Positions 1 to 64,000 of a stretch of DNA of 64,000 bases are shown piece after piece. Source of the stretch: a bacterium (GTDB lineage Bacteria; Orphanbacterota; Orphanbacteria; JBJXGV01). Under the pieces are notes generated by a model. It was not told the origin of the DNA. It did not search any database and was given only the letters and a program-made list of their open reading frames with translations. How positions within the stretch are numbered: the first letter of the stretch is position 1; each line of letters starts with the position of its first letter. The DNA is taken from contig JBJXGV010000073.1 of assembly GCA_046160485.1 (NCBI GenBank), forward strand, positions 12,076-76,075, read 5' to 3'. The position numbers and the translations under genes were made by a program.

Positions 1-217
1 AACTGCGCCGTGCGCAAGAATGAGCGAATCGACACGACGGCGTGGCGCGGCGAGAGGCTTCCGGTTCCAGCCTCGACGAGAAGCGGGTAGAAGACGAAGT
101 AGTTGCGGCGGTCGATGAGGAAGATCTCCGCAGCCCCCGGACGGAACGATTTCTCCAAGGCACGCGCGCAGTACGCGCCGCCGAATCCACCGCCCAGAAT
201 GACGACTCGCGCGGACA
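1..217 (-). CDS. ndh: Type II NADH dehydrogenase (NDH-2), N-terminal fragment; the gene continues past the left window edge
   Basis: The reverse-strand translation from the ATG near 217 reads MSARVVILGGGFGGAYCARALEKSF...IDRRNYFVFYPLL. This is the GxGxxG FAD-binding Rossmann start typical of NDH-2 and pyridine-nucleotide-disulfide oxidoreductases. Confidence 0.55.
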
Positions 218-382
218 TAATCGACGCCGATTTTCTTTCTGGGAGGCGCGATTGTCCACCGTCAATCGACTGCGCGATGCGGAGGCGAACGCGGAGTGCA
301 GCACACGACGGGTTGCGGTAGACTCGCCCCACCGTTCCCGCCGGAACGAAACCGGAAGCCAGCGAGCGAAGGGGCAGAACAC

Positions 383-889
383 ATGCGAATCATCGATTCG
401 ATCATCATGGAATTCGACCAGGAAGCCGTCAGCACGGAGAAACTTCTCTCGCGCGTGCCGAGCGAGAAGCTCGGGTGGAAGCCGCATGAGAAATCGATGT
501 CTCTCGGTGAACTCGCATACCACATCGCGACGACGCCGGCGTTTATGGCAAAGATGGCCGCGCCAGACACGTTCGATTTCGCGACCGACGGACCGAAGGA
601 TCGGACCCCGCCGGGATCCACCGCGGAGATCCTCAAGGCCTTCCACGAGTCGATCGCGGCCGCGAAGGATCAGATGCAGCAGTACGACGACGGGCGGGTG
701 ATGAGCAACTGGACGATGCTCCTCGCAGGCAAGACCATCATGACCATTCCACGAATCGTGATCTTCCGGTCGTTTCTGCTCAATCATCTTTACCACCATC
801 GCGGCCAACTCACCGTGTATCTGCGGATGAACGGCGTTTCGTTGCCTGCGATCTACGGCCCGAGCGCGGACGACAATCCTTTCATGTAG
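383..889 (+). CDS. DinB/YfiT-like (DinB_2) family metal-dependent protein
   Basis: The ORF 296..889 has an internal start MRIIDSII preceded by a GAAGGGG RBS. Histidine-rich motifs (HIATTP, HHRGQ) are consistent with the four-helix-bundle DinB fold. Confidence 0.5.
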   Translation: MRIIDSIIMEFDQEAVSTEKLLSRVPSEKLGWKPHEKSMSLGELAYHIATTPAFMAKMAAPDTFDFATDGPKDRTPPGSTAEILKAFHESIAAAKDQMQQYDDGRVMSNWTMLLAGKTIMTIPRIVIFRSFLLNHLYHHRGQLTVYLRMNGVSLPAIYGPSADDNPFM

Positions 890-937
890 TCGGACAGGGT
901 GCCCGATGCGCGAATCGAAACGGAATAGACTAGGCGC

Positions 938-1687
938 GTGACGAAGAGCAAGCCCCACACGGACCGCGCGGCGACGCGCGAAAAGATTGTCGTCGTCGAG
1001 GATGAGGCGGATATCCTCGAGGTGATCGAGTACCACCTCGCGCGCGAAGGGTTTCGCGTTCTCACCTCGCGCGACGGCGAGGCGGGTTACGCGCTTGTCA
1101 AACGCGAGGCGCCTGATCTCGTTCTTCTCGACCTAATGCTCCCTTCGCTCGACGGGATCGAGGTGTGCCGCCTCCTGAAATCGGACCCGGTGACGCGCGG
1201 CATTCCCGTTGTCATGGTCACCGCGAAGGGCGAAGAGAGCGACGCCGTGCTCGGACTCGGACTCGGCGCGGACGACTACATCAAGAAGCCATTCAGTCCG
1301 AAGGAGATGGTGGCGCGCGTGCGCGCGGTGCTGCGTCGCGGGCCGCTCCGCGAGGAACGGCGTCCGCGCGAACGCGTCGAGCACGCCGGGCTTGTTGTCG
1401 ATGCCGCGCGCCACGAAGTGCTGGTCGACGGCGAGCCGATCGTACTGACCGCGACCGGATTCCGGCTCGTTCATTTTCTCGCGTCGCACCCGGGGCGCGT
1501 CTTCACGCGCGACGAACTCCTCTCTCGCGTCATCGGCGACAAGAGCGTCGTCATCGACCGCAACATCGACGTGCACATTGTCGCGGTTCGCAAGAAACTC
1601 GGCCGGTACCGCGATCTCATTGAAACCGTGCGCAGTGTCGGGTATCGCTTCCGCGAAGAGGGCCGCGCGGAGACGCGGGCGCGATGA
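938..1687 (+). CDS. phoB: OmpR/PhoB-family response regulator, likely the phosphate regulon regulator
   Basis: An N-terminal receiver (VVVEDEADI...DLVLLDLMLP, conserved D) is followed by a C-terminal winged-helix domain (RSVGYRF). It is immediately followed by a sensor kinase and sits beside the pst operon. Confidence 0.65.
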   Translation: MTKSKPHTDRAATREKIVVVEDEADILEVIEYHLAREGFRVLTSRDGEAGYALVKREAPDLVLLDLMLPSLDGIEVCRLLKSDPVTRGIPVVMVTAKGEESDAVLGLGLGADDYIKKPFSPKEMVARVRAVLRRGPLREERRPRERVEHAGLVVDAARHEVLVDGEPIVLTATGFRLVHFLASHPGRVFTRDELLSRVIGDKSVVIDRNIDVHIVAVRKKLGRYRDLIETVRSVGYRFREEGRAETRAR

Positions 1688-3483
1688 TCCGCTCGCGTTT
1701 CTTCTGGAAACTCTACGCGGGTTACATCGCGATCATCCTCCTGACGACGGCGTTCGTCGTCGGCCTCAGCGCGTGGCGGCTGCGCCAGAACTGGCTACAT
1801 GAAACGGAGGTCGCCCTTCAAAGCCAGGCGACGATTCTGCGCGAGATCGCAAGACCGACGCTCGTTCCGCGCGACTCGGGCGCCGCGGATCCCGCGCTGC
1901 TGCAGGAGAGCGTTCGCGCGCTCGGCGCGGAAATCGCCGCGCGATTTACGGTCGTTCGCGCCGATGGCGTTGTCATCGCCGATTCGCAGCAGGAGCCGGC
2001 GCAAATGAACAGCCAGCTCGATCGGCCCGAGATACTCGCGGCGCACTCGCACGGCGTCGGGGTGAGCACGCGCCGGAGCGAATCGGTGGACGCGATGATG
2101 CTCCATGTGGCGCTTCGGGTCGAGGACGACGCGCGCATCGCGGGATACGCGCGGGCGGCTTTGCCGCTCGTGAGCTTCGACTCCCAGCTTCGCGAGCTGA
2201 CGCGACCAGTTATTTTCGGCGCCGCGCTGGCCGCATTCCTTGCGCTTCTCCTTGGGCTCTACGCGTCGTGGCGAGTGACCTCGCCGCTAGCTTCGATCAC
2301 TGGCGCCGCGCGCGCGATCGCGCAAGGAAAGTTCGACGAACGCGTCGCGATTTCGGCGCGCGACGAGGTCGGCGATCTGGCACGATCGTTCAGTACGATG
2401 CGTGACGAACTCGAGCGGCGCGTCGAGACGATCACTACGGATCGCAGCCGAGTCCTTGCGATCATTTCGAGCATGGTCGAAGGCGTCGTTGCGGTCGACA
2501 GCGACGAGCGCATCGTCCATATGAACGTGGTTGCGGGAAGCCTTCTGGGAGTACGGCCCGAGGATGCCGTCGGAAAGCGCGTGTGGGAGGCGACGCGCTT
2601 CCACGAGGTGAACGAGGCGCTCGCGCAATCCATGCGTGAAGGGACAAGCGTTCGCGGCGAGGCGCGGCTCGTTGGGGAGAAGCGCGATCGTGTCATCGAG
2701 GTGAATGCGGCGCCCTTGCGCGGCGGCGACGGCGCGACCGCGGGGGCCGTCGTCGTACTCCACGACGTCACGGAGCTGCGGCGCCTCGAAGAAGTCCGGC
2801 GCGAGTTCGTCGCAAACGTTTCGCATGAGTTGAAGACGCCGCTGACCGCGATCCGCGGCATCGTGGAAACGCTCATCGATGACGTCGCGATCGAGCCGGC
2901 GAAGCGGGAGCACTTTCATAGACGCATTCACGACCAGACCCTGCGGCTTTCGGCGCTCGTCACCGATCTGTTGACGCTCTCGCGCGTCGAGTCGCGCGAG
3001 TCGGCGCTCGATCGCGCGATCTGCGACCTGCGCGAGATCGCGGCGGAGTCGGCGCGCGCGGCCGCGCCGGCGATGGAGGACAAAGGGCTTGCCTTCACCG
3101 TCGCGCTCCATGACGCGGCGGTCTTGGTCGTAGGCGACCGCGCCGCGCTCGCGCAAGCGATCAACAACCTGCTCGACAACGCGGTGAAGTACACGCCGGC
3201 GGGAGGCCGGGTGGGATTCTCGCTTTCGGTCGTCGTTGGCATGGCCCACATCAAGGTCCAAGACTCGGGGATTGGGATCGAGTTGCGCGAGCAGGAACGC
3301 ATTTTCGAGCGGTTCTATCGCGTCGACAAGGGCCGGTCGCGCGATCTTGGCGGCACAGGACTCGGACTTTCTATCGTTCGTAACGTCGCGAGCGCGCACG
3401 GCGGACGGGTATCCGTCGAAAGCGCTCCAGGGCAGGGAAGTCTCTTCTCGATCCTTGTTCCGTTGCCGCCAGCACCGGTCTAG
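1684..3483 (+). CDS. phoR: Sensor histidine kinase with TM-HAMP-PAS-HisKA-HATPase architecture, PhoR-like
   Basis: It has two TM segments and a HAMP region. The H-box is VSHELKTPLT and the ATP-lid G-boxes are DSGIGI and GGTGLGLSIV. Its start overlaps the stop of the response regulator by 4 nt. Confidence 0.75.
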   Translation: MIRSRFFWKLYAGYIAIILLTTAFVVGLSAWRLRQNWLHETEVALQSQATILREIARPTLVPRDSGAADPALLQESVRALGAEIAARFTVVRADGVVIADSQQEPAQMNSQLDRPEILAAHSHGVGVSTRRSESVDAMMLHVALRVEDDARIAGYARAALPLVSFDSQLRELTRPVIFGAALAAFLALLLGLYASWRVTSPLASITGAARAIAQGKFDERVAISARDEVGDLARSFSTMRDELERRVETITTDRSRVLAIISSMVEGVVAVDSDERIVHMNVVAGSLLGVRPEDAVGKRVWEATRFHEVNEALAQSMREGTSVRGEARLVGEKRDRVIEVNAAPLRGGDGATAGAVVVLHDVTELRRLEEVRREFVANVSHELKTPLTAIRGIVETLIDDVAIEPAKREHFHRRIHDQTLRLSALVTDLLTLSRVESRESALDRAICDLREIAAESARAAAPAMEDKGLAFTVALHDAAVLVVGDRAALAQAINNLLDNAVKYTPAGGRVGFSLSVVVGMAHIKVQDSGIGIELREQERIFERFYRVDKGRSRDLGGTGLGLSIVRNVASAHGGRVSVESAPGQGSLFSILVPLPPAPV

Positions 3484-3711
3484 CCTCACACGTAGCGTGC
3501 GCGGCACGTGTTCGACATCGCCACGATCATCATCGGGTGTCGCCCGAGCACCCGCGCGGCACTTTTTGCCCTCCCTTAATCCGTTCTTTATTCGCAAGAC
3601 CCAGAGTTGCCACCTGTTCGTCACAGAGGACGGCGCGCGTTTTCGTGGTGATTTCGAATCCACCGGGAAGCGGCTGTCCTTGCACGAGGGACCGGAAGCG
3701 CGGAGGAGACG

Positions 3712-4977
3712 ATGACGGAGAGTAGAGGCGCGAAAGAGGTTCTGGTCGCGGGCATGATCGCGGCGGCCAGCATGATCGCGGCGGCAATGCCGGCGTTCGG
3801 CGACGAAAGCAAGCCCGATCCGAACGCGATGACCGTGCGCTGGAAGGACGGCCTGCGCATCGAGACGGCCGACAAGAAGACACAGGTTCGAATCGGAGGC
3901 AGGATCCAGAGCGATTGGGCGTTCTTCCGCGAGGATGACGAAATCTCCGATGGCTTCGGCGTCATCGAAGACGGCACTGAGTTTCGCCGCGCGCGGCTAT
4001 TCGCCTCGGGTCTCATCAACGGGCTGATCGAGTTCAAGGACGAGTTCGAGTTCTCCGGCGGGCGCGTGCAAACCCGCGACGTCTACATCGGACTGCGCGG
4101 GCTTCCGGCCGTCGGAACTCTCCGCGTCGGCCACTTCAAGGAGCCTCTCAGTCTCGAGGAGTTGACGAGCGATTCCTATGTTGCGCTGCAAGAACGCTCT
4201 CTCGTCTCGACGTTCGTTCCGTCGCGGAATCCAGGAGCCGTCGTGATGAACGCATTCGCGGACGAGCGCGTCACGGCGGCCGCGGGCGTCTTTCGCGACG
4301 CCGACAACACCGGCAATCAATCCGGAGACGGCGAGTACGCCGTGACCGCGCGCGTCACGGGGCTACCCGCGATTCGCGACGACGGCAAGGCGCTCGTTCA
4401 TCTCGGCGCCGCGGCCAGCGTGCGGAGTCCCAACGACGACATGGCGCGGTATCGCGCACGCCCCGAGGCGAACCTCGCGCCGTATCTCGTCGACACCGGA
4501 GAGGATGGGCTGCCCGCGGAGTCGGTGACGATCCTCGCGGGCGAAGCGGCGGTTGTGCGTGGGCCGCTCGCGCTTCAGGCCGAGCATGTCGGCGCGCTCG
4601 TCAGCGGCATAGACGACAACGAGGACCTCGCGTTCTGGGGGACGTACGTTCAAGCGACGTGGTGGCTCACGGGCGAGAGCGCCAACTACCAGCGCGCGGA
4701 AGGCGTGTTCGGCGGCGTCACGCCGGCGAAGAAGTTCTCGCTCGAGGACGACGGGGCCGGCGCGTGGCAACTCGCGGCGCGCTACTCGCATCTTTCGCTC
4801 GAGGACGGCAGTGTGCTCGGCGGAAACCTCTCTGACGTGACGCTCGGTCTCAACTGGTACTTGAGCGCGATCACGCGCGTGACGGCCAACGTCGTCGTAG
4901 CCGAGCGCTCTGACGCAGAGGGCGGGGTCGAGGGCCGCGTGACGAGCATCCTCACGCGTATGCAGGTTGATTTCTAG
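3712..4977 (+). CDS. Phosphate-selective porin, OprO/OprP family
   Basis: A signal peptide is followed by a beta-strand-rich sequence typical of OprO/P (WKDGLRIETADKK...VRIGGRIQSDW). It lies between phoBR and pstSCAB. Confidence 0.6.
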   Translation: MTESRGAKEVLVAGMIAAASMIAAAMPAFGDESKPDPNAMTVRWKDGLRIETADKKTQVRIGGRIQSDWAFFREDDEISDGFGVIEDGTEFRRARLFASGLINGLIEFKDEFEFSGGRVQTRDVYIGLRGLPAVGTLRVGHFKEPLSLEELTSDSYVALQERSLVSTFVPSRNPGAVVMNAFADERVTAAAGVFRDADNTGNQSGDGEYAVTARVTGLPAIRDDGKALVHLGAAASVRSPNDDMARYRARPEANLAPYLVDTGEDGLPAESVTILAGEAAVVRGPLALQAEHVGALVSGIDDNEDLAFWGTYVQATWWLTGESANYQRAEGVFGGVTPAKKFSLEDDGAGAWQLAARYSHLSLEDGSVLGGNLSDVTLGLNWYLSAITRVTANVVVAERSDAEGGVEGRVTSILTRMQVDF

Positions 4978-5054
4978 GGCGAGGGCGGCATCCTTGCGTC
5001 GCCGTGGCGCGGAGACTTCACTGGCTCTTAATCGAATCTTTACGTTTCATCGCG

Positions 5055-5100
5055 ATCATATCGAGCAATCATTCGCCCATAATCACGACGCTGGAATCGA
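5055..5100 (+). promoter_or_regulatory. Candidate Pho-box-like direct repeats upstream of pstS
   Basis: The sequence TTTCATcgcgATCATatcgagcaATCATtcgcccATAATCA has TCAT-containing half-sites at roughly 9-14 bp spacing. It ends about 15 nt before the pstS RBS. Confidence 0.3.
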
Positions 5101-5113
5101 AAGGAGATTCGAA

Positions 5114-6127
5114 ATGCACCGACCCACAACGGGCTCAGGATTCGTGCGCTCCATCGCAAGCGCGCTCTTTCTTACGCTCTCGCCGCTCTTCTTTGGCGCC
5201 TGCCAGGCAGCGCCGCTCTCCGGAGCCGTCAAGGTCGACGGATCGAGCACGGTGTTTCCCGTCACGGAGGCGGTGGCCGAAGAGTTCCAGATCCAAAATC
5301 CGAAGGTGCGCGTAACGGTCGGAATCTCGGGTACGGGAGGAGGCTTCAAGAAGTTTTACGCCGGCGAAATCGACATCAGCAATGCGTCGCGCCCGATCGC
5401 CGCGGCCGAGATCGAAGCCGCAGCGAAGAATGGCATCGAGTACATCGAGCTTCCCGTCGCATACGACGGTCTCTCGATCGTCGTGAATCCGAAGAACGAC
5501 TTTGTTTCGACGCTTACCGTCGAGGAGCTCCGGAAGATTTGGCAACCGGAAAGCACGGTCAAGCTGTGGAGCGATGTTCGGCCCGGCTGGCCCGCGAAGC
5601 CGATCAATCTCTACGGCGCTGGTCACGACTCGGGAACCTTCGACTACTTCACCGAGGCGATCGTGGGGAAAGCGAAGTCGTGCCGTTCCGACTACACCGC
5701 GAGCGAAGACGACAACGTTCTCGTGCAGGGCGTAGAAGGCGATAAGAACGCGCTCGGCTTCTTCGGCTACGCGTACTACGCGGAGAACAAGTCGCGGTTG
5801 AAGCTCGTCTCCGTGGATCCCGGCACGGGTGCGGTCGCGCCGTCGGAAGAAACGATTCGGAACGGCACCTACACGCCGCTCTCGCGGCCAATGTTCATCT
5901 ACGTCAGCGTCGCCGCGGCGAAGCGACCGGAGATACAGTCGTTCGTCAAGTTCTACATCGAGAACGCGCCGTCGCTCGTGACCGAGGTGGGTTACGTCCC
6001 GCTTCCGGCGACGGTGTACGAGTTGGCACTCGCCCGTTTCGATCAACGCACCGCCGGAACTGTCTTCGGGGGCGAGGGTCACAAGGTCGGCTTCAAACTC
6101 GAAGACTTGCTCACCGCGAAGAAGTAA
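5114..6127 (+). CDS. pstS: Phosphate ABC transporter substrate-binding protein PstS
   Basis: The internal start MHRPTT is preceded by an AAGGAG RBS. It carries a signal peptide and a PBP-like sequence ([15 protein letters not shown]), and is followed by pstCAB. Confidence 0.85.
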
Positions 6128-6182
6128 CCCGGAGGCGCCACGGAGGCGCGGCGCACGGGCGCCGCGCCGGGGGCGAACGACG

Positions 6183-7094
6183 ATGCAAGAGCCCGCAGGA
6201 ATACGAAAGGGACACCGCCGCCGCTGGCGCGAAGAAGCGATCTGCGGCGTCTTGTTTCTCTGTGCGCTCCTCTCCGTCGCAACGACGATGGGAATTGTCG
6301 TCGTGCTCGCGAAAGAGGCGTACTCGTTCTTCGCCGAGGTGCCGCTCGGTGATTTTCTCTTTGGAACGCGCTGGGCGCCGCTTTTGGATCCGCGCTCGTA
6401 CGGCGTGCTGCCGCTTGTTTGCGGCACCGCGATCGTCGTGATCGGCGCGGGCCTAATCGCGCTTCCCGTCGGCCTCGCGAGCGGCATCTACCTCAGCGAG
6501 TATGCCGGCTCACGCACGCGTCGAACGATCAAGCCGATCTTGGAAATCCTCGCCGGGATTCCGACGGTCGTGTACGGATTCTTCGCGCTGACGTTCATTA
6601 CGCCGATACTCACGAAAATCTTGCCGCAGACGCAGGTCTTCAACGCGGCGAGCGCGGCGATCGTCGTCGGCATCATGATTCTTCCGATGGTGACGTCGCT
6701 CTGCGACGACTCGCTCCGCGCGGTCCCGGCGTCGGTGCGGCAGGCCGCGTTCGCGGTCGGCGCCACGCCGCACGAGGTCTCGACGCAGGTCGTCGTTCCG
6801 GGCGCGCTCTCGGGCATTCTCGCGTCGTTCGTGCTCGCGCTCTCGCGCGCGCTCGGCGAAACGATGGCCGTCGTCATCGCCGCGGGACAGACGCCTAAGC
6901 TCACGCTCAACCCGCTCGAGAGTATCGAAACGATGACCGCCTACATCGTGCAAGTCAGCCTCGGCGACACGCCCGCGGGCACGATCGAGTACAAAACGAT
7001 CTTCGCGGTCGGCGCGCTTCTCTTCGCCATCACGCTCGGAATGAACCTCCTTGCCCACAGAATTCTCGCGCGCTTCCGCGAGGTGTACGAATGA
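6183..7094 (+). CDS. pstC: Phosphate ABC transporter permease PstC
   Basis: It is a multi-TM permease whose EAA-like loop ([12 protein letters not shown]) matches PstC, and it lies in the pst gene order. Confidence 0.85.
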
Positions 7095-8029
7095 GCACGC
7101 CCGCGACTGGCGCGCCGAACGCGACCGGACCGATCGCGGTGGCCAATCGACTTGGCGCTGGCTTCACGTCGCCGTACGAATCGAATGTTGCCGCGCGCCA
7201 GGCGGTCTCGCGTTCGTTCCGCACGCTCTGCGCCGTGCTGACGTGGCTCGGCGTCGTGCTTCTCGCCGTGCTCCTGTTTCACGTCGCGCGTGCGGGGCTC
7301 GGTTGGCTCGACTGGCAGTTCCTCTCAAGCTTCCCATCGCGGTTCGCCGAGCGGGCCGGGATTAAGTCCGCGCTCATCGGCACGCTCTGGCTGATTTCGT
7401 TGACGGCGATGTTCTCGATTCCGACAGGCATCGCCGCGGCGCTCTATCTCGAGGAGTACGCACGCCCGAGCCGCCTGAACACGTTCATCGAGATCAACAT
7501 TGCGAATCTCGCCGGCGTGCCGTCGATCGTCTACGGAATGCTCGGACTTGCACTCTTCGTTCGCGGATTCGCGCTCGGCCGAAGCGTTCTTGCGGGAAGT
7601 CTTACGATGTCGCTGCTCATCTTGCCGACGATCATCATCGCGTCGCGCGAAGCGATTCGCGCGGTGCCGCAATCGATTCGTCTCGCCTCGTTCGCGCTGG
7701 GCGCGACGCGTTGGGAGACCGTGCGCCACCACACGCTTCCGGCCGCGCTTCCGGGCGTGCTGACGGGCGTCATCCTTGCGCTCTCGCGCGCCATCGGCGA
7801 AACCGCGCCTCTTGTCATGATCGGCGCTCTCGCGTTCGTCGCGTTCATTCCGTCCGGACCGCTCGACGGCTTTACTGCGTTGCCGATTCAGATCTTCAAC
7901 TGGACATCGCGCCCGCAAGAAGAGTTTCACGGCATCGCGGCCGCGGCGATCATCGTCCTGCTCTTCGTTCTGCTTCTCATGAACTCCGTTGCGATCTATA
8001 TTCGGAACCGCCATGAAGGGAATCGGTGA
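7091..8029 (+). CDS. pstA: Phosphate ABC transporter permease PstA
   Basis: It is a multi-TM permease with an EAA motif ([12 protein letters not shown]) and shows 4-nt start/stop overlap with pstC. Confidence 0.85.
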
Positions 8030-8880
8030 TGTCGGTAATGACAACCACGAAGGCCGCGATCGCGACACGAGCGCGCGGCTCGGAGGCGAAGATGTCCGAG
8101 CCTGAGACCACCACGCTTCCGGCGATTCTCGAGACGCGCGATCTCACGTTTCGATACGGGCAGACTGCCGCGGTCAAGAAGATCAGCATTTCGATTTTCG
8201 AGAATCGCATCACGTCGATCATCGGGCCGTCGGGCTGCGGAAAGAGCACGCTCCTGCGGACGTTCAATCGCATGAACGATTTCATCGCCGACGCAACGAT
8301 CGAAGGCGAGGTCCTCTACCACGGCACGAATCTCTATGCGAAAGACATCGACCCCGTGGAGGTGCGGCGGCGGATCGGAATGGTGTTCCAGCGACCGAAC
8401 CCGTTCCCGAAGTCGATCTTTCAGAACGTGGCGTGGGGGCCGACGATCAACGGCTACGGCGGTAAAAACGCCAAGCGGAGCCTCGAGGAACTTGTCGAGC
8501 GCTCGCTTCGCCAGGCTGGATTGTGGGACGAGGTCAAAGATCGCCTCGACAAGGGTGGGCTCGCGCTCTCAGGCGGACAACAGCAGCGGCTCTGCATCGC
8601 GCGCGCGCTCGCGCTGCAGCCCGAGATCATCCTGATGGACGAGCCGTGCTCCGCGCTCGACCCGGCGTCGACGGCGCGCATCGAAGATCTCCTCTTCGAG
8701 CTGGCCGAGCGGTACACGATCGTCATCGTCACGCACAACATGCAGCAGGCGGCGCGCGTCTCCGATTTCACGGCGTTCCTCGACACGGGCACGCTCATCG
8801 AGTTCGGCGTCACCGATCAGGTTTTCACGCGGCCGAAGGAAAAGCGCACCGAGGATTACGTCACGGGGCGGTTCGGGTAA
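8026..8880 (+). CDS. pstB: Phosphate ABC transporter ATP-binding protein PstB
   Basis: It has Walker [10 protein letters not shown], the ABC signature LSGGQQQRL, Walker B ILMDEP and an H-loop. It overlaps the pstA stop. Confidence 0.9.
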
Positions 8881-8919
8881 CATCGACGGGCGCCGATCAC
8901 GGCGGAGGGGTGGATCTGA

Positions 8920-9633
8920 ATGAAGCATCTTCAAAGGGATCTCGACCGGTTGAAGCGAGAGATCCTTCTTATGGGATCGATGGTCGAGGAAGCGACGAAC
9001 AAAGCGCTGTCGGCGTTTCTTTATCGCCGGCCCGAGCTTGCCGAGGCGGTCATGGAAGGCGACGACCGCATCGACCAGAAGGAACTCGACGTCGAAGAGG
9101 AGTGCCTCAAGCTTCTCGCGCTACACCAACCGGTCGCGGCGGACCTGCGTTTCATCATCGCCGTGATGAAGGTGAACAACGATCTCGAGCGGATGGGCGA
9201 CGAGGCGTACAACATCGCCGAGCGGGCGTCTTATCTCTCGGCGCACGATCCGATCGGCGTGCCGGGTGATTTCCCGGCGATGGTCGATCGCGTGAGGATG
9301 ATGGTGCGCGATAGCCTCGACGCGCTCGTCAATCGCGACACGAACCTCGCGCGGAAGGTGTGCCGCGACGACGACCTCGTCGACTCGACGCACCGCGAAA
9401 TGTACATGGCGCTTCAGGAGCGGATGCGCGAAAACCCGCAGACGGTCGAGCGTGCCGTGCGCACGCTCTCGGTTTCGCGTCACCTCGAGCGCATCGCGGA
9501 CCTCGCGACGAACATCGCCGAGGACGTTGTCTTCATGGTCGACGGCGACGTGATCCGCCACAGGACGCCCGGGCTCTCCGGCACACAGCACGCGGGCCTT
9601 CCCGACGCTGCTGACGCCGACAAGGCCCGCTAG
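8920..9633 (+). CDS. phoU: Phosphate signalling complex protein PhoU
   Basis: Two PhoU repeats are present (DLRFIIAVMKVNNDLERMGD and LSVSRHLERIADLATNIAE). It lies immediately downstream of pstB. Confidence 0.9.
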   Translation: MKHLQRDLDRLKREILLMGSMVEEATNKALSAFLYRRPELAEAVMEGDDRIDQKELDVEEECLKLLALHQPVAADLRFIIAVMKVNNDLERMGDEAYNIAERASYLSAHDPIGVPGDFPAMVDRVRMMVRDSLDALVNRDTNLARKVCRDDDLVDSTHREMYMALQERMRENPQTVERAVRTLSVSRHLERIADLATNIAEDVVFMVDGDVIRHRTPGLSGTQHAGLPDAADADKAR

Positions 9634-9655
9634 TTTCCGACGCTCGCGTTCCGAA

Positions 9656-10321
9656 CTAGAAGAAGATCCCCTTAACCTGACCCCACGAACGCTCCTCGTT
9701 CGACGCGATCTCTCGCGCGTCCCCGCCGCCGTTTTTCTCATTGATGGCGATCGGGCCCGGATTCGCCTGATCGTTCTGGCGGAACAGGAGCCAAAGACCC
9801 GTCGAATCGGGGTCCGGCTTCGTGATGAAAATCTGCGGTGAATCGACGGTGTAGACGAGCGGCGTCTCGTTGGTGACCTGGGTCGTGGTGACGCGGAGTA
9901 CGACAGTCGTTTGGAGCTGGCGGCAACCGTCGCAGTCGTCTCCGAGGTACTCCGAGTTCTGCGACACGTTGATATCGAGAAGGACCGAGGTGACGCTGGC
10001 AGCGCCGAACATCGCGGTCGTGCTCTGAAGGTCCTTCGTCCTGTCCCAGAAATTCTCGGGCCCGAGGATTGTCCTAAGGCTCTCGGCGTCGTCGGCTGTG
10101 AAGTGGAACTGGAAGTCGGGGGAGAGCATCTCCGTGTAGAACGAGGGGTTCTGCTCGTTGTAGGCGCGCTCGAACCAGTTCGTGAGCAGCGCGCCGGGCG
10201 TATTGCGGATCGGCGGTTCCGGGTCCATGTCCATCGGATTCCCCCCGCCGTCCCCTCCTCCGCACGATGATACGAGCAAAGCCGCGCTGAATAGGGCGGC
10301 GAGGGCGTGTCGAAACTTCAT
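9656..10321 (-). CDS. Hypothetical secreted lipoprotein
   Basis: The internal start MKFRHALAALFSAALLVSSCGGG gives a signal peptide with lipobox and a glycine-rich linker. A GGAGG RBS precedes it. There is no recognisable catalytic motif. Confidence 0.5.
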   Translation of the reverse strand: MKFRHALAALFSAALLVSSCGGGDGGGNPMDMDPEPPIRNTPGALLTNWFERAYNEQNPSFYTEMLSPDFQFHFTADDAESLRTILGPENFWDRTKDLQSTTAMFGAASVTSVLLDINVSQNSEYLGDDCDGCRQLQTTVVLRVTTTQVTNETPLVYTVDSPQIFITKPDPDSTGLWLLFRQNDQANPGPIAINEKNGGGDAREIASNEERSWGQVKGIFF

Positions 10322-10411
10322 GTCAATAACCTCCGTGGCAGACTTGTCGATGTGCTCGATAACGATGGTTGACGAAAACAGAAAGAAGCGAGGCGAGCCT
10401 AACATAAAAGC

Positions 10412-10450
10412 GAAGAAGCCGGCGATTGCCACCGGCTTCTTCGCTTTTTT
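10412..10450. terminator. Strong GC hairpin flanked by T/A tracts, a probable bidirectional intrinsic terminator
   Basis: The sequence is GAAGAAGCCGG-cgattgcca-CCGGCTTCTTC followed by GCTTTTTTCG on the plus strand. On the minus strand the same hairpin is followed by GCUUUUAUGUU, about 80 nt beyond the HTH gene stop. Confidence 0.5.
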
Positions 10451-10519
10451 CGCGGTTTTCGCTGCCGCGGCTTCAGGAAAGCAGCCCGAGCCGCGTCGAA
10501 TCGAACGTTCCCGCCCTTT

Positions 10520-10717
10520 TTAGCTGTGCTCCCCGCCCTTGCCGGCCGGCCCGGGCGCGCTCGCGAACAGCTCATCGAGCCTGTCCTTGCTGAAGCGCCA
10601 CTGCCCGCCGACCTTCAAGCCGGGCACCTTTCCTTCCTTTGCGAGCTTGTAGAGCGTGGCCCGCGTGATGTTGAGGTACTTTGCTGCGGCGTTGACATCG
10701 AGGATCTCTTTAGACAT
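10520..10717 (-). CDS. Excisionase/AlpA-type helix-turn-helix DNA-binding protein
   Basis: The 65-aa protein reads AAKYLNITRATLYKLAKEGKVPGLKVGGQWRF, the classic excisionase-family HTH_17 signature. Confidence 0.6.
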   Translation of the reverse strand: MSKEILDVNAAAKYLNITRATLYKLAKEGKVPGLKVGGQWRFSKDRLDELFASAPGPAGKGGEHS

Positions 10718-10782
10718 AGGTGCTCACCTCGTCGATCGAAAAATGAGAATGAGAAGCGCGGGCTTCGATGAATTCTCTCCAA

Positions 10783-10798
10783 GGGTGACCGTCACCCT
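10783..10798. promoter_or_regulatory. Perfect palindrome GGGTGACCGTCACCC in the leader of the HTH gene, a candidate operator
   Basis: A 7-bp inverted repeat with a 2-bp spacer lies about 65-80 nt upstream of the HTH gene start. It is not followed by a U-tract on either strand. Confidence 0.25.
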
Positions 10799-10913
10799 TC
10801 GTTCGTTGTATAGATCGGCCGGTCGGGGGTTTTCTTGAGGAGTATTTCGTTGTGGCAGCGAAGAAATTACGGGGTCGCGGCGCAGAGCGCAGGAGCCGCG
10901 GAGGAGACGGCCG

Positions 10914-11963
10914 CTAGAAGTGGTAGCGGAGGCCGCCCGTCACGAGAACGCCCGAGAAGTCGAGCGTGACGGGGTTCCCGGGATCTCCGATCGTTCCGGA
11001 CGATCGCGACTCGAAGTCTGCTTCGAAGTCGACCCACGAGAGGGGCCTGTCGGTTTCGTTGATGGCTTTTATCTCGGAGTCGGCGTCGTACTTGAGGTCC
11101 GTGATTTCGGCCTTTCGGTACTCGGCTTCCAGCGTGAAGGAGATGAAGCGGGTGACGTAGACCTCGCCGCCGCCCTTGAGGTTGTACTGCTGCGACGATC
11201 CGGTCGCGCGGGACGTGGAGAAGTCGGGAACTCCTTCGAACGAGGGCACGAAGAGCTGCGAAGTCAGTGTGCCGCGGATAACGCCGACTCCGCCGCCGGC
11301 ATAGAACCCGAAGCGCCAGACCCGCCAGGGAAGCGTCACGAGCGCCCCGATTGAGCCGTCGATGATCTCGGCGTTTTCGTCGTAGCGGAAACCGGGCTGA
11401 GTGAAATAGCTCTTGGTGCCGGAACGGCCCACCTCGGCCTCGAGAGTGAGGATGGGAATCGGTCTGTAGCGGACGTCGCCGCGAACACGAAACGCGCTAT
11501 TCGGCTCCGAGGCGCCCTCATCACTCCATCCAAAGTCGAAGAGTCCGGCGCCGGCCTGCTCGGCGAATTGGCCGAAGAGTTGGCGGCCGAGCGCCTCCAT
11601 CGTTTGCACGCGCGAACGCACCTGATCTAGGTTCGCGTCGCCCGCGCCGACCGAGAACTGCAGGCTCCAGCGCCGATCCGGCTCGCGCTCCATTTTCTTG
11701 AGGTTCAGCACGACCGAGCCGCCGATCGGGTCGGGCTCGTAGATGTAGTCACGCATATTGACGTCGATCTTCTCGAGATTGATTTCGCGGTTCGGGCGGG
11801 CTTTCGACGCGGCGGGGGCGCTTGCGGCTGCGGATTGTTCAGGCGCGGGTGACGCGGGCGTCTGGGTGTCGGCATCGGCGGAGTCGGCGAGCGCCGGCGG
11901 AACGACAAGGCAAATGAGCGCGAATACGGCAGCGAAGACCTGGTGGCGATCACGACGCGACAC
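10914..11963 (-). CDS. Outer-membrane beta-barrel protein
   Basis: It has a signal peptide, alternating hydrophobic beta-strand patterns, and a C-terminus GGLRYHF whose terminal aromatic residue is an OMP insertion signal. Confidence 0.5.
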   Translation of the reverse strand: MSRRDRHQVFAAVFALICLVVPPALADSADADTQTPASPAPEQSAAASAPAASKARPNREINLEKIDVNMRDYIYEPDPIGGSVVLNLKKMEREPDRRWSLQFSVGAGDANLDQVRSRVQTMEALGRQLFGQFAEQAGAGLFDFGWSDEGASEPNSAFRVRGDVRYRPIPILTLEAEVGRSGTKSYFTQPGFRYDENAEIIDGSIGALVTLPWRVWRFGFYAGGGVGVIRGTLTSQLFVPSFEGVPDFSTSRATGSSQQYNLKGGGEVYVTRFISFTLEAEYRKAEITDLKYDADSEIKAINETDRPLSWVDFEADFESRSSGTIGDPGNPVTLDFSGVLVTGGLRYHF

Positions 11964-12042
11964 GAGTCAACCTCCTAAGAGCATCATTAGGCTGGGAGCG
12001 TGCTGCACTATAACGGAGCCGCGGGGACGCTGTCAATGAAAC

Positions 12043-12065
12043 GGGCGCCCTGCCTGCGGGCGCCC
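12043..12065 (-). terminator. Hairpin formed by two copies of the self-complementary GGGCGCCC, a putative terminator of the Hsp20 gene
   Basis: The sequence is GGGCGCCC-tgcctgc-GGGCGCCC. On the minus strand it is followed by GUUUCAUUG, about 70 nt after the Hsp20 stop. Confidence 0.35.
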
Positions 12066-12126
12066 GTCTTGGAGAATGCGCCGAGCCGAACCTCGTTGTG
12101 CGGAAGCGGCCGGCGTCCGGGTGCGC

Positions 12127-12576
12127 TTACTGGACTCGCACCTCGATTTGCTTGGGCTGCGACTCCTCCGACTTCGGGAGTGTGACGGTCAGGACCCCGT
12201 CCTTGTAGATTGCCTCGATTCTCTTGGCATCGATCGAGTTCGGAATCTGGAACGTCCGGGTGAACGCTCCGAAGCTTCGCTCGACCCGCGAGTAGCCCTT
12301 ATCCGACTCCGCCGTTTCGCGGTCGCGAGACCCGGTCACCGAAAGCGTTTCGTTCTGAACCGAGATCTTGATGTCCTCACGGCGCATCCCGGGAAGATCG
12401 ATCTTCACCGTGAAGTGCGCCGGCGCCTCGAGAACGTCCGTTGCGGGGAGCCAGTTTGCCGCGAGCGCTGGGGCACCGTTCCACGGCGCAGTGAACAGAT
12501 CCTGAATCATCGAGTCGAAGGCATCGTACGCGCGTTCGGTCGGCCTGGTCCGCGGGATCCACTTGACGAGTGTCAT
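12127..12576 (-). CDS. Hsp20/alpha-crystallin family small heat-shock protein
   Basis: It has an alpha-crystallin domain (FTVKIDLPGMRREDIKISVQNETLSVTGSR...GVLTVTLPK). Confidence 0.85.
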   Translation of the reverse strand: MTLVKWIPRTRPTERAYDAFDSMIQDLFTAPWNGAPALAANWLPATDVLEAPAHFTVKIDLPGMRREDIKISVQNETLSVTGSRDRETAESDKGYSRVERSFGAFTRTFQIPNSIDAKRIEAIYKDGVLTVTLPKSEESQPKQIEVRVQ

Positions 12577-12660
12577 TGAAAGCCTCCTTGCCCATCGCGG
12601 GCGTCTGCTTTGTGCTGGATTCGGGGCTCCGGTGGCCCCGGGTTTTCGAATCGCACGGAG

Positions 12661-12682
12661 GGTATAGCAGACGGCGTACCAA
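12661..12682 (-). promoter_or_regulatory. Sigma-54 (-24/-12) type promoter upstream of the Hsp20 gene
   Basis: The minus strand reads CTTGGTACGCCGTCTGCTATACC. GG and GC are spaced exactly as in TGGCACG-N4-TTGC. The 3' half TGCTATACC is shared with the second sigma-54-like promoter at 30245..30260. Confidence 0.45.
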
Positions 12683-12894
12683 GTTGAGGACGCCGCTGGC
12701 GGGGCACGGATAAAACAATAGCAAATAGGCTATTAGGACAACGATGGTCGTTTAGATTCGAAACGGGGGCGGCATGGCCGCTGCGGACACTACGCCGAAA
12801 CGGCGCGAGAAATTGCGGAGTCAAGCGCCGCAATGGCTGAGGTGCGAGCCATGTTTGGCACACGAATCACCCGTCGCAGAGCGGGTGCGACGGG

Positions 12895-14397
12895 TTACTC
12901 GTGCTCGGAGTGTTCGGGGTGCGTCCCCTCGGGATCCGCGCCCGGGAGTTGCCCCATCGCCTCGATGAGCGCAGCGCGGAGTTCGTCCGGCCGGTGGGAA
13001 ACCTCGAAGATGTCCGTCGAGTACTTGAACTCGGGGTCGTGATGATCCCGGTGACACGACCGGCACATCTTCTCTGTAACCGGTTCGAGCGCGAAGTGAG
13101 GCTTCACGGTCCGGTCGCCGCCGCTCGTGATCAGCTCGTAGTGCTCCTTCCCCGGCCCGTGGCAGATCTCGCACTGGACGTTCACGAGCTTCGGTGTCAC
13201 GTCTTTGTGGCGGAAGCCGTTCCAGTGGCCGAAGCCCGTCACGTGGCATCCGACGCACTCGGGGTCGGTATCCACCTCTTCCTTCACCATCGTTTCCCAC
13301 GCGGTTGCGTGGCGCGTCGTCAGCCACTGCTCGTGTTCCTCCGTGTGGCATCCCATGCAGGTCTCGACGCCGAGGTACATTTCCTTGTCCATGTCAGGCC
13401 AGTCCGGGATGATGTTCGCCTTTCGAATCGCGTTTCGATAATCGGTGACGAGCTTCAACATCGATTCATCATCCGGGTACGTGTCGGTGAGCGCGACGAG
13501 AGTTGCGACCGACCCAGTGACCTTCTTCTGCGGCGAGACCTTCGACTCGAGGATAGCGACCATCCGCCCCTGGTCCCCAGGCTGGATGATGCACGTCTTG
13601 CCCACGAAAACCGGCTCCTTGTTTCGGAAGTTCCCATGGCCGACGAGCATGAGGTCGATTCCGCCGACGCTGCGCGCGATCTCCTTCGCGACGTTCATGC
13701 CGGTGTGGGCGATGCAGATGATGATGTCCGTCTTGCCCCGCAACTCTTGCACCGCCGATCGCGCCGCGACGAGCGGGTCTTTGACGATCAACTCGCGATC
13801 GCCGTCTTTCTTCGGGGCGATCTTGGAGCCCTCGTCGAGCATCATGACGCTCGTCACGCCCACGCGTGCTCCTCCCACTGGAATTCCGAGCATGCTGCGC
13901 GCGCCGAGGCGCGTCGTCGCATACGGCTTCGTGAAGAGCTCGCCGCTTTCGGCATCGTGCAGGTTCGCGCAGATGAGATTGAGGCCCTTGCGGTTCGTCA
14001 GATCGAGGATGTAGTTCTGCCCCTGCAGGAGATCGAGTTCGCCGAGGCCGCAGATCTCGTAGCCGAGCTGCTTGAGCCCTTCGTAGTAGTACTCGGCCTT
14101 GATCGAGTCTTGCAGCTTCTCGCCGCTGATGTTGTCGCCCCCGTCGAGCAGCATGACCATTCCGCGCTCGCCGAAGTTTTTTGCCGCGATGTACGCTGCG
14201 CGTCGTGGCAGACCGCCCGACTGAGCGTGGCTTCAACCACAGGGTTCGAGGTAGCCGAGCGCGTCCGATGAAAAGAAGACGCGAAGCTTCGACATGTCGA
14301 CGTCGGAAGTGCCCGAACACGAAGTGATGACGGCGGCCGCTACCACCACGATGAACCCGAACACCGCCGCGGGCGTTCGCCCGTTCCATTTCTTCAT
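12895..14397 (-). CDS. Lipoprotein: 5'-nucleotidase-like metallophosphatase fused to a tetraheme cytochrome c domain. A single in-frame TGA at 14233..14235 interrupts the frame and is a candidate selenocysteine codon
   Basis: From the ATG at 14397 the N-terminus reads MKKWNGRTPAAVFGFIVVVAAAVITSCSGTS...VFFSSDALGYLEPCG-[TGA]-SHAQSGGLPRRAAYIAAKNFGERGMVMLLDGGDNISG. This gives a signal peptide plus lipobox, then a degenerate metallophosphatase motif I, then the canonical 5'-nucleotidase motif II (GGL...LLDGGDN) in the same frame on both sides of the TGA. The C-terminal third carries four CxxCH heme sites (CMGCH, CVGCH, CEICH, CRSCH). A hairpin GUCG-GGC-GGUCU-GCC-A-CGAC begins 11 nt after the UGA. 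Confidence 0.6.
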
Positions 14398-14454
14398 AGC
14401 GTCATCCTACACCGGATCCGATATCTGGTTTCGAGTTCATTCTCGCGAGTTCGC

Positions 14455-16482
14455 CTATGGGATCTCGATGCGGAGGATTCGGTCCTGCTCGGTGATGGCA
14501 TCGACGACATCTTGCCCCGCGAGCACGCGGCCGAAGAGCGTGTAACGCCCCTCGAGATGGTGTTGCGCCGAGTGCGTGATGAAGAACTGGCTCCCGCCCG
14601 TGTCCTTACCCGCGTGCGCCATGCCGACGGCTCCCGCGCTGAAGCGCTCCTCGCCGATCTCGCACCGGATCGTGTAGCCGGCCGAGCCCCAGCCGTCGCC
14701 GCGCGGGCAGCCAGCCTGGATGACGAAACTCGGAACGACACGATGAAAGCGGATGCCGTTGTAGAAACCGCTTCGCGCTAGGGCAAGGAAGTTCGACACG
14801 GTGCTCGGGCATTCGTCGCCGAAGAGTTCGATCTCGATGGCGCCGCGATCCGTGACGATGCGGGCACGCGGCGACCCGAGCGGCAGGCCGAAGTCGGCCG
14901 CGTAACCCGACGCGTCGCGCTCGTCGGGGCGCGCGGCGAGCGGCTCCCCCGTCAGGCTGGCGAGCGCGTCCGCGGCGGCGCGCCGCACGATCACGTCGTC
15001 GTCGTCGAGCGCGGCGCGAAGCGGGCCGAGCGCGGCCTGGTCGCCGATTTGGCCGAGCGCCGCGGCGATCGAGGCTCGCAGTTCGGCGTCGTCCGGTGCG
15101 CGGCGCGCCACGAGGACTCGAGAGAGCGCGGCGACCACGGAGTCGCTGCGACGCTCGCCCAACGCGCCCGCGGCCACCGTCGCGACGACCCAATCCGGAT
15201 CATTGAGCGCCTTGATGATCAGAGCTTCGTCGCGCGGATCGCCGAACGCCGCAAGTGCGTCGACCGCACTGGCGCGCACGGCTCGGCGTTCGTCGCCGCA
15301 GAGGCGGCGCACGAGCGGGTGGAAGCCCTCGTCTTTCGTCGCACCGAATGAACTCACGACCTTCGCGACGACGAAGGGATCGGCGTCGTGCAGAAAGGGA
15401 TCGAGCGCTGCGGGCGCGCCGCGCGTGGCTGGGGCGAGCGCACTCGATCCGGCGCGTTGCGCGAGCGCGATTCCGGCGCGAAACCGAATGCCGGGGGCGG
15501 CGTCGCTCGCAAGACGTGCGAGCGCGGCTTGCAGCGACGCCTCCGATGATGGCGTCACGTTGCGGAGTGCGCCGAGCGCGGAAACTGCCGCTTCGCGAAC
15601 GTTTACCGACGGATCGTTGAGCGCTTGGAGCAGATCGCCCGCGGCAAGGCCGGTTGCCGTGGATTCGGCCGCGCGCGCGGCGACAGCACGCAAACGCCAA
15701 TCCGGATCCGCGAGGCCGGAGGCGATCGCGCGGTGAAGACGCGCATCCCCCGCAAGCCCCTCACCAAGACGGCCAACCGCGCGATATGCGAAGTAGCGAA
15801 CGCTAGGATCGGGGTCGCGCGTCAGGCGGAGCGCGCCGGCGGCACCGCGGCTGTCGGCGAGTCGTTCGAGCGCGTGAAGCGATTGGCCGCGGACGCCCGC
15901 GTGCGGGTCGTCGAGTGCGGCGATCAGCGCAGGAACCGCGGTGGAATCCCCGCTGCGCGACAGCGCGAACGCCGCGGCTTCGCGACGGCGCCCTTCGCCG
16001 TGCCGCAGAAAAGCAGCGACTCGCCCCGTCGTCCCGGCGGCGTGAATTTTTCCGAGCGCGACGAGAGCACGCTCCGCAAGATCGGTGTTCGACGATGCGG
16101 TAGCCAGGAGCAGCGCGGGCGCGGCGTCCGCGGAACCAATCTGCCCGAGCGCGTACGCTGCGGCGCAGGCGACGCGGGCGTCGGGGTCCGCGAGCAGGGG
16201 CGTTAAAAGAGGCGCGCTCTTCGCATCTTGAATTCGGCCGAGTGCGACGACGGCCCTGCGTCGGGTCTCGCCGCCTGCGTTCTTAAGAAACTGAGCAAGC
16301 CGCGGATCGTTGCCGTTCCGCTGGTCTTCGATGATCGCGATCGTTCGCGCTGCGGCGTGCTCGGAGTTCGCGGGGTCCTCGGCGCTCGGCACCGGGGCGG
16401 CACGCGCCACGACGACCATGCCGCAAGCAACAAGACTCGCGGCAACGGTCAATGCGATTGAGGATCGGCGCACGTGGCCCAT
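14455..16482 (-). CDS. Secreted HEAT-repeat (PBS-lyase-like) protein fused to a C-terminal cyclophilin-type peptidyl-prolyl isomerase
   Basis: After a signal peptide come many repeats of ...D.D..VR..A..ALG.IG... (HEAT/PBS-lyase type). The last roughly 170 aa match cyclophilin (GFYNGIRFHRVVPSFVIQAGCP...GSQFFITHS...RYTLFGRV). Confidence 0.7.
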   Translation of the reverse strand: MGHVRRSSIALTVAASLVACGMVVVARAAPVPSAEDPANSEHAAARTIAIIEDQRNGNDPRLAQFLKNAGGETRRRAVVALGRIQDAKSAPLLTPLLADPDARVACAAAYALGQIGSADAAPALLLATASSNTDLAERALVALGKIHAAGTTGRVAAFLRHGEGRRREAAAFALSRSGDSTAVPALIAALDDPHAGVRGQSLHALERLADSRGAAGALRLTRDPDPSVRYFAYRAVGRLGEGLAGDARLHRAIASGLADPDWRLRAVAARAAESTATGLAAGDLLQALNDPSVNVREAAVSALGALRNVTPSSEASLQAALARLASDAAPGIRFRAGIALAQRAGSSALAPATRGAPAALDPFLHDADPFVVAKVVSSFGATKDEGFHPLVRRLCGDERRAVRASAVDALAAFGDPRDEALIIKALNDPDWVVATVAAGALGERRSDSVVAALSRVLVARRAPDDAELRASIAAALGQIGDQAALGPLRAALDDDDVIVRRAAADALASLTGEPLAARPDERDASGYAADFGLPLGSPRARIVTDRGAIEIELFGDECPSTVSNFLALARSGFYNGIRFHRVVPSFVIQAGCPRGDGWGSAGYTIRCEIGEERFSAGAVGMAHAGKDTGGSQFFITHSAQHHLEGRYTLFGRVLAGQDVVDAITEQDRILRIEIP

Positions 16483-16520
16483 GTTATCCGAGTTTCACGG
16501 TCGATACGAGCGCGGCGCGC

Positions 16521-16748
16521 CTAAGCTTTCTTTTCTCGCTCCTCGGCGAGTTTGAGCGCCTCCGTCAGGTTCTGCAGCAGCGTCGCGATGTGGAATCGCA
16601 CAACGCGCGTCTCCTCGGGCGGCGCTTCCTTCAGCCAGCGAGAAAGTTCCGCGAGGCTGTCTTCTCTTTCGAGAACCTTGACGAGGTCTTTGAACGCGGC
16701 GAGGCCGAGTTCCTTGTCGACTTGGCGGTCGTATTTGTCTTCTTTCAT
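16521..16748 (-). CDS. Small charged hypothetical protein (75 aa)
   Basis: The internal start MKEDKYDRQVDKE has a GGAGAAG RBS. The sequence is a predicted helical, lysine/glutamate-rich protein with no recognisable motif. Confidence 0.35.
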   Translation of the reverse strand: MKEDKYDRQVDKELGLAAFKDLVKVLEREDSLAELSRWLKEAPPEETRVVRFHIATLLQNLTEALKLAEEREKKA

Positions 16749-16928
16749 TTGCTTCTCCTCCGCCGGCACACTCGAAGGGGCGTTGCATGAGCCCCGCTCA
16801 TTCACGAAGAACTTTTCAACCAAAAAGACAAACGGGGCCACGATACTAACAATTCGCCGCGAACACGGTCAATCGGTTTCCCTCGCGGTTTCTCTCGCAC
16901 GCACGACGTATCGCGTTGTCGCGGGCGT

Positions 16929-18374
16929 CTAGCCTTTGATGACGATGATCGGTTGCAAGCGAGCGACGCGGCGAGAGATCCCGGCGCCGGCGACGGTATC
17001 GACGACATCGCCAACGTTCTTATACGCGAGCGGCGCTTCTTCGCCCAACGTGGCGCGCTCCTTCGCGCGCACGACGACACCTTGCTCGCGAAGCTCTTTC
17101 TCGAGCGCGCCGATATCGACGCGACGTCTGGCGTCACCGCGGCTTCGCAAGCGCCCAGCGCCGTGACACGACGATCCGAAAGACTCCGCCATCGACTGCT
17201 CTGTGCCGACGAGCACAAACGATCCGCGCCCCATGTCGCCGGGTATGAGAACCGGCTGGCCGGAGTCGCGATACGCGTCCGGAATTTGCGCGTGCCCCGG
17301 CGGGAATGCGCGCGTTGCGCCCTTGCGATGCACGCACACACGTACGTTCTTTCCGCCGACACTGTGCGTTTCGAACTTTGCCATGTTGTGCGACACGTCG
17401 TACACGAGGCGAAGTCCGAGCTGGCCGATTCCGATACCGAAGACACGCGCGATGCTCTCCGCGGCGCGAACCATCAGAAGCTGCCGGTTCGCCCACGCGA
17501 AATTCGCCGCCGCGTTCATGGCGCCGATGTATCGTTCGCCGCTCGACGAGCGGATCGGCGCGCACACGAGCTGCCGGTCGGGAATATCCGGAAATCGCGC
17601 GGTGAATTCGCGCATCATCGCGCGAATCGAGTCGTCGCACACTTGGTGTCCGAGGCCCCGCGAGCCGCAGTGAATCAGGATCGCAGATTGTCCGAGATCC
17701 AAGCCGAATTTACGCGCGACGCCGGCATCGAAGATTTCAGAAACGAAATCGATCTCGAGAAAATGATTTCCGGAACCGAGGCTCCCGAGTTGGTTGCGTC
17801 CGCGCTCCCATGCACGCTCGCTGAGACACTCGGGGTCGGCGCCTGCGATGCATCCGTTCTCTTCGCAGTGATCAAGATCGGACGAGTGACCGATTCCTCT
17901 GCCGACGAGGTAGCGCGCTCCCTTGCGAAGTACCGCGGTTTCGTCGAGACGCGAGAGCGCGATCGACGAACCAGCGCCGACGCCGCACGGAATGTCGCGC
18001 GTGAGCGCGGATGCGACGGCATCGGCGCGCGCGGCGATCTCCTCGCGAGGGATGTTGATCGTCGCGAGACGGACGCCGCAGTTGATGTCGTAGCCGACGC
18101 CGCCTGGCGAGATCACTCCATCATCGACGTCCATCGCGGCGACGCCGCCGATCGGGAAGCCGTAGCCCCAGTGGATGTCGGGCATCGCCATCGAGTAGCG
18201 AAGAATGCCCGGCAGATGCGCCACGTTCGCGACCTGCTGCGGGCTCTGGTCTTTCTCGATGTCGGGAAGCATCGATTCGCGCGCGAAGATGAGTCCCGGT
18301 ACGCGCATCTTGCCGACGCGCGGAATCTCCCACCGGAATGTGTCGAGTTGTTTGTAGTAGATGCCCTTCATCAC
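16929..18374 (-). CDS. rtcB: RNA-splicing ligase RtcB
   Basis: The RtcB signatures GYDINCGVR, the metal-binding HCGSRGLGHQ, and the catalytic His context HNMAKFE are present over the full length. Confidence 0.9.
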   Translation of the reverse strand: MMKGIYYKQLDTFRWEIPRVGKMRVPGLIFARESMLPDIEKDQSPQQVANVAHLPGILRYSMAMPDIHWGYGFPIGGVAAMDVDDGVISPGGVGYDINCGVRLATINIPREEIAARADAVASALTRDIPCGVGAGSSIALSRLDETAVLRKGARYLVGRGIGHSSDLDHCEENGCIAGADPECLSERAWERGRNQLGSLGSGNHFLEIDFVSEIFDAGVARKFGLDLGQSAILIHCGSRGLGHQVCDDSIRAMMREFTARFPDIPDRQLVCAPIRSSSGERYIGAMNAAANFAWANRQLLMVRAAESIARVFGIGIGQLGLRLVYDVSHNMAKFETHSVGGKNVRVCVHRKGATRAFPPGHAQIPDAYRDSGQPVLIPGDMGRGSFVLVGTEQSMAESFGSSCHGAGRLRSRGDARRRVDIGALEKELREQGVVVRAKERATLGEEAPLAYKNVGDVVDTVAGAGISRRVARLQPIIVIKG

Positions 18375-18381
18375 GCGCTCA

Positions 18382-18864
18382 TCAGAGGTCGAGAAGTACG
18401 GTTGCTTCCCACGCGCCCGCGATGTCGCGAATCGAGAGACGATGGTAGGTCGCGGCCTTCACTTCTTTGTGGAGCGCGTGGCGCTTCGTATCGATCGCCT
18501 CGCCCCGCGCCGTCGCCTCGATCGCGGTATCAGAGATGTGCGTGATGTCGAACTCCCGGAAGAAGAGCGCCTCCGCGCTCGCGGCGCCGATGAGTTCGTT
18601 GAGCCACACCGCGAGGAGTTCCTCGCGATTCGGTGCGGCGCATGCGATGGGCCGCGCGGTTCGCAGTTCGACGCGATCCAGATCGGTCATGAGCGCGAAC
18701 GTGGCGCGCGCAGCCGCCGCAAAGAGCGCGCGCATGCCGGTCGCGCGAATCCGCAGCAGAGCGTCACTCGGGTGATCTTCCTCTTCGAACTCGGAACTCA
18801 ATGATTTGCTCACGATCGCCGAAAAGTGGTCGAAGTCCAAGAATGGCTCACCGTCAATTGACAC
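18382..18864 (-). CDS. Archease (RtcB activator)
   Basis: The 160-aa protein has N-terminal FEEEDHPSDALLRIRATGMRALFAAAA (archease H-x-x-D motif) and C-terminal KAATYHRLSI...GAWEATVLLDL. It lies immediately upstream of rtcB, 7 nt away on the same strand. Confidence 0.75.
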   Translation of the reverse strand: MSIDGEPFLDFDHFSAIVSKSLSSEFEEEDHPSDALLRIRATGMRALFAAAARATFALMTDLDRVELRTARPIACAAPNREELLAVWLNELIGAASAEALFFREFDITHISDTAIEATARGEAIDTKRHALHKEVKAATYHRLSIRDIAGAWEATVLLDL

Positions 18865-18917
18865 TCGACGACGGCCGCTGATATTCTCGCAGCCGCTCTC
18901 ACGGAAGGAAAGCCCAG

Positions 18918-20309
18918 ATGACAGAGCCCACGGACTCCGGAAAACCCGTCTACTTCGAAAACGTTCTTGCCGCCGTCGGCAACACGCCGCTCGTGCGCTT
19001 GAACCGCATCGTCGGCAAACACGACTCCCTTCTCCTCGCGAAGATTGAAAGCTTCAATCCCGGCGGCAGCGTCAAGGATCGCATCGGACGCAACATCGTC
19101 GACGAGGCCGAGAAGAGCGGACGGCTCAAGCCCGGCGGAACGATCGTCGAGGCGACGTCCGGCAACACGGGCGTTGGTCTCGCACTCGTCGCGGCGGTGC
19201 GCGGCTACAAACTCGTCTGCGCGATGCCGGACAAGATGAGCAAGGAGAAGATCAATCTGCTGAAGGCGTACGGCACGCGCGTCGTGGTTTGTCCGACGAA
19301 CGTCGCGCCGGACTCGCCGGACTCGTACTACGAAGTGGCGCGGCGCATCGCGCGCGAGACACCGAACGCGATCCTCGCGAACCAGTATCACAATCAGGAG
19401 AACCCGCGCTCGCACTACATCTCGACCGGCCCCGAGATTTGGCGGCAGACGGCGGGAAAGATCACGCACTTCGTCGGCGGAATCGGGACAGGCGGAACGA
19501 TGAGCGGTACCGGGCGCTATCTGAAAGAGATGAATCCGAACGTCAAAGTGATTTGCGCGGATCCGGAAGGATCGATCCTGAAGGAATATTTCCTGACGAA
19601 GAATATCGGTGAAGCGCGGCCTTACCTCATCGAGGGGATCGGCGAGGACATCATTCCGACGACGGTTCACTTTCAGTATTTCGACGAGATTCGCAGTATC
19701 AACGATCGCGAGGCGATCGACATCACGCGGCGACTCTCGCGCGAGGAAGGGATTCTGATCGGAACGAGCGGCGGCGCGGCGGTTGTCGCGGCGTGCCAGG
19801 TTGCGCGCGAAACGTCCGCTGACGCGGTCATCGTCGTCATTCTTCCGGATTCTGGCGAGCGCTACCTCTCGAAGGTTCACAACGACGCTTGGATGCAGGA
19901 CCAGGGACTGCTCTCGGCGAATGCCGTGTCGCTGCGCGAGGTGGTCGCGAGGAAGTCGGCGAGCATTCCGCGGCTCATCACCGCCGATGCCGCGGATACG
20001 ACGCGAATCGCCGTGGCAATCATGGAGCAGCACAACGTCTCGCAGCTTCCGATCGTCGAGGGCGGCGATCTTGTCGGCGCGATGTCGGAGGCTGGCGTGA
20101 TGGGTGCGGCGCTGCGCGATCCGGGGCTGCTCAACAGAGCGTGCCGCGACACGATGGAGCCGCCGTTCCCGCGCGCGCAGGCCGAAGAGAGCGTACAGCG
20201 AGCGATCGATCTGTTCACGAAGGGCGCCCATGCGGTGATTGTCGAAGACGCGCGGTCGCCGGTTGGGATCGTCACGCGCTTCGACGTGCTCGGGATCGCC
20301 GCAAACTGA
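18918..20309 (+). CDS. Cystathionine beta-synthase (PLP fold-type II catalytic domain plus C-terminal CBS pair)
   Basis: It has the PLP-Lys region NPGGSVKDR, the GNTG loop, and a C-terminal Bateman (CBS) domain pair (VSQLPIVEGGDLVGAMSE...). Confidence 0.85.
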   Translation: MTEPTDSGKPVYFENVLAAVGNTPLVRLNRIVGKHDSLLLAKIESFNPGGSVKDRIGRNIVDEAEKSGRLKPGGTIVEATSGNTGVGLALVAAVRGYKLVCAMPDKMSKEKINLLKAYGTRVVVCPTNVAPDSPDSYYEVARRIARETPNAILANQYHNQENPRSHYISTGPEIWRQTAGKITHFVGGIGTGGTMSGTGRYLKEMNPNVKVICADPEGSILKEYFLTKNIGEARPYLIEGIGEDIIPTTVHFQYFDEIRSINDREAIDITRRLSREEGILIGTSGGAAVVAACQVARETSADAVIVVILPDSGERYLSKVHNDAWMQDQGLLSANAVSLREVVARKSASIPRLITADAADTTRIAVAIMEQHNVSQLPIVEGGDLVGAMSEAGVMGAALRDPGLLNRACRDTMEPPFPRAQAEESVQRAIDLFTKGAHAVIVEDARSPVGIVTRFDVLGIAAN

Positions 20310-20394
20310 AATCGCTCACATCGATCCACTCCGGTAGTGCGCGCAGCTCGCGGTCGGCGCGGCATGCCGCTGCCAAACAACAACGCGAGGTGAC

Positions 20395-21564
20395 ATGACG
20401 CACGACGACGACTTCAGCACACGGCGGTTTGCGACGCGCGCTATCCACGCCGGCCAGTCGCCCGACCCCACGACCGGCGCGATCATTCCGCCGATCTACC
20501 AAACATCGACATTCGTCCAGTCCGAGATCGGCGTTCACAAGGGATACGACTACTCGCGCGCGGGGAACCCGACGCGTACGGCGCTCGAGAAGAACGTGGC
20601 GTCGCTCGAGGGCGCGCGTCACGGCGCGGCGTTCGCGTCGGGCATGTCGGCGATCGACGGCATTCTTCGCTCCCTGCGCGCGGGCGATCACGTCGTCTCC
20701 GGCAACAATCTCTACGGCGGCTCGTTCCGGCTTTTCCGTCAGGTCCTCGAGAAGTTCGGTCTCGAATTCTCCTTCGTCAATACGTCGGATTTGGGGGAGA
20801 CGAAGCGCGCGATTCGTAAGAACACGCGCGTGCTCTTCATCGAAACGCCGACGAATCCGATGATGATTGTTTCCGACATCGCCGCGCTGGCGCAGATCGC
20901 ACGCGAAGCGGGGGTGCTGCTCGTCGTCGACAACACGTTTCTCTCGCCCTACTTTCAGCAGCCGATTGCGCTCGGCGCGGACGTCGTCGTCCACTCGTCG
21001 ACCAAGTATCTCGGCGGACACTCCGACATCATCGGCGGCTTCGTCGCGACCAACGACGATGCTATGGCCGAGCACCTCGCGTTCATTCAGAAGGCCGTCG
21101 GTGCCGTGCCCGCGCCATTCGACGCGTGGCTCATCCTGCGCGGCACGAAGACGCTCGCGGTTCGCATGAAGCAGCACGAGGAAAACGCGCGCGCGATCGT
21201 GGGATTCCTCGCGGAGAGCGGCCCCGCGCGGGGCGTACAGAAGGTGCTCTATCCGGGTCTGCCGGGCCACCCGGGTCACGAGATCGCGAAACGCCAAGCG
21301 ACGGGATTCGGCGCGATGATTTCGTTCGTCGTCGAGAGCCGCGCCCGCGCGGCGGAGATCATTGGCAGGATGCGCGTTTTCTCGCTGGCCGAGAGCCTCG
21401 GCGGCGTCGAAAGCCTCGTCTGCCATCCGGGAGAGATGACGCACGCCAGTGTCGCCGCGGCGGAACGCGAGCGAATCGGTATCTCCGATGGAATGATTCG
21501 CCTGTCGGTCGGCATCGAAGACAAGGAAGATCTGCTCGCCGATCTCGCGGAGTCCCTCAGCTAG
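20395..21564 (+). CDS. Cystathionine gamma-lyase / gamma-synthase family (Cys/Met metabolism PLP enzyme)
   Basis: Fold-type I motifs are present: NPTRTALE, the PLP-Lys context HSSTKYLGGHSD, and a C-terminal SLGGVESLV. Confidence 0.85.
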   Translation: MTHDDDFSTRRFATRAIHAGQSPDPTTGAIIPPIYQTSTFVQSEIGVHKGYDYSRAGNPTRTALEKNVASLEGARHGAAFASGMSAIDGILRSLRAGDHVVSGNNLYGGSFRLFRQVLEKFGLEFSFVNTSDLGETKRAIRKNTRVLFIETPTNPMMIVSDIAALAQIAREAGVLLVVDNTFLSPYFQQPIALGADVVVHSSTKYLGGHSDIIGGFVATNDDAMAEHLAFIQKAVGAVPAPFDAWLILRGTKTLAVRMKQHEENARAIVGFLAESGPARGVQKVLYPGLPGHPGHEIAKRQATGFGAMISFVVESRARAAEIIGRMRVFSLAESLGGVESLVCHPGEMTHASVAAAERERIGISDGMIRLSVGIEDKEDLLADLAESLS

Positions 21565-21648
21565 GAGGCGACGCTCACGCTCTCGCGCAAAACGCTCGCG
21601 ATTCTCTTCGCGCTCGCGCTCATCCCACGAATCGCTCTCCTCGCGGAG

Positions 21649-23784
21649 TTGAGGCAGAGCGATTACTTTTCGCACCCATCGGTCGACGAACAAGAGTACG
21701 AGGCATGGGCGGCGAAAATCGCCAGCGGCGATGTCGTGGGCTCCGGCGTGTTCTACGCGTCGCCGGTCTACCCGTACTTTCTCGGCGCGCTGTTCCGAAT
21801 TTTCGGCGAAGATCTCTTCATTCCGCGGGTCGTGCAGGTTGTCATTGGCGCGGCTCGCGCGCCGATCGCCGCCGCGTTTGCCGCCTTGTCATTCGGGCCC
21901 GCGATCGGTGTTGCGACGGGCGTCATCGTCGCGCTCTACCGGACGACGCTGTTCTACGACGTCTTCCTCCTCAAAGAATCGCTCGCGCTTTTCATTCAGG
22001 ACATCGCGCTCTTCGCGCTCGCGCTTGTGCTGTGGCGCGCACGTCGCCGCACCGCGTCGGCGGCCGGCGAGGTGTCGGTGCGCGCGCTCGTCCTGAGCGG
22101 CTTCCTCATGGGGCTTGCGGCTCTCGCGCGCGAGTATCTCGCGCCGCTGATCGCGTGCGGCGCGGCGATTCTCGCGCTGCACGTACGCGCACTCGAACGC
22201 GGCGCGCCTATGAGCGTGCCGGCGGAGAGGGCTACCTCCGGCCTCGCGAGTTGGCGCTCGCCGGCGCGCGCGGCCGCGCTCTTCGCCGCTGGCGCGGCGA
22301 TCGCGCTCTTTCCGGTCGCCATCCGCAACCTTGTCGTCGGCGGCGAATTCGTCCTCCTGTCGGCGCAAGGCGGGCAGAATCTCTATCTCGGCAACAGCCT
22401 CGCGAACCACACGGGGCTCGTGACGTTTCCGGCAAACGTCCGCTCTGACCCGATGACGCTCGAGCAGGATTTTCGCGCACTCGCGTCGCATCGCGTTGGG
22501 CGCGCGCTCGGCCCGACCGAGGCGTCGAACTACTGGCTGCGAGAGTCGCTGCGCGAGATGGGCTCTAATCCCACGCACGCGATCACGCTTCTCGCACGCA
22601 AGGCGCTTTTGTCGATCAGCGCTTTCGAGGTGCCCAACGTACTTTCCATCGGCTACTTCTCGCGCATCTCGCATTCGCTCGCGTGGAATCCTGTTCGCTT
22701 CGGCCTTCTGTTTCCACTCGCGGCGCTCGGCATTGCGGCGGCGCTTCGCGATCGCGAGAGGCGTTCGAGCGCGGCGCCCGCCCTCGCGGCGCTTGCCGTG
22801 GTCTTCTTCGCACTCGTCGCGTTTTACGTCTCCGATCGATACCGTCTGCCGGCTGTGATGCCGCTGGCGATGTTCGCTGCGATCGGCGCCGCGTCGATGT
22901 GGCGCGTCGTCGTCGCGGATCTCGCACGCGCGCCGCGACGAATCGGACGCGCCGCGATCTCCTGCGCCATCGTTGTCGCGTTCGCCGCTCTTTCGAGACT
23001 GCCGCTTCTCCCGGAGGGAAGCCGCGGCGAAGCGATGCCGCCCGCGAATCTCGGGAACTCGCTCGCGAAGGAGGGGCGATACGAAGAAGCGATCGCCCGC
23101 TACAACGAGGCGTTCGCAATCGAGCCCGACACCGACTTCGCGCTCTACGGAATCGCGGTCGTTTACGGCGATCTCGGCCGCCACGCGGAAGCCGTCGACG
23201 CCTTTCGGAAATACATCGCGAAGAATCCCTACAGCGCGCAGGCGTACTACAGTCTTGGCAACACCTACTTCGAGATGGGACGGCCGGACACGGCGCTCAT
23301 GGCGTTCGAAGCCGCGGTGCGGCTCGAACCGTATTACGCGGAAGCGCATTTCAACATGGGCGCCGTACGCCACGGCCTCGGTGAGCTTGGCGGCGCAATC
23401 GATGCGTACGAGGCGGCGACGCGCGCGGCCCCCAATCTTTGGCGTGCGTGGAATAACCTGGGAGTTGCGCTGCTTGCCGTTGGGCGGCGCGAGGAGGGCG
23501 TCGCGGCGTTGGAGCGAGCACTCGCCGACACCGGGTACGTCGAGCCGCGAATGAATCTTGCGGATTGTGTACTGCGCGACGACGCCGCGCGCGCGTCCGA
23601 GCTTTATGGCTGGGTGCTTGCGCGCGAGAAAAATACCGACGCGTTGCTCGGCCTTGCGCGTGCTCGAGCGAGCCTCGGCGATGCCGCCGCCGCGCGAATG
23701 CACCTCGAACTCTTCTTGCGCGTCGCTCCGCCCGACGATGCGCGCCGCGCCGGGGCCGAGGATCTCCTTCGAACGCTCGGCTAG
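21649..23784 (+). CDS. GT-C glycosyltransferase family 39 (PMT/ArnT-like) membrane protein with C-terminal TPR repeats
   Basis: About 450 aa of multi-TM sequence with the PMT_2-like YPYFLGALF motif are followed by TPR repeats (AIEPDTDFALYGIAVVYGDLGRHAEAVDAFRKYIAKNPYSAQAYYSLGNTYF...). The ORF as tracked begins at TTG, and a hydrophobic in-frame stretch upstream suggests the true start may be non-canonical. Confidence 0.65.
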   Translation: MRQSDYFSHPSVDEQEYEAWAAKIASGDVVGSGVFYASPVYPYFLGALFRIFGEDLFIPRVVQVVIGAARAPIAAAFAALSFGPAIGVATGVIVALYRTTLFYDVFLLKESLALFIQDIALFALALVLWRARRRTASAAGEVSVRALVLSGFLMGLAALAREYLAPLIACGAAILALHVRALERGAPMSVPAERATSGLASWRSPARAAALFAAGAAIALFPVAIRNLVVGGEFVLLSAQGGQNLYLGNSLANHTGLVTFPANVRSDPMTLEQDFRALASHRVGRALGPTEASNYWLRESLREMGSNPTHAITLLARKALLSISAFEVPNVLSIGYFSRISHSLAWNPVRFGLLFPLAALGIAAALRDRERRSSAAPALAALAVVFFALVAFYVSDRYRLPAVMPLAMFAAIGAASMWRVVVADLARAPRRIGRAAISCAIVVAFAALSRLPLLPEGSRGEAMPPANLGNSLAKEGRYEEAIARYNEAFAIEPDTDFALYGIAVVYGDLGRHAEAVDAFRKYIAKNPYSAQAYYSLGNTYFEMGRPDTALMAFEAAVRLEPYYAEAHFNMGAVRHGLGELGGAIDAYEAATRAAPNLWRAWNNLGVALLAVGRREEGVAALERALADTGYVEPRMNLADCVLRDDAARASELYGWVLAREKNTDALLGLARARASLGDAAAARMHLELFLRVAPPDDARRAGAEDLLRTLG

Positions 23785-26222
23785 CGCGACGCGCCGGCCG
23801 CGCCCGGCGCGAGAAACGCCAACCGTTGGCGTACAGCGTCGACGCCGGGTGAGAGCGCGAGCGCTTCGCGGTAGGCCGCCACCGCGTCATCGCGTCGGCC
23901 GCGGGCCTCGAGCGCGAGTCCGCGCGCGAAGTGAAGCTCCGCGTAGTGCGGGTACTTCGCCCGCGCGCGCGCGATGATCGATTCCGCGTCATCGAGGCGG
24001 CCCGCTTGAATCTCGATGAGTGCACGGCGAATCAACGCCTCGATCGCGTCGGGCGAGCGCGCGAGCACCGCGTCGTAAGTACGCGCCGCTTCGGCGTAGT
24101 CGCCCGCCGACTCGAATGCAGCCGCGCGCTGCGCCGCGGCGAAGCGTGCGTTGCGCGCGCCGATAACGATCGCGGAGCGCTCATCCGGGAAGACATCGCC
24201 CGCATCGCCGAGAAGCGCGGGATCAAAGATTTCCGAGTAGGGGAGCGCGATCGCGCTCGGCGGCAGCGCGCCGGAGGCCGGCGCGTCGAGTTCAACGCGA
24301 AACAATCGAAAGTACGAGTCTTGATAGACAGGCGTGAAGCGCGTCAATTGTTCGGGATGAAAGTGGAAAAGATACGCGGCGCACGATGTCGAGACGCGCA
24401 TCCGATCCGCCATATAGCGGTACGATTCCTTCGTGGTGTCGAGAAGCAGGTTCGCCTGATAGAGGAAGTACCGCGCGTTCCATTCCGCGCAGAGATTCCA
24501 CATCTCCTCCTCGGTGCCGTAGAGGGCAGCTCGCATGCGCCGTTCCTTTGCGCGCAGAGTGCTCGACTCGAACATCGAGTGAAGTGGAACCGGGTGCTCC
24601 GTGTCGGTGAGCACCATCGGGCCCGTCGGAAACCAGGTGAGAATCGCGTCGCGTTCCGGGATCTGCGATCGGACCCATGCAGCAAGCCGCGGATTCTCTC
24701 CCGGGTTCGTGACGGCCTCCGCGGGTCCCGTCCCAAAGCTCGACTCGACCCAGCGGCGCCACGGATTCTGATCTTGAAAGGCGCGCAGATACGCGATCTC
24801 GCAGTTTCCGAGTAGAGCCAGCGCGAGAAACGCGAAGCGTCGATGCCGCGGAGCCACGCTCTCCACCACGGCGGGTACGAGAATCGCGGCGAAAAAGACG
24901 AGAAAAACGATCATCCGCTCGACAAGAAGAAAACTCGCCGCAAAAAACAGCGCGAGGAGGAGCGCGAACACGCGCGGTGTGTCGATCTGGGTGCGCAGGA
25001 GTACGCGAGCGCCCGCGATGAGTGACGCCGGTCCCCACAACAACATCGTCGACAATGACAGCAGCGCGGTCGCTGCGTTCGGCGAGTTGAACGGGCCGAC
25101 CCAAAAGACGCGTGCCGCATCGGAGAGAAGCGCCGGGTTGTCGGGCTTAGCGCCGAGGAAGCGGAGTTTCGCGAGGATGAGCCCGGAGACGTGCGCGTAC
25201 TCGCCCTCGCCGCTTGGGAGAATGCGAGCCGCCGCCATCGCAACTCCGAACGCCGCGCATATCCATGCGGCGGAGACGACTCGCCCCGGACCACTCTTCC
25301 GCCAGAGCGCGAGCATGATCGCGAGCGCGGCAACCAGGATGAACCCTGTCGAGAGCAGGAACTTCTTCGCAAGCAGAACGGGGACCGCGACGCCGGAAAC
25401 GATGAGCACGAGCGATAACACCGTGAGCGTCCAGCGCAGCGCCGAGGCCTCCGCTGGCGTGCGGTCGGATTCGATCGTGGTGGGCGCGAGTCTCCGCGTT
25501 GCGATAAGCGTTGCCCAAAGTACGAGCGCGAATGCGAGCAGGTAAAATCGCGCAAGATGCCAGGTCGCAAGCCCGAGCGCGAGCGTTACGGCGGCGCCAA
25601 CCGCAAGGCCGCGGCTCCTTCGCCCGCCCCTCCACGCTGCGATGAAGAACGCGAACGACGCGAAGAGAAATGGCAGTGTGAAATCCTCGCGGACGAAATT
25701 CCAGATCGTCCTGCTGATCGATGCGGGTGACAGCGCGTAGGCGAGCGCGGCCACGAGCCCCGCTGCTGACGTTCGCCACAACGCGCGTGCGGCGAAGAAC
25801 GCGGCCGCGATCGAAAGACTGGACCACGCCGCGATGAATCCAGCGAGGTAGACGTGAAAAGGCGCGCCGCCGAGAAGCGGACGCAGTGCGCGGTACGAGA
25901 GTCCCGCGGCGTATTCCATCCCCATCGTGAACTCGCGAAGCGGAGCGACGCCTTCGGGCCATTGTGCGTCGCGATCGATTTCTGGGACAGCGACTCCCTG
26001 CGCGATCATTCGCGCGTAGCGATAGTGGAACGCCGACTCCGACCAGAAGATACCCGTGTCGTCTTGCGAAGCGAAGCGAGGGGATTCGAGGAAAGCTCGG
26101 TACTTGTAGGTCGTGCTCGCGAGAATGATCGCGAGGAGCGCGACGATGACGATAGGCCGGAGTTGCTGGTGTGTCGCCGCGCTCGCGCTCGCGGCGGCGT
26201 TGACATGGGGCGGCACCGTCAT
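23781..26222 (-). CDS. Large polytopic membrane protein (GT-C-like / DUF2723-TMTC-like) with C-terminal TPR repeats
   Basis: At 813 aa it has more than 12 predicted TM helices, a DDTGIFWSESAFHYRYARMIA motif region, and C-terminal TPRs (AGDYAEAARTYDAVLARSP...ELHFARGLALEARGRRDDAVAAYREAL). Confidence 0.55.
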   Translation of the reverse strand: MTVPPHVNAAASASAATHQQLRPIVIVALLAIILASTTYKYRAFLESPRFASQDDTGIFWSESAFHYRYARMIAQGVAVPEIDRDAQWPEGVAPLREFTMGMEYAAGLSYRALRPLLGGAPFHVYLAGFIAAWSSLSIAAAFFAARALWRTSAAGLVAALAYALSPASISRTIWNFVREDFTLPFLFASFAFFIAAWRGGRRSRGLAVGAAVTLALGLATWHLARFYLLAFALVLWATLIATRRLAPTTIESDRTPAEASALRWTLTVLSLVLIVSGVAVPVLLAKKFLLSTGFILVAALAIMLALWRKSGPGRVVSAAWICAAFGVAMAAARILPSGEGEYAHVSGLILAKLRFLGAKPDNPALLSDAARVFWVGPFNSPNAATALLSLSTMLLWGPASLIAGARVLLRTQIDTPRVFALLLALFFAASFLLVERMIVFLVFFAAILVPAVVESVAPRHRRFAFLALALLGNCEIAYLRAFQDQNPWRRWVESSFGTGPAEAVTNPGENPRLAAWVRSQIPERDAILTWFPTGPMVLTDTEHPVPLHSMFESSTLRAKERRMRAALYGTEEEMWNLCAEWNARYFLYQANLLLDTTKESYRYMADRMRVSTSCAAYLFHFHPEQLTRFTPVYQDSYFRLFRVELDAPASGALPPSAIALPYSEIFDPALLGDAGDVFPDERSAIVIGARNARFAAAQRAAAFESAGDYAEAARTYDAVLARSPDAIEALIRRALIEIQAGRLDDAESIIARARAKYPHYAELHFARGLALEARGRRDDAVAAYREALALSPGVDAVRQRLAFLAPGAAGASR

Positions 26223-26274
26223 GCGATGCGACTATACACGCTCGGGATGATGCCTTGTCTTCGAAGGGGCGGTG

Positions 26275-29200
26275 TTACTCGAGACCGTAGCGGGCGATCT
26301 TATTCTTCAGACCGCGGCGCGTAAGGCCGAGCGCGGCGGCGGCGCGGCACTTGTTCCCCTTGTGCGTGCGCAGCGCCTCCCGAACCAAGCGAGTCTCGAT
26401 CTCTTCGACGACATCCGCGAGCCGCTTGCCTCGGCCGCCGGAGACAAGGGTCTCGCTCACGGGATTGCCGACGGTTTCGTCGGAGAGGTCGCGCGCATCG
26501 ACGAGGGCGTCGGATGAATTGAGCGCGACCGCTCGTTCGACTTCATTCTCGAGGTCGCGAATGTTGCCAGGCCAATCGTGGCTCTCGATGCACTCCATCG
26601 CTTCGTCGGAGAAACGAATGCCGGACTTCTTCATCTTCGTTTGGAAGGTGTTGAGGAAATGCTCGACGAGCATCGGAATGTCTTCGCGGCGCTCGCGCAG
26701 CGCGGGCAACGCGATCGCGATGACGCGGAGGCGATAGTAGAGGTCCTTCAAGAACTCGCCCTTTTCGACTTGCCCGCGAAGCTCGCGATTGGCCGCGACT
26801 ATGATGCGGCAGTCGACCTTCTTCACTGTCGTCGAGCCGACAGGCTTGATCTCGCGGCGGTCGACAACCCGCAGCAGTCGTTCTTGGAAATTGCGGCTCG
26901 TCTTGTCGATCTCGTCGATGAAGACCGTGCCGCCGTTGGCGATCTCGAAGAGCCCGCGCTTCTCCGTACCCGCACCGGTGAATGCGTTCCGCGCGTGACC
27001 GAAGAGCTCGCTCTCGAGGATTGTCTCGGAGAGATCGGCGCAGTTGATCGTGACGAACGGCCCGTCGCTCCAGCGGCTGATCTCGTACGCAAGAAGCCCC
27101 TTGCCGGTGCCGGTCTCGCCCTGAAGCAGAATCGTCGACGATGCGCCGGCGACCTTCTTCAGCATTTCAAGGATGTCGAGCATCCGGCGACTGCGCGTGA
27201 CCACCGCAGCGAAGGGCGATTCCGCCGGCGCTTCGGTGCTGGCGAGTGCCGCGTCGTCCGACACCAGGAGTCCGCGAAGGATGGACCCCGCCGCAACCAC
27301 GAAATGAAGTTCGAGCCGGCCGAAAGGCAGCCGGTCGTCGCTGGCGCTCCGGTCGACGTACAACAGCCCGGCCCGGCGGCCCGCCTCCATGATTGGAACG
27401 ATGATGTACGAAAGAACGTCCGCTTCGCCGCCGGAGAACTCGCCGTAGGAGATAACGGCCTCGCCATTCTCCAGTCGCTCGCGATGGCGCTCGGCGATCG
27501 AGCGGCAAAGACCACGCGCAGTCGGAAGGGCGACACCGTGGAGTGCCCGGACGCTTAGGCGCATCCCGTCGGACGCGGCGACGAACGCGCGATCCGCGCG
27601 CGCCGACTCGACGACCAGCGCGAGGACACTGGAAAGATCGGCGCCCGTCGCATGCGCGGAACGCCGGAGGTTCAAGAACTCCAAGTCGAGAGACGCTGTG
27701 TTCTGTGCGGTTTCCGTCTCGAGTTGCCGGCGCAGCGCGTCAATCTCGCGCAGCGCGACGTCGTCCGCTACCTGCGCGTTTGCGCGTTCGGCTTCGCGGA
27801 GCAGGCTGAGCGCCTCGAGATTGTTATGAAGCGACATCTCGACGCGGGCGCGTTCGATGAGAACTCCGCCGGCTTCCTGCGCGAGTCCGAGTCCACGGAA
27901 GAGTGCTTCCGCGCGAATGAGGTGGTTGCGGGCATCTGATGCGGAGCACCAGAGGCCTTCGCGGACGCGGCCCGCTTCGCGGAGAGTGCGCGCGAGTTCG
28001 AGCGGCGCGCCGAGCCTTTCGGCGTGGTGAATCGCGCGCGTGAACGCTGAGCGCGCCCGGTTCTTCTCGCCGCGTGTATGGAAAACGATGCCCAGAACCC
28101 GCAACGCAGCGCCCGCGAGTCTCCGGTCCTCGGTTCGCGCGGCCGCGCCGTACGCACGGCGCGCGGTGTCGAACGCGTCGTCGAGTTGATTGCGATGAAT
28201 GAGAATTTCGGCGACGCGGCGCTGGACGTCGGCATCGTGATCGGTCGGGCCCGACGAGATACTGCGTGAAATGTCGAGCGCCTCCCGGAATCGCAGCATC
28301 GCTCCGTCAAAATCGCCGCGCGCGGCAGCCAGCGCACCCGCTTCCTCGACCGCGGCGGCGGACTCGCGGCGCGCGCCACCCTCGCGGGTCGATGCGATGG
28401 CTTCACGAACGAGTTGCTCTGCTCGGTAGAACGAGCGACACCACCGCTCGATTCGAGCAAGCCCGAGCGATGCCCGCGCGACGCCGATCGCATCGCCAAT
28501 GTTGCGACTCATTTTGAGGCTGCGGTCGAAGAGCGACCTGGCGCTTCCCCAGTCGCCGGTATGCGAGTAGACGATCCCCAGGTTCAAGCAACGACGCGCC
28601 GTCTGGGAGTAGTTGCCGAGCGATTCGTCGATCTCGGCCGCACGGCGCAAGCACGAGATCGCGGACTGCCACTGCCCGAGGTTGTTATACACGACGCCCA
28701 GGCTGTTGAGCGCTTTCGCGGCACCTGCTTGATCTTCCGTCCGGCGGTATGTCGCCAACCCATCTTGGAAGAAGTGCTCGGCATCGCGTAGCCGACCCTC
28801 GCGAAGATACACAGCACCCACGTTCAGTTGGAGAAACGCGACTTCGGATTGCTCGTTCGTGTTCTTGAGTTTCTCGAGCGCGAGAAGCCCATGCTCGAGC
28901 GCATCAGTATGCTCGCCGCGCTTGCGGTGGATCTGCGCGAGAAACGCGTGCGCGTGACCAGCGGCGAGAGGATCAACGCTCGACGCGGCGCGAGTCTCCG
29001 ACAGCGCGCGCGAGCCCGAAGAGAGTGCCCCGTCGAGGTCGCCGAGTCCGGCACGGGCGCGGCCCGTCTTGAGTTCGATGCCGGCACGGCGTGCCGGCTC
29101 GATTGCGGGCCAATCGGGATGTTCAAGGATGCTGGTGAACTGAGCAAGCGCAAGCGCGTAGCTCTCCGACGTGAGGAACAGATCCCCAACGCGTTCTAGG

Positions 29201-29292
29201 GAATCAATTGTCCCTTCTTCCCCAATTTGCCGGGGAATGTCGGCTACTCGCTGGACCTCGTCATGAGGCCCGTGATGATTGGGTCTTTCCAC
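26275..29292 (-). CDS. Sigma-54-dependent transcriptional activator (bEBP) with N-terminal TPR array, GAF domain, AAA+ sigma-54 interaction domain and Fis-type HTH
   Basis: It has Walker A GETGTGKG, the GAFTGA-type loop region ESELFGHARNAFTGA, the arginine finger region DLYYRLRVIAIALPALRERREDIP, and a C-terminal HTH (AAAALGLTRRGLKNKIARYGL). The N-terminal 450 aa are TPR-like. Confidence 0.85.
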   Translation of the reverse strand: MERPNHHGPHDEVQRVADIPRQIGEEGTIDSLERVGDLFLTSESYALALAQFTSILEHPDWPAIEPARRAGIELKTGRARAGLGDLDGALSSGSRALSETRAASSVDPLAAGHAHAFLAQIHRKRGEHTDALEHGLLALEKLKNTNEQSEVAFLQLNVGAVYLREGRLRDAEHFFQDGLATYRRTEDQAGAAKALNSLGVVYNNLGQWQSAISCLRRAAEIDESLGNYSQTARRCLNLGIVYSHTGDWGSARSLFDRSLKMSRNIGDAIGVARASLGLARIERWCRSFYRAEQLVREAIASTREGGARRESAAAVEEAGALAAARGDFDGAMLRFREALDISRSISSGPTDHDADVQRRVAEILIHRNQLDDAFDTARRAYGAAARTEDRRLAGAALRVLGIVFHTRGEKNRARSAFTRAIHHAERLGAPLELARTLREAGRVREGLWCSASDARNHLIRAEALFRGLGLAQEAGGVLIERARVEMSLHNNLEALSLLREAERANAQVADDVALREIDALRRQLETETAQNTASLDLEFLNLRRSAHATGADLSSVLALVVESARADRAFVAASDGMRLSVRALHGVALPTARGLCRSIAERHRERLENGEAVISYGEFSGGEADVLSYIIVPIMEAGRRAGLLYVDRSASDDRLPFGRLELHFVVAAGSILRGLLVSDDAALASTEAPAESPFAAVVTRSRRMLDILEMLKKVAGASSTILLQGETGTGKGLLAYEISRWSDGPFVTINCADLSETILESELFGHARNAFTGAGTEKRGLFEIANGGTVFIDEIDKTSRNFQERLLRVVDRREIKPVGSTTVKKVDCRIIVAANRELRGQVEKGEFLKDLYYRLRVIAIALPALRERREDIPMLVEHFLNTFQTKMKKSGIRFSDEAMECIESHDWPGNIRDLENEVERAVALNSSDALVDARDLSDETVGNPVSETLVSGGRGKRLADVVEEIETRLVREALRTHKGNKCRAAAALGLTRRGLKNKIARYGLE

Positions 29293-29393
29293 GTTCTCCG
29301 CGCTCCCGCTCCGCGGGCATGAGTAACGGACCCGTTTCGATTTTTTGCGCTACGCCCTGTTTCCCGCTCCAAGTCACCCAACACTAACGTGCG

Positions 29394-29666
29394 TTAGAAG
29401 CTGATTCTCCTGAGAAAGTCCTTGAGTAGGAACGACTCGATCCAACGCAGCGCACTGATCTCGGCCGCGTAGCGTTCCATCCCGGAGAGCTTCGACGCGC
29501 GGCTCTCTTTCGGGTTCTCAACAATGGCGTGTCCTCGCAAGTCGAGCCCAGTGGGATCGACGTCTCCGCCAGTCGGCGGCGCAGAGAACGCACTGTGAGT
29601 ACCAGCCCCGATAAAGAGCGATGTGATGGTGATGATGAGGAGCAGGGAGATGATCTTGCGGATCAT
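29394..29666 (-). CDS. Small secreted hypothetical protein (90 aa) in a lower-GC patch
   Basis: An N-terminal signal peptide (MIRKIISLLLIITITSLFIGAG) is present, with a strong RBS GGGAGGAGAA. It lies downstream of a consensus sigma-70 promoter. Confidence 0.5.
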   Translation of the reverse strand: MIRKIISLLLIITITSLFIGAGTHSAFSAPPTGGDVDPTGLDLRGHAIVENPKESRASKLSGMERYAAEISALRWIESFLLKDFLRRISF

Positions 29667-29734
29667 GATTTCTCCTCCCAGCTGAGTGGGGATGAATCAC
29701 TTGGGAAGTCATAGAACTTCCCAAAACGTGGGCG

Positions 29735-29764
29735 ATTATAGGCCGCTGCTCAGAAAAGTGTCAA
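29735..29764 (-). promoter_or_regulatory. Consensus sigma-70 promoter (TTGACA-N18-TATAAT) driving the small secreted protein gene
   Basis: The minus strand reads TTGACActtttctgagcagcggccTATAAT. The predicted transcript begins with a perfect 9-bp hairpin UUGGGAAGU-ucuaug-ACUUCCCAA (29699..29722). Confidence 0.45.
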
Positions 29765-30012
29765 GGAAGCGTTTACGCAACGGTCTTGTGTTTGGCCCAT
29801 TCTGCTAATCGGCATTCAATTCCTTGTACTGAAGCATCTAACGGATTCGCGAACGCCACGGCCCAGTCGGAAATCGAACCGGGGTGGATCGTGTTCCCCG
29901 ATCCACCCCGGCCCCGTCAGGAATCGCGCATGCGTCCCGACGTGCAAACTTGTAACGAGCAGCTATAGGTGTCCTTTCTGTGCCTTCCGGCTTATCCCAA
30001 GCATGATAGTCG

Positions 30013-30195
30013 TTAAGCCTTAAGCGCGACTGGCTTCCTTGCCGGTACGACGCTCGGGATTTCGCGGAAAGGGAAGTCCTCAGGCATGTCGTCCACAGCC
30101 TCTTCCCAACCCCGGTTGACTCCGCAGAAACGGGCGACGACCACGGCAAGGATCACGTAGGCCAAGACGAGCGCGAATGCTACAACGTACATCAT
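30013..30195 (-). CDS. Small single-pass membrane protein (60 aa), paralogous to 38769..38990
   Basis: The sequence MMYVVAFALVLAYVILAVVVARFCGVNRGWEEAVDDMPEDF aligns with the 73-aa protein at 38769..38990 (VIALVYLAIALVVARMCSINSRWEDLVDRIP). A strong RBS GGAGGGAGG precedes it. Confidence 0.5.
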   Translation of the reverse strand: MMYVVAFALVLAYVILAVVVARFCGVNRGWEEAVDDMPEDFPFREIPSVVPARKPVALKA

Positions 30196-30244
30196 GTAAG
30201 TTCACCTCCCTCCAATTGGTAGCCCGTTCTATGCCATGTGGTAT

Positions 30245-30260
30245 AGCACTACGCGTGCCA
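30245..30260 (-). promoter_or_regulatory. Sigma-54 (-24/-12) promoter upstream of the small membrane protein gene
   Basis: The minus strand reads TTGGCACGCGTAGTGCTATACC. This is a perfect -24 TGGCACG with a correctly spaced GC at -12. It sits about 40-50 nt upstream of the ATG and within 1 kb of the sigma-54 activator gene. Confidence 0.5.
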
Positions 30261-30484
30261 ACTCCGAGCGTGCCGATCGTCGCTCCGCGATGATGCCCGC
30301 AATACGAGACCCATGACTAACCCTCAATTTTTGATTCGGTTAAGTGTTGACGATGTTCGGCAGGCGACTCCGGCGGCTTGGTGTCCCCGGCGTGAATTCA
30401 AGCGCGCGAGTGGCCGCTGTAAACCTGATGCTCGACGATGGGAGAGGCAGTACCCATTTCCGATACGAACGGGCGCAAGCCGCG

Positions 30485-31720
30485 CTACGTGCGCGGGTCT
30501 GCTGGTGGTCGGGGAGCGGACGCTGTCTTGAAGCGGACGGCGACCCGATCGACTTGATCCTGAATTAGCCGAACCAAGCGAGCGAGCATTTCAGCGTGGC
30601 CGAGCGACACGGAATGTCCGATCGGCAGATTGACCACGCCAGCAGCCACGGCGCGGGCGACCGGAAAGAGGCCGCGTGCGGCCGCCGAGCCAGGGGCCAT
30701 GAACTTCCGTGCGAGTGGAAGATCGGGGACCGCCGGGGAGAAGTACGCGCCGGTCTCAACGCCTTCGGACTCCAGTACCGATCGCAACGCGTCGCGAGAG
30801 AGGCCGAACTCTTCGGCGTGAACGCGAATCGAAAAATCACGGAACACGGGGAACGTGCCAGGCAGCGACGACTGAAAACCAATTCCGGGGATGTCGTTCA
30901 GAGCGGCTCGATACGTTCTCGCGAGCGCGCCGCGTCGTTCGATCTCCGTTTCGAGACTTTGGAGCGATCTGTCGGCCAGCGCCGCCGAGATCTCAGGCTG
31001 ACGTGCCGACGCGCCACGGCCCGTCCAGTCTCCTGCCACGCTGCGCCCATAGTTTCGCGCGGCCTGAAGTTCGGTCGCAAGACGCGCGTCGGCGGTGGTA
31101 ACCGCCCCACCCTCGCCGCCGCAGACCAGCTTGGACGGAGTAAAAGAGAAGACCTCAGCACTGCCGAGGGCGCCGACGTTTCGATCCGCGGCGCGTGCTC
31201 CGACCGCGTGTGCCGCGTCGAATATCAATCGCAGTCGGCGGCGCGCGGCGATCGACTCGAGGGCTGCAGCCGCCGCAGGGAAACCGGACGTGTGCACCGC
31301 AAGAATCGCAGACGTTCGCGGTCCGACGGCCGCCTCTGTCGCGACGGGATCGAGATTCCACGAATCCGCGTCAATGTCGACGGGGCGCGGGGTCAGACCG
31401 GCCGCCATGATGGCCTGGAGAACAGGCGGGAACACGTAGGCGGGTACGATGACCTCGCCCTCGAGTCGGAGTGCCTGAAGTAAGAGTGTCATCGCCGAGA
31501 GGCCGGAGGAGAATGCGATCGCGTAGGCCGCGCCCGTCTGTGTTGCAAGCGCGCGTTCGAATTGGCGCACGCGTGTTCCCTTCGTGAACTCACCCGACGC
31601 GAGGATTTGAAGAATCTCCGGCGCGAGCCGCTCAGAGTCGACGGACACCGGCCCGTAAAGCGGGAGGCCTGGCGCGAACGCGGGTTCACCGCCGAGAATC
31701 GCGAGTCGTTCAACAGACAT
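30485..31720 (-). CDS. DegT/DnrJ/EryC1/StrS-family PLP-dependent sugar aminotransferase
   Basis: It shows fold-type I aminotransferase features and the DegT-type PLP-Lys context FSFTPSKLVCGGEGG. Confidence 0.85.
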   Translation of the reverse strand: MSVERLAILGGEPAFAPGLPLYGPVSVDSERLAPEILQILASGEFTKGTRVRQFERALATQTGAAYAIAFSSGLSAMTLLLQALRLEGEVIVPAYVFPPVLQAIMAAGLTPRPVDIDADSWNLDPVATEAAVGPRTSAILAVHTSGFPAAAAALESIAARRRLRLIFDAAHAVGARAADRNVGALGSAEVFSFTPSKLVCGGEGGAVTTADARLATELQAARNYGRSVAGDWTGRGASARQPEISAALADRSLQSLETEIERRGALARTYRAALNDIPGIGFQSSLPGTFPVFRDFSIRVHAEEFGLSRDALRSVLESEGVETGAYFSPAVPDLPLARKFMAPGSAAARGLFPVARAVAAGVVNLPIGHSVSLGHAEMLARLVRLIQDQVDRVAVRFKTASAPRPPADPRT

Positions 31721-31729
31721 GACGTCATT

Positions 31730-34700
31730 ATGCCACGCGCGGAGTGTGAACCGTCTCTACGTTGTGCCTCAAATTCGCCGCGTGGTAGACTGCCTTTCGT
31801 GACTGAACCATCGCGAGCACGGGCGGACGACGGCCGCGTCCCAACTTGGCTCCTCGCCGCGTTTTTTGTCTCCGGTGGCGCCGGCCTCGTCTATGAAATC
31901 GTGTGGGCGAAGGTCCTCTCGTACACGCTGGGCAATTCCCTCTTCGCGATCTCGACCGTCATCTCCGCTTTCTTCGGCGGTCTTGCACTCGGCGCGTTCG
32001 TGCTCGGTCCGCCCCTGGCGCGCGCGGGTGCGAACATTCGCCGTTATGCCATCCTCGAGGTCGGAGTTGCGGTGCTCGGCATCCTTTCGGTGCCCGCGCT
32101 GCGAGCGATTGACCCGCTTTTCATCGAAATCCATCGCACGCTCGGCCCCAGTTTCCCTGTGTTTCTCGCGATCCGATTCGTCGTGGTCTCGGCGCTTCTG
32201 CTCGTTCCGACGGCGCTCATGGGCGCCACGCTTCCGCTGCTCGTCGCTCACGCCGAAGGCCGGCGCTTCGGCGGCGCGCTCTCCCGTCTCTATGCGGCGA
32301 ACACGTTTGGCGCGGTGTGCGGAACGCTTCTCGCCGCGCTCGTGCTCATTCCGGCGCTAGGGCTCGTCGGGACCGCGCTTTTCGCGGCGGCATGCAATCT
32401 TGCCGCCGGCGCGCTCGCGTGGATGCGACGCTCGGAGGACCGATCCGTACCCGCCGCCGCCGACCGCGTCTCGGCAGCGTCGGTCGAGCCTGATCCCGCG
32501 CCTCTTGCGCCGACCACCGATCCATCGCGGGTATACCTTCTCGCGCTGATTGCCATTTCCGGGTTCGCGGCACTCCTTCTCGAAGTCAGTTGGACACGCG
32601 TGTTGACGCTCGTAATCGGCTCTTCCGTGATTTCCTTCGCGATGGTGCTCGCGTTCTATCTCCTCGGCATCGCTGGGGGCAGCGCGCTCATCGCATCCCG
32701 GCTTAGCCGTCTCGCGCGCCCGCTCGTCGTCTTCGCGTATCTCGAAATCGCGTTGGCGCTCCTCGTGCTCTCGCACCTCTACCTGTTCCCGCAGCTTCCC
32801 GGGGCGTTTCTGAAGATCATGCTCGACCCGCGGATGAACTTGCCGCTCTACCTTGGGGCTCAGGCGCTACTCATCGCCGCGCTGATCGTCCCGCCGTGTT
32901 TGTTTCTCGGCGCGCTGTTTCCACTCTCGGCGCGACTCCTTTTCACGAACGACGCGGGGCGCGCGACGGGGTTGACGTACGCGGTGAACACGTTCGGCAC
33001 GATTCTCGGTTCTCTCGTCACCGGATTCGTGCTCATCCCGGCGATCGGATCGCGACGCACGATCATCGCGGGCGCGCTTATTTCGCTCGTTGTGGGCCTC
33101 GCGGCGCTTGTGCGATCGAGTTTGGTCTCGTCGCGCCGCGTGATTGTCGGCGCAGGGTCTGTGGCGATCGCGTTGATTCTCATCTTCGCGGCGCCGGAGT
33201 GGGATCTTCGAGTGCTGACGGCCGGCATCTTTCGTCCGGCCGCGGCTGGCGCGATCGCCGGGATAACGGACCCGCGGCGCTCGTCGCAAGACCGCCTCAC
33301 CGAAGCCTTCGCCGTCGACTCGGTTGTCTTCTACAAGGAGGGCGTCAACGCGACGGTCTCGCTCAATCGCACGACGGCAACAGGCGATCTCTTCCTCAAA
33401 ATCGGAGGGAAGACGGACGCCTCATCCGGCGATATCGAGACGCAGCTCCTCTCCGGTCACCTGCCGATGCTTTTCGCGCCGGATAGCGCCAAGGTGATGG
33501 TGATCGGCCAAGGATCGGGCATGACGCTGGCCGGAGTGCTGAAGTATCCGGTGGTGTCGGCTGAGATTGTCGAGATCGAAGATGCAGTGCTGGAAGCGTC
33601 GCGCGCGTTCCATGCAGCCGGTCAAGACCCGCTCAATGATCCGCGGACGCGAATCACCCTCGAGGACGGCCGCACGCGGCTCGCGGTCGAGGAAGGATTG
33701 TTCGACGTCGTTATTTCAGAGCCGTCGAATCCGTGGCTCGCCGGCAACAACAACTTGTTCACGACCGACTTCTACAAGCTCGTGCGATCGCGGCTCGCAC
33801 CTCACGGCGTTTTCGGTCAGTGGATTCAGCTGTACGAGATTTCCCCGGAGACGCTTTCGTCTCTCTTGACTGCGTTTCACTCCGTGTTCTCGAATACCTA
33901 CGCCTTTCTGACGTTCAACGCCGACCTCATCCTAATCGCCGTCCCGGCCGACGTCCCATTTCGCTTCGACCGGCTTCATTCGCCGGAGGTTGTCGCGGAA
34001 CTCGCGCGCATCGGGTTGCGCCCTCCCGAACTGATCCTCTCGTACTACTCCTGTGAACTGGGGGAACTTCCCGCGTCGCTCGTGTCGGGCATCGCGAACA
34101 CCGACAACAACGCGCGCGTCGAGTACCGCGCACCGATCGATCTCTTCAAGGTGGGACGTCAGGATCTGGCCGGCGGGTCGACAGCGTCACTCGCCGAGAT
34201 GATTCCGCGCTCGCGTGAAATCCCATTCGCGAGAACTCTCGATCTTCGGGACGTCGCGATATGGCGCGCTGAGGGCCTCGCGCGGCGGAACCGCTTCGGA
34301 TGGGCCCGCGAGGCCGCCGAGTGGCTGAACGATCTCGGGCGCGTTAGCACCGCGGATTCGCTGAACTACGCAATTTCGCTTCTCGAGGTTGAGGCTCGCT
34401 CCAAGGCGATCACGACGGACGTGGTGCGGATGGCACGCGCCGGCCGGGTCGCTGACGCGGAGCGGGCCCTCCGCGAATTGTTGGCGCGAACCCCGGGCGA
34501 TCCCGTGCTTCTCTTCAACTTGGGATTGTTCTTGATGCAGTCGGACCGCGACATGGAGGCGGATTCGCTCTTTGCGATCGTCGCAGACGTGGGGATCGGC
34601 TCGCCCGTCGTGCGTTCGCGAAACAATCGCGGCATCATCGCGATGCGGCGCGGAGACCCGGCGAGCGCCCTCGCCTTCTTCCGCGATGCGAGAGCCGTGC

Positions 34701-34867
34701 GGCCGGACCTGCCGGAGTCGTACTTCTACGAGGCCAAGGTGCTCAACGGCATCGGCCAGCCGTCAGACGCGCTCATCGTCGTGGATCAGGGACTCGTCGT
34801 ATGCCCGAATGATCCTACGTTGATCGCCGCGCGGGCGGAAATCGCCGCCGGAGCGCCCCGCCAGTAG
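31730..34867 (+). CDS. Fused MFS-like polytopic membrane domain / spermidine-synthase-like (PABS) domain / C-terminal TPR protein
   Basis: At least 12 TM helices are followed by a PABS-like AdoMet fold (VMVIGQGSGMTLAGVL...VISEPSNPW...FYKLVRSRLAPHGVF) and then TPRs. The start is uncertain: the ATG at 31730 is an internal Met of the tracked ORF, and a GTG lies at about 31799. Confidence 0.65.
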   Translation: MPRAECEPSLRCASNSPRGRLPFVTEPSRARADDGRVPTWLLAAFFVSGGAGLVYEIVWAKVLSYTLGNSLFAISTVISAFFGGLALGAFVLGPPLARAGANIRRYAILEVGVAVLGILSVPALRAIDPLFIEIHRTLGPSFPVFLAIRFVVVSALLLVPTALMGATLPLLVAHAEGRRFGGALSRLYAANTFGAVCGTLLAALVLIPALGLVGTALFAAACNLAAGALAWMRRSEDRSVPAAADRVSAASVEPDPAPLAPTTDPSRVYLLALIAISGFAALLLEVSWTRVLTLVIGSSVISFAMVLAFYLLGIAGGSALIASRLSRLARPLVVFAYLEIALALLVLSHLYLFPQLPGAFLKIMLDPRMNLPLYLGAQALLIAALIVPPCLFLGALFPLSARLLFTNDAGRATGLTYAVNTFGTILGSLVTGFVLIPAIGSRRTIIAGALISLVVGLAALVRSSLVSSRRVIVGAGSVAIALILIFAAPEWDLRVLTAGIFRPAAAGAIAGITDPRRSSQDRLTEAFAVDSVVFYKEGVNATVSLNRTTATGDLFLKIGGKTDASSGDIETQLLSGHLPMLFAPDSAKVMVIGQGSGMTLAGVLKYPVVSAEIVEIEDAVLEASRAFHAAGQDPLNDPRTRITLEDGRTRLAVEEGLFDVVISEPSNPWLAGNNNLFTTDFYKLVRSRLAPHGVFGQWIQLYEISPETLSSLLTAFHSVFSNTYAFLTFNADLILIAVPADVPFRFDRLHSPEVVAELARIGLRPPELILSYYSCELGELPASLVSGIANTDNNARVEYRAPIDLFKVGRQDLAGGSTASLAEMIPRSREIPFARTLDLRDVAIWRAEGLARRNRFGWAREAAEWLNDLGRVSTADSLNYAISLLEVEARSKAITTDVVRMARAGRVADAERALRELLARTPGDPVLLFNLGLFLMQSDRDMEADSLFAIVADVGIGSPVVRSRNNRGIIAMRRGDPASALAFFRDARAVRPDLPESYFYEAKVLNGIGQPSDALIVVDQGLVVCPNDPTLIAARAEIAAGAPRQ

Positions 34868-34931
34868 CCAAGCCGGCTTCCGCACGACTGGCATTCCGCG
34901 CGCAAAACACTGCCGAATAATATTTTGTGGG

Positions 34932-35480
34932 CTAGCCTGAGCGAAGTTGCGTCAATATATCCGAGATATTGGATGCTGCCTGATCTTTGGCGGAGACACT
35001 CGGCGATGCGGTCGGCCATTGTATGCCAAGTGTTGGATCACTCCAGAGAATTCCAAACTCGTCGGCCGGATCGTACAGGTCCGTGCACTTGTACACGACC
35101 TCGGCGATCTCGCTCGTGACGCAGAAGCCGTGGGCGAAGCCTGGCGGGATGTAGACGCCCCGGAAGTTCTCGGCGCTCAGCACGACACTCGTCCACTTCA
35201 GAAATGTCGGCGAGCCTCGCCGGATGTCGACCGCGACATCGAAAATCTCGCCTCGAATGACCCGTACGAGTTTGCCTTGCGGACGGGTGCGCTGCGCGTG
35301 GAGGCCCCGCAGAGTCCCGAGGCTGGAGAGGGAGTGATTGTCTTGAACGAAGCGCACATCGATGCCGCCCTCCCGGAACTTCCGCTCGTGATACGTCTCG
35401 AGGAAAAAGCCGCGCGCGTCGCGGTGCACTTGGGGCTCGATGACGACGACGCCCGCGATTTCGGTCGAGACGAACCTCAT
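34932..35480 (-). CDS. rfbC: dTDP-4-dehydrorhamnose 3,5-epimerase
   Basis: The internal start [16 protein letters not shown] is used, and the cupin motifs RGLHAQ and GFAHGF are present. The gene overlaps the rfbA stop by 4 nt. Confidence 0.85.
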
Positions 35481-36355
35481 GGTGCGGAATCCTCGTCGAC
35501 GATTCTGCGCAGGTAGGCCCCGTATTCGTTCTTGTTCATCGTGTCCGCCACGCGAAGAACTTGCGCTGCGTCGATGTACCCCATGTTGTAAGCGACCTCC
35601 TCGACACACGCGACCTTTAGGCCCTGACGTTCCTCGATCGCTTGAATGAAGTTCGACGCTTTCAAGAGGGCCTCGTGCGTGCCGGTATCGAGCCACGCGA
35701 TTCCTCGCCCGAGCCGTTCGACGTTGAGTTCGCCCGCGCGAAGGTACGCGAGATTCACGTCGGTGATCTCGAGTTCTCCGCGCGGCGACGGCTTCAGTGC
35801 CGCGGAGATATCGAGCACGCGATTGTCGAAGAAGTAGAGGCCGGTGACGGCGTAGAACGAGCGCGGGTGCGCGGGCTTTTCTTCGAGGCCGATCGCGCGC
35901 CCCTCCGCGTCGAACTCCACAACCCCGTATCGTTCCGGATCCCGTACGCGGTACCCGAATACGGTCGCACCCGTAACTCGGGCCGCCGCCCGCTGGAGAT
36001 ATTCGGGAAATCCGTGTCCGTAGAAAACGTTGTCGCCCAACGCGAGCGCAACGCGGTCGTCTCCGACAAAGTCCCGGCCAATGATGAACGCTTGCGCGAG
36101 ACCCTCCGGCCGGGGTTGGGCCGCATAGGCGATTCGAACTCCGATACGTTCTCCGTCGCCGAAGAGCCGGCGGAAACTCTCCTGGTCCTCAGGCGTCGTG
36201 ATGATCAAGATGTCGCGGATTCCGGCAAGCATCAACGTCGAGAGCGGGTAGTAAATCATTGGCTTGTCGTAGATCGGAACGAGCTGTTTGCTGACCGCTT
36301 GCGTCAGCGGAAAAAGCCGCGTGCCCGAACCGCCAGCGAGAATGATCCCTTTCAT
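35477..36355 (-). CDS. rfbA: Glucose-1-phosphate thymidylyltransferase
   Basis: The internal start [18 protein letters not shown] gives the canonical G-loop. RfbA-like sequence continues through the C-terminus. Confidence 0.9.
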
Positions 36356-36517
36356 CGGACTCCGAACTCCGTGTTGGCCTCGTGTATTCGGGGCACGGTC
36401 AATGGACGAAGAGCGCAGATCATATATCAAGGTCGCGCGACGCGGGAGTCTCTATCGTCCGCGCGGATCGCGCGTGTGTAGCGCCATCGATCGGGGCGCC
36501 CGTATAATCGCCGGATT

Positions 36518-38758
36518 GTGAAGCAGCGAAAAGCCAAGGCGAAAACGAGCACCGAGACGGGGCGCCGAAGCGCGCCCGCGACTGGCGTCTCTTCCACTGC
36601 CATCGTCGCTGGCTGCGTCGCGATCGCGTTGCTCGTGCGGCTCGTCTATCTCGGAGAGATCCGGGTTCTCCCATTCTTCGAGTTTCCGATCATCGATGGC
36701 GCCGAGTACCTCGCGTGGGCGCGGCGGATTCTCGCGGGCGAGGCGATCTGGCGCGAGGTCCCGATCCACGGGCCCGTCTATCCGTACTTCCTAGCGGCCG
36801 CGCTCGCTCTCTCCGGGAAGAGCATCACGTTTGCCATTTGCATGCAGTTTCTTCTCGGCGCCGCCTCCGTCGTCTTCGTGTACCGCATCGCGCGCCGTGC
36901 GTTCGGCCAGGGCCCAGCGGTCTTGAGCGCGGCGATCGCCGCGGTCTATCCGGCGTTCCTCTATTTCGAAGGACAGCTGCTCGCACCGTCCGTTGTGCTC
37001 CTTCTCAATCTCGCGCTGCTCGACAGGCTCGGTGCTTTGCCGGTCAAGCCGACGCCGACGGCGCTCATCGTCCCTGGGATCTTGCTGGGGCTATCGATAG
37101 CAACGCACCCAAGCGCGCTCGTGCTTGTCCCCGTGATCGCGTGGTGGTTGGTCCGGCGCGCGTCCGGCGCGTCACCGAGCGCGGAACCGCGAGCGCGTCG
37201 CGGCGCGCGCGCAATTCCGGCGCTGGTCTTCGTCGCCGCGACGGTGTGCGTCATCGGTCCGATTGCCCTTCGTAACGCTTCACTCGGAGGAGGCCTGACG
37301 CTTCAGCGAAACGTCGGCAAGAACCTCTACATCGGTTTGGGACCGACCGCCGATGGCACGGCGAACATCGCACCCGGCGCACAGTGGGACCGGCTTCGAC
37401 GGCAGGCGTGGGACGCGGGCGCGCGATCGTCTGCGGAGGAGTCGCGCTACTTTGTTTCGGAGACCGTCGGATTTGCGTTGCGAAACCCCATCCGCGTCGT
37501 CGGGACCGTTATCAAGAAGGCGATGTTCTTCGTCAGCGGAATTCATGTCGACGCGAGCCAAGACTTTCGATACTTCCAGACGCACACTCGTGTGTTGAGT
37601 TTTCCTCTGCCAGGCGCCGCTGTCTTGATCCCGCTCGCGTTGCTCGGAATGCTCCGGTACTTCCGGCGCGCGCCGCTCCTCGTGCTCTACGTCTGCGGCT
37701 ATCTCGCGGCGTCGTTCACCTTCGCGTTCGCTACGCGCTACGCGATCCCGGCGCACCCGGTGTTCCTCGTCTTTGCCGCGGCGGCGCTCACTGATCTGGC
37801 GCGCGCCGCCCGCGCGCGCAAAGTGGAGTCGCGCGAGATCGCACTTCTCTGCGCGTTCTTATTGGTCGCGAATCTCGATCCCTTCGGATTGCGGAAGCGG
37901 CAACTCATTCACGTCCCCGGCTTCATCGCGAAGATTCTCGTCGATACCGGACGGCTCGACGATGGATTGCGCGCGTACGAGCAAGCGGCGCGGGAGTACC
38001 CGACCGATCCCGACATCCGCAACGGGTGGGGCACGGCGCTCGATCGCGCGGGGAGGCGCGACGAGGCTCGCGCGCAGTACGAAGCCGCGTTGGCGGCAGC
38101 CCCCGAGTTGTTCGAAGCGCGCTTCAATCTCGCCGCGCACGCCCACGAGGCGCGATCTTTCGCGGACGCGCTTGCCGGATATGGCGCGGCGATCGAAGCC
38201 GCGCCTTGGCGCGCCGATGCGCGACTCAACCTCGGCGCCGTCTACGCGGAGATGGAGAGCCTCGACCACGCGGCCGCGCAGTTCGACACCGCGCTTCAGC
38301 TCGCGCCCGGTTTCGACGAGGCGCTCGCGAATCTCGCGATGATCGAATCGCGCCGCAAAGATCCTGCCGCCGCGGCCGCGATTCTCAAACGGCTCGCCGC
38401 GAAAGAGCCCACGCCCGAGCGGTTCGTGAGCCTCGGCATCGCGCTCACGGAGTCGCAGGACTACCTCGGCGCGCAAGACATCTTCCGTCAGGCGCTCGCG
38501 CTCGATGACGCTTATCTCCCCGCGCTATTTCATCTCGGAATGAATCTGGCTGGGTTCCAACGTTTCGAAGAGGCGATCGCGATCTGGGAGAGGATCCTCG
38601 CGAAGGAGCCGGCAAACGAGGTCGCGCGCACGGCGATCGCGGAGGCGAACGCACGCATTGCAGCACGCGCCGCCGCGGCGAGCACACCGGCCCAGACTCC
38701 GGATGAAAAAGAAGAAGGCGGCGCGCCCTCGAAGGACACGCCGCCCGGTACTCCTTAG
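36518..38758 (+). CDS. GT-C glycosyltransferase family 39 (PMT/ArnT-like) membrane protein with C-terminal TPR repeats, paralogous to 21649..23784
   Basis: The same architecture is seen, and the motif PVYPYFLAAALAL matches PVYPYFLGALFRI in the first copy. It has C-terminal TPRs and a proline/glutamate-rich tail. Confidence 0.7.
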   Translation: MKQRKAKAKTSTETGRRSAPATGVSSTAIVAGCVAIALLVRLVYLGEIRVLPFFEFPIIDGAEYLAWARRILAGEAIWREVPIHGPVYPYFLAAALALSGKSITFAICMQFLLGAASVVFVYRIARRAFGQGPAVLSAAIAAVYPAFLYFEGQLLAPSVVLLLNLALLDRLGALPVKPTPTALIVPGILLGLSIATHPSALVLVPVIAWWLVRRASGASPSAEPRARRGARAIPALVFVAATVCVIGPIALRNASLGGGLTLQRNVGKNLYIGLGPTADGTANIAPGAQWDRLRRQAWDAGARSSAEESRYFVSETVGFALRNPIRVVGTVIKKAMFFVSGIHVDASQDFRYFQTHTRVLSFPLPGAAVLIPLALLGMLRYFRRAPLLVLYVCGYLAASFTFAFATRYAIPAHPVFLVFAAAALTDLARAARARKVESREIALLCAFLLVANLDPFGLRKRQLIHVPGFIAKILVDTGRLDDGLRAYEQAAREYPTDPDIRNGWGTALDRAGRRDEARAQYEAALAAAPELFEARFNLAAHAHEARSFADALAGYGAAIEAAPWRADARLNLGAVYAEMESLDHAAAQFDTALQLAPGFDEALANLAMIESRRKDPAAAAAILKRLAAKEPTPERFVSLGIALTESQDYLGAQDIFRQALALDDAYLPALFHLGMNLAGFQRFEEAIAIWERILAKEPANEVARTAIAEANARIAARAAAASTPAQTPDEKEEGGAPSKDTPPGTP

Positions 38759-38768
38759 TGTCGCTCGA

Positions 38769-38990
38769 TCATCCTGACGAAGGCTGGGACGCGATATTGC
38801 CTTCGTCGTCGAGCAACTCATCTTTGCTCGGGATCAGAGTCGACCGCACCTTCGCGTTTGGGATCTTCGGGCCTGGGATGCGATCGACCAGGTCTTCCCA
38901 ACGCGAGTTAATCGAGCACATTCGAGCGACAACGAGCGCGATCGCCAAGTAGACAAGCGCAATCACGCCGAGAATCACGGGGAGTACCAT
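38769..38990 (-). CDS. Small single-pass membrane protein (73 aa), paralogous to 30013..30195
   Basis: See the alignment above. It is the last gene of the ParA operon. Confidence 0.5.
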   Translation of the reverse strand: MVLPVILGVIALVYLAIALVVARMCSINSRWEDLVDRIPGPKIPNAKVRSTLIPSKDELLDDEGNIASQPSSG

Positions 38991-39017
38991 TGCTTATCCC
39001 CCGTACGAGCCGGCTCT

Positions 39018-39842
39018 TTATCCGCTCGATCCGTTCCCACCTTCTCGTCCCCCCTTCGGTTCGAGACGTGTCGGAGCGCTTGGCCCCTCGAAAAACTCGG
39101 CGAACTCCTCCTGGGTGAGACCGAGTTCACGCCGGTACGTCTCTTCCCGCGACAGGACCCGCTCCTGCCCTGCGTACCTCACAAATTGTGAGTGTCTGTC
39201 GTGTGTACCTCCTGTGGTTGTGTTCCGTGAGAACACTCGCTCCGCTGGTTGGACCGACAAGCCGAGGGAAGAGATCTCCTCCGGCAAATGCTCCGAGGTA
39301 GGGATGGGAATTGGCGCAGGGTGTTCGACGCGCGTTGGCGCGGATGGCGGCGTTGCGTGCGGCGCGAGTTCGGCGCGCGAGGACAACACGACCGCTGTCC
39401 GCCCGTCGCGCGTGCTGACGATGCGCGCGCAGATAATTTCCACCGCGACCGCATTGCGATACGCGTGAAACTCGTGGCCTTGCGCGTTGATCGATTTCGC
39501 GCGATCGCTCTGGACGACGCCGAGCGCACGAATCGGCTCTTCCCAATTCACGTTCCAGAGTTGATACATGCGCCGCACGATCGGGAGATTCTCCGAGAAC
39601 CACTGGACGTGCGCCGCAAGACGAGTGACGACGTCGTCGGGGGCCGCGCCTTCGACGTCCGCGATCACCAGCCGCCGCCGAACGTCGAGCGCGATCCAGT
39701 CCACGGTGCCCGCATTCGCGATCGGAAGTTCCGAGTCGATGATCGAGAGCGCCGGCTCGACGGCGTCGCCCCGCCCCTTGAGCGTCGCTCGTAGATCGAT
39801 CGCTCCGGGCGATTCGAAGAAAACGTCTATGGTCGGTGTCAT
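39018..39842 (-). CDS. Hypothetical two-domain protein (globular N-domain, Pro-rich linker, short charged C-domain)
   Basis: Its 274 aa show no recognisable catalytic motif. The linker is PHATPPSAPTRVEHPAPIPIPTSEHLP and the C-terminal segment is LSREETYRRELGLTQEEFAEFFEG. It lies 10 nt downstream of the MinD-like gene. Confidence 0.45.
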   Translation of the reverse strand: MTPTIDVFFESPGAIDLRATLKGRGDAVEPALSIIDSELPIANAGTVDWIALDVRRRLVIADVEGAAPDDVVTRLAAHVQWFSENLPIVRRMYQLWNVNWEEPIRALGVVQSDRAKSINAQGHEFHAYRNAVAVEIICARIVSTRDGRTAVVLSSRAELAPHATPPSAPTRVEHPAPIPIPTSEHLPEEISSLGLSVQPAERVFSRNTTTGGTHDRHSQFVRYAGQERVLSREETYRRELGLTQEEFAEFFEGPSAPTRLEPKGGREGGNGSSG

Positions 39843-39851
39843 CCTGTGGCC

Positions 39852-40676
39852 CTATCCGCTGGTCGTCGTCTGGCGCGACCAAACTGCGTCGAAGTAGGAG
39901 TATGGCGGGCGCCCCGCTGCTGTCGGACGCGTCGCGAGCATGCGCGCGATGCGCGAGAAGACCGGATCATTTGCGTGTGTGTCGATTTCGGCCGCCGGTG
40001 TTTCCGGCGGCGTGAACGTCGCGAGCCCGCCGTACGAGCGGACCTGTCGCCCAAGGTAGCGCACGCAGACATCGGAGACTCTGTGGAACGCCTCCTGCGC
40101 CTCCGCGGGCCGCGCCGCTCGGTTGACGAGAATCCGGATGCGGGCATCGGGAAGCGCCGAGTGAATTTCTTTCACGCACGAGTAGCCCTCCGCGGCACCT
40201 TCGCGCCCCGGCAAGACGACGACCAGATACTCCTCGGCCGAGAGCGCATACGGGTCGCTGGTCGAGATCAGCGAGATGGGGCCGTCAAGAATGAGCGCTC
40301 CCGTGTCCGCCCACGATTGCGTGAGCTCATCGAACGACGTGCGGTCGGACGGATGCGGGATGGGAAGCCCGTACTCCGCGTTGCGGCGCGGCACGATCAC
40401 TCCGGCGCCGACCTGCCATTCATGGGCGACACAACCGAGTTGGCGGCAGGCGTGGGCGACGCGGGCCGCGATGAATGTCTTCCCGCTGCCGGGGCGGAAC
40501 GCGGTGATGAAGAGCGTGCGCGGGCGTTGCGGGAGTGGCGCTGGCTTCGAGTTGCGCACCGAGAAAAGCGAGTCGCGTTCAGGCGCCGGCGCGGGGTCCA
40601 CCGCGGCTGGACCCGAGAAGAAGAGCGGGCTAAAGTCGGCGATCGATCGCCCGGGCTTCCTTGTGTCTCTATCCAT
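39852..40676 (-). CDS. Degenerate MinD/ParA-superfamily P-loop protein
   Basis: The internal start MDRDTRKPG is used. The Walker-A-like RTLFITAFRPGSGKTFIAARVA and MinD-like LVVVLPGREGAAEGY and ILVNRAARP segments are present, but the deviant KGGxxK lysine of ParA is lost. The upstream part of the tracked ORF overlaps ParA and is likely untranslated. Confidence 0.45.
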   Translation of the reverse strand: MDRDTRKPGRSIADFSPLFFSGPAAVDPAPAPERDSLFSVRNSKPAPLPQRPRTLFITAFRPGSGKTFIAARVAHACRQLGCVAHEWQVGAGVIVPRRNAEYGLPIPHPSDRTSFDELTQSWADTGALILDGPISLISTSDPYALSAEEYLVVVLPGREGAAEGYSCVKEIHSALPDARIRILVNRAARPAEAQEAFHRVSDVCVRYLGRQVRSYGGLATFTPPETPAAEIDTHANDPVFSRIARMLATRPTAAGRPPYSYFDAVWSRQTTTSG

Positions 40677-41526
40677 GACGCCGCGCTCCCGACGAGGCGA
40701 TCGTTTCCAATGTAATGCCGCGGCGCGCGACCACTCCGCGCGACGCGATCCGGCGCGCCGGGCGTCGGAAGCGTTCCTCGAGTGCGATCTCGTCTGCGAA
40801 GGCGGCGAAGTCGGCGGCGCCGCGTGAGTGTGGCGCGTACTCGAAGATCGTTTGTCCGCGCTGGAACGCCTCCCGGAGTTTGACATTGACACGTATCGCG
40901 GTCGCATACATCTTCGCGCCGAATCGTTGCCGCAACTCAGCGAAAACCTCGCTCGCGAAACGGGTCCGTTGGTCGAACATCGAACACAGCGCGCGAACCT
41001 CCAATGGGCGGTGAGTCTCGTGCCGCACCATGTCGATCATCTCCGAAAGCTGTTCCAGTCCCGGGAGGGCGAACGGCGAAGAGTCGACCGGAACGACGGC
41101 CGCGTCGGCGGCCGCGAGTGCGTTGATGGTCATAAGCCCGCCGGCCGAGGGACAATCGATGACGGCGAAGTCGTAGCGCGGAGCGACACGGGCGAGCTTA
41201 TCGCGCAATCGACTCTCGCGTGCCGGGGCACCGTACAGCGCGAACTCAGCTGCACGCAAGATGACAATGCCCGGCGCGAAATCGAGATTTTTGGAATGCG
41301 TGCGAATGATGTCGTCGAGCGGTACGAACGAATCGATGAGCACATCGTAGATGCTCTTTTCGGAGCCGTCGTCGACAAAGCCGAGAGCGAGCGAAGCGTG
41401 AGCGAGCGGGTCGATATCGACGAGCAGCGATCTCCGGCCGCGAGCGGCCAACGCGGCCGCCAAATTCACGGCCGCCGTAGTCTTACCGCATCCGCCCTTC
41501 TGGTTGACGATCGCGATCGTCTTCAC
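40669..41526 (-). CDS. ParA/Soj-family deviant Walker-A ATPase
   Basis: The sequence MKTIAIVNQKGGCGKTTAAVNLAAALA and the Walker B FAVIDCP are present. No parB or parS is evident nearby. Confidence 0.85.
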   Translation of the reverse strand: MKTIAIVNQKGGCGKTTAAVNLAAALAARGRRSLLVDIDPLAHASLALGFVDDGSEKSIYDVLIDSFVPLDDIIRTHSKNLDFAPGIVILRAAEFALYGAPARESRLRDKLARVAPRYDFAVIDCPSAGGLMTINALAAADAAVVPVDSSPFALPGLEQLSEMIDMVRHETHRPLEVRALCSMFDQRTRFASEVFAELRQRFGAKMYATAIRVNVKLREAFQRGQTIFEYAPHSRGAADFAAFADEIALEERFRRPARRIASRGVVARRGITLETIASSGARRHG

Positions 41527-41631
41527 GGGCTTGCCTCATTCCCCAGTCGCTGCCGGGGATGGAGTTTCGCGGTGCCGATGTCCGGCGAGATTCCTGCGCG
41601 CTCTGCCTCTATTCGTCTCCGATGGCGGCTA

Positions 41632-41676
41632 GCAAAAAAGAAAACGAGACCTGCGCGGCTTTCGTGCCGGGGTCTC
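41632..41676 (-). terminator. Canonical intrinsic terminator located in the 5' leader about 105 nt upstream of the ParA start codon
   Basis: The minus strand reads GAGACCCCGGCACGAAAGCCGCGCAGGUCUC followed by GUUUUCUUUUUUG. No minus-strand ORF lies upstream of it before the divergent LmbE gene. Confidence 0.5.
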
Positions 41677-41846
41677 GCTGGATGCTCGAACTCAAAGTTG
41701 TCGTCCCCGGGGTCGCGGCTCCGCATCGCCGCTGCCCACTCCGCCCCTGCGCTCGAGACGACATCGCCGAGATATGTGCGTCGTATCCGAGGCGCCCAGA
41801 TGGAGATGTAGTGAAACAGCTCGCACGGTAGAAAGGGGCCAGATTC

Positions 41847-42578
41847 TTGTCAACAAGAAAATCGAGTTACGGCATTGATTTGCTCGCGTTCGGCGCACAC
41901 CCGGATGACGTTGAACTGACCGCGGGCGGGACTTTGGCGAAGGCGGTCCGCCAGGGCTACGCGGTCGGGATCGTCGATGCCACGCGAGGCGAGCTCGGTA
42001 CGCGCGGATCCGTCGCGGTCCGCGCACGCGAAGCAGCGAGGGCCGCTAGGTCGCTCGGCGTGAGAGTGCGAGAGAACTTAGGACTTCCCGACGGGCATCT
42101 TTCCGCTGCCCCCGATGGACTGAAGCGGGTCGTCGAAGTGCTGCGCACCCTCCGCCCGCGCGTGGTCATCGCCCCGTATTGGGAGAGTCGTCATCCCGAC
42201 CACCGCGCACTTTCAAACCTTGTTCGGGATGCATGCTTCTTCGCCGGGGTCAAACGCTGGCCTGCGCGAGGTCTCGCCGCCCGTCCGGCGAAACTCATAT
42301 TCGCAATCGCGTATACCGGCGCGGCTCCGAGCTTCTACGTCGACGTCTCCCGGGACTTCTCTAGGAAGCTAAATGCAATTCGCGCATATCGATCTCAAGT
42401 TGTCGGTCAAGACCGCCTCGGGGATGTCTTTCCGTCTGGCCGACCGCTGTTAAATGCCATAACTGTGATTCACGCCGGCTACGGCGCGTCGGCTCAGGTG
42501 GAGTACGCCGAACCGTTCTGGATGCGCGAGGCGATGCGAGTCGACGACGTGACCCGTCTTCCGCTCATCTCGATGTGA
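41847..42578 (+). CDS. LmbE/PIG-L-family N-acetylglucosaminyl deacetylase (BshB-like)
   Basis: The zinc-binding motif AHPDDVE and a downstream HPDH are present. A palindrome TTCTTGTTGACAAGAA abuts the start codon. Confidence 0.75.
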   Translation: MSTRKSSYGIDLLAFGAHPDDVELTAGGTLAKAVRQGYAVGIVDATRGELGTRGSVAVRAREAARAARSLGVRVRENLGLPDGHLSAAPDGLKRVVEVLRTLRPRVVIAPYWESRHPDHRALSNLVRDACFFAGVKRWPARGLAARPAKLIFAIAYTGAAPSFYVDVSRDFSRKLNAIRAYRSQVVGQDRLGDVFPSGRPLLNAITVIHAGYGASAQVEYAEPFWMREAMRVDDVTRLPLISM

Positions 42579-42895
42579 GGCGGGAACTGAACGCAAAGCG
42601 GCGACGGACGCCGCCGTGGGGCGCGTCCGCGACGGCGAGCCTCTTGCTGGCCGCCGAATCCGCCGATCATCGGAGCGTCATGCTTCCGCGCGCCTATCAG
42701 CTTCCGAGCATCAATCTTTGGAGCGAGCCGGCTCGTCCGGAAACCGGGGCGACGATCGTCGCCGCAGTGCCGCGGGGAACGCCCGTCGAGATCCTCGAAG
42801 AGATCGCGGGTGGATGGATCCGCGTGCGTGCTGTCGTCGCGTCAGGGATACGCGAGGGTTGGGTGCACCGGACGTTTCTGAGTCGCGGCTGGTAG
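42575..42895 (+). CDS. Hypothetical secreted protein with SH3b-like C-terminus
   Basis: The GTG start overlaps the LmbE stop (atGTGA). An N-terminal hydrophobic segment is followed by GATIVAAVPRGTPVEILEEIAGGWIRVRA, which is SH3_3-like. Confidence 0.35.
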   Translation: MRRELNAKRRRTPPWGASATASLLLAAESADHRSVMLPRAYQLPSINLWSEPARPETGATIVAAVPRGTPVEILEEIAGGWIRVRAVVASGIREGWVHRTFLSRGW

Positions 42896-42941
42896 TCGCG
42901 GCTGCGCGCGGTCGAAGCTGTGCGCGAACCTTCGCGGCGGA

Positions 42942-43727
42942 TCAAGAGTCGCTGGCTGGCTTGACCGGATCGAGCGGGAAGCGGAACTCGGGATCCGCGG
43001 CTGACAGTTCGGCGGCAACCTGGCGTAGCTTCGACTCGTACGCCTTTTCGTCGCCGGAGCCGAGCGAGCGCTTCCATGCGTTGTAGTGATCGAGAAACTC
43101 ATCGCGCCGCTGACGAAGGTTTTCCTCCCGCGCGAGCCCTTCGATGTCGCGACTGATGTGGAAGATTTCGCCAGGCGAGAGTTCCTTTCGGATGTTGAGG
43201 TACTCGCCGCGCATGTAAGAAAGAATCGAGAGGTACTTTTCGTAGCCCTCGGAGAGCTTCATCAGAACATCCGCCAATGCCCGCCGGTCCTCGCGCATCT
43301 GGCGTGTCAGCGCGCCGGCGATTTGGTAGTACGCCTTGCCGCGTAGGACGGCATCGCGGCCGCGCGAGTCCATCGTCGACAACGCAGTCCGCGGAGCGTC
43401 GAAGATTCCTTGCGAAAGAAGCAGATAGTCCGCGTTCACCTTGTACGTGATGAATTTCACGTAGTGATCGCGCGTGTACTGCAGCCGTTCGTAGATGTCG
43501 CTTTCGTATGCGGAGACGTACTGGTTCATCCAGCTGTGGTATTTCGCGTCGACGAGTGACGAGAGGAGCAACGCGAGATAGACGTTGACGTCTTCGTCGT
43601 AGACGTCGGCGTTCGATTCGAGGCCGGTCGCGATCCGCGAGTTGAGGAGCGAGTCCATGACGAATGAAACGACGGGCTCGGCGTCGCCCTGCTGCTTCGT
43701 CGTATTCACGAACCGCTTGATTTCCAT
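42942..43727 (-). CDS. Hypothetical protein (261 aa), tyrosine/lysine-rich, no recognised domain
   Basis: It is a clean ORF with coding-like composition, and no other ORF of similar quality overlaps it. Confidence 0.45.
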   Translation of the reverse strand: MEIKRFVNTTKQQGDAEPVVSFVMDSLLNSRIATGLESNADVYDEDVNVYLALLLSSLVDAKYHSWMNQYVSAYESDIYERLQYTRDHYVKFITYKVNADYLLLSQGIFDAPRTALSTMDSRGRDAVLRGKAYYQIAGALTRQMREDRRALADVLMKLSEGYEKYLSILSYMRGEYLNIRKELSPGEIFHISRDIEGLAREENLRQRRDEFLDHYNAWKRSLGSGDEKAYESKLRQVAAELSAADPEFRFPLDPVKPASDS

Positions 43728-44375
43728 TTGCTGCCTCCGAGGGCGATCGTGCGCTGCAAATGATCAGGCAATCGAAGTGCCAACCGTTAGCGACGCGTTT
43801 TGTGCGAAATCGCGCGGATCTTAGCAAGATGTTCCTCTCATCTCGCGTCGGGCGGATTTGAATTCGGGCAATGTGCGACGACCGTTCTCGTGCGGCGCGG
43901 TCCCGAACTGCAAAGAGCGGATTCCGGCTGTTCGTGCTCCAGTCGACTTCTGTTGGCTGGGGCGCGCGGGGCGTCGGCTTCGTCGAACGCGAATTCGCGC
44001 TGAACCTACGACGTGCCACCGCGCTACGCGCGATATACGCGCGCATGCAAGCCGCCGATCCCGGCACACCGATTGCCATCGACCCATCGCGCAGGCGACC
44101 CATTCGTAGGAATCATCAATGGGAAGGTCGGGGTCGCAGCGTCGGGGGAGGCCGCGCGAGGCTCGGTAGTTGGCATCGCTCTGGGATGCGCGCTCAGGTG
44201 AGGGAGCATGTCGTCTCGATCGAGCGAGAGCCGGGTCATGGGCCTCCCCTCGGACGAAGCCGGGAGAACTCTGAGGTTCGAGATCGACGGGGGTCGGTCG
44301 TTGGGTGGGGTGGTGTGGTGCGAGTTCCCGGCTTCGCCCGAGGCAACAAACCCGCGCGCTGCGGCGTGCGCGACG

Positions 44376-45122
44376 CTAGTCGTGCGTTCCGAGGAAAACG
44401 CGAAGGTCTGCGAGTAGCTCCGGGGCCGACGCGTAGCTCGTGAGCTTTCCGCGGCGAACGAGCGAGAGTCTGCCTGTTTCCTCGGAGACGACGATCACGA
44501 CCGCGTCGGTTTCTTCCGTGATGCCCAGCGCGGCGCGATGCCGTGTTCCGAGCGTGCGTGCGACAGTCTCCGATTGCGAAAGGGGGAGAATGCAGCCGGC
44601 GGCTACGATTCGATCCTCGATGATGATGGCGGCGCCGTCGTGCAGTGGCCCCTTCGGCAGAAAGATGCTCTGGATCATTTCCGCGGTCACCAATGCCTCG
44701 ATTCGCGTGCCGGTCTCGATGTAATTGCGCAACGCGGCGGATCGTTGCAGCACGATTAGAGCGCCGATTCGTCTCGCCGAGAACTCTTGGGTCGCTCGCA
44801 TGATCTCCGGCAGCGTTTCACGCCTTGGGATTCTGAAAAACTTGCGGTAGAGAGGGCTCTGGCCCGCCTGCGACAAAAACCGGCGAAGCTCTGGCTGGAA
44901 GATGACGACGAACGCGACGATCCACACGGTTTGAAGGCCAGAAAAGAGCCAATTAAGAGCATTGAGTTGCAGGGCGCGCGAGATCACCGACAACACGAAG
45001 ATGACGGCGAGCCCGATAAACATCTGAAACGCTCGTGTCCCTTTGACCATGACGAGGAGCTTGTAGAAGACGAACGCGACGATCGCAATGTCGAGCGCGT
45101 CAAGGAGCCAGAGATACGACAT
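44376..45122 (-). CDS. cdaA: Diadenylate cyclase CdaA (c-di-AMP synthase)
   Basis: Three N-terminal TM helices are followed by a DisA_N/DAC domain with the conserved DGA and RHRAA motifs (PLHDGAAII, GTRHRAALGITEETDAVVIVVSEETG). Confidence 0.85.
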   Translation of the reverse strand: MSYLWLLDALDIAIVAFVFYKLLVMVKGTRAFQMFIGLAVIFVLSVISRALQLNALNWLFSGLQTVWIVAFVVIFQPELRRFLSQAGQSPLYRKFFRIPRRETLPEIMRATQEFSARRIGALIVLQRSAALRNYIETGTRIEALVTAEMIQSIFLPKGPLHDGAAIIIEDRIVAAGCILPLSQSETVARTLGTRHRAALGITEETDAVVIVVSEETGRLSLVRRGKLTSYASAPELLADLRVFLGTHD

Positions 45123-46348
45123 CAGTCGCCCGTCTTAGGATCGGGGTTCGCCCCGAAGATGGCGTCGAGCGTGTCGAGAAACCGCCGCGTTTCCGCGACG
45201 TCGTGCACGCGAATCATCGATGCGCCGCCGAGGCGTGCGGCCTCCGCGGCGGCGAGCGAACCCTCGAGACGTTCGGTCACGCCGCGGCCTAGAATCGTTC
45301 CGAGGAAACTCTTGCGAGACGCGCCGACAAGCACCGGAAGCCCCAAGCTCGAGATCTCGCGGAGCCGTCGAAGAATCTCGAGGTTGTCTTCGAACGACTT
45401 CCCGAATCCGATTCCTGGGTCGATCCAGATCGAGTCGCGTTTCGCGCCGGTGCTCACCGCGAACATCGCACTCTCGATCAACTCTGCTGCGACCTCCGCC
45501 ATGACGTCATGATAGTGCGGATTCGACTGCATTGTCTTGGGGGTTCCACGGATGTGTGAAATGACGATCGGTGCGGCGGCGTCCGCGGCGACCTTCGCGA
45601 TCCTCGGATCGCTGCGAAGCCCAGAGATGTCGTTGATGATATCCGCCCCGGCGTCGAGCGCTCGCTCGGCGACGACGGCTTTCGTTGTGTCGATCGAGAT
45701 TGGCCTCGGAAAGTCTGCGCCAAGGCCTCGGATGACGGGCAGCACCCGATCGAGTTCCGTTTCGACGGGAACAGGCGCGGAGCCGGGGCGCGTCGATTCT
45801 CCGCCGATGTCGATCACGTCGGCGCCCGTCTCGGCGAGGCGCCAAGCACGACGGATGGCGCTTTCAGGCGTGACGTGCTCGCCCCCGTCCGAGAATGAAT
45901 CGGGCGTGACGTTGAGAATGCCCATGATGAGGGGGCGAGAAGAGAGCGCCAGGGACTTGCGGCGGCAAGCGAGGATTCGCGGTACCGGGGGTCCGGATGC
46001 GGCGCGCCGCATGAACGGCGCTGCCGTCTCGCGAAGGTTCGGGTACTCGTCGAGCAGGGAAAGGACATCGTCTATCGATCCGCCGAAATAACACGTCACG
46101 GGGCGTGAGTCCGCCGATGGCTTCTCGGGTGCTTCGACCGGCGAGTGGAGAACCGCGGGCCGGCGTGTAGACGCTGCGATTGCGAGCGCGATTGCCGGTG
46201 TCAGCCCACTCAAAGCGAACAGTTGTCGCGAGGAGTTCGAGGCGAGTTCGAGGAGCGAGCCTGGCGGGACGCGATTGCGCGCCGCTTCCCGCGCGGCATC
46301 GATGGGAAGCGGCAGCGCAATGGCACGAAGCAGCTCGCGAGCGCTCAA
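45122..46348 (-). CDS. folP: Dihydropteroate synthase with an approximately 110-aa N-terminal extension of unknown function
   Basis: The pterin-binding core begins at PLIMGILNVTPDSFSDGG (internal Met at about 46012), followed by DIGGESTRPG and other DHPS motifs. No in-frame stop separates the upstream 110 aa. Confidence 0.8.
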   Translation of the reverse strand: MSARELLRAIALPLPIDAAREAARNRVPPGSLLELASNSSRQLFALSGLTPAIALAIAASTRRPAVLHSPVEAPEKPSADSRPVTCYFGGSIDDVLSLLDEYPNLRETAAPFMRRAASGPPVPRILACRRKSLALSSRPLIMGILNVTPDSFSDGGEHVTPESAIRRAWRLAETGADVIDIGGESTRPGSAPVPVETELDRVLPVIRGLGADFPRPISIDTTKAVVAERALDAGADIINDISGLRSDPRIAKVAADAAAPIVISHIRGTPKTMQSNPHYHDVMAEVAAELIESAMFAVSTGAKRDSIWIDPGIGFGKSFEDNLEILRRLREISSLGLPVLVGASRKSFLGTILGRGVTERLEGSLAAAEAARLGGASMIRVHDVAETRRFLDTLDAIFGANPDPKTGD

Positions 46349-46397
46349 GCCCGGCGCTCTCGCGAGTAACGCCGGCGCCAGCCCAACGGATAGTCTC

Positions 46398-48503
46398 CTA
46401 CGACGGACTTTCGCCGGGAGCGAGATGGGGAGTGCGTCGCTCGACGGGCGGAGCGAGCTTTTCCTCCGCCGCCTTCTGGATCGGTTCTTCGTCTTCGGTC
46501 TTGCGCTTTGGCGGTGTGTCGATGAGTCGCGGTGGAAGCGGCAAACCGTCGAGCACCATCTTGATCTCGTCGCCGTCGAGCGTTTCGCGCTCCAACAGAA
46601 CGCTCGTCAGCGCGTGAAGCTTGTCGATGTGCGCTGAGAGGATCTCGACGGCTCGCCGATACGCGCCGTCGACGAGCGCGCGAAGCTCTGCGTCGATCGC
46701 AATCGCCGTCTGCTCGCTGTAATCGCGGTGCTGCGCGATCTCGCGCCCGAGAAAGATCTGTTCGTCCTTTTGACCGTAAGCGATGGGCCCGAGTTTTTCG
46801 CTCATGCCCCACTCGCAAATCATCTTCCGGGCGAGGTTCGTCGCCTTGTCGATGTCGTCGCGGGCGCCGGTGGAGAGTTCGTTGAAGATGAGCATCTCGG
46901 CCGCGCGTCCGCCCATCGTCATCGCCATCATCGCGAGGCAATACGCCTTCGACCACTTGTGCTTCTCGTCGATTGGCAGAAGCGCCGTAACACCGAGCGC
47001 GCGCCCGCGCGGGATGATCGTCACCTTATGCAGCGGATCCGCCTCGGGCAGGTACGTCGCAACGATGACGTGTCCCGCCTCGTGATAGGCGGTCCCGCGC
47101 TTCTCTTCGTCGGACAAGACGAGGCTTCGGCGCTCGGTCCCGATCATCACTTTGTCGCGCGCGGCCTCGAAATCGAGCACCATCACTTCCTTGTGATTGC
47201 GGCGCGCCGCCAGAAGCGCGGCTTCGTTGACGAGGTTCGCGAGATCGGCGCCAGAGAGCCCTGGGGTTCCGCGCGCGAGCCGCTTCAAGTCGACATCCTT
47301 CGCGACGGGAATCTTCTTCGTGTGGACCTTAAGAATCCCTTCGCGGCCGAGGACGTCCGGCATGTCGACGACGATTTGGCGGTCGAAGCGCCCCGGCCGC
47401 AGGAGCGCCGGGTCGAGCACATCGGGCCGGTTCGTCGCCGCGACGAGGATCACACCGTCGTTCGAATTGAAGCCGTCCATTTCGACGAGGAGCTGGTTGA
47501 GCGTCTGCTCGCGCTCGTCGTGTCCGCCGCCGAGCCCCGCGCCGCGGTGCCGCCCGACCGCATCGATTTCATCGATGAACACGATGCACGGCGCGTGTTT
47601 CTTCCCTTGCTCGAAGAGGTCGCGCACGCGCGACGCACCGACACCGACGAACATCTCGACGAAGTCGGAGCCGCTCATCGAGAAGAACGGTACGCCCGCC
47701 TCGCCTGCGACGGCTTTCGCGAGCAGGGTCTTTCCCGTACCCGGCGCGCCCAAGAGGAGTGCACCCTTCGGAATCTTTCCGCCCAACTTGTTGAATTTCT
47801 GCGGGTCCTTCAGGAAGTCGATAATCTCCTGAAGCTCCATCTTCGCTTCCGTCGCGCCCGCGACATCCTCGAACGTGACCTTCGGGCGGTTCCCGGTCAG
47901 CAACCGCGCGCGGCTCTTTCCGAACGAGAACGCCTTATTTCCGCCGGTCTGCATTTGCCGCATGATGAAGATCCAGAACGCGAGGATGAGCAGGATCGGC
48001 AACCACGAAAACAGCAGCGAAAGCCAGTTCACGCCGGGGGGCTTCGAGGAGATCTCGACGGCGGGGTTGTGCTCCCACACTTTCTCCGGCAGGTCCGGGT
48101 CGACGGCGGGCAGGTAGAGCTTAAAACTGATCGCCTCTTGCGTCGGCATCGGCGGCGCTACGACCGTCGTTGCGACCGTGAACTGCCCATGGACTTCCTT
48201 CTCCATGACGAGGACAGACTTCACGTTCGCCTTCTTCACTTCGGCCATGAACTGCGAATAAGAGATTTCGACCTCGCGCGGCCGGCCGTTGTAGTAGAGC
48301 CGGTGCGCCACGAGCAAGATCAGCATGAGGACGAACCAAATCGAGACCGACTTCATCGCGCGCCCGTAGCGCGCGGGGTCGCGTCGCGGACCCGAGCCTT
48401 TCGATCCGGCGCCACGTCCTGGCTGGCGCGAAGCGCGGCCCTCTTCCCCCGACCCGTCGTCAGATTTCTCGTTGAGATTCCGAAGCTCTCGGCTCTCGTG
48501 CAC
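46398..48503 (-). CDS. ftsH: ATP-dependent zinc metalloprotease FtsH
   Basis: It has two TM helices, AAA+ Walker A GAPGTGKT, the SRH, and the zinc protease motif HEAGH. A possible alternative start lies at Met50 (48356). Confidence 0.9.
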
Positions 48504-48516
48504 GCTCTTCTACCTT

Positions 48517-49095
48517 TTACCTTTCTGCCGGCGCAATCGCCGTCTCGTTCAATGCCACGATGTGTGGAAGGTTGCGATATCGCTCGGCGAAATCAAGGCC
48601 GTAGCCGACGACGAATTTATCCGGAATATCGAAGCCGACGTACTCGACGCGGACGTCCGTCTCGCGCCGCGCCTTCTTGTCGAGCAGCGCGCAGATCCGC
48701 AAGCTCGTCGGCTGCCGTGTCTCGAGAGCCTCGCGTATGTACGCAAGCGTGAGCCCCGTGTCGACGATGTCCTCCACGATGATCACGTCTCGCCCCTCGA
48801 TATTCATCGTGAGGTCCGACTGAATGCGAACGACGCCCGAGCTGCGAGTCTCTTTCCCGTACGACGAAACAGCCATGAAGTCGATCTCGAGGTCGATCTC
48901 GATTGCACGCATCAGATCCGCGAGAAAAAGTACGCCGCCGCGCAATACCGTGACGAGCACGGGGACCTTGCCTGCGTAGTCGCGCGAAATCTCGGCGCCG
49001 AGCTCATGAACACGCCGCTGTATCTCTTCGCCGGAGATGATGATCTCGCCCAGGCGGAGGGAGCGTTCGTGCAGCGCGATCGCATGAGTGCTCAT
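48517..49095 (-). CDS. hpt: Hypoxanthine phosphoribosyltransferase
   Basis: The PRPP-binding motif VIIVEDIVDTGLT is present, and the gene lies between tilS and ftsH. Confidence 0.85.
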   Translation of the reverse strand: MSTHAIALHERSLRLGEIIISGEEIQRRVHELGAEISRDYAGKVPVLVTVLRGGVLFLADLMRAIEIDLEIDFMAVSSYGKETRSSGVVRIQSDLTMNIEGRDVIIVEDIVDTGLTLAYIREALETRQPTSLRICALLDKKARRETDVRVEYVGFDIPDKFVVGYGLDFAERYRNLPHIVALNETAIAPAER

Positions 49096-49114
49096 CATCG
49101 ATGTCCCCAAACTC

Positions 49115-50578
49115 TCATCGGTTTCTCTCTCCCGGCGCTGAAGGCTCGAACGCGAGGACGAGGGCCTCGCGCGTAGTCTCGGAGATTGCGGCTTCGCGGC
49201 TGACGGCGTGCCCGACGACCCAGAGAACGCGCTCTTGATCCGCCACGACGGGGACTTGGTCTCGTTCGGTCCAAGGAACTTTTCGGTCTACGAAGAGATC
49301 TTGAATGGATTTTCTCCCGAGCATTCCGCGAGGTGCGATTCGATCGCCAGGCTTCCGGCTGCGCACTTCGAGAGGGGGGGCGATCCACTCGAGGTCGAAC
49401 TCTACAGCAAATGGGTTCCGAGAGCCATAAGGCCCTCCGACGGCGCGCGGAGCGGCGGCAGGCCGGTGCGAAAGACGTGCGGCGAGCTGCGCCGCGTCGG
49501 GCAATCCGACCGAGCCGGGGATCGCGAGCGGAAAGCAGTAGGGCGAGCGGGACGCGCGGGTGCGCGCGATCTCGAGGCGGTTGCCCGCGCGGCGTGCGAC
49601 GAGCGCATTCGGCAGCTGCAGCGTGCGGCGGCCTGGCGCGCTCGCCGCGAGGGTGACGAGCGCCTCGATGTGCGCCGCGTCGAGCGCGCACGGGGCGCTC
49701 GCGGGCGGCCCAACGCGGAGCGCGGCGAGGCGCAGCACGAACGGTGCGACGGCGGGACCAGCCGCAACGAGCCCCGCGGTGTCGAGCGCGATTTCCTCCG
49801 GGCGCTCGGAGAGCAAGATCTGCTCGAAGACGACCGCCGCTTCCTTCGCGAGCAGTTCGTCGATCGCGCTCTGATGGCGCGCGAAGCGCCCGAGCGCGCG
49901 CACAACGTCCGGGTTCACGAGCGACGCGGCCCGCGGGAGAATCTCCATGCGAACGCGGTTGCGCAGCGGCTCCATCGAGCGATTCGACGAGTCCTCACGG
50001 TGATCGGCGCCGATTCGTTCGAGGTAGCCAAGCAGCTCGTCGCGGCTCCGCTCGAGAAGCGGACGAACGACGCGCAGGTTCGAGCCGTCCGCAAGTGGCC
50101 GCTCGAGTCGAACGCCGGAAAGCCCCGCTGGGCCAGCTCCGCGAAAGAGACGCAACAGCACCGTCTCGGCTTGGTCGTTCGCCGTGTGGCCCGTCGCGAT
50201 CACGCTGCAGCCGGCGTTCGCCGCGGCCTCGCCGAGAAACGCGTACCGGACGCGGCGCGCGGCCGCCTCGAGCGATTCGCCGCGCCGCCGAACGACGCGC
50301 CGGGTCTGGATGCACGCGGGAATCCCAAGATGCGCCGCGGCGTCGCGCACGAACGCCGCGTCCTCCGCGCTCTCGTCGCCGCGCAACGCGTGGTCGAGAT
50401 GCGCGACGGTCAGCGTGAGGCCAAGGTGCGGGGCGACGGCACGAAGGACGTGCAAGAGCGCGATGGAATCGGCGCCGCCAGATACCGCGATCAACACGCC
50501 CTCGCCGTGCGACACGAGGCCCGCGCCGCGCAACGTTCGGAGCACAGCGTGCTCGAAGCGGTCGAGACGTCTTTTCAT
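49115..50578 (-). CDS. tilS: tRNA(Ile)-lysidine synthetase
   Basis: The PP-loop SGGADS sits in LIAVSGGADSIALLHVL. The protein has a long TilS-type C-terminal domain, and the gene lies in the conserved tilS-hpt-ftsH order. Confidence 0.8.
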   Translation of the reverse strand: MKRRLDRFEHAVLRTLRGAGLVSHGEGVLIAVSGGADSIALLHVLRAVAPHLGLTLTVAHLDHALRGDESAEDAAFVRDAAAHLGIPACIQTRRVVRRRGESLEAAARRVRYAFLGEAAANAGCSVIATGHTANDQAETVLLRLFRGAGPAGLSGVRLERPLADGSNLRVVRPLLERSRDELLGYLERIGADHREDSSNRSMEPLRNRVRMEILPRAASLVNPDVVRALGRFARHQSAIDELLAKEAAVVFEQILLSERPEEIALDTAGLVAAGPAVAPFVLRLAALRVGPPASAPCALDAAHIEALVTLAASAPGRRTLQLPNALVARRAGNRLEIARTRASRSPYCFPLAIPGSVGLPDAAQLAARLSHRPAAAPRAVGGPYGSRNPFAVEFDLEWIAPPLEVRSRKPGDRIAPRGMLGRKSIQDLFVDRKVPWTERDQVPVVADQERVLWVVGHAVSREAAISETTREALVLAFEPSAPGERNR

Positions 50579-50605
50579 CGGCGGCACACAGACGGACGAA
50601 AAAGA

Positions 50606-50682
50606 TGGTGGCGGTGCAGGGATTTGAACCCCGGACACAAAGATTATGATTCTTCTGCTCTGACCAGCTGAGCTACACCGCC
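50606..50682 (-). tRNA. tRNA with anticodon CAT (Met elongator or Ile2/lysidine type), CCA encoded
   Basis: The reverse complement GGCGGTGTAGCTCAGCTGGTCAGAGCAGAAGAATCATAATCTTTGTGTCCGGGGTTCAAATCCCTGCACCGCCACCA folds as a cloverleaf. The parts are a 7-bp acceptor stem, a D-arm GCTC/GAGC, an anticodon stem GAAGA/TCTTT with loop ATCATAA, and a T-arm CCGGG-GTTCAAAT-CCCTG. Confidence 0.8.
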
Positions 50683-50800
50683 AAGAAGGTAGCGAATCGA
50701 TGGCTGAAGTCGTGAAGACTGTTGGGGCGCAAAGTGTAGGGAGCGGGCGAAATCATGTCAAGCATGTTGCCGCGCCGGTGCGCGCCGGCGAACTCGACGC

Positions 50801-51214
50801 CTATCGCGACGCGAGGAGGCGCGTGACGAGCCCGATGAACGCGTCGAAGTCGACGATCGGCTTGCCGACGTACTCGTCCGCGCCGCTCGCGGCGAGCAGC
50901 GCCTCGCGATCGCCCTTCATCGTGTGCGCGGTCGCGAGCACGACCGGCACGTCCGCCGATCGCGGATCCGCTTTGATCAGCCGCGTGATCTCGAGGCCGT
51001 CGACGGGTTGCCCCTTGTAGATGCTTCCCGAAAGCGACACGTCCATGATGACAAGCGCGACCTCGCGCGCCGTCACGAGTCGCAGTGCTTCCGCGGGATC
51101 CTCCGTGTGGTGAACGGTGAACCCGCCGCGCCGCTCGAGAACGCGCGTGATCAGCTTCACGTTGCTCGGCTCATCCTCGACGAGAAGAATTCGCGCCGCC
51201 ACTTCGCCGCTCAT
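50801..51214 (-). CDS. Single-domain CheY-like response regulator
   Basis: The receiver fold shows ILLVEDE, the phospho-acceptor D in LVIMDVSL, and a KPI motif. Confidence 0.8.
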   Translation of the reverse strand: MSGEVAARILLVEDEPSNVKLITRVLERRGGFTVHHTEDPAEALRLVTAREVALVIMDVSLSGSIYKGQPVDGLEITRLIKADPRSADVPVVLATAHTMKGDREALLAASGADEYVGKPIVDFDAFIGLVTRLLASR

Positions 51215-53631
51215 ACGTTGCGAGCCTCGTTCGCCATCGCGAACCGCGCTTCCTCGTCCCGCGCGATGCGCGCGAGCGCACGATTGAGAATGCCGGGATC
51301 CTCACCCAGACGCGCCTTCGGAATGACGCCCCACACGTGCCCCGCGCGAAGGAGGCGACCGTTCGCACCGCTGGCGAGTTCCGGGTGGTTCGTGACGATG
51401 AGAATCTCCGGCCGCTCCGACGGCGCCATTCGCGCAACTTCGCGCAGCACGCCGAACCCGTCGAGCTCCGGCATGTCGAGATCCAGAAGCACCAGATCGA
51501 TCGGCGGACTCGCGCTTCGCAGCGCGTCGAGCGCGGCGACGCCGTTTACCGCTCGTGAGACGATCGTTCCTTGCGTGCGCGTGATCCGCTCGACGATCGT
51601 CGCCATCGCCGAGTCGTCGTCGGCGACGAGCACGCGCCGCACGCGGTGAACGCCGCGCGACGGCAACGCGTGGAGGTGGCGCAAAAGCTCCTCGGCGGAG
51701 ACGGGCTTACGAACGATCGGGATCGCGCTGTGGTCGGAGCCTTCCGCGGGAATTCCCTTCCCCGCGCTCTCCGGCGAGCCCGTAACGATGACGATCTTGC
51801 AATCCCAACTGAATTGCGCGGCGCGCGTGACGAGATCGACGCCCGTTTGCACCGCGGCGCCTGGAACCTCGGGCAATCCGAGATCCACCGTCATCGCGAT
51901 CGGGCGCATCTCCTCGGCAAGATGGAGCGCTTCATCGGCGGTACGCGCGACCATCGCGCGGAAACCGCCGGAGCGGATCACGCGGTAGAGATAGCGCGCG
52001 AACGAAGGGTCGTCCTCGACGACGAGTACGAGGGGCGCGGTCGGGTCGCAGTCGGCGAGAATGGCTTGCGCCTCGCCGGCGATGACACCCTCGGTGCGCT
52101 CGGTCTCGCGCGCCGCCGGGAGCGCGAACCAAACGCGCGTGCCGCGGCCTTCGCCATCGCTGGCCAGCTCGATCGTGCCGCCCATGAGTTCGACGAGGCT
52201 CTTCGAGAGAGCGAGCCCAAGGCCCGTTCCGCCATAACGCCGCGTCTGCGATCCGTCGACCTGCGTGAATTTCTTGAAGAGTTCGGGCTGCTTTTCCCTC
52301 GAGATGCCGATTCCCGTGTCGGCGACTTCGACGACCACGGAATCGTCCTCGCCGCGAAACGCGCGCACCGTCACCGAACCCTCGTGCGTGAACTTGATCG
52401 CGTTGCCCACGAGGTTGATCAGAACTTGCCGCACGCGTTCGGAATCGGCGAGCGCTTCGGGGAGCCCCTCCTCGACGTGAAACGAGAGCCGGAGGGAGCG
52501 CGTCTTCGCCTGAACGCCCATGAGCCGCTCGGTCTCGCGAAACTCGGCGTTCATCTCCACCGGTTCGCGCGCAACCTCGAGCCGCCCCGCCTCGATCTTC
52601 GTCAGGTCGAGCAGGTAATTGATCAGCGAGAGAAGATGAAGACTGGAGCGATGGGCGTCGCGCAAGAGGTCCATCCGTTCCTTCTCGTCGTCGCAAATCC
52701 CCTCGAGAATGAGCGACAGAAAGCCAATGATCGACGAGAGGGGCGTGCGCAGTTCGTGCGACATGTTCGCGAGAAATTCGCTTTTGAGGCGGTTGGCCTC
52801 CTCGGCGCGGTGACTCTGCAGAAGCAGCTCTTCGTTCTTTCGCGAAAGTTCGAGCGTGCGCCGCTGCACGAGCGACTCGAGTTGCCCTGTGTTCTGCTCG
52901 ATGAGCCGTCGCGACTCGACGAGATACGCGGTCATGACGTTGAAAGACTCGGTGAGTTCGCCGACCTCATCGCGTGTCTTCGACTCGAGCCGCAGTTCGA
53001 AGTTGCCGGCGCTGATTTTCTGCGCGGCCTTCGTGAGCGAACGCAGCGGCTGCGCGATCTGCCGGCTCACGAGGCCCATCGCGACGCTGTTCGCCGAAAC
53101 GATCAGGAGCGTGAAGAGGAGAATCGCGCGGCGGTTCGCGCTCGATCGTGCGTAGACGCCATCGAGCGAGTAGAGAACGGAAACATGTCCGAGCACGGCG
53201 CCCGCGGGCGAAATGATCGTTTCGGTGATCGTCTCGGTGTGCGCGGCGTTCGCAAGGCGGCTTCGATGGCGCGCCTTCTCCGCGTGATTCTCGACCGGAG
53301 GAAAGCTCGCCGCGACGTCGCCCTGCGCGTCGTAGACCTGCGCCGTCAGCACCTCGGGTACGCTGCCGAATCCGGTGAGGCGCGAGGAAACCGCGTAGAG
53401 GTCTTCGAAATCGAGCGCCGGCGCGAGGCTCGTTCCGATGGCGTTCGTCACGTGCCGGATCTCGCGCCGAAGCGCGGTCAGCGCGTCGCTCTCGTGCTGC
53501 GGCGGGAAATACAGATAAACGAACGTCGCGTTCGCGATCAAGAAGACGATCGCAACGGCGACGAATTTTAGGCCGAGCGAATTCTTGAACAGAGTGATCC
53601 GAAGCGTAGACGCGATCGAGTTGATGGCCAT
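51211..53631 (-). CDS. Hybrid sensor histidine kinase (TM sensor, HAMP, HisKA, HATPase, two receiver domains)
   Basis: The H-box is MSHELRTPLSSI and the ATP lid is DTGIGI and GGTGLGLALS. Two REC domains follow (VLVVEDD... and VLVADDD...). The stop overlaps the downstream response regulator start. Confidence 0.85.
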   Translation of the reverse strand: MAINSIASTLRITLFKNSLGLKFVAVAIVFLIANATFVYLYFPPQHESDALTALRREIRHVTNAIGTSLAPALDFEDLYAVSSRLTGFGSVPEVLTAQVYDAQGDVAASFPPVENHAEKARHRSRLANAAHTETITETIISPAGAVLGHVSVLYSLDGVYARSSANRRAILLFTLLIVSANSVAMGLVSRQIAQPLRSLTKAAQKISAGNFELRLESKTRDEVGELTESFNVMTAYLVESRRLIEQNTGQLESLVQRRTLELSRKNEELLLQSHRAEEANRLKSEFLANMSHELRTPLSSIIGFLSLILEGICDDEKERMDLLRDAHRSSLHLLSLINYLLDLTKIEAGRLEVAREPVEMNAEFRETERLMGVQAKTRSLRLSFHVEEGLPEALADSERVRQVLINLVGNAIKFTHEGSVTVRAFRGEDDSVVVEVADTGIGISREKQPELFKKFTQVDGSQTRRYGGTGLGLALSKSLVELMGGTIELASDGEGRGTRVWFALPAARETERTEGVIAGEAQAILADCDPTAPLVLVVEDDPSFARYLYRVIRSGGFRAMVARTADEALHLAEEMRPIAMTVDLGLPEVPGAAVQTGVDLVTRAAQFSWDCKIVIVTGSPESAGKGIPAEGSDHSAIPIVRKPVSAEELLRHLHALPSRGVHRVRRVLVADDDSAMATIVERITRTQGTIVSRAVNGVAALDALRSASPPIDLVLLDLDMPELDGFGVLREVARMAPSERPEILIVTNHPELASGANGRLLRAGHVWGVIPKARLGEDPGILNRALARIARDEEARFAMANEARNV

Positions 53632-53736
53632 CCCTCCGCAACCGATCCGAAGGACCGACGACGCGCACGCGTGCGCACGTAAGTTTCGGCAGAAACGGAG
53701 ATTGGCTTTATGGGTGGCGGCGCGAAACCGGCGCCG

Positions 53737-56244
53737 CTAGCGCGACGCTTCGACGCGGGGCCGGCCGTCGGCGGAGCGGTCGTGCGGAACGCTCTCGAGG
53801 CCCCAAATCTCTCGTGCGTACTCGCGAACGGCGCGGTCGCTCGAGAACTTGCCGATGCGCGCGACGTTCATGATCGCGCGGCGCATCCACGCCTCGACGT
53901 TTCGAAACTCCGCACCGGCCGCGGCCTGCGTGTCGATGTACGAGGGCATGTCGGCGAGGTGGAAATAGTGGTCACCGTGTTCGACGATCGACTGGAAGAA
54001 ATGGTGGAAGATCCCGGGTTCGTCGGGACAAAAGCGATCGGACTTAAGCGAATCCATCACGCGCGCGAGGTTGGGGTTCGACGAATAGAGGTCGCGCGCC
54101 TTGTACGATCCGGCCTTGCGGCTTGCGGCGATTTCGTCGGCGCGCATTCCGAAGATGAAGATGTTCTCCGCGCCGACCTCTTCGCGAATCTCGATGTTCG
54201 CGCCGTCGAGCGTTCCGATCGTCAATGCGCCGTTCATCGCGAACTTCATGTTTCCCGTCCCGGAAGCCTCGGTTCCCGCTGTGGAGATCTGTTCCGAGAG
54301 ATCCGCCGCCGGGATGATTTTTTCGGCGAGCGACACGCGGTAGTCGGGCAGGAATACGACGCGGATGAGGCCGCGCACCTTCGGGTCGTTATTTACGACG
54401 CTTCCGATGCTGTGCACGAGTTTGACGATGCGCTTGGCAGCCCAGTATCCCGGCGCGGCCTTTCCCGCGATGATGTGCGTGCGCGGGAACGGCGGCTCGA
54501 TTCCGTCTTCGACGAGGGTTAGGTACTCATGAATGATGTGCATGAGATTGAGGAGCTGCCGCTTGTACTCGTGAATGCGCTTTGCCTGAATGTCGAAGAG
54601 CGAGCCGGTGTCGACCTTGATGCCTGTCAGAAGGCGAATCGACTTCGCTAGGCGCTCTTTGTTGGCGCGTTTGATCGCGGCGAACTCGTCGCGGAATCCC
54701 GCGTCGTCGGCGAACGGCTCGAGGCCGCGCAGCGCGTCGAGGTCCGTCACCCACTCGTCGCCGAGCGTCTCGGTGATGAGCCCCGCGAGCGCTGGGTTCG
54801 CCTTCAGCAGCCAACGCCGCTGCGTGACGCCGTTCGTCTTGTTGTTGAAACGCTGCGGCCAGAGTTCGTGGAAGTCGGGCGCGAGCGAGGTCTTCACGAG
54901 TTCGGAATGGATGGCGGCGACGCCGTTTACCGAGTGGCAGCCGACCATCGCGAGGTTCGCCATCCGCACGAGTTTTTCGCCGCCCTCTTCGACGAGGGAC
55001 ATCCGCTTCATTCGGTCGAGATCGCCGGGCCACACGGTCAACACGTGTCGCAGGAACTTGTCGTTGATCTCGTAAATGATCTGGAGGTGTCGCGGGAGAA
55101 CTCGATCGAGGAGCGACACGGGCCACTTCTCGAGCGCCTCCGGCAGAAGCGTGTGGTTCGTGTACGCGAGCGTCTCCTGCGTGATCTTCCAGGCGCGCGC
55201 CCACGGGATTCCCTTCTCGTCGATCAGCACGCGCATCAGCTCTGCGACGGCGAGCGCGGGGTGCGTATCGTTGAGTTGAATCGCCACCTTGTGAGGGAAC
55301 TCGTCCCACGGCTTCTTCGATTTTTCGAAGCGGCGCACGATGTCGGCAATCGCGCAGCCGACGAAGAAGTATTCCTGCAAGAGGCGCAACTCGCGCCCCG
55401 AAGGCAGCGAATCGGAAGGGTAGAGCACCTTCGAGATCGCTTCGCTTGCGATCTTCTGTTCGACCGCGCGAAGGTAGTCGCCCGCGTTGAAGATCTGCAT
55501 GTCGAAGTCTTGCGACGACGTCGCGGAGTAGAGGCGCAGCGAGTTGACCGTGTGTCCGCCATAGCCAACGATCGGAAGGTCGCTCGGAATGCCGACGACG
55601 AGTTTCCAATCCATCCAAATCGGATTCGTCTCGCCGCGGCGATCGGTGTCTTGCACGAGGCGTCCGTACACGGGAATGATGCACGCCTCATCGGGCCGCT
55701 CGATCAACCACGGTTTTCCCTGCGAAAGCCAGTTGTCCGGGCGTTCGCGCTGGTAACCGTTTTCAACCTCCTGCTTGAAGATGCCGAACTCGTAGTTGAT
55801 GCCGTAACCGAAGCCCGGCATGCCGAGCGTCGCGAGCGAATCGAGATAACACGCGGCGAGGCGGCCGAGACCGCCGTTGCCGAGCGCGGCGTCCGCTTCG
55901 CCCTCGCGAATCTCCTCGAGATCGACGCCCATTCGTTCGAGCGCTTGGTGGCACATCTCGTAAATGCCGAGGTTGTAGAGATTGTTGCCGAGCGAGCGGC
56001 CGATCAGAAACTCGATCGAGAGGTAGTAGAGGCGCTTCGCGTCTGCTTCCTGGTAGCGCGCCTCCGTCTCGAGCATGCGATCGACGAGGAGATCGCGTAC
56101 GGTCAGCGCCACCGCGAGGAAAAGGTCGTGGCCCGACAGCTCGCTCCACTCTTTCCCGAGCGAGTAGCGCGCATGCCGGCGCACCGACTCTTGAAACTCG
56201 GCGGTGCGCGTCGCGCGGCTCAAATTTTTCGCAGCAGATGCCAT
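53737..56244 (-). CDS. glgP: Glycogen/alpha-glucan phosphorylase
   Basis: The GT35 motifs are present, including the PLP-Lys region EASGTGNMKFAMNGA, across the full length. The internal start MASAAK is chosen. Confidence 0.9.
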   Translation of the reverse strand: MASAAKNLSRATRTAEFQESVRRHARYSLGKEWSELSGHDLFLAVALTVRDLLVDRMLETEARYQEADAKRLYYLSIEFLIGRSLGNNLYNLGIYEMCHQALERMGVDLEEIREGEADAALGNGGLGRLAACYLDSLATLGMPGFGYGINYEFGIFKQEVENGYQRERPDNWLSQGKPWLIERPDEACIIPVYGRLVQDTDRRGETNPIWMDWKLVVGIPSDLPIVGYGGHTVNSLRLYSATSSQDFDMQIFNAGDYLRAVEQKIASEAISKVLYPSDSLPSGRELRLLQEYFFVGCAIADIVRRFEKSKKPWDEFPHKVAIQLNDTHPALAVAELMRVLIDEKGIPWARAWKITQETLAYTNHTLLPEALEKWPVSLLDRVLPRHLQIIYEINDKFLRHVLTVWPGDLDRMKRMSLVEEGGEKLVRMANLAMVGCHSVNGVAAIHSELVKTSLAPDFHELWPQRFNNKTNGVTQRRWLLKANPALAGLITETLGDEWVTDLDALRGLEPFADDAGFRDEFAAIKRANKERLAKSIRLLTGIKVDTGSLFDIQAKRIHEYKRQLLNLMHIIHEYLTLVEDGIEPPFPRTHIIAGKAAPGYWAAKRIVKLVHSIGSVVNNDPKVRGLIRVVFLPDYRVSLAEKIIPAADLSEQISTAGTEASGTGNMKFAMNGALTIGTLDGANIEIREEVGAENIFIFGMRADEIAASRKAGSYKARDLYSSNPNLARVMDSLKSDRFCPDEPGIFHHFFQSIVEHGDHYFHLADMPSYIDTQAAAGAEFRNVEAWMRRAIMNVARIGKFSSDRAVREYAREIWGLESVPHDRSADGRPRVEASR

Positions 56245-56525
56245 TCGATGTTGTTCTCGCGGAATCCCCGACGCGCCCCGTCGCCGCGAGCGGCGCTCGC
56301 GGCGAACTGGAACAAACGACCCAAAGCGATAACCCATACCGAGGCGTCTTGTCCACACAGTATCGGCGGCTCGGTAAGCCGGCGTGAGATGCATGCGGCG
56401 CGGCGGCGCGAAACAAAGGATGCGAGAGCTTCATTGCACGCGCTCTATCCGGCTGCAATAATGGGCGCTGCCGCGCGCGTGCGGCCGCGTCTCCGACGCA
56501 TCGCGACGCGCCCGCACGAGGAGAG

Positions 56526-57707
56526 ATGACGCCGAATCGAAATCCGGGCACGCCCCAACCTCCCGATAGTCCCGCTCCGACTCCCGGCGAACACGACGCT
56601 GGTGAATCGCGAGTGCCGACGACTCTCGGCGGGAGCGCGTTCTTCTACCTGCTCGACGGCGGCGTGCCGCAAGCGCGCACGATCGCGCCCGAACTCGAGA
56701 CGCAGCGAAAGATTGCGGCCGACCCGGCGCGTTCGCTCGAGGAGCGGCTCGAGGCGTTCGAAGACATCATGGACTCCGAGATCGGCGACACGACGCTTTC
56801 GCGCGCGCGCAACGTGGAGCGGGAGGTCGGCCTGCGCCAGATCTATCTCAAGTTCGACGGCGGAAATCCCACGGGCACGCAGAAGGATCGAATTGCTTTT
56901 GCGCAAGCGATGGACGCGCTCCGCCGCGGCTTCAACGCGATCACGGTGGCGACGTGCGGAAATTTTGGCGCGGCCGTCGCGCTCGCGGCGTCGGTCGCGG
57001 GGCTGCGCTGCATCGTTTACATCCCCGAGGGCTATCACACGAAGCGTGTCGACGAGATGACGGGCTACGGCGCGGAGATCGAGCGCGTGCCTGGAGATTA
57101 CGAGAACGCGGTAATCGCGTCGCGCGCGCGCGCCACGCGCGACGACGTTTACGACGCGAACCCGGGCGGCGCGAACACGGCGCTTCAACTTCGCGCATAC
57201 GGCGAGATCGCCTACGAGATCTACGACGAGTTGCGCGACGCGCCGGCCGCTGTCGCCGCGCCGGTTTCGAACGGCACGACGCTCGCGGGGATCTATCGCG
57301 GATTTCTAAGCCTCTACCGGCGCGGGAAGACATCGCGGATGCCTCGCATCATCGCGGGCTCGTCGCAGGGCAAGAATCCGATCGTCAAGGCGTTCATCAA
57401 AAAGACGCCGCACTGCGAGAATCTCGATCCTGACTTGATTCGCGAGACGGCTGTCAACGAGCCGCTGATCAACTGGCATTCGATCGACGGCAATCACGCT
57501 CTCGACGCGCTTCGCGCGACGGGAGGATGGGCATCGAACGCGACCGACAAGAATTTGCTCGCGACGGCGCGGCTGATTCTCGAGCGCGAAGGGTTGAACG
57601 TCTTGCCGGCGTCGACCGCGGGACTGGTGGCGCTGCTCGAAAAGCATCGCGAGGAAGCGCTTCCGGGCGATCGCTACGTCGTCGTGCTGACGGGGAGGCG
57701 GTCGTGA
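56526..57707 (+). CDS. Threonine-synthase-like fold-type II PLP-dependent enzyme
   Basis: The PLP-Lys motif is GGNPTGTQKDR (compare the threonine synthase NPTGSFKDR). A Gly-rich loop and a Pro-rich N-terminal extension are present, so the start may be downstream of the first ATG. Confidence 0.65.
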   Translation: MTPNRNPGTPQPPDSPAPTPGEHDAGESRVPTTLGGSAFFYLLDGGVPQARTIAPELETQRKIAADPARSLEERLEAFEDIMDSEIGDTTLSRARNVEREVGLRQIYLKFDGGNPTGTQKDRIAFAQAMDALRRGFNAITVATCGNFGAAVALAASVAGLRCIVYIPEGYHTKRVDEMTGYGAEIERVPGDYENAVIASRARATRDDVYDANPGGANTALQLRAYGEIAYEIYDELRDAPAAVAAPVSNGTTLAGIYRGFLSLYRRGKTSRMPRIIAGSSQGKNPIVKAFIKKTPHCENLDPDLIRETAVNEPLINWHSIDGNHALDALRATGGWASNATDKNLLATARLILEREGLNVLPASTAGLVALLEKHREEALPGDRYVVVLTGRRS

Positions 57708-58786
57708 CGGGTGCTCCGCCGCTCGACGGCAACGCGATCGTCTACTGCGAGGGCGCGTTCGCGACGCCGAATGGAAAGACGGCGCACGGGCTGGTGCGGC
57801 GCACGGCGCGCTATCGCGTTCTTGCCGTGATCGATTCGCGCCATTCGGGAAAGGATGCGCGCGAGGTGCTCGACGGAAAGCGCACCGGCATCCCGGTCGT
57901 CTCAAGCGTCGGCGACGCGCTCGATGCGGCGCGTGCGGCCGGCGCGGCGGCAACCCACTTCGTGATCGGGCTCGCGCCCGACGGCGGCCGGCTTCCCGCG
58001 GCGGCGCGCGCGGACGTGTTGCAGGCCGTGCGCGCCGGCCTGCACGTCGACAGCGGTCTGCACGACTTTCTCTCCGACGACGCGGAGATCGCAGCACTCG
58101 CGCGTGAGAACGGCGTGCGAATCCGCGACGTCCGAAAGACGCCGCCGCGCAACGAACTCCACTTCTTCAGCGGGAAGATCGAGCAGGTGACGTCGCTGAC
58201 GGTCGCGCTTCTCGGCACGGACTCGGCGGTCGGAAAGCGGACGACGGCGTGGGTGCTCGTCGAGGCGTTGCGCGCCGCGGGAAAGAGCGCGGAGATGATC
58301 GGCACCGGACAGACCGCGTGGATGCAGGGCGCGCGCTACACGCTCATTCTCGATTCGCTCATCAACGATTTCGTGGCCGGCGAAATCGAGCACGCGGTGT
58401 GGAGCGCGTGGAGCGATCTGCACCCCGACGTGATCGTGATCGAAGGACAAGGGAGCCTCATGAATCCGGCGTACCCGGGAGGCTTCGAGATTCTCGCGGC
58501 GGGACGGCCCGACGTTGTCGTTCTGCAGCACGCGCCCGCGCGCAAGGAGTACGACGGTTTCCCCGGCTACCCGCTTCATCCGATCGATGTGCAGATTCGC
58601 GCGGTCGAACTGCTCTCCGGTAAACCAGTCGTCGCCGTGACCGTCAACCACGAGGACCTCGCGCGCAACGAGATTCCCGCGGCGTGCGAGGCGATTCGAC
58701 GCGCGACGGGGTTGCCCGTATGCGATCCGCTAGTGGACAGCATGGACGAGATCGTCGCCGCGGTGCTCGCGCGCGGGAAACGCTAG
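57704..58786 (+). CDS. DUF1611-family protein (Rossmann-like; the family includes D-glutamate N-acetyltransferase DgcN)
   Basis: The GTG start overlaps the preceding stop (GTGA). The length and conserved blocks (LGTDSAVGKRTT, IVIEGQGSL) match DUF1611. A dipeptide-epimerase gene lies nearby. Confidence 0.6.
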   Translation: MTGAPPLDGNAIVYCEGAFATPNGKTAHGLVRRTARYRVLAVIDSRHSGKDAREVLDGKRTGIPVVSSVGDALDAARAAGAAATHFVIGLAPDGGRLPAAARADVLQAVRAGLHVDSGLHDFLSDDAEIAALARENGVRIRDVRKTPPRNELHFFSGKIEQVTSLTVALLGTDSAVGKRTTAWVLVEALRAAGKSAEMIGTGQTAWMQGARYTLILDSLINDFVAGEIEHAVWSAWSDLHPDVIVIEGQGSLMNPAYPGGFEILAAGRPDVVVLQHAPARKEYDGFPGYPLHPIDVQIRAVELLSGKPVVAVTVNHEDLARNEIPAACEAIRRATGLPVCDPLVDSMDEIVAAVLARGKR

Positions 58787-58791
58787 GCCGC

Positions 58792-61305
58792 GTGGCGACG
58801 CGACGCACGGCACCGCGTGCAAAACCCGCGGCCAAACCGCGCGCTGCGCGTTCGACGGCGCGAGCCAAACCGCGCGCGGCGCGCTCCGCCGATCCGCTCG
58901 CCGTTCTGCAAGTAATCGACCGCCTCGATGTCGGGCCCGTGCGCGTCGAACGCACGCGCCTGATCGCGCCGTACACGGTGACGCGGCGCGGCGCGAGCGA
59001 ATCCTTCGATCTGATCTACCGGTTCGGCGAAGACGTTTTCGAGCCGCACGACGCGGCGTCTCGGAATCTCGCATCGATGATCGCCGCTCAGGTCGCTATC
59101 AACTACGGGCTCTTCTGCGGCGAGATTGCGTTCCGCGGGCCGTTCGACGAAAGCGATCAGCGCTTCATCGAGGAGATGGTCGAGAACACCGCGCGCGAAA
59201 TCTTCGTGAAGAGGTTCCTCGAGCCGAATCTGTTTCTCGTGGGGCCGGCGTCGCTCTTGCCGCCCGTGAAGCGCGAGTCGTATACGCGCGCGAAACTGCT
59301 CTTCGATGCCGGCGCCGCGGAGCCGCGCGCGGAGGTTGCCGGCGCCGACGGACGCGGCGCGCGTTGGCGTGTCGATCCCGCGCGCCACGCGGTTCTCTCG
59401 AGCGGCGGGAAGGACAGCCTCCTCACGTACGGCCTCCTCCGCGAGATCGGGCGTGAGTCGCATCCAATCTTCATCAACGAGTCGGGGCGCCACTGGTTCA
59501 CTGCGCTCAACGCGTACCGGCACCTCGTCGCGGTCGAGCCGAAGACGGCGCGCGTTTGGACGAACGCCGACCGGCTCTTCACGTGGATGAAGCGCCATCT
59601 TCCGTTTGTCCGCGCCGATTTCGATCGCGTGCGCGCCGACTACTACCCGATTCGCCTCTGGACTGTCGCGGTCTTCCTCTTCGGATCACTTCCGCTTCTG
59701 CGCAAGCGCGGTATCGGCCGCCTCGTGATCGGCAACGAGTTCGACACGACGCGGCGCCTCACGTTCGAAGAGATCACGCACTACGACGGTCTCTACGACC
59801 AGAGCCGTTACTTCGACAACGCGCTGACGCGATACTTCGCGCGAAAGGCTTGGGGCGTCGCGCAGTTCTCGATTCTGCGCCCTCTCTCTGAGCTGTTGAT
59901 CCAGAAGATGCTCGTTCAACGCTATCCCGATCTTCAGCGCGACCAAGTGTCGTGCCATATGACGCACAAGGACGGCGATCGCGTGTTGCCGTGCGGCGCG
60001 TGCGAAAAGTGTCGGCGCATCGTGAGCATGCTCGTTGCGTTCGGCGGCGACCCGTCGGCGTGCGGCTACGCGTCCGACCAGATCGCGCAGTCGATCGCTG
60101 CGTTCGCCGAGAAGGGATCGCACACAGAGACTCCGGGCGCACAGCACGTCGCGTTTCTCTTGCGGGAGAAGGGGCTCTTTCCGACGGTCGCGGCCGGCGC
60201 GGGCGCGGTGAGCGCGCGCGAGCGGCCCGAGATCGCGAAGCTGCGATTCGATCCCGAGCGATCGCCGTCGCATGGCATGCCCAACGATCTGCGCGAGCCG
60301 CTCTACCGCATCTACCTCGAGCACTGCGACGGCGCCGTCAAGAAGAGCGGGCGCGTTTGGATTCCGTGCGACCCGCTGCGCGACGAGACGTTTTCGGGGC
60401 CGTATCCGTTCGAGCGTCTCGCGCGCGGGCGCGGCGCGGCTGCGAGCAGTGGCGACCCGACATCGCCCGCGACGCGCGCGCGCGCCGCGGGAGCGCATCC
60501 TCCAGCGACTGCCGAGAGGGGCGCGCGCGACTACCTCCTCGGCGAGTTGACGTGGCCGGAGGCTCGCGCGCGCCTCAAGGAAATGGACGTCGCGCTTCTT
60601 CCCGTCGGCGCTATCGAGCAGCACGGGCCGCACCTGCCGCTCGACACGGACGCATTCGACGCCGAGTATCTCGCGCACCAAGTCGCATCGACATGCACCG
60701 ATCCGAAGCCGCTCGTGCTGCCGCTCATTCCATACGGCGTCTCGTACCACCACGACGACTTCAGCGGAACGATTAGCGTCAGCAACGAAGCGCTCTCACG
60801 CATCGTCTACGAGATCGGCATCAGCGCGGCGCGCAACGGGATCACGAAACTCGTCATCATCAACGGCCACGGCGGCAACGCGCCGACGCTCCAGTTCGCG
60901 GCGCAAATGATCAATCGCGACACGAGCATCTTCACATGCGTCGACACCGGCGAGACGAGCGACGCGGACATCTCCGAGATCGTCGAGACGCCGAACGACG
61001 TTCACGCGGGCGAGGTCGAGACGAGTACATCGCTCGCGAATCGCCCCGGTCTGGTCAAGTTCGACAAGGCACGCAAACTCGTCCCGCGATTCTCGAGCCG
61101 CTTCCTCGATTTCTCCTCGAAGCGGAGCGTCGAGTGGTACGCGCGGACCTCGCGCATCTCGCCGACGGGCGTGCTCGGCGATCCGACGAAGGCGTCGCGC
61201 GAAAAAGGCGAGCGCATCTGGGAGCTCATGGTTCAGCGCCTCGTCGAGTTCGTCGAGCACCTCAAGACGCTGTCGCTCGATGAGATCTACCAGCGGAAAT
61301 ACTAG
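58792..61305 (+). CDS. Fusion protein: N-terminal PP-loop ATP pyrophosphatase (QueC-like, with Cys-cluster) joined to a C-terminal creatininase-family amidohydrolase
   Basis: The PP-loop reads HAVLSSGGKDSLLTYGLL and the zinc-ribbon-like cluster reads CHMTHKDGDRVLPCGACEKCRR. The C-terminal 270 aa carry the creatininase-family metal-binding motifs GAIEQHGPHLPLDTD, IINGHGGN and HAGEVETS. The probable GTG start lies just after the DUF1611 stop. The tracked ORF start at 58684 overlaps the previous gene. Confidence 0.6.
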   Translation: MATRRTAPRAKPAAKPRAARSTARAKPRAARSADPLAVLQVIDRLDVGPVRVERTRLIAPYTVTRRGASESFDLIYRFGEDVFEPHDAASRNLASMIAAQVAINYGLFCGEIAFRGPFDESDQRFIEEMVENTAREIFVKRFLEPNLFLVGPASLLPPVKRESYTRAKLLFDAGAAEPRAEVAGADGRGARWRVDPARHAVLSSGGKDSLLTYGLLREIGRESHPIFINESGRHWFTALNAYRHLVAVEPKTARVWTNADRLFTWMKRHLPFVRADFDRVRADYYPIRLWTVAVFLFGSLPLLRKRGIGRLVIGNEFDTTRRLTFEEITHYDGLYDQSRYFDNALTRYFARKAWGVAQFSILRPLSELLIQKMLVQRYPDLQRDQVSCHMTHKDGDRVLPCGACEKCRRIVSMLVAFGGDPSACGYASDQIAQSIAAFAEKGSHTETPGAQHVAFLLREKGLFPTVAAGAGAVSARERPEIAKLRFDPERSPSHGMPNDLREPLYRIYLEHCDGAVKKSGRVWIPCDPLRDETFSGPYPFERLARGRGAAASSGDPTSPATRARAAGAHPPATAERGARDYLLGELTWPEARARLKEMDVALLPVGAIEQHGPHLPLDTDAFDAEYLAHQVASTCTDPKPLVLPLIPYGVSYHHDDFSGTISVSNEALSRIVYEIGISAARNGITKLVIINGHGGNAPTLQFAAQMINRDTSIFTCVDTGETSDADISEIVETPNDVHAGEVETSTSLANRPGLVKFDKARKLVPRFSSRFLDFSSKRSVEWYARTSRISPTGVLGDPTKASREKGERIWELMVQRLVEFVEHLKTLSLDEIYQRKY

Positions 61306-61551
61306 TGCGGTTCGCGTGAGTCGCGTGTTCTTGCCGCCGTCGTTCTCACCTCTCGCGCTGTTGCGAACCATCCCGCCGCGACGCGGGGTGTCTCCCGCGG
61401 GGCCGTGTCGACGCCGCCGGGTGCCCGCCCGAAGCAGCGCTTTGCGCTGCCTGGCGGGCGGCGCCGCGACCCGGAGGGGAGGCGCGAGAGCGCCGGACCC
61501 GTCCCCGCCGGAGACACTTCGCGTCGCGGCGGCGGCCGGAGCCCCAGACCA

Positions 61552-62619
61552 GTGAAGATCACCGCGGTACACGCCTGGCCAGTAACGATGCGATTGGCGG
61601 AGCCGTATGCGATCGCGTACGAGACGGTCGAGACGACGACGAATGTATTCCTACGAATCGAGACAAACCGGAGCATCGTCGGATTCGGGTGCGCGGCGCC
61701 GGATCGCGAGATCACGGGGGAGACGCCGGAGGGCGTGCTCGCGGCGGTGCGCGACGTGATCGCGCCGGCGTTTAAGGGCGCGGATCCGTTGCGGTCGGCG
61801 CTTCTGCTGCAGCGGTTGTGGGCGCCGCTCGCCGCGCAGCCGTCTGCGATGGCCGCGGCGGACATCGCGCTCTACGACTTGCTCGGGAAAGCGGCGGGTC
61901 TGCCGCTCTGGAAAATTCTCGGCGGCTTCCGCGATCGCATGCGCACGAGCATTACCGTGGGAATCTTGCCCGTCGACGAGACGGTGCGCCGTTCACGCGC
62001 GTGGGTCGACGATGGTTTTCGATGTCTGAAGATCAAAGGCGGGCTCGACCTCGACGAAGACGTGGAGCGCGTGCTGAAGGTGCGCGCCGAAGTCGGCGAT
62101 GGGATCGAGTTGCGCTTCGACGCGAATCAGGGCTACACAGTCGAGCAGTCTCTCACGTTCGTCGAACGTGTGCGCCCGGCGCGGCTCGAGCTGATCGAAC
62201 AGCCGACGCCGAAGGGCGAGCCGGATCTCTTGGGCCGCGTGGCGAGCGGCGTGTCGATTCCCGTGATGGCCGACGAGAGCTTGATGACGCTGCGCGACGC
62301 GTACCGAATCGCGCGAAAAAACTTCGCCGACATGGTGAACGTGAAACTGATGAAGGTCGGCGGCATCTCCGAGTCGCTCAAGATCAACGCTGTTGCGCGC
62401 GCCGCGCGGCTTGAAGTGATGGTGGGCTGCATGGACGAAGCGGCGCTCGGGATCGCCGCGGGGCTCCACTTCGCGCTCGCGCGCCCGAACGTGATGTACG
62501 CCGATCTCGACGGACACATCGGCCTCGTCGGCGACCCCTCCGACGGCGCCGTCATTCTCAAGAACGGAACGCTTTTCCCCAATGACAAGCCGGGGCTCGG
62601 ATTCGATTTCCCGGAATAG
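61552..62619 (+). CDS. Enolase-superfamily dipeptide epimerase (L-Ala-D/L-Glu epimerase-like, MR/MLE subgroup)
   Basis: There is a capping domain, and the barrel carries a KIKGG-type Lys region (CLKIKGG), the metal ligand DANQGY, and a second Lys region NVKLMKVGG. A probable GTG start gives VKITAVHAWPV. Confidence 0.7.
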   Translation: MKITAVHAWPVTMRLAEPYAIAYETVETTTNVFLRIETNRSIVGFGCAAPDREITGETPEGVLAAVRDVIAPAFKGADPLRSALLLQRLWAPLAAQPSAMAAADIALYDLLGKAAGLPLWKILGGFRDRMRTSITVGILPVDETVRRSRAWVDDGFRCLKIKGGLDLDEDVERVLKVRAEVGDGIELRFDANQGYTVEQSLTFVERVRPARLELIEQPTPKGEPDLLGRVASGVSIPVMADESLMTLRDAYRIARKNFADMVNVKLMKVGGISESLKINAVARAARLEVMVGCMDEAALGIAAGLHFALARPNVMYADLDGHIGLVGDPSDGAVILKNGTLFPNDKPGLGFDFPE

Positions 62620-62659
62620 TCCGGTGTTTCCGCACCCGCAGGAGGAGGAAGTCCCGCCC

Positions 62660-63121
62660 ATGCCCGCGATCAACGTCGGCGATGCCGCTCCCGATTTCAC
62701 GCTACGGGATCATATGCGGAACGATGTGACGCTCTCTGCGTTCCGCGGCCAGAAGAAAATCGTGCTCGCGTTCTATGTGTTCGCGTTCACCGGTGGCTGA
62801 ACTCGCGAGCTGCAGGCCTACCAGCAGAACGTAAGCGCGCTGGAAGCGGCCGACACCCAGGTTCTGGGTGTGAGCATGGACAGTCCATTCGCGAACAAGG
62901 CGTTCGCCGAATCGATCGGCGTCACGTTCCCGCTCTTGAGCGATTGGGGAGGCGATGTGACGCGCGCGTACGGCGTCTACAACGAAAAAGAGAAAGCGCC
63001 GCGCCGCGTGACGTATCTCATCGACAAGACCGGCAAGGTGACGTCGATGCAAGTCGACAAGGACGCGGTGGATCCGACAGCGATCGTGACCGAGTGCACG
63101 ATCGGCGCGCCGAAGAAGTAA
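62660..63121 (+). CDS. Peroxiredoxin (Bcp/PrxQ-like) with an in-frame TGA at the peroxidatic-cysteine position, a candidate selenocysteine-containing PrxU-like protein
   Basis: A GGAGGAGGAAG RBS precedes MPAINVGDAAPDFTL...KKIVLAFYVFAFTGG-[TGA 62798..62800]-TRELQAYQQNVSALEAADTQVLGVSMDSPFANKAFAES... The two tracked ORFs 62582..62800 and 62870..63121 are in the same frame and together reconstitute a full-length Prx. Its F-T-x-x-C-T-x-E active-site motif reads F-T-G-G-U-T-R-E. Confidence 0.65.
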
Positions 63122-63126
63122 TTCAC

Positions 63127-63744
63127 TTAGCCGCGACTCTTCTTACCTTCGACGTAGTTGCCAGTGCGTCCGGCATCGGGGGAGCCGTCCGCGTTCCAGA
63201 ATTGCCAGTGGCCGGTGCGCTTGCCGTTGGCGTAGTCCCCCTCGGCTTGGAGCTGTCCATTCGAGTGCCAGTCGCGCGAGTGGCCGTGCCGCTTTCCGGC
63301 GCGGAAGATCGCTTCGCGTTCGATCTGCCCGCTCTTGAGCCAGCGCGTCCGCCGCCCTTCTTCAACGCCGTCGACGTACTCCGTCTCGGCGGCCTTCTGC
63401 CCGTTCGCGTGCCACTCAGTCCAGAGCCCAACGCGCATGCCGAGCCAGTATTCGCCCTCGCTCTTCTTCTGACCGTTGTCATACCACTCGGTCCAGATGC
63501 CGTCGGGAAGAAGCCCGATCTCTTGCGTAAGGATTTGCATGCCCGCGATTTTGAGTTGGCCGTTTGCGTGGTGCATGCGGACTTCGCGGCGCGGCGCGTT
63601 CTTGCGCTGGTTCGCGGCCGCTTCGGATTTGCCGGCGACATTTGCAGCCGTCCGCGTCTCGTCCGCGCGTGCGGTGTGCGCGACGTTCGCGGCGAGGATC
63701 GCGATGAAAGCGGCGGCGATGAAGCGCGAGTCGGCGCGCGGCAT
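63127..63744 (-). CDS. Secreted MORN-repeat / YwqK-like protein
   Basis: A signal peptide is followed by repeated W-x-E-W-x-x-NGQ-x-x-x-EG-x-Y-x-x-G motifs. Confidence 0.55.
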   Translation of the reverse strand: MPRADSRFIAAAFIAILAANVAHTARADETRTAANVAGKSEAAANQRKNAPRREVRMHHANGQLKIAGMQILTQEIGLLPDGIWTEWYDNGQKKSEGEYWLGMRVGLWTEWHANGQKAAETEYVDGVEEGRRTRWLKSGQIEREAIFRAGKRHGHSRDWHSNGQLQAEGDYANGKRTGHWQFWNADGSPDAGRTGNYVEGKKSRG

Positions 63745-63859
63745 GGCGTGAACTCCTGCCCGGGGGGACGAGTAGACGATCTATACCAAGCGCCGACGAG
63801 AGTACGCCTCGCGTGGGCGGCTCACAAGTGCACTTCCGCGTCCGCGGCGTAAAGAGCGC

Positions 63860-64000
63860 CTACGCGTCCTCTTCGTAGCTCGCGTCGACGGCCTCGGCGC
63901 GTTTGTCGCGCGCATCCACGAGGCCGAGCGCGTCGCCGTCGCCGTCGATTTCGCGCCTCCGCAGCGCATCGATCTTGTCGAGCGGGCGGTCGAGCGCGCG
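63860..64000 (-). CDS. 3' end of an unidentified minus-strand gene running off the right window edge
   Basis: The reverse-frame translation ...RALDRPLDKIDALRRREIDGDGDALGLVDARDKRAEAVDASYEEDA stops at about 63857-63859. There are too few residues to name the product. Confidence 0.25.
   Translation of the reverse strand, partial: RALDRPLDKIDALRRREIDGDGDALGLVDARDKRAEAVDASYEEDA

Follow-up and report, generated by a model that had tools for sequence, protein, structure and literature searches.

Comparison with the closest described systems

The PspF regulon comprises pspABCDE plus pspG (PMC2763126, PMC3068692). In E. coli and Yersinia, pspG belongs to the phage-shock response to membrane stress; it is monocistronic, encodes a small protein of the inner membrane, and has a sigma-54 promoter controlled by an enhancer-binding protein (bEBP). 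The 60-aa protein gene analyzed here, which lies in a 64-kb stretch of DNA (the window), resembles pspG in this combination of small membrane protein, sigma-54 promoter, and bEBP. The psp promoters combine an enhancer with a bending site, an architecture matched by the candidate elements of our locus. Unlike the Psp system, the locus encodes 60-aa and 90-aa proteins without homology to any Psp protein, as neither matched a Pfam or NCBIfam family. PspF has no sensory domain and is regulated by PspA. The bEBP here, by contrast, has its own TPR and GAF input, and its score of 244 bits falls short of the PspF equivalog cut-off (443).

The locus also resembles the ZraP/ZraSR system of Enterobacteria, in which zraP, a small envelope protein gene with its own sigma-54 promoter, lies beside the regulator genes. 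The AAA+/HTH portion of ZraR was the closest solved structure to the bEBP (1ojl, E 4e-71), followed by NifA (9qq6). However, ZraR carries a receiver domain and acts as the response regulator of a two-component system, whereas our bEBP has neither a receiver domain nor an adjacent kinase and reached 258 bits against the ZraR equivalog (cut-off 760). ZraP itself is periplasmic and soluble, unlike the 60-aa transmembrane protein.

As in NifA, NorR, and FhlA, a GAF domain immediately precedes the AAA+ module of the bEBP; in such an arrangement, as in NorR (PMC2941729), the GAF domain represses or releases the ATPase activity. The bEBP differs from these proteins by an extra TPR array of approximately 450 residues before the GAF, which itself matched weakly, and its equivalog scores were all far below the cut-offs.

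The second promoter of the window, in front of an Hsp20 gene, has a parallel in E. coli ibpB, an Hsp20-family gene whose upstream sigma-54 promoter likewise carries TGGTA in the -24 element (E. coli, TGGTAAATGGTTTGCT; window, TGGTACGCCGTCTGCT; PMC2831329). The ibpB site lies within the ibpAB operon, and ibpB is also under sigma-32, whereas the Hsp20 gene here stands alone and its sigma-54 promoter, 105 nt before the gene, was the only one detected. Small heat-shock proteins are recurrent members of predicted sigma-54 regulons (PMC12316311).

Sigma-54 promoter and product of the 60-aa gene

The module is set in a sugar and envelope-glycosylation gene neighborhood of an uncultured bacterium. All of the sequence features listed in an earlier note on this DNA were found where it had placed them, including a -24/-12 site close upstream of the 60-aa gene.

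30245..30261, minus strand: sigma-54 promoter TTGGCACGCGTAGTGCT, with the -24 GG at 30259-30258 and the -12 GC at 30247-30246
30013..30195, minus strand: gene for a 60-aa single-pass membrane protein, with the Shine-Dalgarno sequence GGAGGTG at 30209..30203

The 3' end of the site is 50 nt from the 60-aa start codon (ATG at 30195) and 958 nt from the start of the bEBP gene (29292), in agreement with the proposed distance of less than 1 kb, and transcription is predicted to start near 30234. It differs from TGGCACG-N4-TTGCW by one mismatch; its 22-nt form is TTGGCACGCGTAGTGCTATACC (30261..30240, minus strand). For scoring, a PWM was built from 18 E. coli promoters and run over 128,000 positions, and the 30260 site ranked first with 15.7 bits. 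The sigma-70 scan found no sigma-70-like promoter upstream of the 60-aa gene.

Among nine distinct orthologous loci, TGGCA[C/T]-N5-[G/A]TGC is invariant, 58-73 nt ahead of the ATG, whereas the spacer and the flanking sequence have diverged (mean column identity of 55% outside TGGCA..TGC in the alignment). The earlier note had made conservation one test of both promoters, and the GG, the GC, and their spacing proved invariant across the orthologous loci at each of them.

The 60-aa gene is present in all syntenic loci and is under purifying selection, with pN/pS of 0.13-0.42. Its product carries an invariant juxtamembrane motif, ARFCxVNRxWE, and is predicted to form a single transmembrane helix; in the AlphaFold model, one helix spans residues 2-26 (pLDDT 96-98), a short one follows at 30-35, and the tail is disordered. 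The family is rare and unannotated, with only 20 clusters among 5.8 billion proteins.

The downstream genes and the bEBP

The gene order DegT, 60-aa gene, 90-aa gene, bEBP, Dpy19-like is preserved in every locus that spans these genes. Downstream of the 60-aa gene, the following features were recognized:

29917..29978, minus strand: 3'UTR block (GAAAGGA...), non-coding, yet conserved in primary sequence in eight loci
29867..29911, minus strand: GC-rich hairpin resembling a terminator, CCGGGGTGGATCG-loop-CGATCCACCCCGG, followed by a T-rich tail, at the end of the 60-aa transcript
29735..29764, minus strand: sigma-70 promoter TTGACA-18-TATAAT, matching the consensus at 12/12 positions
29394..29666, minus strand: 90-aa protein gene, retained in all syntenic loci
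26275..29292, minus strand: bEBP gene (1005 aa; TPR ~100-500, GAF-like ~554-668, AAA+ 698-943, Fis-type HTH 962-1002)

The 60-aa and 90-aa genes are thus separated by a terminator hairpin followed by a full-consensus promoter. The first hairpin of the 3'UTR block reads GGGnCC-CAGGGGC-GGnACCC in relatives, and RNAalifold detected no convincing covariation in the block. An equivalent terminator hairpin occurs in all eight loci with differing stem sequences; the relatives have a T-run (TTTCCTTTTTCC, TTCCTTTTTT), and the window copy does not satisfy the scanner's strict T-run rule. The sigma-70 promoter, retained in all loci as TTGAC-N18/19-TAnnnT at 62-77 nt before the ATG, serves the 90-aa gene and probably the bEBP. 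In the 90-aa protein, a DPTGLD motif is invariant and a RWIxxxL helix at the C terminus is conserved, and an N-terminal signal peptide read from its sequence suggests that it is secreted.

The bEBP, the sole one encoded in the window, is complete, and the TPR array and GAF previously proposed as its sensory region were both recovered. Pfam matches comprised Sigma54_activat (3e-55), AAA_lid_14, HTH_8, and several TPR families. The GAF match was borderline in the window copy (E 3e-4; 21.7 bits against a cut-off of 22.4) and was detected in six of the eight orthologues (best E 5e-7). The Walker A GETGTGKG, the NAFTGA loop, the Walker B FIDEID, and the HTH segment LTRRGLKNK do not vary among these eight orthologues; the sigma-54 contact loop thus reads NAFTGA in place of the canonical GAFTGA. 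The bEBP scored below every NCBIfam equivalog cut-off. On the basis of conserved proximity, it is the likely activator of the 60-aa promoter.

A candidate enhancer upstream of the 60-aa promoter

Since the HTH segment LTRRGLKNK is invariant, a conserved binding site is expected. Two candidate elements were noted in the region upstream of the promoter.

30450..30456, minus strand: TGGGTAC, a heptamer 196 nt upstream of the -24 TGG and the candidate enhancer (upstream activator sequence)
30318..30345, minus strand: AT-rich patch AACCGAATCAAAAATTGAGGGTTAG, between the heptamer and the promoter

Upstream of the 60-aa promoter, TGGGTAC alone is invariant, and it occurs in 9/9 distinct orthologous loci. 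In every case it sits 186-203 nt upstream of the -24 element, whereas the interval between it and the DegT stop codon ranges from 14 to 222 nt; eight of its nine occurrences in 174 kb (window plus loci) are at the enhancer position. We infer that TGGGTAC is a candidate enhancer bound by the bEBP. It lies farther upstream than most characterized enhancers, and the 7-mer has no clear dyad partner. Most orthologues have an AT-rich peak at the equivalent position, with AATCA[AC] recurring within it, and the patch might be an IHF-type bending site.

The Hsp20 promoter and the question of a common regulon

The second -24/-12-like element described earlier was also confirmed, as TTGGTACGCCGTCTGCTATACC at 12682..12661 on the minus strand, before the Hsp20 ATG at 12576. 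The features concerned are:

12666..12682, minus strand: Hsp20 sigma-54 promoter TTGGTACGCCGTCTGCT, with TGGTACGC-N3-CTGC invariant in four distinct orthologues
12127..12576, minus strand: Hsp20/alpha-crystallin small heat-shock gene, 149 aa (Pfam HSP20, 91 bits, E 5.5e-26)
43783..43767: third -24/-12 site

The four Hsp20 orthologues share 100, 82, 60, and 51% protein identity, and their promoter flanks do not align. No sigma-70-like promoter was found upstream of Hsp20. The PWM check singled out the 60-aa site, but the Hsp20 site ranked fourth with 13.4 bits, no better than the best hit in random sequence (mean 13.1); the case is made by position and conservation, not by score. In the window, TGGYAY-N6-TGC had four matches against 0.49 expected (8-fold enrichment), a number reached by 0/100 shuffles, and three of the four are intergenic, directly upstream of a same-strand gene. 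Taken as sequence elements, the 60-aa and Hsp20 sites behave as real sigma-54 promoters. No rpoN was found in the 64-kb window.

The earlier note had hinted at one sigma-54 regulon that includes both genes, perhaps for envelope stress. In this model, which we regard as improbable, the TPR-GAF bEBP would activate both genes as one regulon for envelope or proteotoxic stress, with the extended tail TGCTATACC as its mark. Both promoters are genuine sigma-54 type, on the same strand, 17 kb apart, and they agree at 17/22 positions; their 22-nt joint pattern has two matches against 0.05 expected in the window, which encodes only one bEBP. The tail indeed occurs exactly twice in the window, at the two promoters, and TGCTATG is found at both in an approximately 82-85% identical relative (L001, L019, which may be different genomes). 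Nevertheless, it is not conserved in orthologues: the 60-aa promoters end in TGCTATGGT, TGCTGTCCT, TGCTTTTGT, TGCTAAAAT, TGCGACCCT, and so on, and the Hsp20 promoters in TGCTATGCC, TGCATTTCT, and TGCATACTG. Nor is the tail kept in two more distant genomes: the two promoters have GTGCGACCC and CTGCATTTC in the L003/L016 genome and GTGCTAAAA and CTGCATACT in the probable L002/L021 genome. TGCTAT also fits the general sigma-54 consensus. In sigma-54 systems, moreover, it is the enhancer that determines bEBP specificity, rather than the -12 tail. TGGGTAC is present upstream in 8/8 60-aa regions compared and in 0/4 Hsp20 regions, and a formal k-mer comparison of these regions found no other common motif; hence, there is nothing to place the two promoters under a common activator. 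What they share is sigma-54, and not demonstrably the regulon of one bEBP. The tail motif is likewise ordinary among sigma-54 promoters, as in TTGCTAT of E. coli atoD.

It is more doubtful still that the 60-aa promoter is activated by a bEBP encoded elsewhere while the adjacent one controls other targets. Numerous bEBPs are present in many bacteria (PMC4641369). The adjacent bEBP is tied to the promoter by inference, and the candidate enhancer is a 7-mer. Against this reading, the two genes are adjacent in every recovered locus, down to 62% bEBP identity, and the only other -24/-12 site within the syntenic loci is a non-conserved one inside the 90-aa gene. bEBP genes also usually adjoin their targets.

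Finally, the idea that the 60-aa element is, or is also, an extended -10 sigma-70 promoter (TGnTAnnnT) with an incidental -24/-12 resemblance is very improbable: after TGC, A stands second in 7/9 orthologues and T sixth in 8/9, with TGCTATAAT in L013 and TGCTATGAT in L015, but the invariant TGGCA and TGC at fixed spacing would place TGGCA in the sigma-70 spacer, where conservation is unexpected, the window hexamer TATACC lacks the critical last T, the hexamers of L005, L008, and L003 are poor, the sigma-70 scan is negative at the element, and a complete bEBP is conserved alongside. Because the -12 region of L013 and of L002 (TGCTAAAAT) reads as an extended -10, a sigma-70 contribution may exist in some orthologues.

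Proposed mechanism

The best explanation overall, which we hold to be quite probable, is a standard enhancer-dependent sigma-54 transcription unit, with the adjacent bEBP acting at the 60-aa promoter. The consensus sigma-70 promoter would transcribe the gene of the secreted 90-aa protein, probably together with that of the bEBP in one transcript. Upon a signal received via the TPR array (a protein partner), the GAF domain (a small ligand), or both, the bEBP would assemble on the enhancer, for which TGGGTAC is the candidate site, and a DNA loop would form over the AT-rich patch. The NAFTGA loop would then contact sigma-54 RNA polymerase on TGGCAC-N5-GTGC, with ATP used for promoter opening. The resulting monocistronic mRNA, closed by the hairpin terminator, would encode the 60-aa single-pass membrane protein, with its short acidic tail probably on the cytoplasmic side. 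Since Hsp20 has its own conserved sigma-54 promoter, it would also depend on sigma-54, most likely served by a different bEBP. An envelope-stress role for the module is speculation. The 60-aa gene and the TPR-GAF bEBP are a genuine and well supported, but ordinary, sigma-54 regulatory module.

The sigma-54 module and its neighbourhood

A sigma-54 module is solidly supported in the region around the 60-aa gene, which encodes a single-pass membrane protein and is separated by a 90-aa gene from that of a 1005-aa enhancer-binding protein (bEBP). The window has a G+C content of 64%, and the features of the module are as follows.

Features of the 60-aa module, in minus-strand order
31720..30485, minus strand: DegT-family sugar aminotransferase, first in this order
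290 nt: intergenic, DegT to 60-aa ORF
30456..30450, minus strand: TGGGTAC, candidate enhancer
30261..30240, minus strand: putative sigma-54 promoter of the 60-aa gene, TTGGCACGCGTAGTGCTATACC
30195..30013, minus strand: 60-aa ORF
347 nt: intergenic, 60-aa ORF to 90-aa ORF
29917..29978, minus strand: 3'UTR block of the 60-aa gene, GAAAGGA...TATCGA...GCTAC...GGGTCCCAGGGGCGGWACCC, upstream of the terminator-like hairpin
29764..29735, minus strand: predicted sigma-70 promoter of the 90-aa gene, TTGACA-18-TATAAT, 12 of 12 consensus positions
29666..29394, minus strand: 90-aa ORF, followed by a spacer of about 100 nt
29292..26275, minus strand: 1005-aa bEBP, NCBI protein MFN0152578.1
26222..23781, minus strand: Dpy19-like/TPR membrane protein

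For comparison, we used nine distinct orthologous loci, which comprise contigs of bEBP relatives and contigs reached via the 60-aa protein; a metagenome scan gave two new loci only. The same gene order was found in every locus spanning these genes. The neighbourhood includes genes for DegT, a thymidylyltransferase, and PMT_2-like and Dpy19-like TPR glycosyltransferases, which hint at the cell envelope by association only.

Elsewhere in the window, an ordinary phosphate-regulon cluster (938..9633, plus strand) carries a PhoB/PhoR-like two-component pair, a phosphate-selective porin, PstSCAB-like transporter genes, and PhoU. A BshB1 bacillithiol-biosynthesis deacetylase (41847..42578, plus strand) scored 232 bits against an NCBIfam equivalog cut-off of 182.5, a small clue to the thiol chemistry and affinities of the lineage.

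The promoter of the 60-aa gene

An earlier note had placed a -24/-12 element before the 60-aa gene, and the element was found there with the correct GG/GC spacing. The core TGGCACGCGTAGTGCT has one mismatch against the 16-nt consensus TGGCACG-N4-TTGCW, with GG and GC exactly 10 nt apart and the GC at 30247-30246. The 3' end of the site lies 50 nt from the ATG, and a strong Shine-Dalgarno sequence, GGAGGTG, stands between them. The pattern TGGCA[C/T]-N5-[G/A]TGC occurs in nine of nine distinct loci, 58-73 nt before the ATG; the GG, the GC, and their spacing, on whose conservation the earlier note had staked its own proposal, are thus kept in all of them. Between the boxes, the five spacer bases differ among the loci, as do both flanks (mean column identity 55%), and such conserved boxes amid varying surroundings are what we read as the signature of a functional -24/-12 promoter. 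In a sigma-70 scan, neither the 60-aa gene nor Hsp20 had an alternative promoter upstream.

A tandem look-alike, ATGGCATAGAACGGGCT (30237..30220, minus strand), falls within the predicted 5'UTR, 24 nt beyond the main promoter; it is probably a chance match, since its GG is not conserved in the orthologous locus L001 (TGCCAG).

The Hsp20 promoter and other -24/-12 sites

The second -24/-12-like element of the earlier note, in front of an Hsp20 gene, was also recovered, and our scans added a third site that the note did not contain.

Further sigma-54-type sites
12682..12661, minus strand: putative Hsp20 promoter, TTGGTACGCCGTCTGCTATACC, 105 nt before the Hsp20 ATG
43783..43767, minus strand: third sigma-54-type site, TTGGCACTTCGATTGCC, a perfect TGGCAC-N5-TTGC

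The Hsp20 gene is bona fide (alpha-crystallin domain PF00011, 91 bits), and orthologues were located at 82, 60, and 51% identity. Conservation of the promoter held here as well: TGGTACGC-N3-CTGC is invariant in four distinct loci, 100-121 nt before the ATG and with correct GG/GC spacing, the GC of the window copy being at 12668-12667, and the DNA upstream of it is not alignable between the orthologues. The 60% orthologue (L016) shares a contig with the 60-aa locus L003, and the 51% orthologue (L021) almost certainly shares one with L002. The E. coli ibpB gene has a sigma-54 promoter with the same TGGTA variant (PMC2831329), and IbpA-family proteins appear among the predicted sigma-54 targets of a 2025 survey across phyla (PMC12316311).

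In the Hsp20 5'UTR (about 80-100 nt; 12577..12655, minus strand), a hairpin directly precedes the Shine-Dalgarno sequence, and a second, GC-rich one lies upstream. In the window and the Hsp20 loci L016, L019, and L021, the hairpin next to the Shine-Dalgarno sequence is kept via compensatory change, GCCC/GGGC versus GGCG/CGCC, and a post-transcriptional layer on Hsp20, possibly temperature-dependent, is conceivable.

The pattern TGGYAY-N6-TGC has four matches in the window against 0.49 expected, and no shuffle attained four. Three of the four fall between genes, each directly before a gene on the same strand. Sites were scored with a PWM that was derived from the PMC2831329 table of 18 known E. 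coli promoters. It replaced a PWM made from the orthologous promoters, which was overfitted, missing the TTGGCACTTCGATTGCC site and over-scoring the look-alike at 30237..30220. With the E. coli matrix, the site at 30260 ranked first of 128,000 positions with 15.7 bits, within the range of real E. coli sites. The Hsp20 site reached 13.4 bits and the third site 11.9 bits, against a mean of 13.1 for the best random-sequence match. Of the two promoters in the earlier note, that of the 60-aa gene therefore tops the window, whereas the Hsp20 score alone is not above chance. Because the Hsp20 and third sites do no better than the best random match, score alone proves little; the real evidence for these predicted promoters is position and conservation.

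The third site stands 40 nt before the ATG of a 261-aa gene, orf261 (43727..42942, minus strand), with about 590 nt of apparently gene-free DNA upstream, up to a cdaA-like gene at 44376. The orf261 product has no Pfam or NCBIfam match, and no orthologue occurs in any fetched locus. Other candidates were discarded. The sequence TGGTACTCACAGTGC (29604..29590, minus strand), inside the 90-aa ORF and about 300 nt upstream of the bEBP start, fits TGGYAY-N6-TGC and is not conserved in L001. Two more high scorers, at 36836 and 59957, lie antisense within genes, and the one at 59957 lacks the GC.

The window also holds an archease-RtcB RNA-repair gene pair (16929..18864, minus strand). Its 54-nt upstream region has no -24/-12 site, and no RtcR-like bEBP adjoins it; E. 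coli rtcBA has a sigma-54 promoter, whereas none is visible for this pair.

The enhancer-binding protein

The earlier note described a bEBP with a TPR array and a GAF domain, and Pfam agreed. The protein consists of a TPR array, a GAF-like segment, a Sigma54_activat AAA+ domain (PF00158, E 3e-55), an AAA lid, and a Fis-type HTH (PF02954, E 3e-10). The GAF match is borderline in the window copy, just below the Pfam threshold, and was found in six of eight orthologues (best E 5e-7). Full-length relatives have 85-62% identity; among solved structures, the AAA+/HTH parts of ZraR and NifA come closest. In the eight orthologues, Walker A (GETGTGKG) and Walker B (FIDEID) are invariant, as is the predicted sigma-54 contact loop NAFTGA, in which the first residue is not the canonical G and AFTGA is kept. 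All 25 NCBIfam equivalog cut-offs listed, including those for NifA, AtoC, RtcR, NorR, ZraR, NtrC, and PspF, were missed by far (e.g., NifA, 295 versus 529); the bEBP belongs to no named orthologue group.

No rpoN was found among the genes scanned in the 64-kb window, and the GTDB representative set, as searched, does not include the lineage. Indirect evidence, namely the conserved promoters and the invariance of the bEBP's determinants for sigma-54 activation, makes a genome without rpoN very unlikely.

A candidate enhancer, and whether the two promoters share a regulon

All orthologues compared have the HTH segment LTRRGLKNK unchanged, and a conserved bEBP binding site is therefore expected. 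Apart from the promoter and ribosome-binding site, the heptamer TGGGTAC is the only invariant block before the 60-aa gene. In nine of nine loci it precedes the -24 TGG by 186-203 nt, and its distance to the DegT stop codon is 14-222 nt. In 174 kb of window and loci TGGGTAC occurs nine times, eight of them at the enhancer position. An AT-rich patch with recurring AATCA[AC] lies between the heptamer and the promoter. We only infer that TGGGTAC is a candidate enhancer of the 60-aa promoter, because a clear dyad partner was not found. The earlier note had suggested looking for palindromic upstream activator sequences; a dyad search around TGGGTAC and upstream of Hsp20 gave nothing consistent.

The same note had hinted at one sigma-54 regulon that includes both the 60-aa gene and Hsp20. 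TGGGTAC is present in eight of eight upstream regions of the 60-aa gene versus none of four Hsp20 upstream regions, and a k-mer comparison of both promoter sets gave no other common motif beyond GC-rich low-complexity words; with no common upstream activator sequence found, the idea of one bEBP for both genes has no support in these data. That both genes are sigma-54-dependent, as their promoters predict, is a much weaker claim than one shared activator. The supposedly unusual tail TGCTATACC common to both promoters does occur in the window only at these two sites, but it is not conserved, since the nine 60-aa loci differ in their 3' extensions after TGC (TATACC, TATGGT, TGTCCT, TTTTGT, TAAAAT, GACCCT, TATCCT, TATAAT, TATGAT). 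The tails at the four Hsp20 loci are TATACC, TATGCC, ATTTCT, and ATACTG, and in neither of the two more distant genomes does the 60-aa tail resemble the Hsp20 tail. Moreover, TGCTAT is ordinary in sigma-54 promoters, as in TTGCTAT of E. coli atoD (PMC2831329).

The 60-aa protein, its transcript, and the 90-aa gene

Seven pairwise comparisons gave a pN/pS of 0.13-0.42, so the 60-aa ORF is a real gene. Its product carries the invariant motif ARFCxVNRxWE. In the AlphaFold model, residues 2-26 form a confident helix and residues 30-35 a short one, with a disordered tail; the arginines that directly follow the helix suggest a cytoplasmic tail. For the 60-aa and 90-aa proteins, neither Pfam nor NCBIfam gave a match. 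Among 5.8 billion proteins, the 60-aa family has only 20 clusters, each of them labelled as hypothetical. The sole match of its profile among GTDB representatives (L006, Calditrichaeota) proved false: it falls within a flippase-like gene, in a different frame. An exhaustive HMMER profile search returned 18 further marginal small proteins of 51-94 aa (P0261-P0278) with an N-terminal transmembrane helix and a juxtamembrane [AG]R[FIL]C[AGS][VI]N..WE, and the 60-aa protein may be part of a wider, undescribed family.

The primary sequence of the 3'UTR block is kept over large divergence in the window and in the orthologous loci L001, L002, L003, L005, L010, L013, and L015. RNAalifold gave no convincing covariation on this 3'UTR, and an Rfam scan of the window returned one tRNA only, with nothing at the 60-aa or Hsp20 locus. 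The block could give rise to a small RNA derived from the 3'UTR, or could be bound by a protein; CpxQ is a small RNA processed from the cpxP 3'UTR.

A GC-rich hairpin with a T-rich tail follows the block in every locus, at 29911..29879 in the window, and the -35 TTGAC and -10 TAnnnT of the 90-aa gene promoter are kept in all orthologous loci. This hairpin, followed by a sigma-70 promoter before the 90-aa gene, indicates a monocistronic sigma-54 unit for the 60-aa gene. The 90-aa gene, whose product starts with a signal-peptide-like segment and carries the conserved motifs DPTGLD and RWI, is predicted to be expressed separately from this housekeeping-type promoter, and the bEBP is probably expressed with it.

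Relation to known systems and significance

The 60-aa module works like pspG/PspF and zraP/ZraR: in both, a gene for a small envelope protein is transcribed from a sigma-54 promoter of its own and stands next to, or under the control of, a dedicated bEBP. It is a member of neither system, as the NCBIfam equivalog cut-offs were not reached, and no PspA/B/C/G-family effector or regulator was found beside the bEBP. An envelope-stress role, the signal sensed, and the function of the 60-aa protein are matters of speculation. It is conceivable, though improbable in our estimate, that the 60-aa protein, the 90-aa protein, and the TPR-GAF bEBP form an undescribed envelope-sensing circuit, in which the 60-aa protein would feed back on the bEBP via the TPR array and the 3'UTR would yield a regulatory small RNA. 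Its logic would be Psp- or MgrB-like, made of unrelated parts, and, if true, the RFCxVNxxWE small proteins would be a new class of membrane-anchored regulators.

The understanding of sigma-54 systems is unchanged by these results; their practical value is annotation and a ready test system of promoter, activator, and candidate enhancer. Two promoters were verified via orthologue conservation, together with one positionally locked candidate enhancer, and the Hsp20 promoter would add one more lineage with a small heat-shock gene under sigma-54 control. The module provides a clean, comparatively validated case of sigma-54 control in an uncultured, unclassified lineage and a regulatory handle on a rare, unannotated family of 60-residue membrane proteins.

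Follow-up and report, generated by a model that had tools for sequence, protein, structure and literature searches.

What does a ParA ATPase position when no ParB is encoded beside it? The question is raised by a four-gene operon on the minus strand of the 64-kb stretch of bacterial DNA analysed here (hereafter, the window), for which an initial annotation had suggested a possible ParB-less ParA cargo-positioning system, with the 274-aa or the MinD-like protein as candidate adaptor and the membrane protein as a possible anchor.

Operon organization and genomic context

All four ORFs are present as initially described. The gene parA (41526–40669, minus strand) has a GTG start and encodes a Soj-type deviant Walker A ATPase of 285 aa; P2 (40676–39852, minus) encodes a 274-aa pseudo-ATPase of FlhG/MinD fold, a proposed ParA-activating adaptor; P3 (39842–39018, minus) encodes another 274-aa protein, composed of a NucS_C-like domain, a Pro-rich linker and a C-terminal motif; and P4 (38990–38769, minus) encodes a single-pass membrane peptide of 73 aa. 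The intergenic spacings ParA/P2, P2/P3 and P3/P4 are −8, 9 and 27 nt, and the reported start/stop overlap is real: the P2 ATG lies inside the 3′ end of parA, overlapping it by 8 nt (ATGGATAG). The upper boundary of the operon, formerly set at 41690, has to be corrected, as it lies 164 nt past the ParA start and in-frame stops occur upstream of the GTG.

Purifying selection acts on all four genes, with dN/dS well below 1 in the two closest pairs (ParA 0.09–0.15, P2 0.19–0.24, P3 0.24–0.39, P4 0.17–0.29); by the same comparison, their rate of evolution exceeds that of CdaA, a housekeeping neighbour. A terminator-like hairpin (38716–38746, minus; 14-bp stem and T-run) located 23 nt past the P4 stop is the probable end of the operon; hairpins in this region are not more numerous than expected from shuffles, and this one is suggestive by its position alone. 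The intergenic region 41527–41846, separating parA from a divergent PIG-L deacetylase gene (41847–42578, plus), is presumed to hold the promoter; neither a sigma-70 consensus match nor repeats beyond chance were found within it.

The operon occupies a housekeeping chromosomal setting, with no mobile-element genes in the window, and is flanked by envelope glycosyltransferases, an arrangement not conserved outside the lineage. Domain scans of the window genes revealed no ParB, flagellar, pilus or chemotaxis genes across the 64 kb, and no scanned gene contains a ParB-family domain (CTPase or HTH); division genes are likewise missing near the operon. Sites resembling parS occur at chance level (two matches with three mismatches, equalled in 13 of 100 shuffles). 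The lack of such a context, noted initially, was thus confirmed, and a ParABS partition system was rejected on the absence of a cognate ParB gene from the window and the chance-level parS-like matches. Membership in a known anti-phage defence system was also rejected: P2, P3 and P4 matched none of the PADLOC models, and ParA matched the candidate model PDC-M28B in the Walker A region only (residues 3–39, 23 bits). Relatives of P3 have about 57 residues of nuclease fold in common with the PADLOC candidate models PDC-S11 and PDC-S18.

ParA and its CBM48-bearing relatives

ParA possesses the deviant Walker A motif QKGGCGKTT at residues 9–17, including the signature lysine, and matches the Pfam families AAA_31 (157.6 bits, E = 4e-46, cut-off 27) and CbiA (66.8 bits, E = 2e-18, cut-off 25.4), which bears out its designation as a bona fide ParA with KGGCGKTT. 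The NCBIfam equivalog ParA_partition is not reached (122.1 vs a cut-off of 180). The basic residue of the NVKLREA motif, K or R in 89/89 homologues in which the motif was located, is by motif alignment presumably the equivalent of R189 of B. subtilis Soj, a DNA-binding arginine.

This ParA is not the orphan it had been taken for, but a member of a large clade made up of ParA-CBM48 fusions. Among the best 120 homologues listed, 107 measure at least 340 aa and most carry AMPK1_CBM (PF16561), and the window protein stops at residue 285 without a C-terminal CBM48. The domain is present on ParA of the closest relatives, including three loci of the window lineage (L001, L005 and L011). The relatives' CBM matches that of AMPK beta1 (E = 5e-10) and also SEX4/LSF1; of 153 fusions, 150 retain the glycan-binding W100 and 151 the glycan-binding W133, and the K126 position is always occupied by K or R. 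In the conservation of these three positions the domain is like the CBM48 of AMPK beta, SEX4 and PTST-type proteins. It differs in being joined to a ParA ATPase in the relatives; the window ParA lacks it, and in the lineage it has degenerated (W133 to Pro). Non-enzymatic CBM48 scaffold proteins control starch granule initiation in plastids, a conceptual likeness to ParA-CBM48.

P2, a pseudo-ATPase with an N-terminal peptide

P2 has no Pfam or NCBIfam match. Its AF2 model (core residues 51–220 mostly at pLDDT >90, residues 1–49 at pLDDT <50) retrieves FlhG (4rz2, E = 1e-10) as the top Foldseek match, then FleN and MinD, with TM about 0.55–0.6, and in a P2 profile search FlhG proteins rank next after P2-like proteins. 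The motifs FRPGSGKTF, LVVVLPG and ILVNRAARP are present, and the original reading of a MinD-like layout minus the signature lysine is upheld. In the degenerate P-loop F-R-P-G-S-G-K-T (40476–40499, minus) Arg invariably takes the Lys position and GKT is kept (R61, G65, K66 and T67 are invariant in the alignment); an intact KGGxGK[ST] occurs in 0/44 P2-like proteins linked to ParA-CBM48. The Walker A′/switch I aspartates (DxD after strand 2) are missing, with an invariant EWQ...GVxVPR instead, and the MinD core is about 50 residues shorter than in FlhG-like relatives, all switch motifs being gone. The C-terminus contains a conserved SYFxxVW helix (modelled at 261–273; F262 and W266 invariant) at the location equivalent to the membrane-targeting helix of FlhG/MinD.

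P2 is tied to P2-like proteins outside the lineage by hhalign (98.3% probability, E = 2e-14, with that of locus L015) and by further HMM matches. These proteins begin with [KR]xLGRGLxxxSHxF, their best-conserved part, followed by a disordered linker. LGRGL was itself one of the two metagenome search patterns, so its ubiquity in the metagenome sample is partly by construction; the motif is independently supported by the P2 profile search. Judging by sequence, the family peptide resembles the ParA-activating N-terminus of ParB, where a peptide with a central Arg/Lys is a known and sufficient ParA activator (PMC12462528). A check for a basic ATPase-stimulating peptide of this kind had been suggested, and its outcome is split, positive for the family but degenerate for the window copy: residues 6–21 (RKPGRSIADFSPLFFS; 40614–40661, minus), preceding a disordered linker (residues 22–50), keep the Arg and the aromatic tail only (KPGRSI vs the family RLGRGL).

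P2 shares with the FlhG (YlxH/FleN)–FlhF and MinD–MinE systems its best structural matches and the layout of N-terminal peptide (a putative activator in P2), P-loop core and C-terminal helix. Unlike FlhG, its family begins with LGRGL and not with DQAxxLR, which is absent from the P2 N-terminus; it has neither the signature Lys nor the switch I region, roughly 50 residues are deleted, and the operon lacks FlhF, flagellar or Min context. Among the partner proteins, P2 is the best adaptor candidate, and the proposed ParB-less positioning system is supported as a likely reading.

P3 and P4

The N-terminal domain of P3 (residues 1–156; 39375–39842, minus) adopts a NucS_C-like PD-(D/E)xK fold from which the catalytic E-x-K is missing. 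Pfam gives no match for the window protein by itself; Foldseek retrieves SfsA, NucS (2vld), EndoMS and SduA (probability 0.96–1.0, E about 2e-3), the family profile matches NucS 2vld at E = 6.9e-6, aligned with NucS residues 125–223 only, and 4/15 family members match Pfam NucS_C. The domain is thus homologous to the C-terminal domain of NucS/EndoMS, but it starts at about residue 10 and the N-terminal DNA-binding/dimerisation domain of NucS is missing. Moreover, the catalytic columns are variable in the family (D/T/E/L/V/N/I/Q for E and E/A/R/T/S/D for K; A-D-V-E-G in the window), and the domain appears catalytically dead. A further difference from NucS is the addition of a linker, which is disordered, and of an LTxEEFxEFF motif at the C-terminus.

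The Pro/Ala-rich linker (residues 157–229; 39156–39374, minus; pLDDT <50) varies in sequence and length among homologues. The C-terminal helices (residues 232–251; 39090–39149, minus) carry the invariant YRRELGLTQEEFAEFF, the family motif [VL]TxEE[IF]xxF, which also ends P3-like proteins of unrelated loci and is satisfied by the window C-terminus (LGLTQEEFAEFF). Of the earlier description of P3, the Pro-rich linker stands, and the statement that no known domain is present is true of Pfam with this sequence but not of its fold and family profile.

P4, described correctly as a 73-aa single-pass membrane protein, has one N-terminal hydrophobic helix, a conserved juxtamembrane motif ARxCSINSRWExxxDRIP and an acidic tail (D/E)LL(D/E)(D/E); its suggested role as a membrane anchor is hypothetical. 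It was seen in the window lineage only, and a paralogue is encoded elsewhere in the window, away from the operon.

A ParA-CBM48/P2/P3 module in other bacteria and its probable link to glycogen

Synteny of the four genes in related genomes had been suggested as a check, and the outcome is favourable. P2, P3 and P4 are adjacent in every lineage locus, and ParA, P2 and P3 recur as a module in unrelated lineages, in bacteria of 39–69% GC. Outside the lineage, a CBM48 ORF lies directly upstream of 38/42 P2-like genes, the directly upstream ORF also matches ParA in 33/42, and a P3-like gene follows directly downstream in 33/35; loci were de-duplicated by exact sequence only, so these and the following counts include related genomes. 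In three loci (L081, L083 and L084) the LGRGL peptide is fused straight to a P3-like domain, a Rosetta-stone link that ties P2 to P3. A Phycisphaerae locus encodes ParA-CBM48 without P2 or P3.

The commonest neighbour families of the module are GH57 and BE_C (glycogen branching enzyme). Of 22 non-lineage loci, 12 have a GH57 branching enzyme gene at a distance of 0.5–1.6 kb from P2 and 10 have no GH57 neighbour, and a free-standing CBM48 gene lies downstream in 8/20 loci. The CBM48 on ParA and the adjoining branching genes in other bacteria suggest that the module probably positions glycogen granules, which would also be its ancestral cargo. The initial statement that no known machine is nearby therefore holds for the window but not for the relatives, and the GH57 adjacency points to a specific cargo that had not been considered. 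We found neither a published description of the ParA-CBM48/P2/P3 module nor a described ParA system for polysaccharide granules in the literature searched.

Comparison with known ParA systems highlights this composition. With chromosomal ParABS (Soj/Spo0J) the window operon shares a Soj-type ATPase and the deviant Walker A of that protein. Unlike in ParABS, neither ParB nor parS is found in the window, the peptide is borne by an FlhG/MinD-fold pseudo-ATPase or, in one variant, by a NucS_C-like domain, and the relatives' ParA carries CBM48. Closer parallels are ParB-less: in McdAB (carboxysomes), PomXYZ (division site) and PpfA-TlpT (chemoreceptor clusters), nucleoid-bound ParA is activated through the N-terminal basic peptide of a partner that is poorly conserved, and PomXYZ has two partner proteins, as here (PMC13170346 and PMC7993993). 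The partner folds of these systems are unrelated to P2 and P3; the relatives of the window operon differ further in placing a cargo-binding domain on ParA itself, and the implied cargo would be polysaccharide granules.

Erosion in the window lineage and alternative explanations

The window operon has the gene order of the module, with a P2-like gene right after parA and a P3-like gene right after P2; it lacks the C-terminal CBM48 of ParA and adjacent alpha-glucan genes. No CBM48 ORF exists anywhere in the 64-kb window, neither a GH57 branching enzyme nor a free CBM48 gene lies beside the operon, and the nearest glycogen gene, which encodes glycogen phosphorylase (53737–56394) and speaks for the glycogen link, is 12 kb away. 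The glycogen link is eroding in this lineage: W133 is replaced by Pro in relatives of the window, the CBM is absent from ParA in the window and in locus L007, and a sister clade (L008 and L010) keeps P2–P3–P4 but has no parA gene. In this sole clade without parA the P2 peptide has decayed (GR to SS or NP, aromatics lost). Retention of P2–P3–P4 without ParA implies that the trio has some ParA-independent value. Given the degenerate peptide and the CBM-less ParA of the window, the glycogen interpretation holds for the relatives and not demonstrably for the window genome.

Such erosion might go further, leaving an evolutionary relic in which the window ParA no longer works with P2 and P3, and P2–P3–P4 has an unrelated, ParA-independent role or none. 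The stepwise loss (W133 to Pro, then the CBM, then ParA), the degenerate window peptide, the reduced MinD core of P2 devoid of switch motifs and the faster evolution relative to CdaA are consistent with this. However, we consider it unlikely: dN/dS stays well below 1 for all four genes, the ParA–P2 start/stop overlap is retained, and the central Arg and DFSxLFFS of the peptide are kept in all cases where ParA is encoded, their loss being confined to ParA-less loci, which argues that the ParA–P2 link is still under selection in the window clade.

It is less plausible still that the module serves ParB-less DNA partition or tethering, with P3 binding DNA as a centromere-binding protein, P2 or the fused peptide of the L081 type activating ParA, and a chromosomal region or mobile element as the cargo. 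The order LGRGL peptide, linker, NucS_C-like domain in the three fusions does mimic a ParB peptide joined to a DNA-binding domain; NucS, SfsA and SduA are DNA-binding folds, and the Soj-like ParA keeps the basic residue that we take to be the DNA-binding arginine. Yet the operon lies in a housekeeping chromosome without mobile-element genes, no repeat array or parS-like site occurs near it, and such a function leaves unexplained why CBM48 is near-invariant with its glycan-binding tryptophans intact and why a free CBM48 gene and GH57 neighbours are present. A membrane-associated FlhG/MinD-type spatial regulator, placing for example the division site or envelope machinery, with P2 held at the membrane by its C-terminal amphipathic helix and P4 and with ParA providing nucleoid position, would suit the nearest structures and sequences of P2 (FlhG, FleN, MinD), the placement of its SYFxxVW helix, the membrane protein P4 and the flanking envelope glycosyltransferases, but is improbable given that P4 is lineage-specific with a paralogue away from the operon, flagellar or division genes are not nearby, P2 is devoid of the ATPase switch used in membrane cycling by MinD and FlhG, and loci outside the lineage do not share the flanking genes.

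Proposed mechanism and implications

Our best explanation, to which we assign a probability of about 55%, is that the operon derives, by a reduction specific to its lineage, from a three-gene ParA positioning module that is found in many lineages and whose ancestral cargo was probably glycogen. The ancestral module would consist of a Soj-type ParA fused to an AMPK-beta-type glycogen-binding CBM48, an FlhG/MinD-derived pseudo-ATPase with a ParB-like LGRGL peptide on its flexible N-terminus, and a catalytically dead NucS_C-like protein with a short acidic-aromatic motif at its end. ParA-ATP dimers would reside on the nucleoid, and the N-terminal peptide of P2 would dock on the dimer and stimulate ATP hydrolysis in the manner of the ParB N-terminus. 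On the cargo side, the P2 core and P3 would form a complex, and the cargo, a granule of alpha-glucan (glycogen) or the machinery that makes it, would be gripped by the CBM48 of ParA and by the free-standing CBM48 protein, so that granules would be spread or partitioned along the nucleoid. The ParA–P2 and P2–P3 contacts and the binding of glycogen by the CBM are what we infer here. A ParA that grips its own cargo is atypical for ParA systems, and this counts against our best explanation.

In the window genome the grip on glycogen would be lost because ParA has no CBM, and in this lineage P2–P3 would have gained the small membrane partner P4. With the CBM lost and P4 gained, the system may position a membrane-associated P2–P3–P4 complex or keep part of the old function. 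The initial observation is confirmed, and its interpretation partly supported.

More tentatively, and at somewhat less than even odds, what is seen in the window may be the eroded tip of a ParA system that spans phyla and is dedicated to glycogen granules, in which an ATPase with a cargo-binding CBM48 would act together with an FlhG-derived pseudo-ATPase dimer presenting two LGRGL peptides, comparable to the closed ParB clamp, and with a dead NucS domain as the third structural component. If this is true, the module would be the first machine of the ParA type to partition or position a storage granule made of polysaccharide.

Organization and surroundings of the operon

The operon comprises four head-to-tail genes, all on the minus strand: ParA (41526–40669; 285 aa, GTG start), P2 (40676–39852; 274 aa, its ATG lying inside the last ParA codons), P3 (39842–39018; 274 aa, 9 nt after P2) and P4 (38990–38769; 73 aa, 27 nt after P3). 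A hairpin with a 14-bp stem and a T-run is located 3′ of P4. The upper bound of 41690 given in the initial annotation overshoots the ParA start by 164 nt, stop codons being present in frame upstream of the GTG. Chromosomal housekeeping and envelope genes flank the operon: tilS, hpt, ftsH, folP, cdaA and a divergent PIG-L deacetylase on one side; a convergent PMT_2/TPR glycosyltransferase, dTDP-sugar genes, an MFS–spermidine-synthase–TPR fusion and DegT on the other. As the initial annotation held, no ParB, flagellar, pilus or chemotaxis gene occurs across the 64 kb. Repeats and promoter motifs upstream of ParA did not exceed chance.

Several other features of the window were recorded. A conserved Pfam-less protein (42942–43727, minus strand; 258–278 aa across its homologues in lineage loci L001–L012) occupies, in all lineage loci, the interval that separates cdaA from the ParA/PIG-L region and, judged by its position, could be a CdaA regulator. 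Several very large TPR-tailed membrane proteins lie within 21649–26222, 31562–34867 and 36518–38758, namely a TPR-only protein (21649–23784), a Dpy19-like/TPR protein, the PMT_2 glycosyltransferase/TPR protein and the MFS fusion of 1101 aa with its spermidine-synthase-like and TPR parts. The PMT_2/TPR and spermine-synthase/TPR genes adjoin the operon throughout the lineage. A complete Pho cluster (938–9633, plus strand) encodes a PhoB-like regulator, a PAS/HAMP histidine kinase, a phosphate-selective porin O/P, a PstS-like binding protein, two permeases, an ABC ATPase and PhoU. Further minus-strand genes, at 16929–18864, 14455–16482 and 12895–14160, encode an RtcB RNA ligase and the archease that partners it, a HEAT-repeat protein of 675 aa fused to a cyclophilin-type prolyl isomerase, and a c554/c3-like multihaem cytochrome.

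ParA and the CBM48 domain of its relatives

The window ParA is a standard deviant-Walker-A ATPase (QKGGCGKTT; Pfam AAA_31, E = 4e-46), scoring below the NCBIfam ParA_partition cut-off. Among the matches listed, its closest homologues are overwhelmingly proteins of ~360 aa, some of ~450 aa, that bear PF16561 (AMPK1_CBM), a CBM48 glycogen-binding domain; their named sources include Nitrospiria, Phycisphaerae, Sedimentisphaerales and Myxococcota. This C-terminal domain matches the AMPK beta1 CBM (1z0n, E = 5e-10) and the CBM48 domains of SEX4 and LSF1. Its glycan-binding positions are retained almost throughout 153 distinct ParA-CBM48 fusions: W100 in 150, W133 in 151, and Lys or Arg at K126 in all of them. 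In the window's lineage, W133 is substituted with Pro.

Within that lineage, ParA has 375–378 aa and a C-terminal CBM48/AMPK1_CBM domain in loci L001, L005 and L011, and 285 aa without CBM48 in the window and L007. In L008 and L010 the ParA gene is absent and P2 directly follows the PIG-L gene. A frameshifted or hidden CBM48 in the window was ruled out, no frame giving a CBM48 HMM match.

P2, a pseudo-ATPase with a ParB-like peptide

P2 as a single sequence belongs to no Pfam or NCBIfam family. Its AF2 model, built from a 13-sequence alignment, is confident for the core (residues 51–220, mostly pLDDT >90) and disordered at the N-terminus (1–49); the top Foldseek matches are FlhG (4rz2, E = 1e-10), FleN and MinD. 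The P-loop reads F-R-P-G-S-G-K-T, with an invariant Arg at the MinD/ParA signature-Lys position and an invariant GKT, and about 50 residues present in FlhG-like relatives, including DxD/switch I, are missing and replaced by an invariant EWQ...GVxVPR. Fold and P-loop/switch changes together identify P2 as a MinD/FlhG-fold pseudo-ATPase, in agreement with the initial annotation, which had read it as a degenerate MinD-like protein without the signature lysine.

Beyond its own lineage, the P2 profile retrieved two groups from 1.84 billion representatives: proteins starting with [KR]xLGRGLxxxSHxFLS, and canonical FlhG starting with DQAxxLR. The first of these N-termini recalls the ParB consensus, ...[KR]GLG[RK]GLxALL (Spo0J, Caulobacter ParB), with which it has in common the LG[RK]GL core, a location at the very N-terminus and a disordered linker thereafter. 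Chromosomal ParB activates ParA via a conserved peptide at its N-terminus that contains a central Arg/Lys, and this peptide alone, with DNA present, stimulates the ParA ATPase, two juxtaposed peptides doing so far better (PMC12462528). The 29-aa LGRGL peptide had no match among PDB sequences, so the likeness to ParB rests on that report (PMC12462528) and on the ParB N-terminal consensus. In the ParA-less clade the P2 N-terminus lacks the Gly-Arg and the aromatics (RKRSSVLSEITPLV versus KRLGRGLEDFSHLFFS). Because core, position and linker are shared and the peptide decays along with ParA loss, we infer from sequence that P2 is a ParA-activating partner.

P3 and P4

Neither P3 nor P4 as a single sequence falls into a Pfam or NCBIfam family. 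The AF2 model of P3 contains a confident N-domain (1–156), a disordered Pro-rich stretch (157–229) and two short C-terminal helices (232–251). Structural matches of the N-domain are SfsA, NucS/EndoMS and the Shedu nuclease SduA (probability 0.96–1.0, E about 2e-3); a profile from 15 diverse P3 family members matches P. abyssi NucS (E = 6.9e-6), and four of these 15 individually match Pfam NucS_C. Since the catalytic E-x-K columns are unconserved in the P3 family, this NucS_C-like domain almost certainly lacks catalytic activity. Within the lineage, P3 has an invariant C-terminal YRRELGLTQEEFAEFF.

P4 combines a single N-terminal hydrophobic helix with a conserved juxtamembrane ARxCSINSRWExxxDRIP and an acidic (D/E)LL(D/E)(D/E) tail. 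A 60-aa paralogue (MMYVVAFALVLAYVILAVVVARFCGVNRGWEEAVDDMPEDF...) is encoded at 30013–30195 (minus strand) of the window and at 15910–16092 (plus strand) of lineage locus L011; it has the transmembrane segment and a VARxCxxNxxWE juxtamembrane motif as in P4, lacks the acidic tail and matches no Pfam family. Its gene adjoins that of a DegT aminotransferase, ~9 kb from the operon, and is kept at the syntenic site in a member of the lineage that is only distantly related (HMM E = 3e-8 and 7e-8).

A three-gene module in other bacteria

A metagenome scan with a P2-like alignment (A4), the LGRGL motif itself being one of its two patterns, recovered 65 loci (GC 39–69%), de-duplicated at the exact-sequence level only. 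Of the non-redundant P2-like genes, 42 have 300 bp or more of upstream sequence; a CBM48-bearing ORF lies directly upstream of 38 of these, and 33/42 of the upstream ORFs also match the ParA HMM. Directly downstream, a gene with a P3-like N-domain follows 33 of the 35 P2-like genes with at least 650 bp available, the iterated P3-like HMM giving exactly one match per locus. These P3-like proteins share a short C-terminal motif (KVTTEEIMEFLH, PLGEEEIASFMKM, LTDEEVGEFMEF and similar). An intact Walker A is found in none of the 44 CBM48-linked P2-like proteins.

ParA-CBM48 also directly precedes P2-like genes in L015, L016 and L019, loci outside the lineage, and probably also in the Myxococcota locus L013, where the gene downstream is a weak P2 match without the LGRGL motif. 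Two further loci, L017 (4221–6954) and L018 (2182–4779), place a plain ParA without CBM48 beside FlhG-like LGRGL proteins with an intact KGGTGKS, which may represent the active-ATPase ancestor state of P2. L018 additionally encodes a P3-like protein, and L017 an unrelated acidic-repeat protein instead.

In a fusion variant of the module (L081, 1415–2347, plus strand; also L083 and L084), ParA-CBM48 is followed by a gene for a single protein that joins GRRLGRGLEDVSDAFLS through a Pro-rich linker to a P3-like (NucS_C-like) domain and has no MinD-like domain at all. The ParA-CBM48 of this type has ~408 aa from the predicted Met (stop-to-stop ORF, 438 codons). Fusion in one protein links the P2 peptide and the P3 domain to a single function.

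Reduction of the module within the lineage

Relatives are few among 5.8 billion clustered proteins (14 for P2, 11 for P3), and neither the P2 nor the P3 alignment retrieved any from the species-representative genomes of GTDB. P2, P3 and P4 are adjacent in every recovered lineage locus; the entire 17-kb neighbourhood is syntenic as well, and therefore within-lineage synteny alone proves little. The objection that synteny reflects only genome relatedness holds inside the lineage and is overcome by the recurrence of the module at 39–69% GC with unrelated flanks. The lineage presents a loss series of CBM point decay, CBM loss, and loss of ParA accompanied by decay of the partner peptide, and the window copy is an atypical, reduced member of the module. 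All four genes are under purifying selection, yet fast-evolving: dN/dS in close pairs is 0.09–0.15 for ParA, 0.19–0.24 for P2, 0.24–0.39 for P3 and 0.17–0.29 for P4, with 0.03–0.04 for CdaA.

Glycogen genes around the module

Among 139 neighbour ORFs of 26 loci, the commonest Pfam families are GH57 (13), BE_C (10; the 1,4-alpha-glucan branching enzyme C-terminus) and DUF4912 (6), counts borne out by the individual neighbour proteins. A GH57 branching enzyme lies 0.5–1.6 kb from P2 in 16 loci; GH57 adjacency amounts to 12 of the 22 non-redundant non-lineage loci in which the downstream sequence reaches 2 kb or more. In 8/20 loci, a free-standing CBM48 protein (~100 aa) is encoded downstream on the opposite strand. 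Six loci (L030, L033, L035, L036, L047 and L052) share a recurrent opposite-strand block 3′ of the module (e.g. L033, 3593–8123). Besides the free ~100-aa CBM48 protein, it encodes a branching enzyme with GH57 and BE_C, another GH57 protein and a DUF4912 protein, the last being a possible additional component linked to glycogen.

The window itself encodes a glycogen/starch phosphorylase (53737–56394, minus strand; PF00343, 1055 bits) 12 kb from the operon, indicating that the organism metabolises alpha-glucan. A hybrid histidine kinase and a response regulator (50801–53631) adjoin the phosphorylase gene.

Proposed function and significance

The analysis establishes the gene structure and the protein folds, the conserved module of three genes and its fusion variant, the signature of CBM48, the presence of glycogen genes nearby and the series of losses. 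We hypothesize that the P2 peptide activates ParA, that P2 and P3 would together form a cargo-side complex, and that the ancestral cargo may have been glycogen granules or the granule synthesis machinery; in the window genome, the complex would be membrane-linked via P4. A rival reading takes this for a DNA-cargo system with P3 as the centromere-binding protein: P3 does carry a nuclease-like fold, and parS sites in the window were not found above chance. The fold of P2 and the P4 helix would likewise suit a FlhG/MinD-like membrane regulator. The operon might also be a decaying relic, as the missing CBM48 could suggest; its four genes remain under purifying selection. A defence system of ParA with a Shedu/NucS-like nuclease was rejected: the window partners have no PADLOC match, the nuclease catalytic residues are lost and the surrounding genes are of the housekeeping type. 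Known defence systems are excluded on this basis.

ParA/MinD ATPases are the general bacterial means of placing large cargos, for example chromosomes, plasmids, carboxysomes, chemoreceptor arrays and division sites, and each new cargo and adaptor has so far been informative. ParB-less ParA positioning is already known; what is new here is the kind of partner protein and the cargo implied. In the literature searched, with most subscription journals outside its coverage, neither a ParA-CBM48 protein nor a glycogen ParA system is described, an absence that is thus not proof, and the distribution of bacterial glycogen granules is given no mechanistic explanation. The module provides a testable candidate system, in which a ParA with a built-in glycogen-binding module is combined with a ParB-mimic peptide on a pseudo-ATPase and a repurposed dead nuclease, and which is present in many uncultivated lineages as well as in Myxococcota, Phycisphaerae and Nitrospiria. 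The natural loss series can be used to test which of its parts depend on which, and three "hypothetical proteins" of the window gain an annotation at the level of fold and system.

Follow-up and report, generated by a model that had tools for sequence, protein, structure and literature searches.

The window, that is, the whole 64,000-nucleotide stretch of DNA analysed, contains a locus of four genes on the plus strand. They encode a threonine synthase-like PLP enzyme, a DUF1611 protein, a large fusion protein and an enolase-superfamily epimerase (Table 1). An ORF check found all four reading frames at the outer coordinates given by an earlier, sequence-only reading of this DNA. That reading also described two overlapping gene junctions, only one of which is real, the 4-nt overlap between genes 1 and 2. 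Three of the starts at the ORF level (57527, 58684 and 61405) are too early. Gene 2 likely starts at the GTGA at 57704, overlapping the gene 1 stop by 4 nt and preceded by GGGAGG; gene 3 likely starts at 58792, 5 nt past the gene 2 stop, and gene 4 at 61552, which aligns with residue 1-2 of YkfB. In the NCBI annotation the gene 1 product is 364 aa long, starts from the GTG at 56613 and is called merely "PLP-dependent enzyme".

Table 1. Genes, domains and motifs of the locus (window positions; starts of genes 2, 3 and 4 are the likely ones)
Feature	Position	Strand	Remarks
Gene 1, Thr-synthase-like fold-type II PLP enzyme	56526-57707	+	393 aa
PLP-lysine motif NPTGTQKDR, gene 1	56865-56891	+	aligns with the NPTGSFKDR-type lysine motif of ThrC; invariant in orthologues
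ATCGNFG motif, gene 1	56949-56969	+	invariant
Gene 2, DUF1611 protein (DgcN family)	57704-58786	+	360 aa; MFN0152602.1 is the exact product
Walker-A-like motif GTDSAVGKRTT, gene 2	58214-58246	+	conserved in orthologues
Gene 3, fusion protein	58792-61305	+	837 aa; MFN0152603.1; NCBI name "creatininase family protein"
N-terminal domain of about 150 aa, gene 3	58888-59337	+	no close relative among known structures
QueC/MurL-like PP-loop ATP-pyrophosphatase domain and C-terminal extension, gene 3	59359-60417	+
SSGGKDS motif, PP-loop domain	59398-59418	+	SGGKDS invariant
Cys cluster SCH...CGACEKC, gene 3	59950-60012	+	four-Cys motif invariant
Low-complexity linker between catalytic halves, gene 3	60418-60543	+	poorly conserved, variable length, pLDDT <50
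Creatininase-family (MftE-like) metal-dependent amidohydrolase domain, gene 3	60544-61305	+
EQHGPH metal/catalytic motif, creatininase half	60616-60633	+	invariant
NGHGGN metal/catalytic motif, creatininase half	60862-60879	+	invariant
HAGEVETS metal/catalytic motif, creatininase half	61003-61026	+	invariant
Spacer between genes 3 and 4	61306-61551	+	246 nt, GC-rich, long imperfect inverted repeat
Gene 4, enolase-superfamily dipeptide epimerase	61552-62619	+	355 aa
DxD motif DLDGH, gene 4	62503-62517	+	invariant

The four genes form a widespread operon

At least 414 species genomes encode a relative of the fusion protein. The fusion gave one full-length tblastn match in each of 81 loci. In 61 of these the four genes are contiguous and in the same order, across about 12 phylum labels and with protein identities of 56-75%; a further 10 are interrupted by contig ends alone. 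Four Desulfobacterales loci retain the PLP enzyme and the fusion only. Flanking genes are unrelated and differ from locus to locus. Finding one gene order in 61 of 81 independent loci whose flanks differ goes well past what chance could produce, and the arrangement represents one real operon. Synteny, on which the sequence-only reading had staked its proposal, is therefore conserved. Full-text literature searches found no paper on the cluster, in agreement with the sequence-only reading, which knew of no described pathway with this combination, and no function is known to have been described for the operon. Among uncharacterised operons its degree of conservation stands out, and it is carried mostly by metagenome-only lineages. 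The carriers are mostly uncultured and are largely sediment and subsurface anaerobes, in which the function of the operon is likely to be important.

Variants of the locus identify its most constant part. A DUF1611 gene lies directly upstream of the PP-loop module of gene 3 in an archaeal contig and at locus L096, and is fused to the module in protein P0124; at L085 and L095 both a PALP and a DUF1611 gene are found near it. The hydrolase partner varies and is always an amide hydrolase: a creatininase, a GNAT-HDAC fusion or a RimB-like protease. In its more distant versions the module still has DUF1611, the PLP enzyme and an amide hydrolase of one kind or another as neighbours, and the enolase epimerase is confined to the main variant. 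These data show that the PP-loop module is the hub of the system and the epimerase its most dispensable part. The earlier picture of a DUF1611-epimerase core split by the fusion has to be revised.

Genes 1 and 2 depart from their named relatives

Gene 1 matches the Pfam PALP family (E 1.5e-56), and its closest solved structures are threonine synthases (E 1.8e-30). In Thermus ThrC, the Thr of the STGNT motif and the Arg of R-[IL]-EGQKT bind the phosphate of O-phosphohomoserine. In gene 1, Phe stands in place of ThrC T88 (TCGNF versus STGNT), and R-[IL]-EGQKT is replaced by QLRAYGE; both ThrC motifs occur in each of the three solved ThrCs compared, and the gene 1 versions are kept across 67 orthologues. 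The orthologues also have in common an N-terminal extension, LLDGA...LEERLEAYEDI. Judged by these motifs, gene 1 is not a threonine synthase. It scores far under the cutoff of the other ThrC models of NCBIfam; the sole NCBIfam model above cutoff, and the best, is NF004996/PRK06381, "threonine synthase" (421 versus 266 bits), yet the phosphate-binding residues of ThrC are missing. Discovery of the substrate would give a function to this large and probably misnamed family.

Gene 2 combines a Rossmann-like N-terminal domain (PF17396, DUF1611_N) with a P-loop domain (PF07755, DUF1611), and its solved relatives are 2g0t, 2obn and 7xrj. A link to the DgcN/DgcA pair had been pointed out in the sequence-only reading. 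In that route DgcN acetylates D-Glu (EC 2.3.1.312) and DgcA racemises N-acetyl-D-Glu (EC 5.1.1.25) (PMC11747546). The link holds at the level of families, a gene for a DUF1611-family acyltransferase lying next to one for an enolase-superfamily racemase or epimerase in the Dgc route as well, and breaks down at the level of orthologues: gene 2 scores 157 bits against the DgcN equivalog model (cutoff 480) and gene 4 scores 152 bits against that of DgcA (cutoff 400). The cluster further differs in having two more enzymes and an epimerase with a dipeptide-epimerase-type DxD motif and Glu in place of the Glu-binding Arg. Once the substrate is identified, DUF1611 proteins that do not belong to the Dgc pathway would gain assigned functions.

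The fusion protein joins an amidohydrolase to a MurL-related PP-loop module

Pfam recognises the fusion over ORF residues 621-857 only, as Creatininase (PF02633), and the metal motifs of that family (E-x-H...D, GHGGN and HAGE-x-ET) are all found. The hydrolase half stays below the equivalog cutoffs of creatininase (104 of 235 bits) and MftE (157 of 172 bits). It resembles MftE, its top named model, in its complete Creatininase domain with invariant metal motifs, but the score is sub-cutoff, the hydrolase sits behind a 540-aa ATP-dependent module and mycofactocin genes are absent.

The N-terminal 540 aa or so match no Pfam family, the QueC model failing even at E 10. This part has relatives among only 459 cluster representatives out of 1.84 billion. 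The SGGxDS motif, the alpha/beta PP-loop fold and the C-terminal four-Cys motif are all present, and among known folds those of QueC and Cap9 come closest. Unlike QueC, Cap9 and QatC, the module has no QueC sequence-model match, PADLOC match, or deazaguanine or defence partner genes, and no que genes were found in the neighbourhood of the cluster. To our knowledge, QueC-fold enzymes of known function form amides or nitriles and do not epimerise, a point against the pathway proposed below.

The only NCBIfam family to match the N-terminal module is MurL (hit by 9 of 28 members of the module's family, best E 7.2e-10), which its discoverers reportedly described as having no known domains. The fusion of the window matches the MurL model at E 7.5e-5 (about 20 bits, far below the equivalog cutoff of 700), and the cluster contains no Mur ligase gene and has no murD2 beside it. 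Since the PP-loop module is related to this ATP-dependent epimerase, it may invert configuration itself, beyond mere amide formation. MurL consumes ATP, gives AMP and works unidirectionally, inverting a C-terminal L-Glu whose amino group is acylated (PMC5808125, PMC8788868). In the MurD2/MurL route, which provides D-glutamate for peptidoglycan in Xanthomonas and some actinobacteria, an enzyme attaching an L-amino acid works with an ATP-dependent, AMP-forming enzyme acting on a C-terminal N-acylated residue, an arrangement that the cluster would parallel. The module described here differs in its fusion to a creatininase-type hydrolase, its extra N-terminal domain, its DUF1611 and PLP partners, its presence also in an archaeal contig and the lack of adjacent mur genes. 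Linking it to both MurL and the QueC PP-loop fold offers a testable structural basis for ATP-dependent epimerisation.

Gene 4 resembles dipeptide epimerases but probably not in its specificity

Gene 4 contains the Pfam domains MR_MLE_N and MR_MLE_C. Among solved structures it is closest to L-Ala-D/L-Glu and other dipeptide epimerases (E about 1e-67), and its alignment with YkfB (1jpm, E 2.8e-67), 3jva and 3rit covers the full length. The KIKGG and NVKLMK lysines are kept, and DANQG, EQP and ADES occupy the metal-ligand positions. In YkfB, the DxD motif binds the free N-terminal ammonium of the dipeptide and Arg24 binds the Glu side-chain carboxylate. The DxD motif is shared with YkfB and YcjG; the position of Arg24, in contrast, is Glu in at least 90% of 64 gene 4 orthologues, and the cluster has no murein-peptide peptidase or transporter neighbours. 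Every NCBIfam equivalog cutoff was missed. Against the pathway proposed below, an enolase epimerase beside a MurL-like epimerase looks redundant.

A tentative pathway and its alternatives

We propose, while giving it somewhat less than an even chance, that the operon performs an undescribed amino-acid conversion through an N-acyl or dipeptidyl intermediate. The DUF1611 protein, as a DgcN relative, would acylate the amino group. The N-terminal half of the fusion would use ATP to adenylate the C-terminal carboxylate of the N-acyl amino acid or dipeptide, and adenylation could power either a one-way inversion of the alpha-carbon, as in MurL, or amide formation. The enolase-type epimerase may equilibrate the C-terminal residue of a dipeptide having a free N-terminus; glutamate is an improbable candidate for this residue, which may be cationic. 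The creatininase/MftE-like half would then cleave the amide bond and free the product. As for the PLP enzyme, our guess is that it produces or uses up the free amino acid, whether through beta/gamma replacement, through elimination or through racemisation. This sequence of acylation, adenylation or epimerisation and deacylation, with a PLP step, is our best reading of the domain families, motifs, synteny and co-occurrence; speaking against it, the equivalog models of DgcN, DgcA, Ala-Glu epimerase, MftE, creatininase and MurL all remain below cutoff. Four Desulfobacterales loci lack DUF1611, and acylation by this protein is therefore not obligatory there.

The neighbouring genes allow another emphasis, namely that the cluster synthesises a small organic compound serving as solute or counter-ion in osmotic or Mg2+/K+/polyamine homeostasis. 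The product could be an N-acyl, amidated or cyclic amino-acid derivative, with the PP-loop enzyme as the source of an amide or amidine linkage and a ring opened or closed by the creatininase-like domain. In 22 loci the next gene downstream, on the same strand, encodes a DUF2179 membrane protein, and Mg2+ transport genes (CorA in 9 loci, MgtE in 8, CNNM/CorB in 3, and CitMHS) recur nearby. Other neighbours are a mechanosensitive channel (5 loci), the c-di-AMP enzymes diadenylate cyclase CdaA and DHH phosphoesterase (3 loci each), polyamine genes (SpeA, agmatinase and carboxynorspermidine enzymes), lysine 2,3-aminomutase with the GNAT-HDAC fusion, and alpha-glucan phosphorylase (6 loci and the window). 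These recurrent neighbours span several phyla, and characterised QueC-fold and other PP-loop enzymes do yield amides and amidines. We nevertheless consider solute synthesis unlikely: its support is the neighbourhood, compared with no control set of loci, known solute pathways use none of these families, no product can be named and the epimerase has no obvious part to play. What the neighbour genes do suggest, in genomes that are related and possibly not independent, is that the product plays a part in cation or osmotic homeostasis.

It is distinctly unlikely that the operon breaks down or salvages D-amino acids or dipeptides from the cell wall, in an extension of the logic of DgcN/DgcA and YkfB/YcjG. 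Epimerisation, acylation and hydrolysis would be followed by deamination by the PLP enzyme, with the PP-loop domain as a mere add-on for activation or proof-reading. The family-level matches to DgcN, DgcA and Ala-Glu epimerase fit such a route, as do the sediment and subsurface habitats of most carriers and the peptidase C69 and gamma-glutamyltranspeptidase genes found near the cluster in 4-5 loci. But the orthologue cutoffs are far from reached, Glu stands at the site of the YkfB Arg that binds the Glu side chain, and an outlay of ATP is unusual in catabolism. The epimerase and DUF1611 are the very parts that are sometimes missing, the DUF1611/PP-loop pair occurs in an archaeal contig although most archaea have no murein, and 56-75% identity across phyla better suits a central function under tight constraint.

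A scaffold-peptide pathway of the mycofactocin or pearlin type, with the C-terminal residue of a carrier peptide modified and then released by the MftE-like domain, seems very improbable. The MftE score, the substitution of a RimB-like protease in one variant and the action of the closest folds, Cap9 and QatC, on protein termini would agree with it. However, across the 81 loci no conserved small ORF turned up within 1.5 kb of the cluster, the gaps between its genes leave no room for a hidden precursor gene, and neither a radical-SAM enzyme nor MftA/B/C-like genes occur in the neighbourhoods.

It is scarcely credible that these are unrelated adjacent housekeeping genes (threonine synthase, creatininase and the like), as the NF004996 score might imply, or an anti-phage system centred on a QueC-like protein, as QatC and Cap9 are defence proteins, since the same order is kept amid unrelated flanks, gene 1 lacks the Thr and Arg with which ThrC binds phosphate, none of the four proteins matches PADLOC (QatABCD, type IV CBASS) and QatA/B/D, CD-NTase and TGT partners are absent. 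Separate housekeeping roles, the other outcome the sequence-only reading had set against itself, are contradicted by both synteny and motifs.

The most far-reaching interpretation of the operon is speculative and rather unlikely. The operon would be a racemase-independent, ATP-driven machine making a D-configured or modified amino acid, or a solute derived from one, for cation or osmotic homeostasis, and its hub would belong to an unrecognised QueC-fold family that also explains MurL. If true, central metabolism would gain a new pathway, and with it a new enzyme family, rather than one more version of the Dgc route or of murein recycling; the product would be needed by many uncultured anaerobic phyla.

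A palindromic spacer between genes 3 and 4

The gap between genes 3 and 4 has a median length of 12 nt in the other loci, against 246 nt here. The arms of the inverted repeat (61373-61409 and 61496-61532, 37 nt each) are 86% complementary. Rfam gave no match for the spacer, the z-score of its RNA fold is -3.7 and the palindrome occurs once in the window. The spacer is probably an inserted palindromic element lying outside the pathway proper.

Gene organization and conservation

The sequence-only reading had described four tightly packed genes on one strand, with two overlapping junctions. An ORF scan of the window recovered the four frames with the same outer coordinates (see table), but translation of genes 2, 3 and 4 is likely to begin downstream of the ORF starts. 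The presumptive gene 2 start, GTG 57704, shares a GTGA with the stop of gene 1 and follows a GGGAGG; the resulting 360-aa product has an exact match in NCBI. Gene 3 would start at GTG 58792, 5 bases past the gene 2 stop, and gene 4 at GTG 61552, a choice that lets the alignment with YkfB and two further dipeptide epimerases begin at residue 1 of its product. Thus, a single overlapping junction remains, the other genes being separated by 5 nt and 246 nt.

Positions of the operon and surrounding features in the window
Feature	Position	Strand	Remark
TilS-like PP-loop gene	49115-50638	-	by reading translation; upstream of phosphorylase
Response regulator	50801-51214	-	by reading translation
Hybrid histidine kinase, 806 aa	51211-53631	-	by reading translation
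Glycogen phosphorylase	53737-56394	-	adjoins operon, divergent
Gene 1 (PLP enzyme) ORF	56526-57707	+	PALP; top model "threonine synthase" PRK06381, 421 bits, cutoff 266 (Pfam, NCBIfam)
Gene 1 N-terminal extension	56526-56790		precedes PALP domain
Gene 2 ORF	57527-58786	+	DUF1611_N and DUF1611 (Pfam, NCBIfam)
Gene 3 (fusion) ORF	58684-61305	+	Creatininase restricted to last ~240 ORF residues (Pfam, NCBIfam)
SSGGKDS motif	59398-59418		in gene 3
Cysteine cluster	59950-60012		in gene 3
Spacer	61306-61551		fusion gene to epimerase gene
Inverted-repeat arms, 37 nt	61373-61409, 61496-61532		in spacer
Gene 4 (epimerase) ORF	61405-62619	+	MR_MLE_N and MR_MLE_C (Pfam, NCBIfam)
AhpC/TSA peroxiredoxin	62660-63121	+	directly 3' of operon
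In-frame TGA	62798-62800		in peroxiredoxin gene

Loss of synteny in related genomes had been named as grounds for abandoning the idea of a four-gene cluster. In tblastn comparisons of the four window proteins over 81 distinct loci, the genes are contiguous and in the same order in 61; the cluster therefore stands. Contig ends cut the cluster in ten further loci, and the epimerase gene is displaced by 2.6-3 kb in two, missing despite room in three; one locus lacks DUF1611, and four, from Desulfobacterales, have the PLP enzyme and the fusion only. Two of the compared loci (L071 and L083) are reduced-cluster copies on separate contigs of one Desulfobacterales metagenome-assembled genome; both comprise the PLP enzyme, the fusion and a YitT membrane protein, with DUF1611 and the epimerase missing. 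Identity to the window counterpart is 56-75% for each of the four proteins. No fifth universal gene emerged when all flanking ORFs were clustered.

Relatives of the fusion number in the thousands by word-indexed search; the top 120 are all fusions of ~800 aa that show 62-67% identity once the closest few are set aside. Scanning one genome per species placed a relative in at least 414 species. The best 80 loci carry the labels Desulfobacterota, Acidobacteriota (including Aminicenantes and Thermoanaerobaculia), Gemmatimonadota, Calditrichota, Planctomycetota, Latescibacterota, Ignavibacteria, Bacteroidota, Zixibacteria, KSB1, Krumholzibacteria and others; delta proteobacterium NaphS2 is the sole isolate. 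The conservation signal of the operon is unusually strong.

The fusion protein contains a QueC-fold module distantly related to MurL

In an alignment of 25 fusion homologues, the PP-loop motif SSGGKDS and a cysteine cluster, SCH...PCGxCEKC, are invariant, and the C-terminal half carries the metal motifs of the creatininase family (EQHGxH...D, NGHGGN, HAGExETS). No Pfam family matched the N-terminal ~540 residues (the N-module), even at E 10. An AlphaFold model of the fusion (pLDDT 70, the N-module mostly >85), compared with solved structures by Foldseek, matched QatC, QueC and Cap9. The motifs and the fold comparison together bear out the initial description of gene 3 as a PP-loop/creatininase fusion; the order of its domains is a novel domain, a QueC-fold PP-loop domain with a four-cysteine motif, a variable linker and an MftE-like metallo-amidohydrolase. 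A 7-deazaguanine substrate, considered in view of the QueC fold, was dropped because que, fol and tgt genes do not accompany the cluster.

The window fusion also matched the NCBIfam MurL model (E 7.5e-5), as did 9 of 28 diverse family members scanned singly (best E 7.2e-10); among these 28, no other NCBIfam family matched the N-module part. Since the scores fall far under the MurL equivalog cutoff, the relationship is one of distant homology, not of membership. A homology search from P0220, the most distant stand-alone member, gave close relatives only and no bridge to MurL. MurL requires ATP and Mg2+, forms AMP and acts one way only, turning an N-acylated C-terminal L-Glu into D-Glu; its discoverers remarked on the absence of known domains and suggested that the alpha-carboxylate is adenylated (PMC5808125, PMC8788868).

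Active sites of the PLP enzyme, DUF1611 protein and epimerase

The gene 1 product retains the PLP lysine motif (NPTGTQKDR). The motifs STGNT and R-[IL]-EGQKT, present in all three solved threonine synthases of the alignment, are replaced by TCGNF and QLRAYGE in gene 1 and 67 orthologues. The Thr and Arg of these motifs are ligands of the substrate phosphate in the Thermus enzyme; their replacement makes threonine synthase activity unlikely in spite of the passing NCBIfam score. The NCBI product name is merely "PLP-dependent enzyme". The family (orthologues in L002-L084) has a conserved N-terminal extension, LLDGA...ELE.QK..A.D...LEERLEAYEDI.DSEVGDT, which shorter relatives of ~330 aa do not have. 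In gene 2 a Walker-A-like motif is intact; the nearest solved DUF1611 proteins are 2g0t, 2obn and 7xrj, and the score against the DgcN model is 157 bits, the cutoff being 480. The gene 4 product aligns with YkfB end to end. It retains an invariant DxD motif (DLDGH), which in YkfB binds the free ammonium group of the dipeptide, and has a Glu, at least 90% conserved, at the position of YkfB Arg24, the ligand of the Glu side chain. These two features point to a dipeptide substrate that probably ends in a residue other than glutamate, perhaps a cationic one.

Partners of the PP-loop module and the proposed pathway

When 1.84 billion cluster representatives were searched by filter-free phmmer, the N-module alone being the query, just 459 matched; these include 460-523-aa proteins that stand alone, 28-51% identical, as well as distant fusions, 30-32% identical. 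DUF1611 lies immediately upstream of the module in locus L096 and on an archaeal contig (L091, with L21e, Rpb4, Pus10 and PolB genes), and is joined to it in one fused protein (P0124), from which an interaction between the two is predicted. Locus L085 has PALP, DUF1611 and GNAT genes nearby; in L097 a RimB-like protease precedes the module and PALP follows it; in L095 the operon of the module includes a GNAT-HDAC fusion as well as an unknown 452-aa protein, with GNAT, DUF1611 and PALP genes divergent. GNAT-HDAC fusions also stand immediately upstream of gene 1 in four loci of the main family (L017, L035, L063, L067). The PP-loop module is thus consistently accompanied by DUF1611, the PLP enzyme and an amide hydrolase of some kind; the enolase epimerase is limited to the main variant.

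Three of the five catalytic modules have characterised relatives (DgcN, MurL, DgcA/YkfB) that invert the configuration of amino acids by way of N-acyl or peptidyl intermediates. DUF1611 and the MurL-like module, the pair that persists most, resemble MurD2 and MurL, where attachment is followed by ATP-driven inversion, and the amide hydrolase, always among the partners, would release the product. Together, these features lead us to favour, tentatively, a pathway that acylates, adenylates and epimerises, then deacylates its substrate, with an additional PLP step. Full-text literature searches found no paper on the four-gene cluster and no relevant one joining creatininase with PP-loop, dipeptide epimerase, threonine synthase or QueC; "DUF1611" returned unrelated papers only and "DgcN" unrelated acronyms. 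The enzyme families are already known; what is new is their cluster and the domain family that forms its hub.

Genomic neighbourhood and alternative roles

Recurrent but non-universal neighbours were collected within 10 kb of the operon (flanks of L005-L084) in several phyla. Membrane proteins, YitT-DUF2179 in 13 loci or DUF5698-DUF2179 in 9, lie immediately downstream on the same strand; nearby are Mg2+ transporters (CorA in 9 loci, MgtE in 8, CNNM/CorB in 3), CitMHS, a mechanosensitive channel (5), diadenylate cyclase CdaA (3), a DHH phosphoesterase (3) and alpha-glucan phosphorylase (6). Polyamine genes also recur (arginine decarboxylase, agmatinase, carboxynorspermidine dehydrogenase and decarboxylase), as does lysine 2,3-aminomutase together with Ddl-like ligases. 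These neighbours point to cation or osmotic homeostasis, the counts being without control loci and some genomes being related. Among the alternatives to the favoured pathway, synthesis of a solute is doubtful and salvage of D-amino acids or muropeptides is judged unlikely. A pathway acting on a scaffold peptide appears highly improbable: ORFs of 18-95 aa lying no more than 1.5 kb from the cluster in the 81 loci, once clustered, were only core-gene fragments and shadow ORFs, and no precursor peptide emerged. Chance adjacency or a defence role, the latter giving no PADLOC match, deserves hardly any credence beside the acylation-epimerisation-deacylation pathway.

Besides the window, no fewer than six loci of different lineages have a glycogen or alpha-glucan phosphorylase adjoining the operon (L007, L017, L068, L074, L079, L083; also L001).

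Spacer and downstream gene

The spacer ahead of the epimerase gene, GC-rich and with an RNA fold z-score of -3.7, is found a single time in the window and matches nothing in Rfam. Since the corresponding gap in other genomes is ~12 nt, it would appear to be a palindromic insertion. Between 56000 and 64000 in the window, Rfam (E up to 1) matched no riboswitch or other RNA, and 17 related loci gave a single match, a tRNA; scans for promoters and terminators did no better than shuffles. In the peroxiredoxin gene, the sequence after the in-frame TGA folds no better as a hairpin than shuffled sequence. The TGA falls exactly at the peroxidatic cysteine (FAFTGG*TRE) and, with Cys put in, the Pfam match has E 2.8e-37, making the product a candidate selenocysteine peroxiredoxin.
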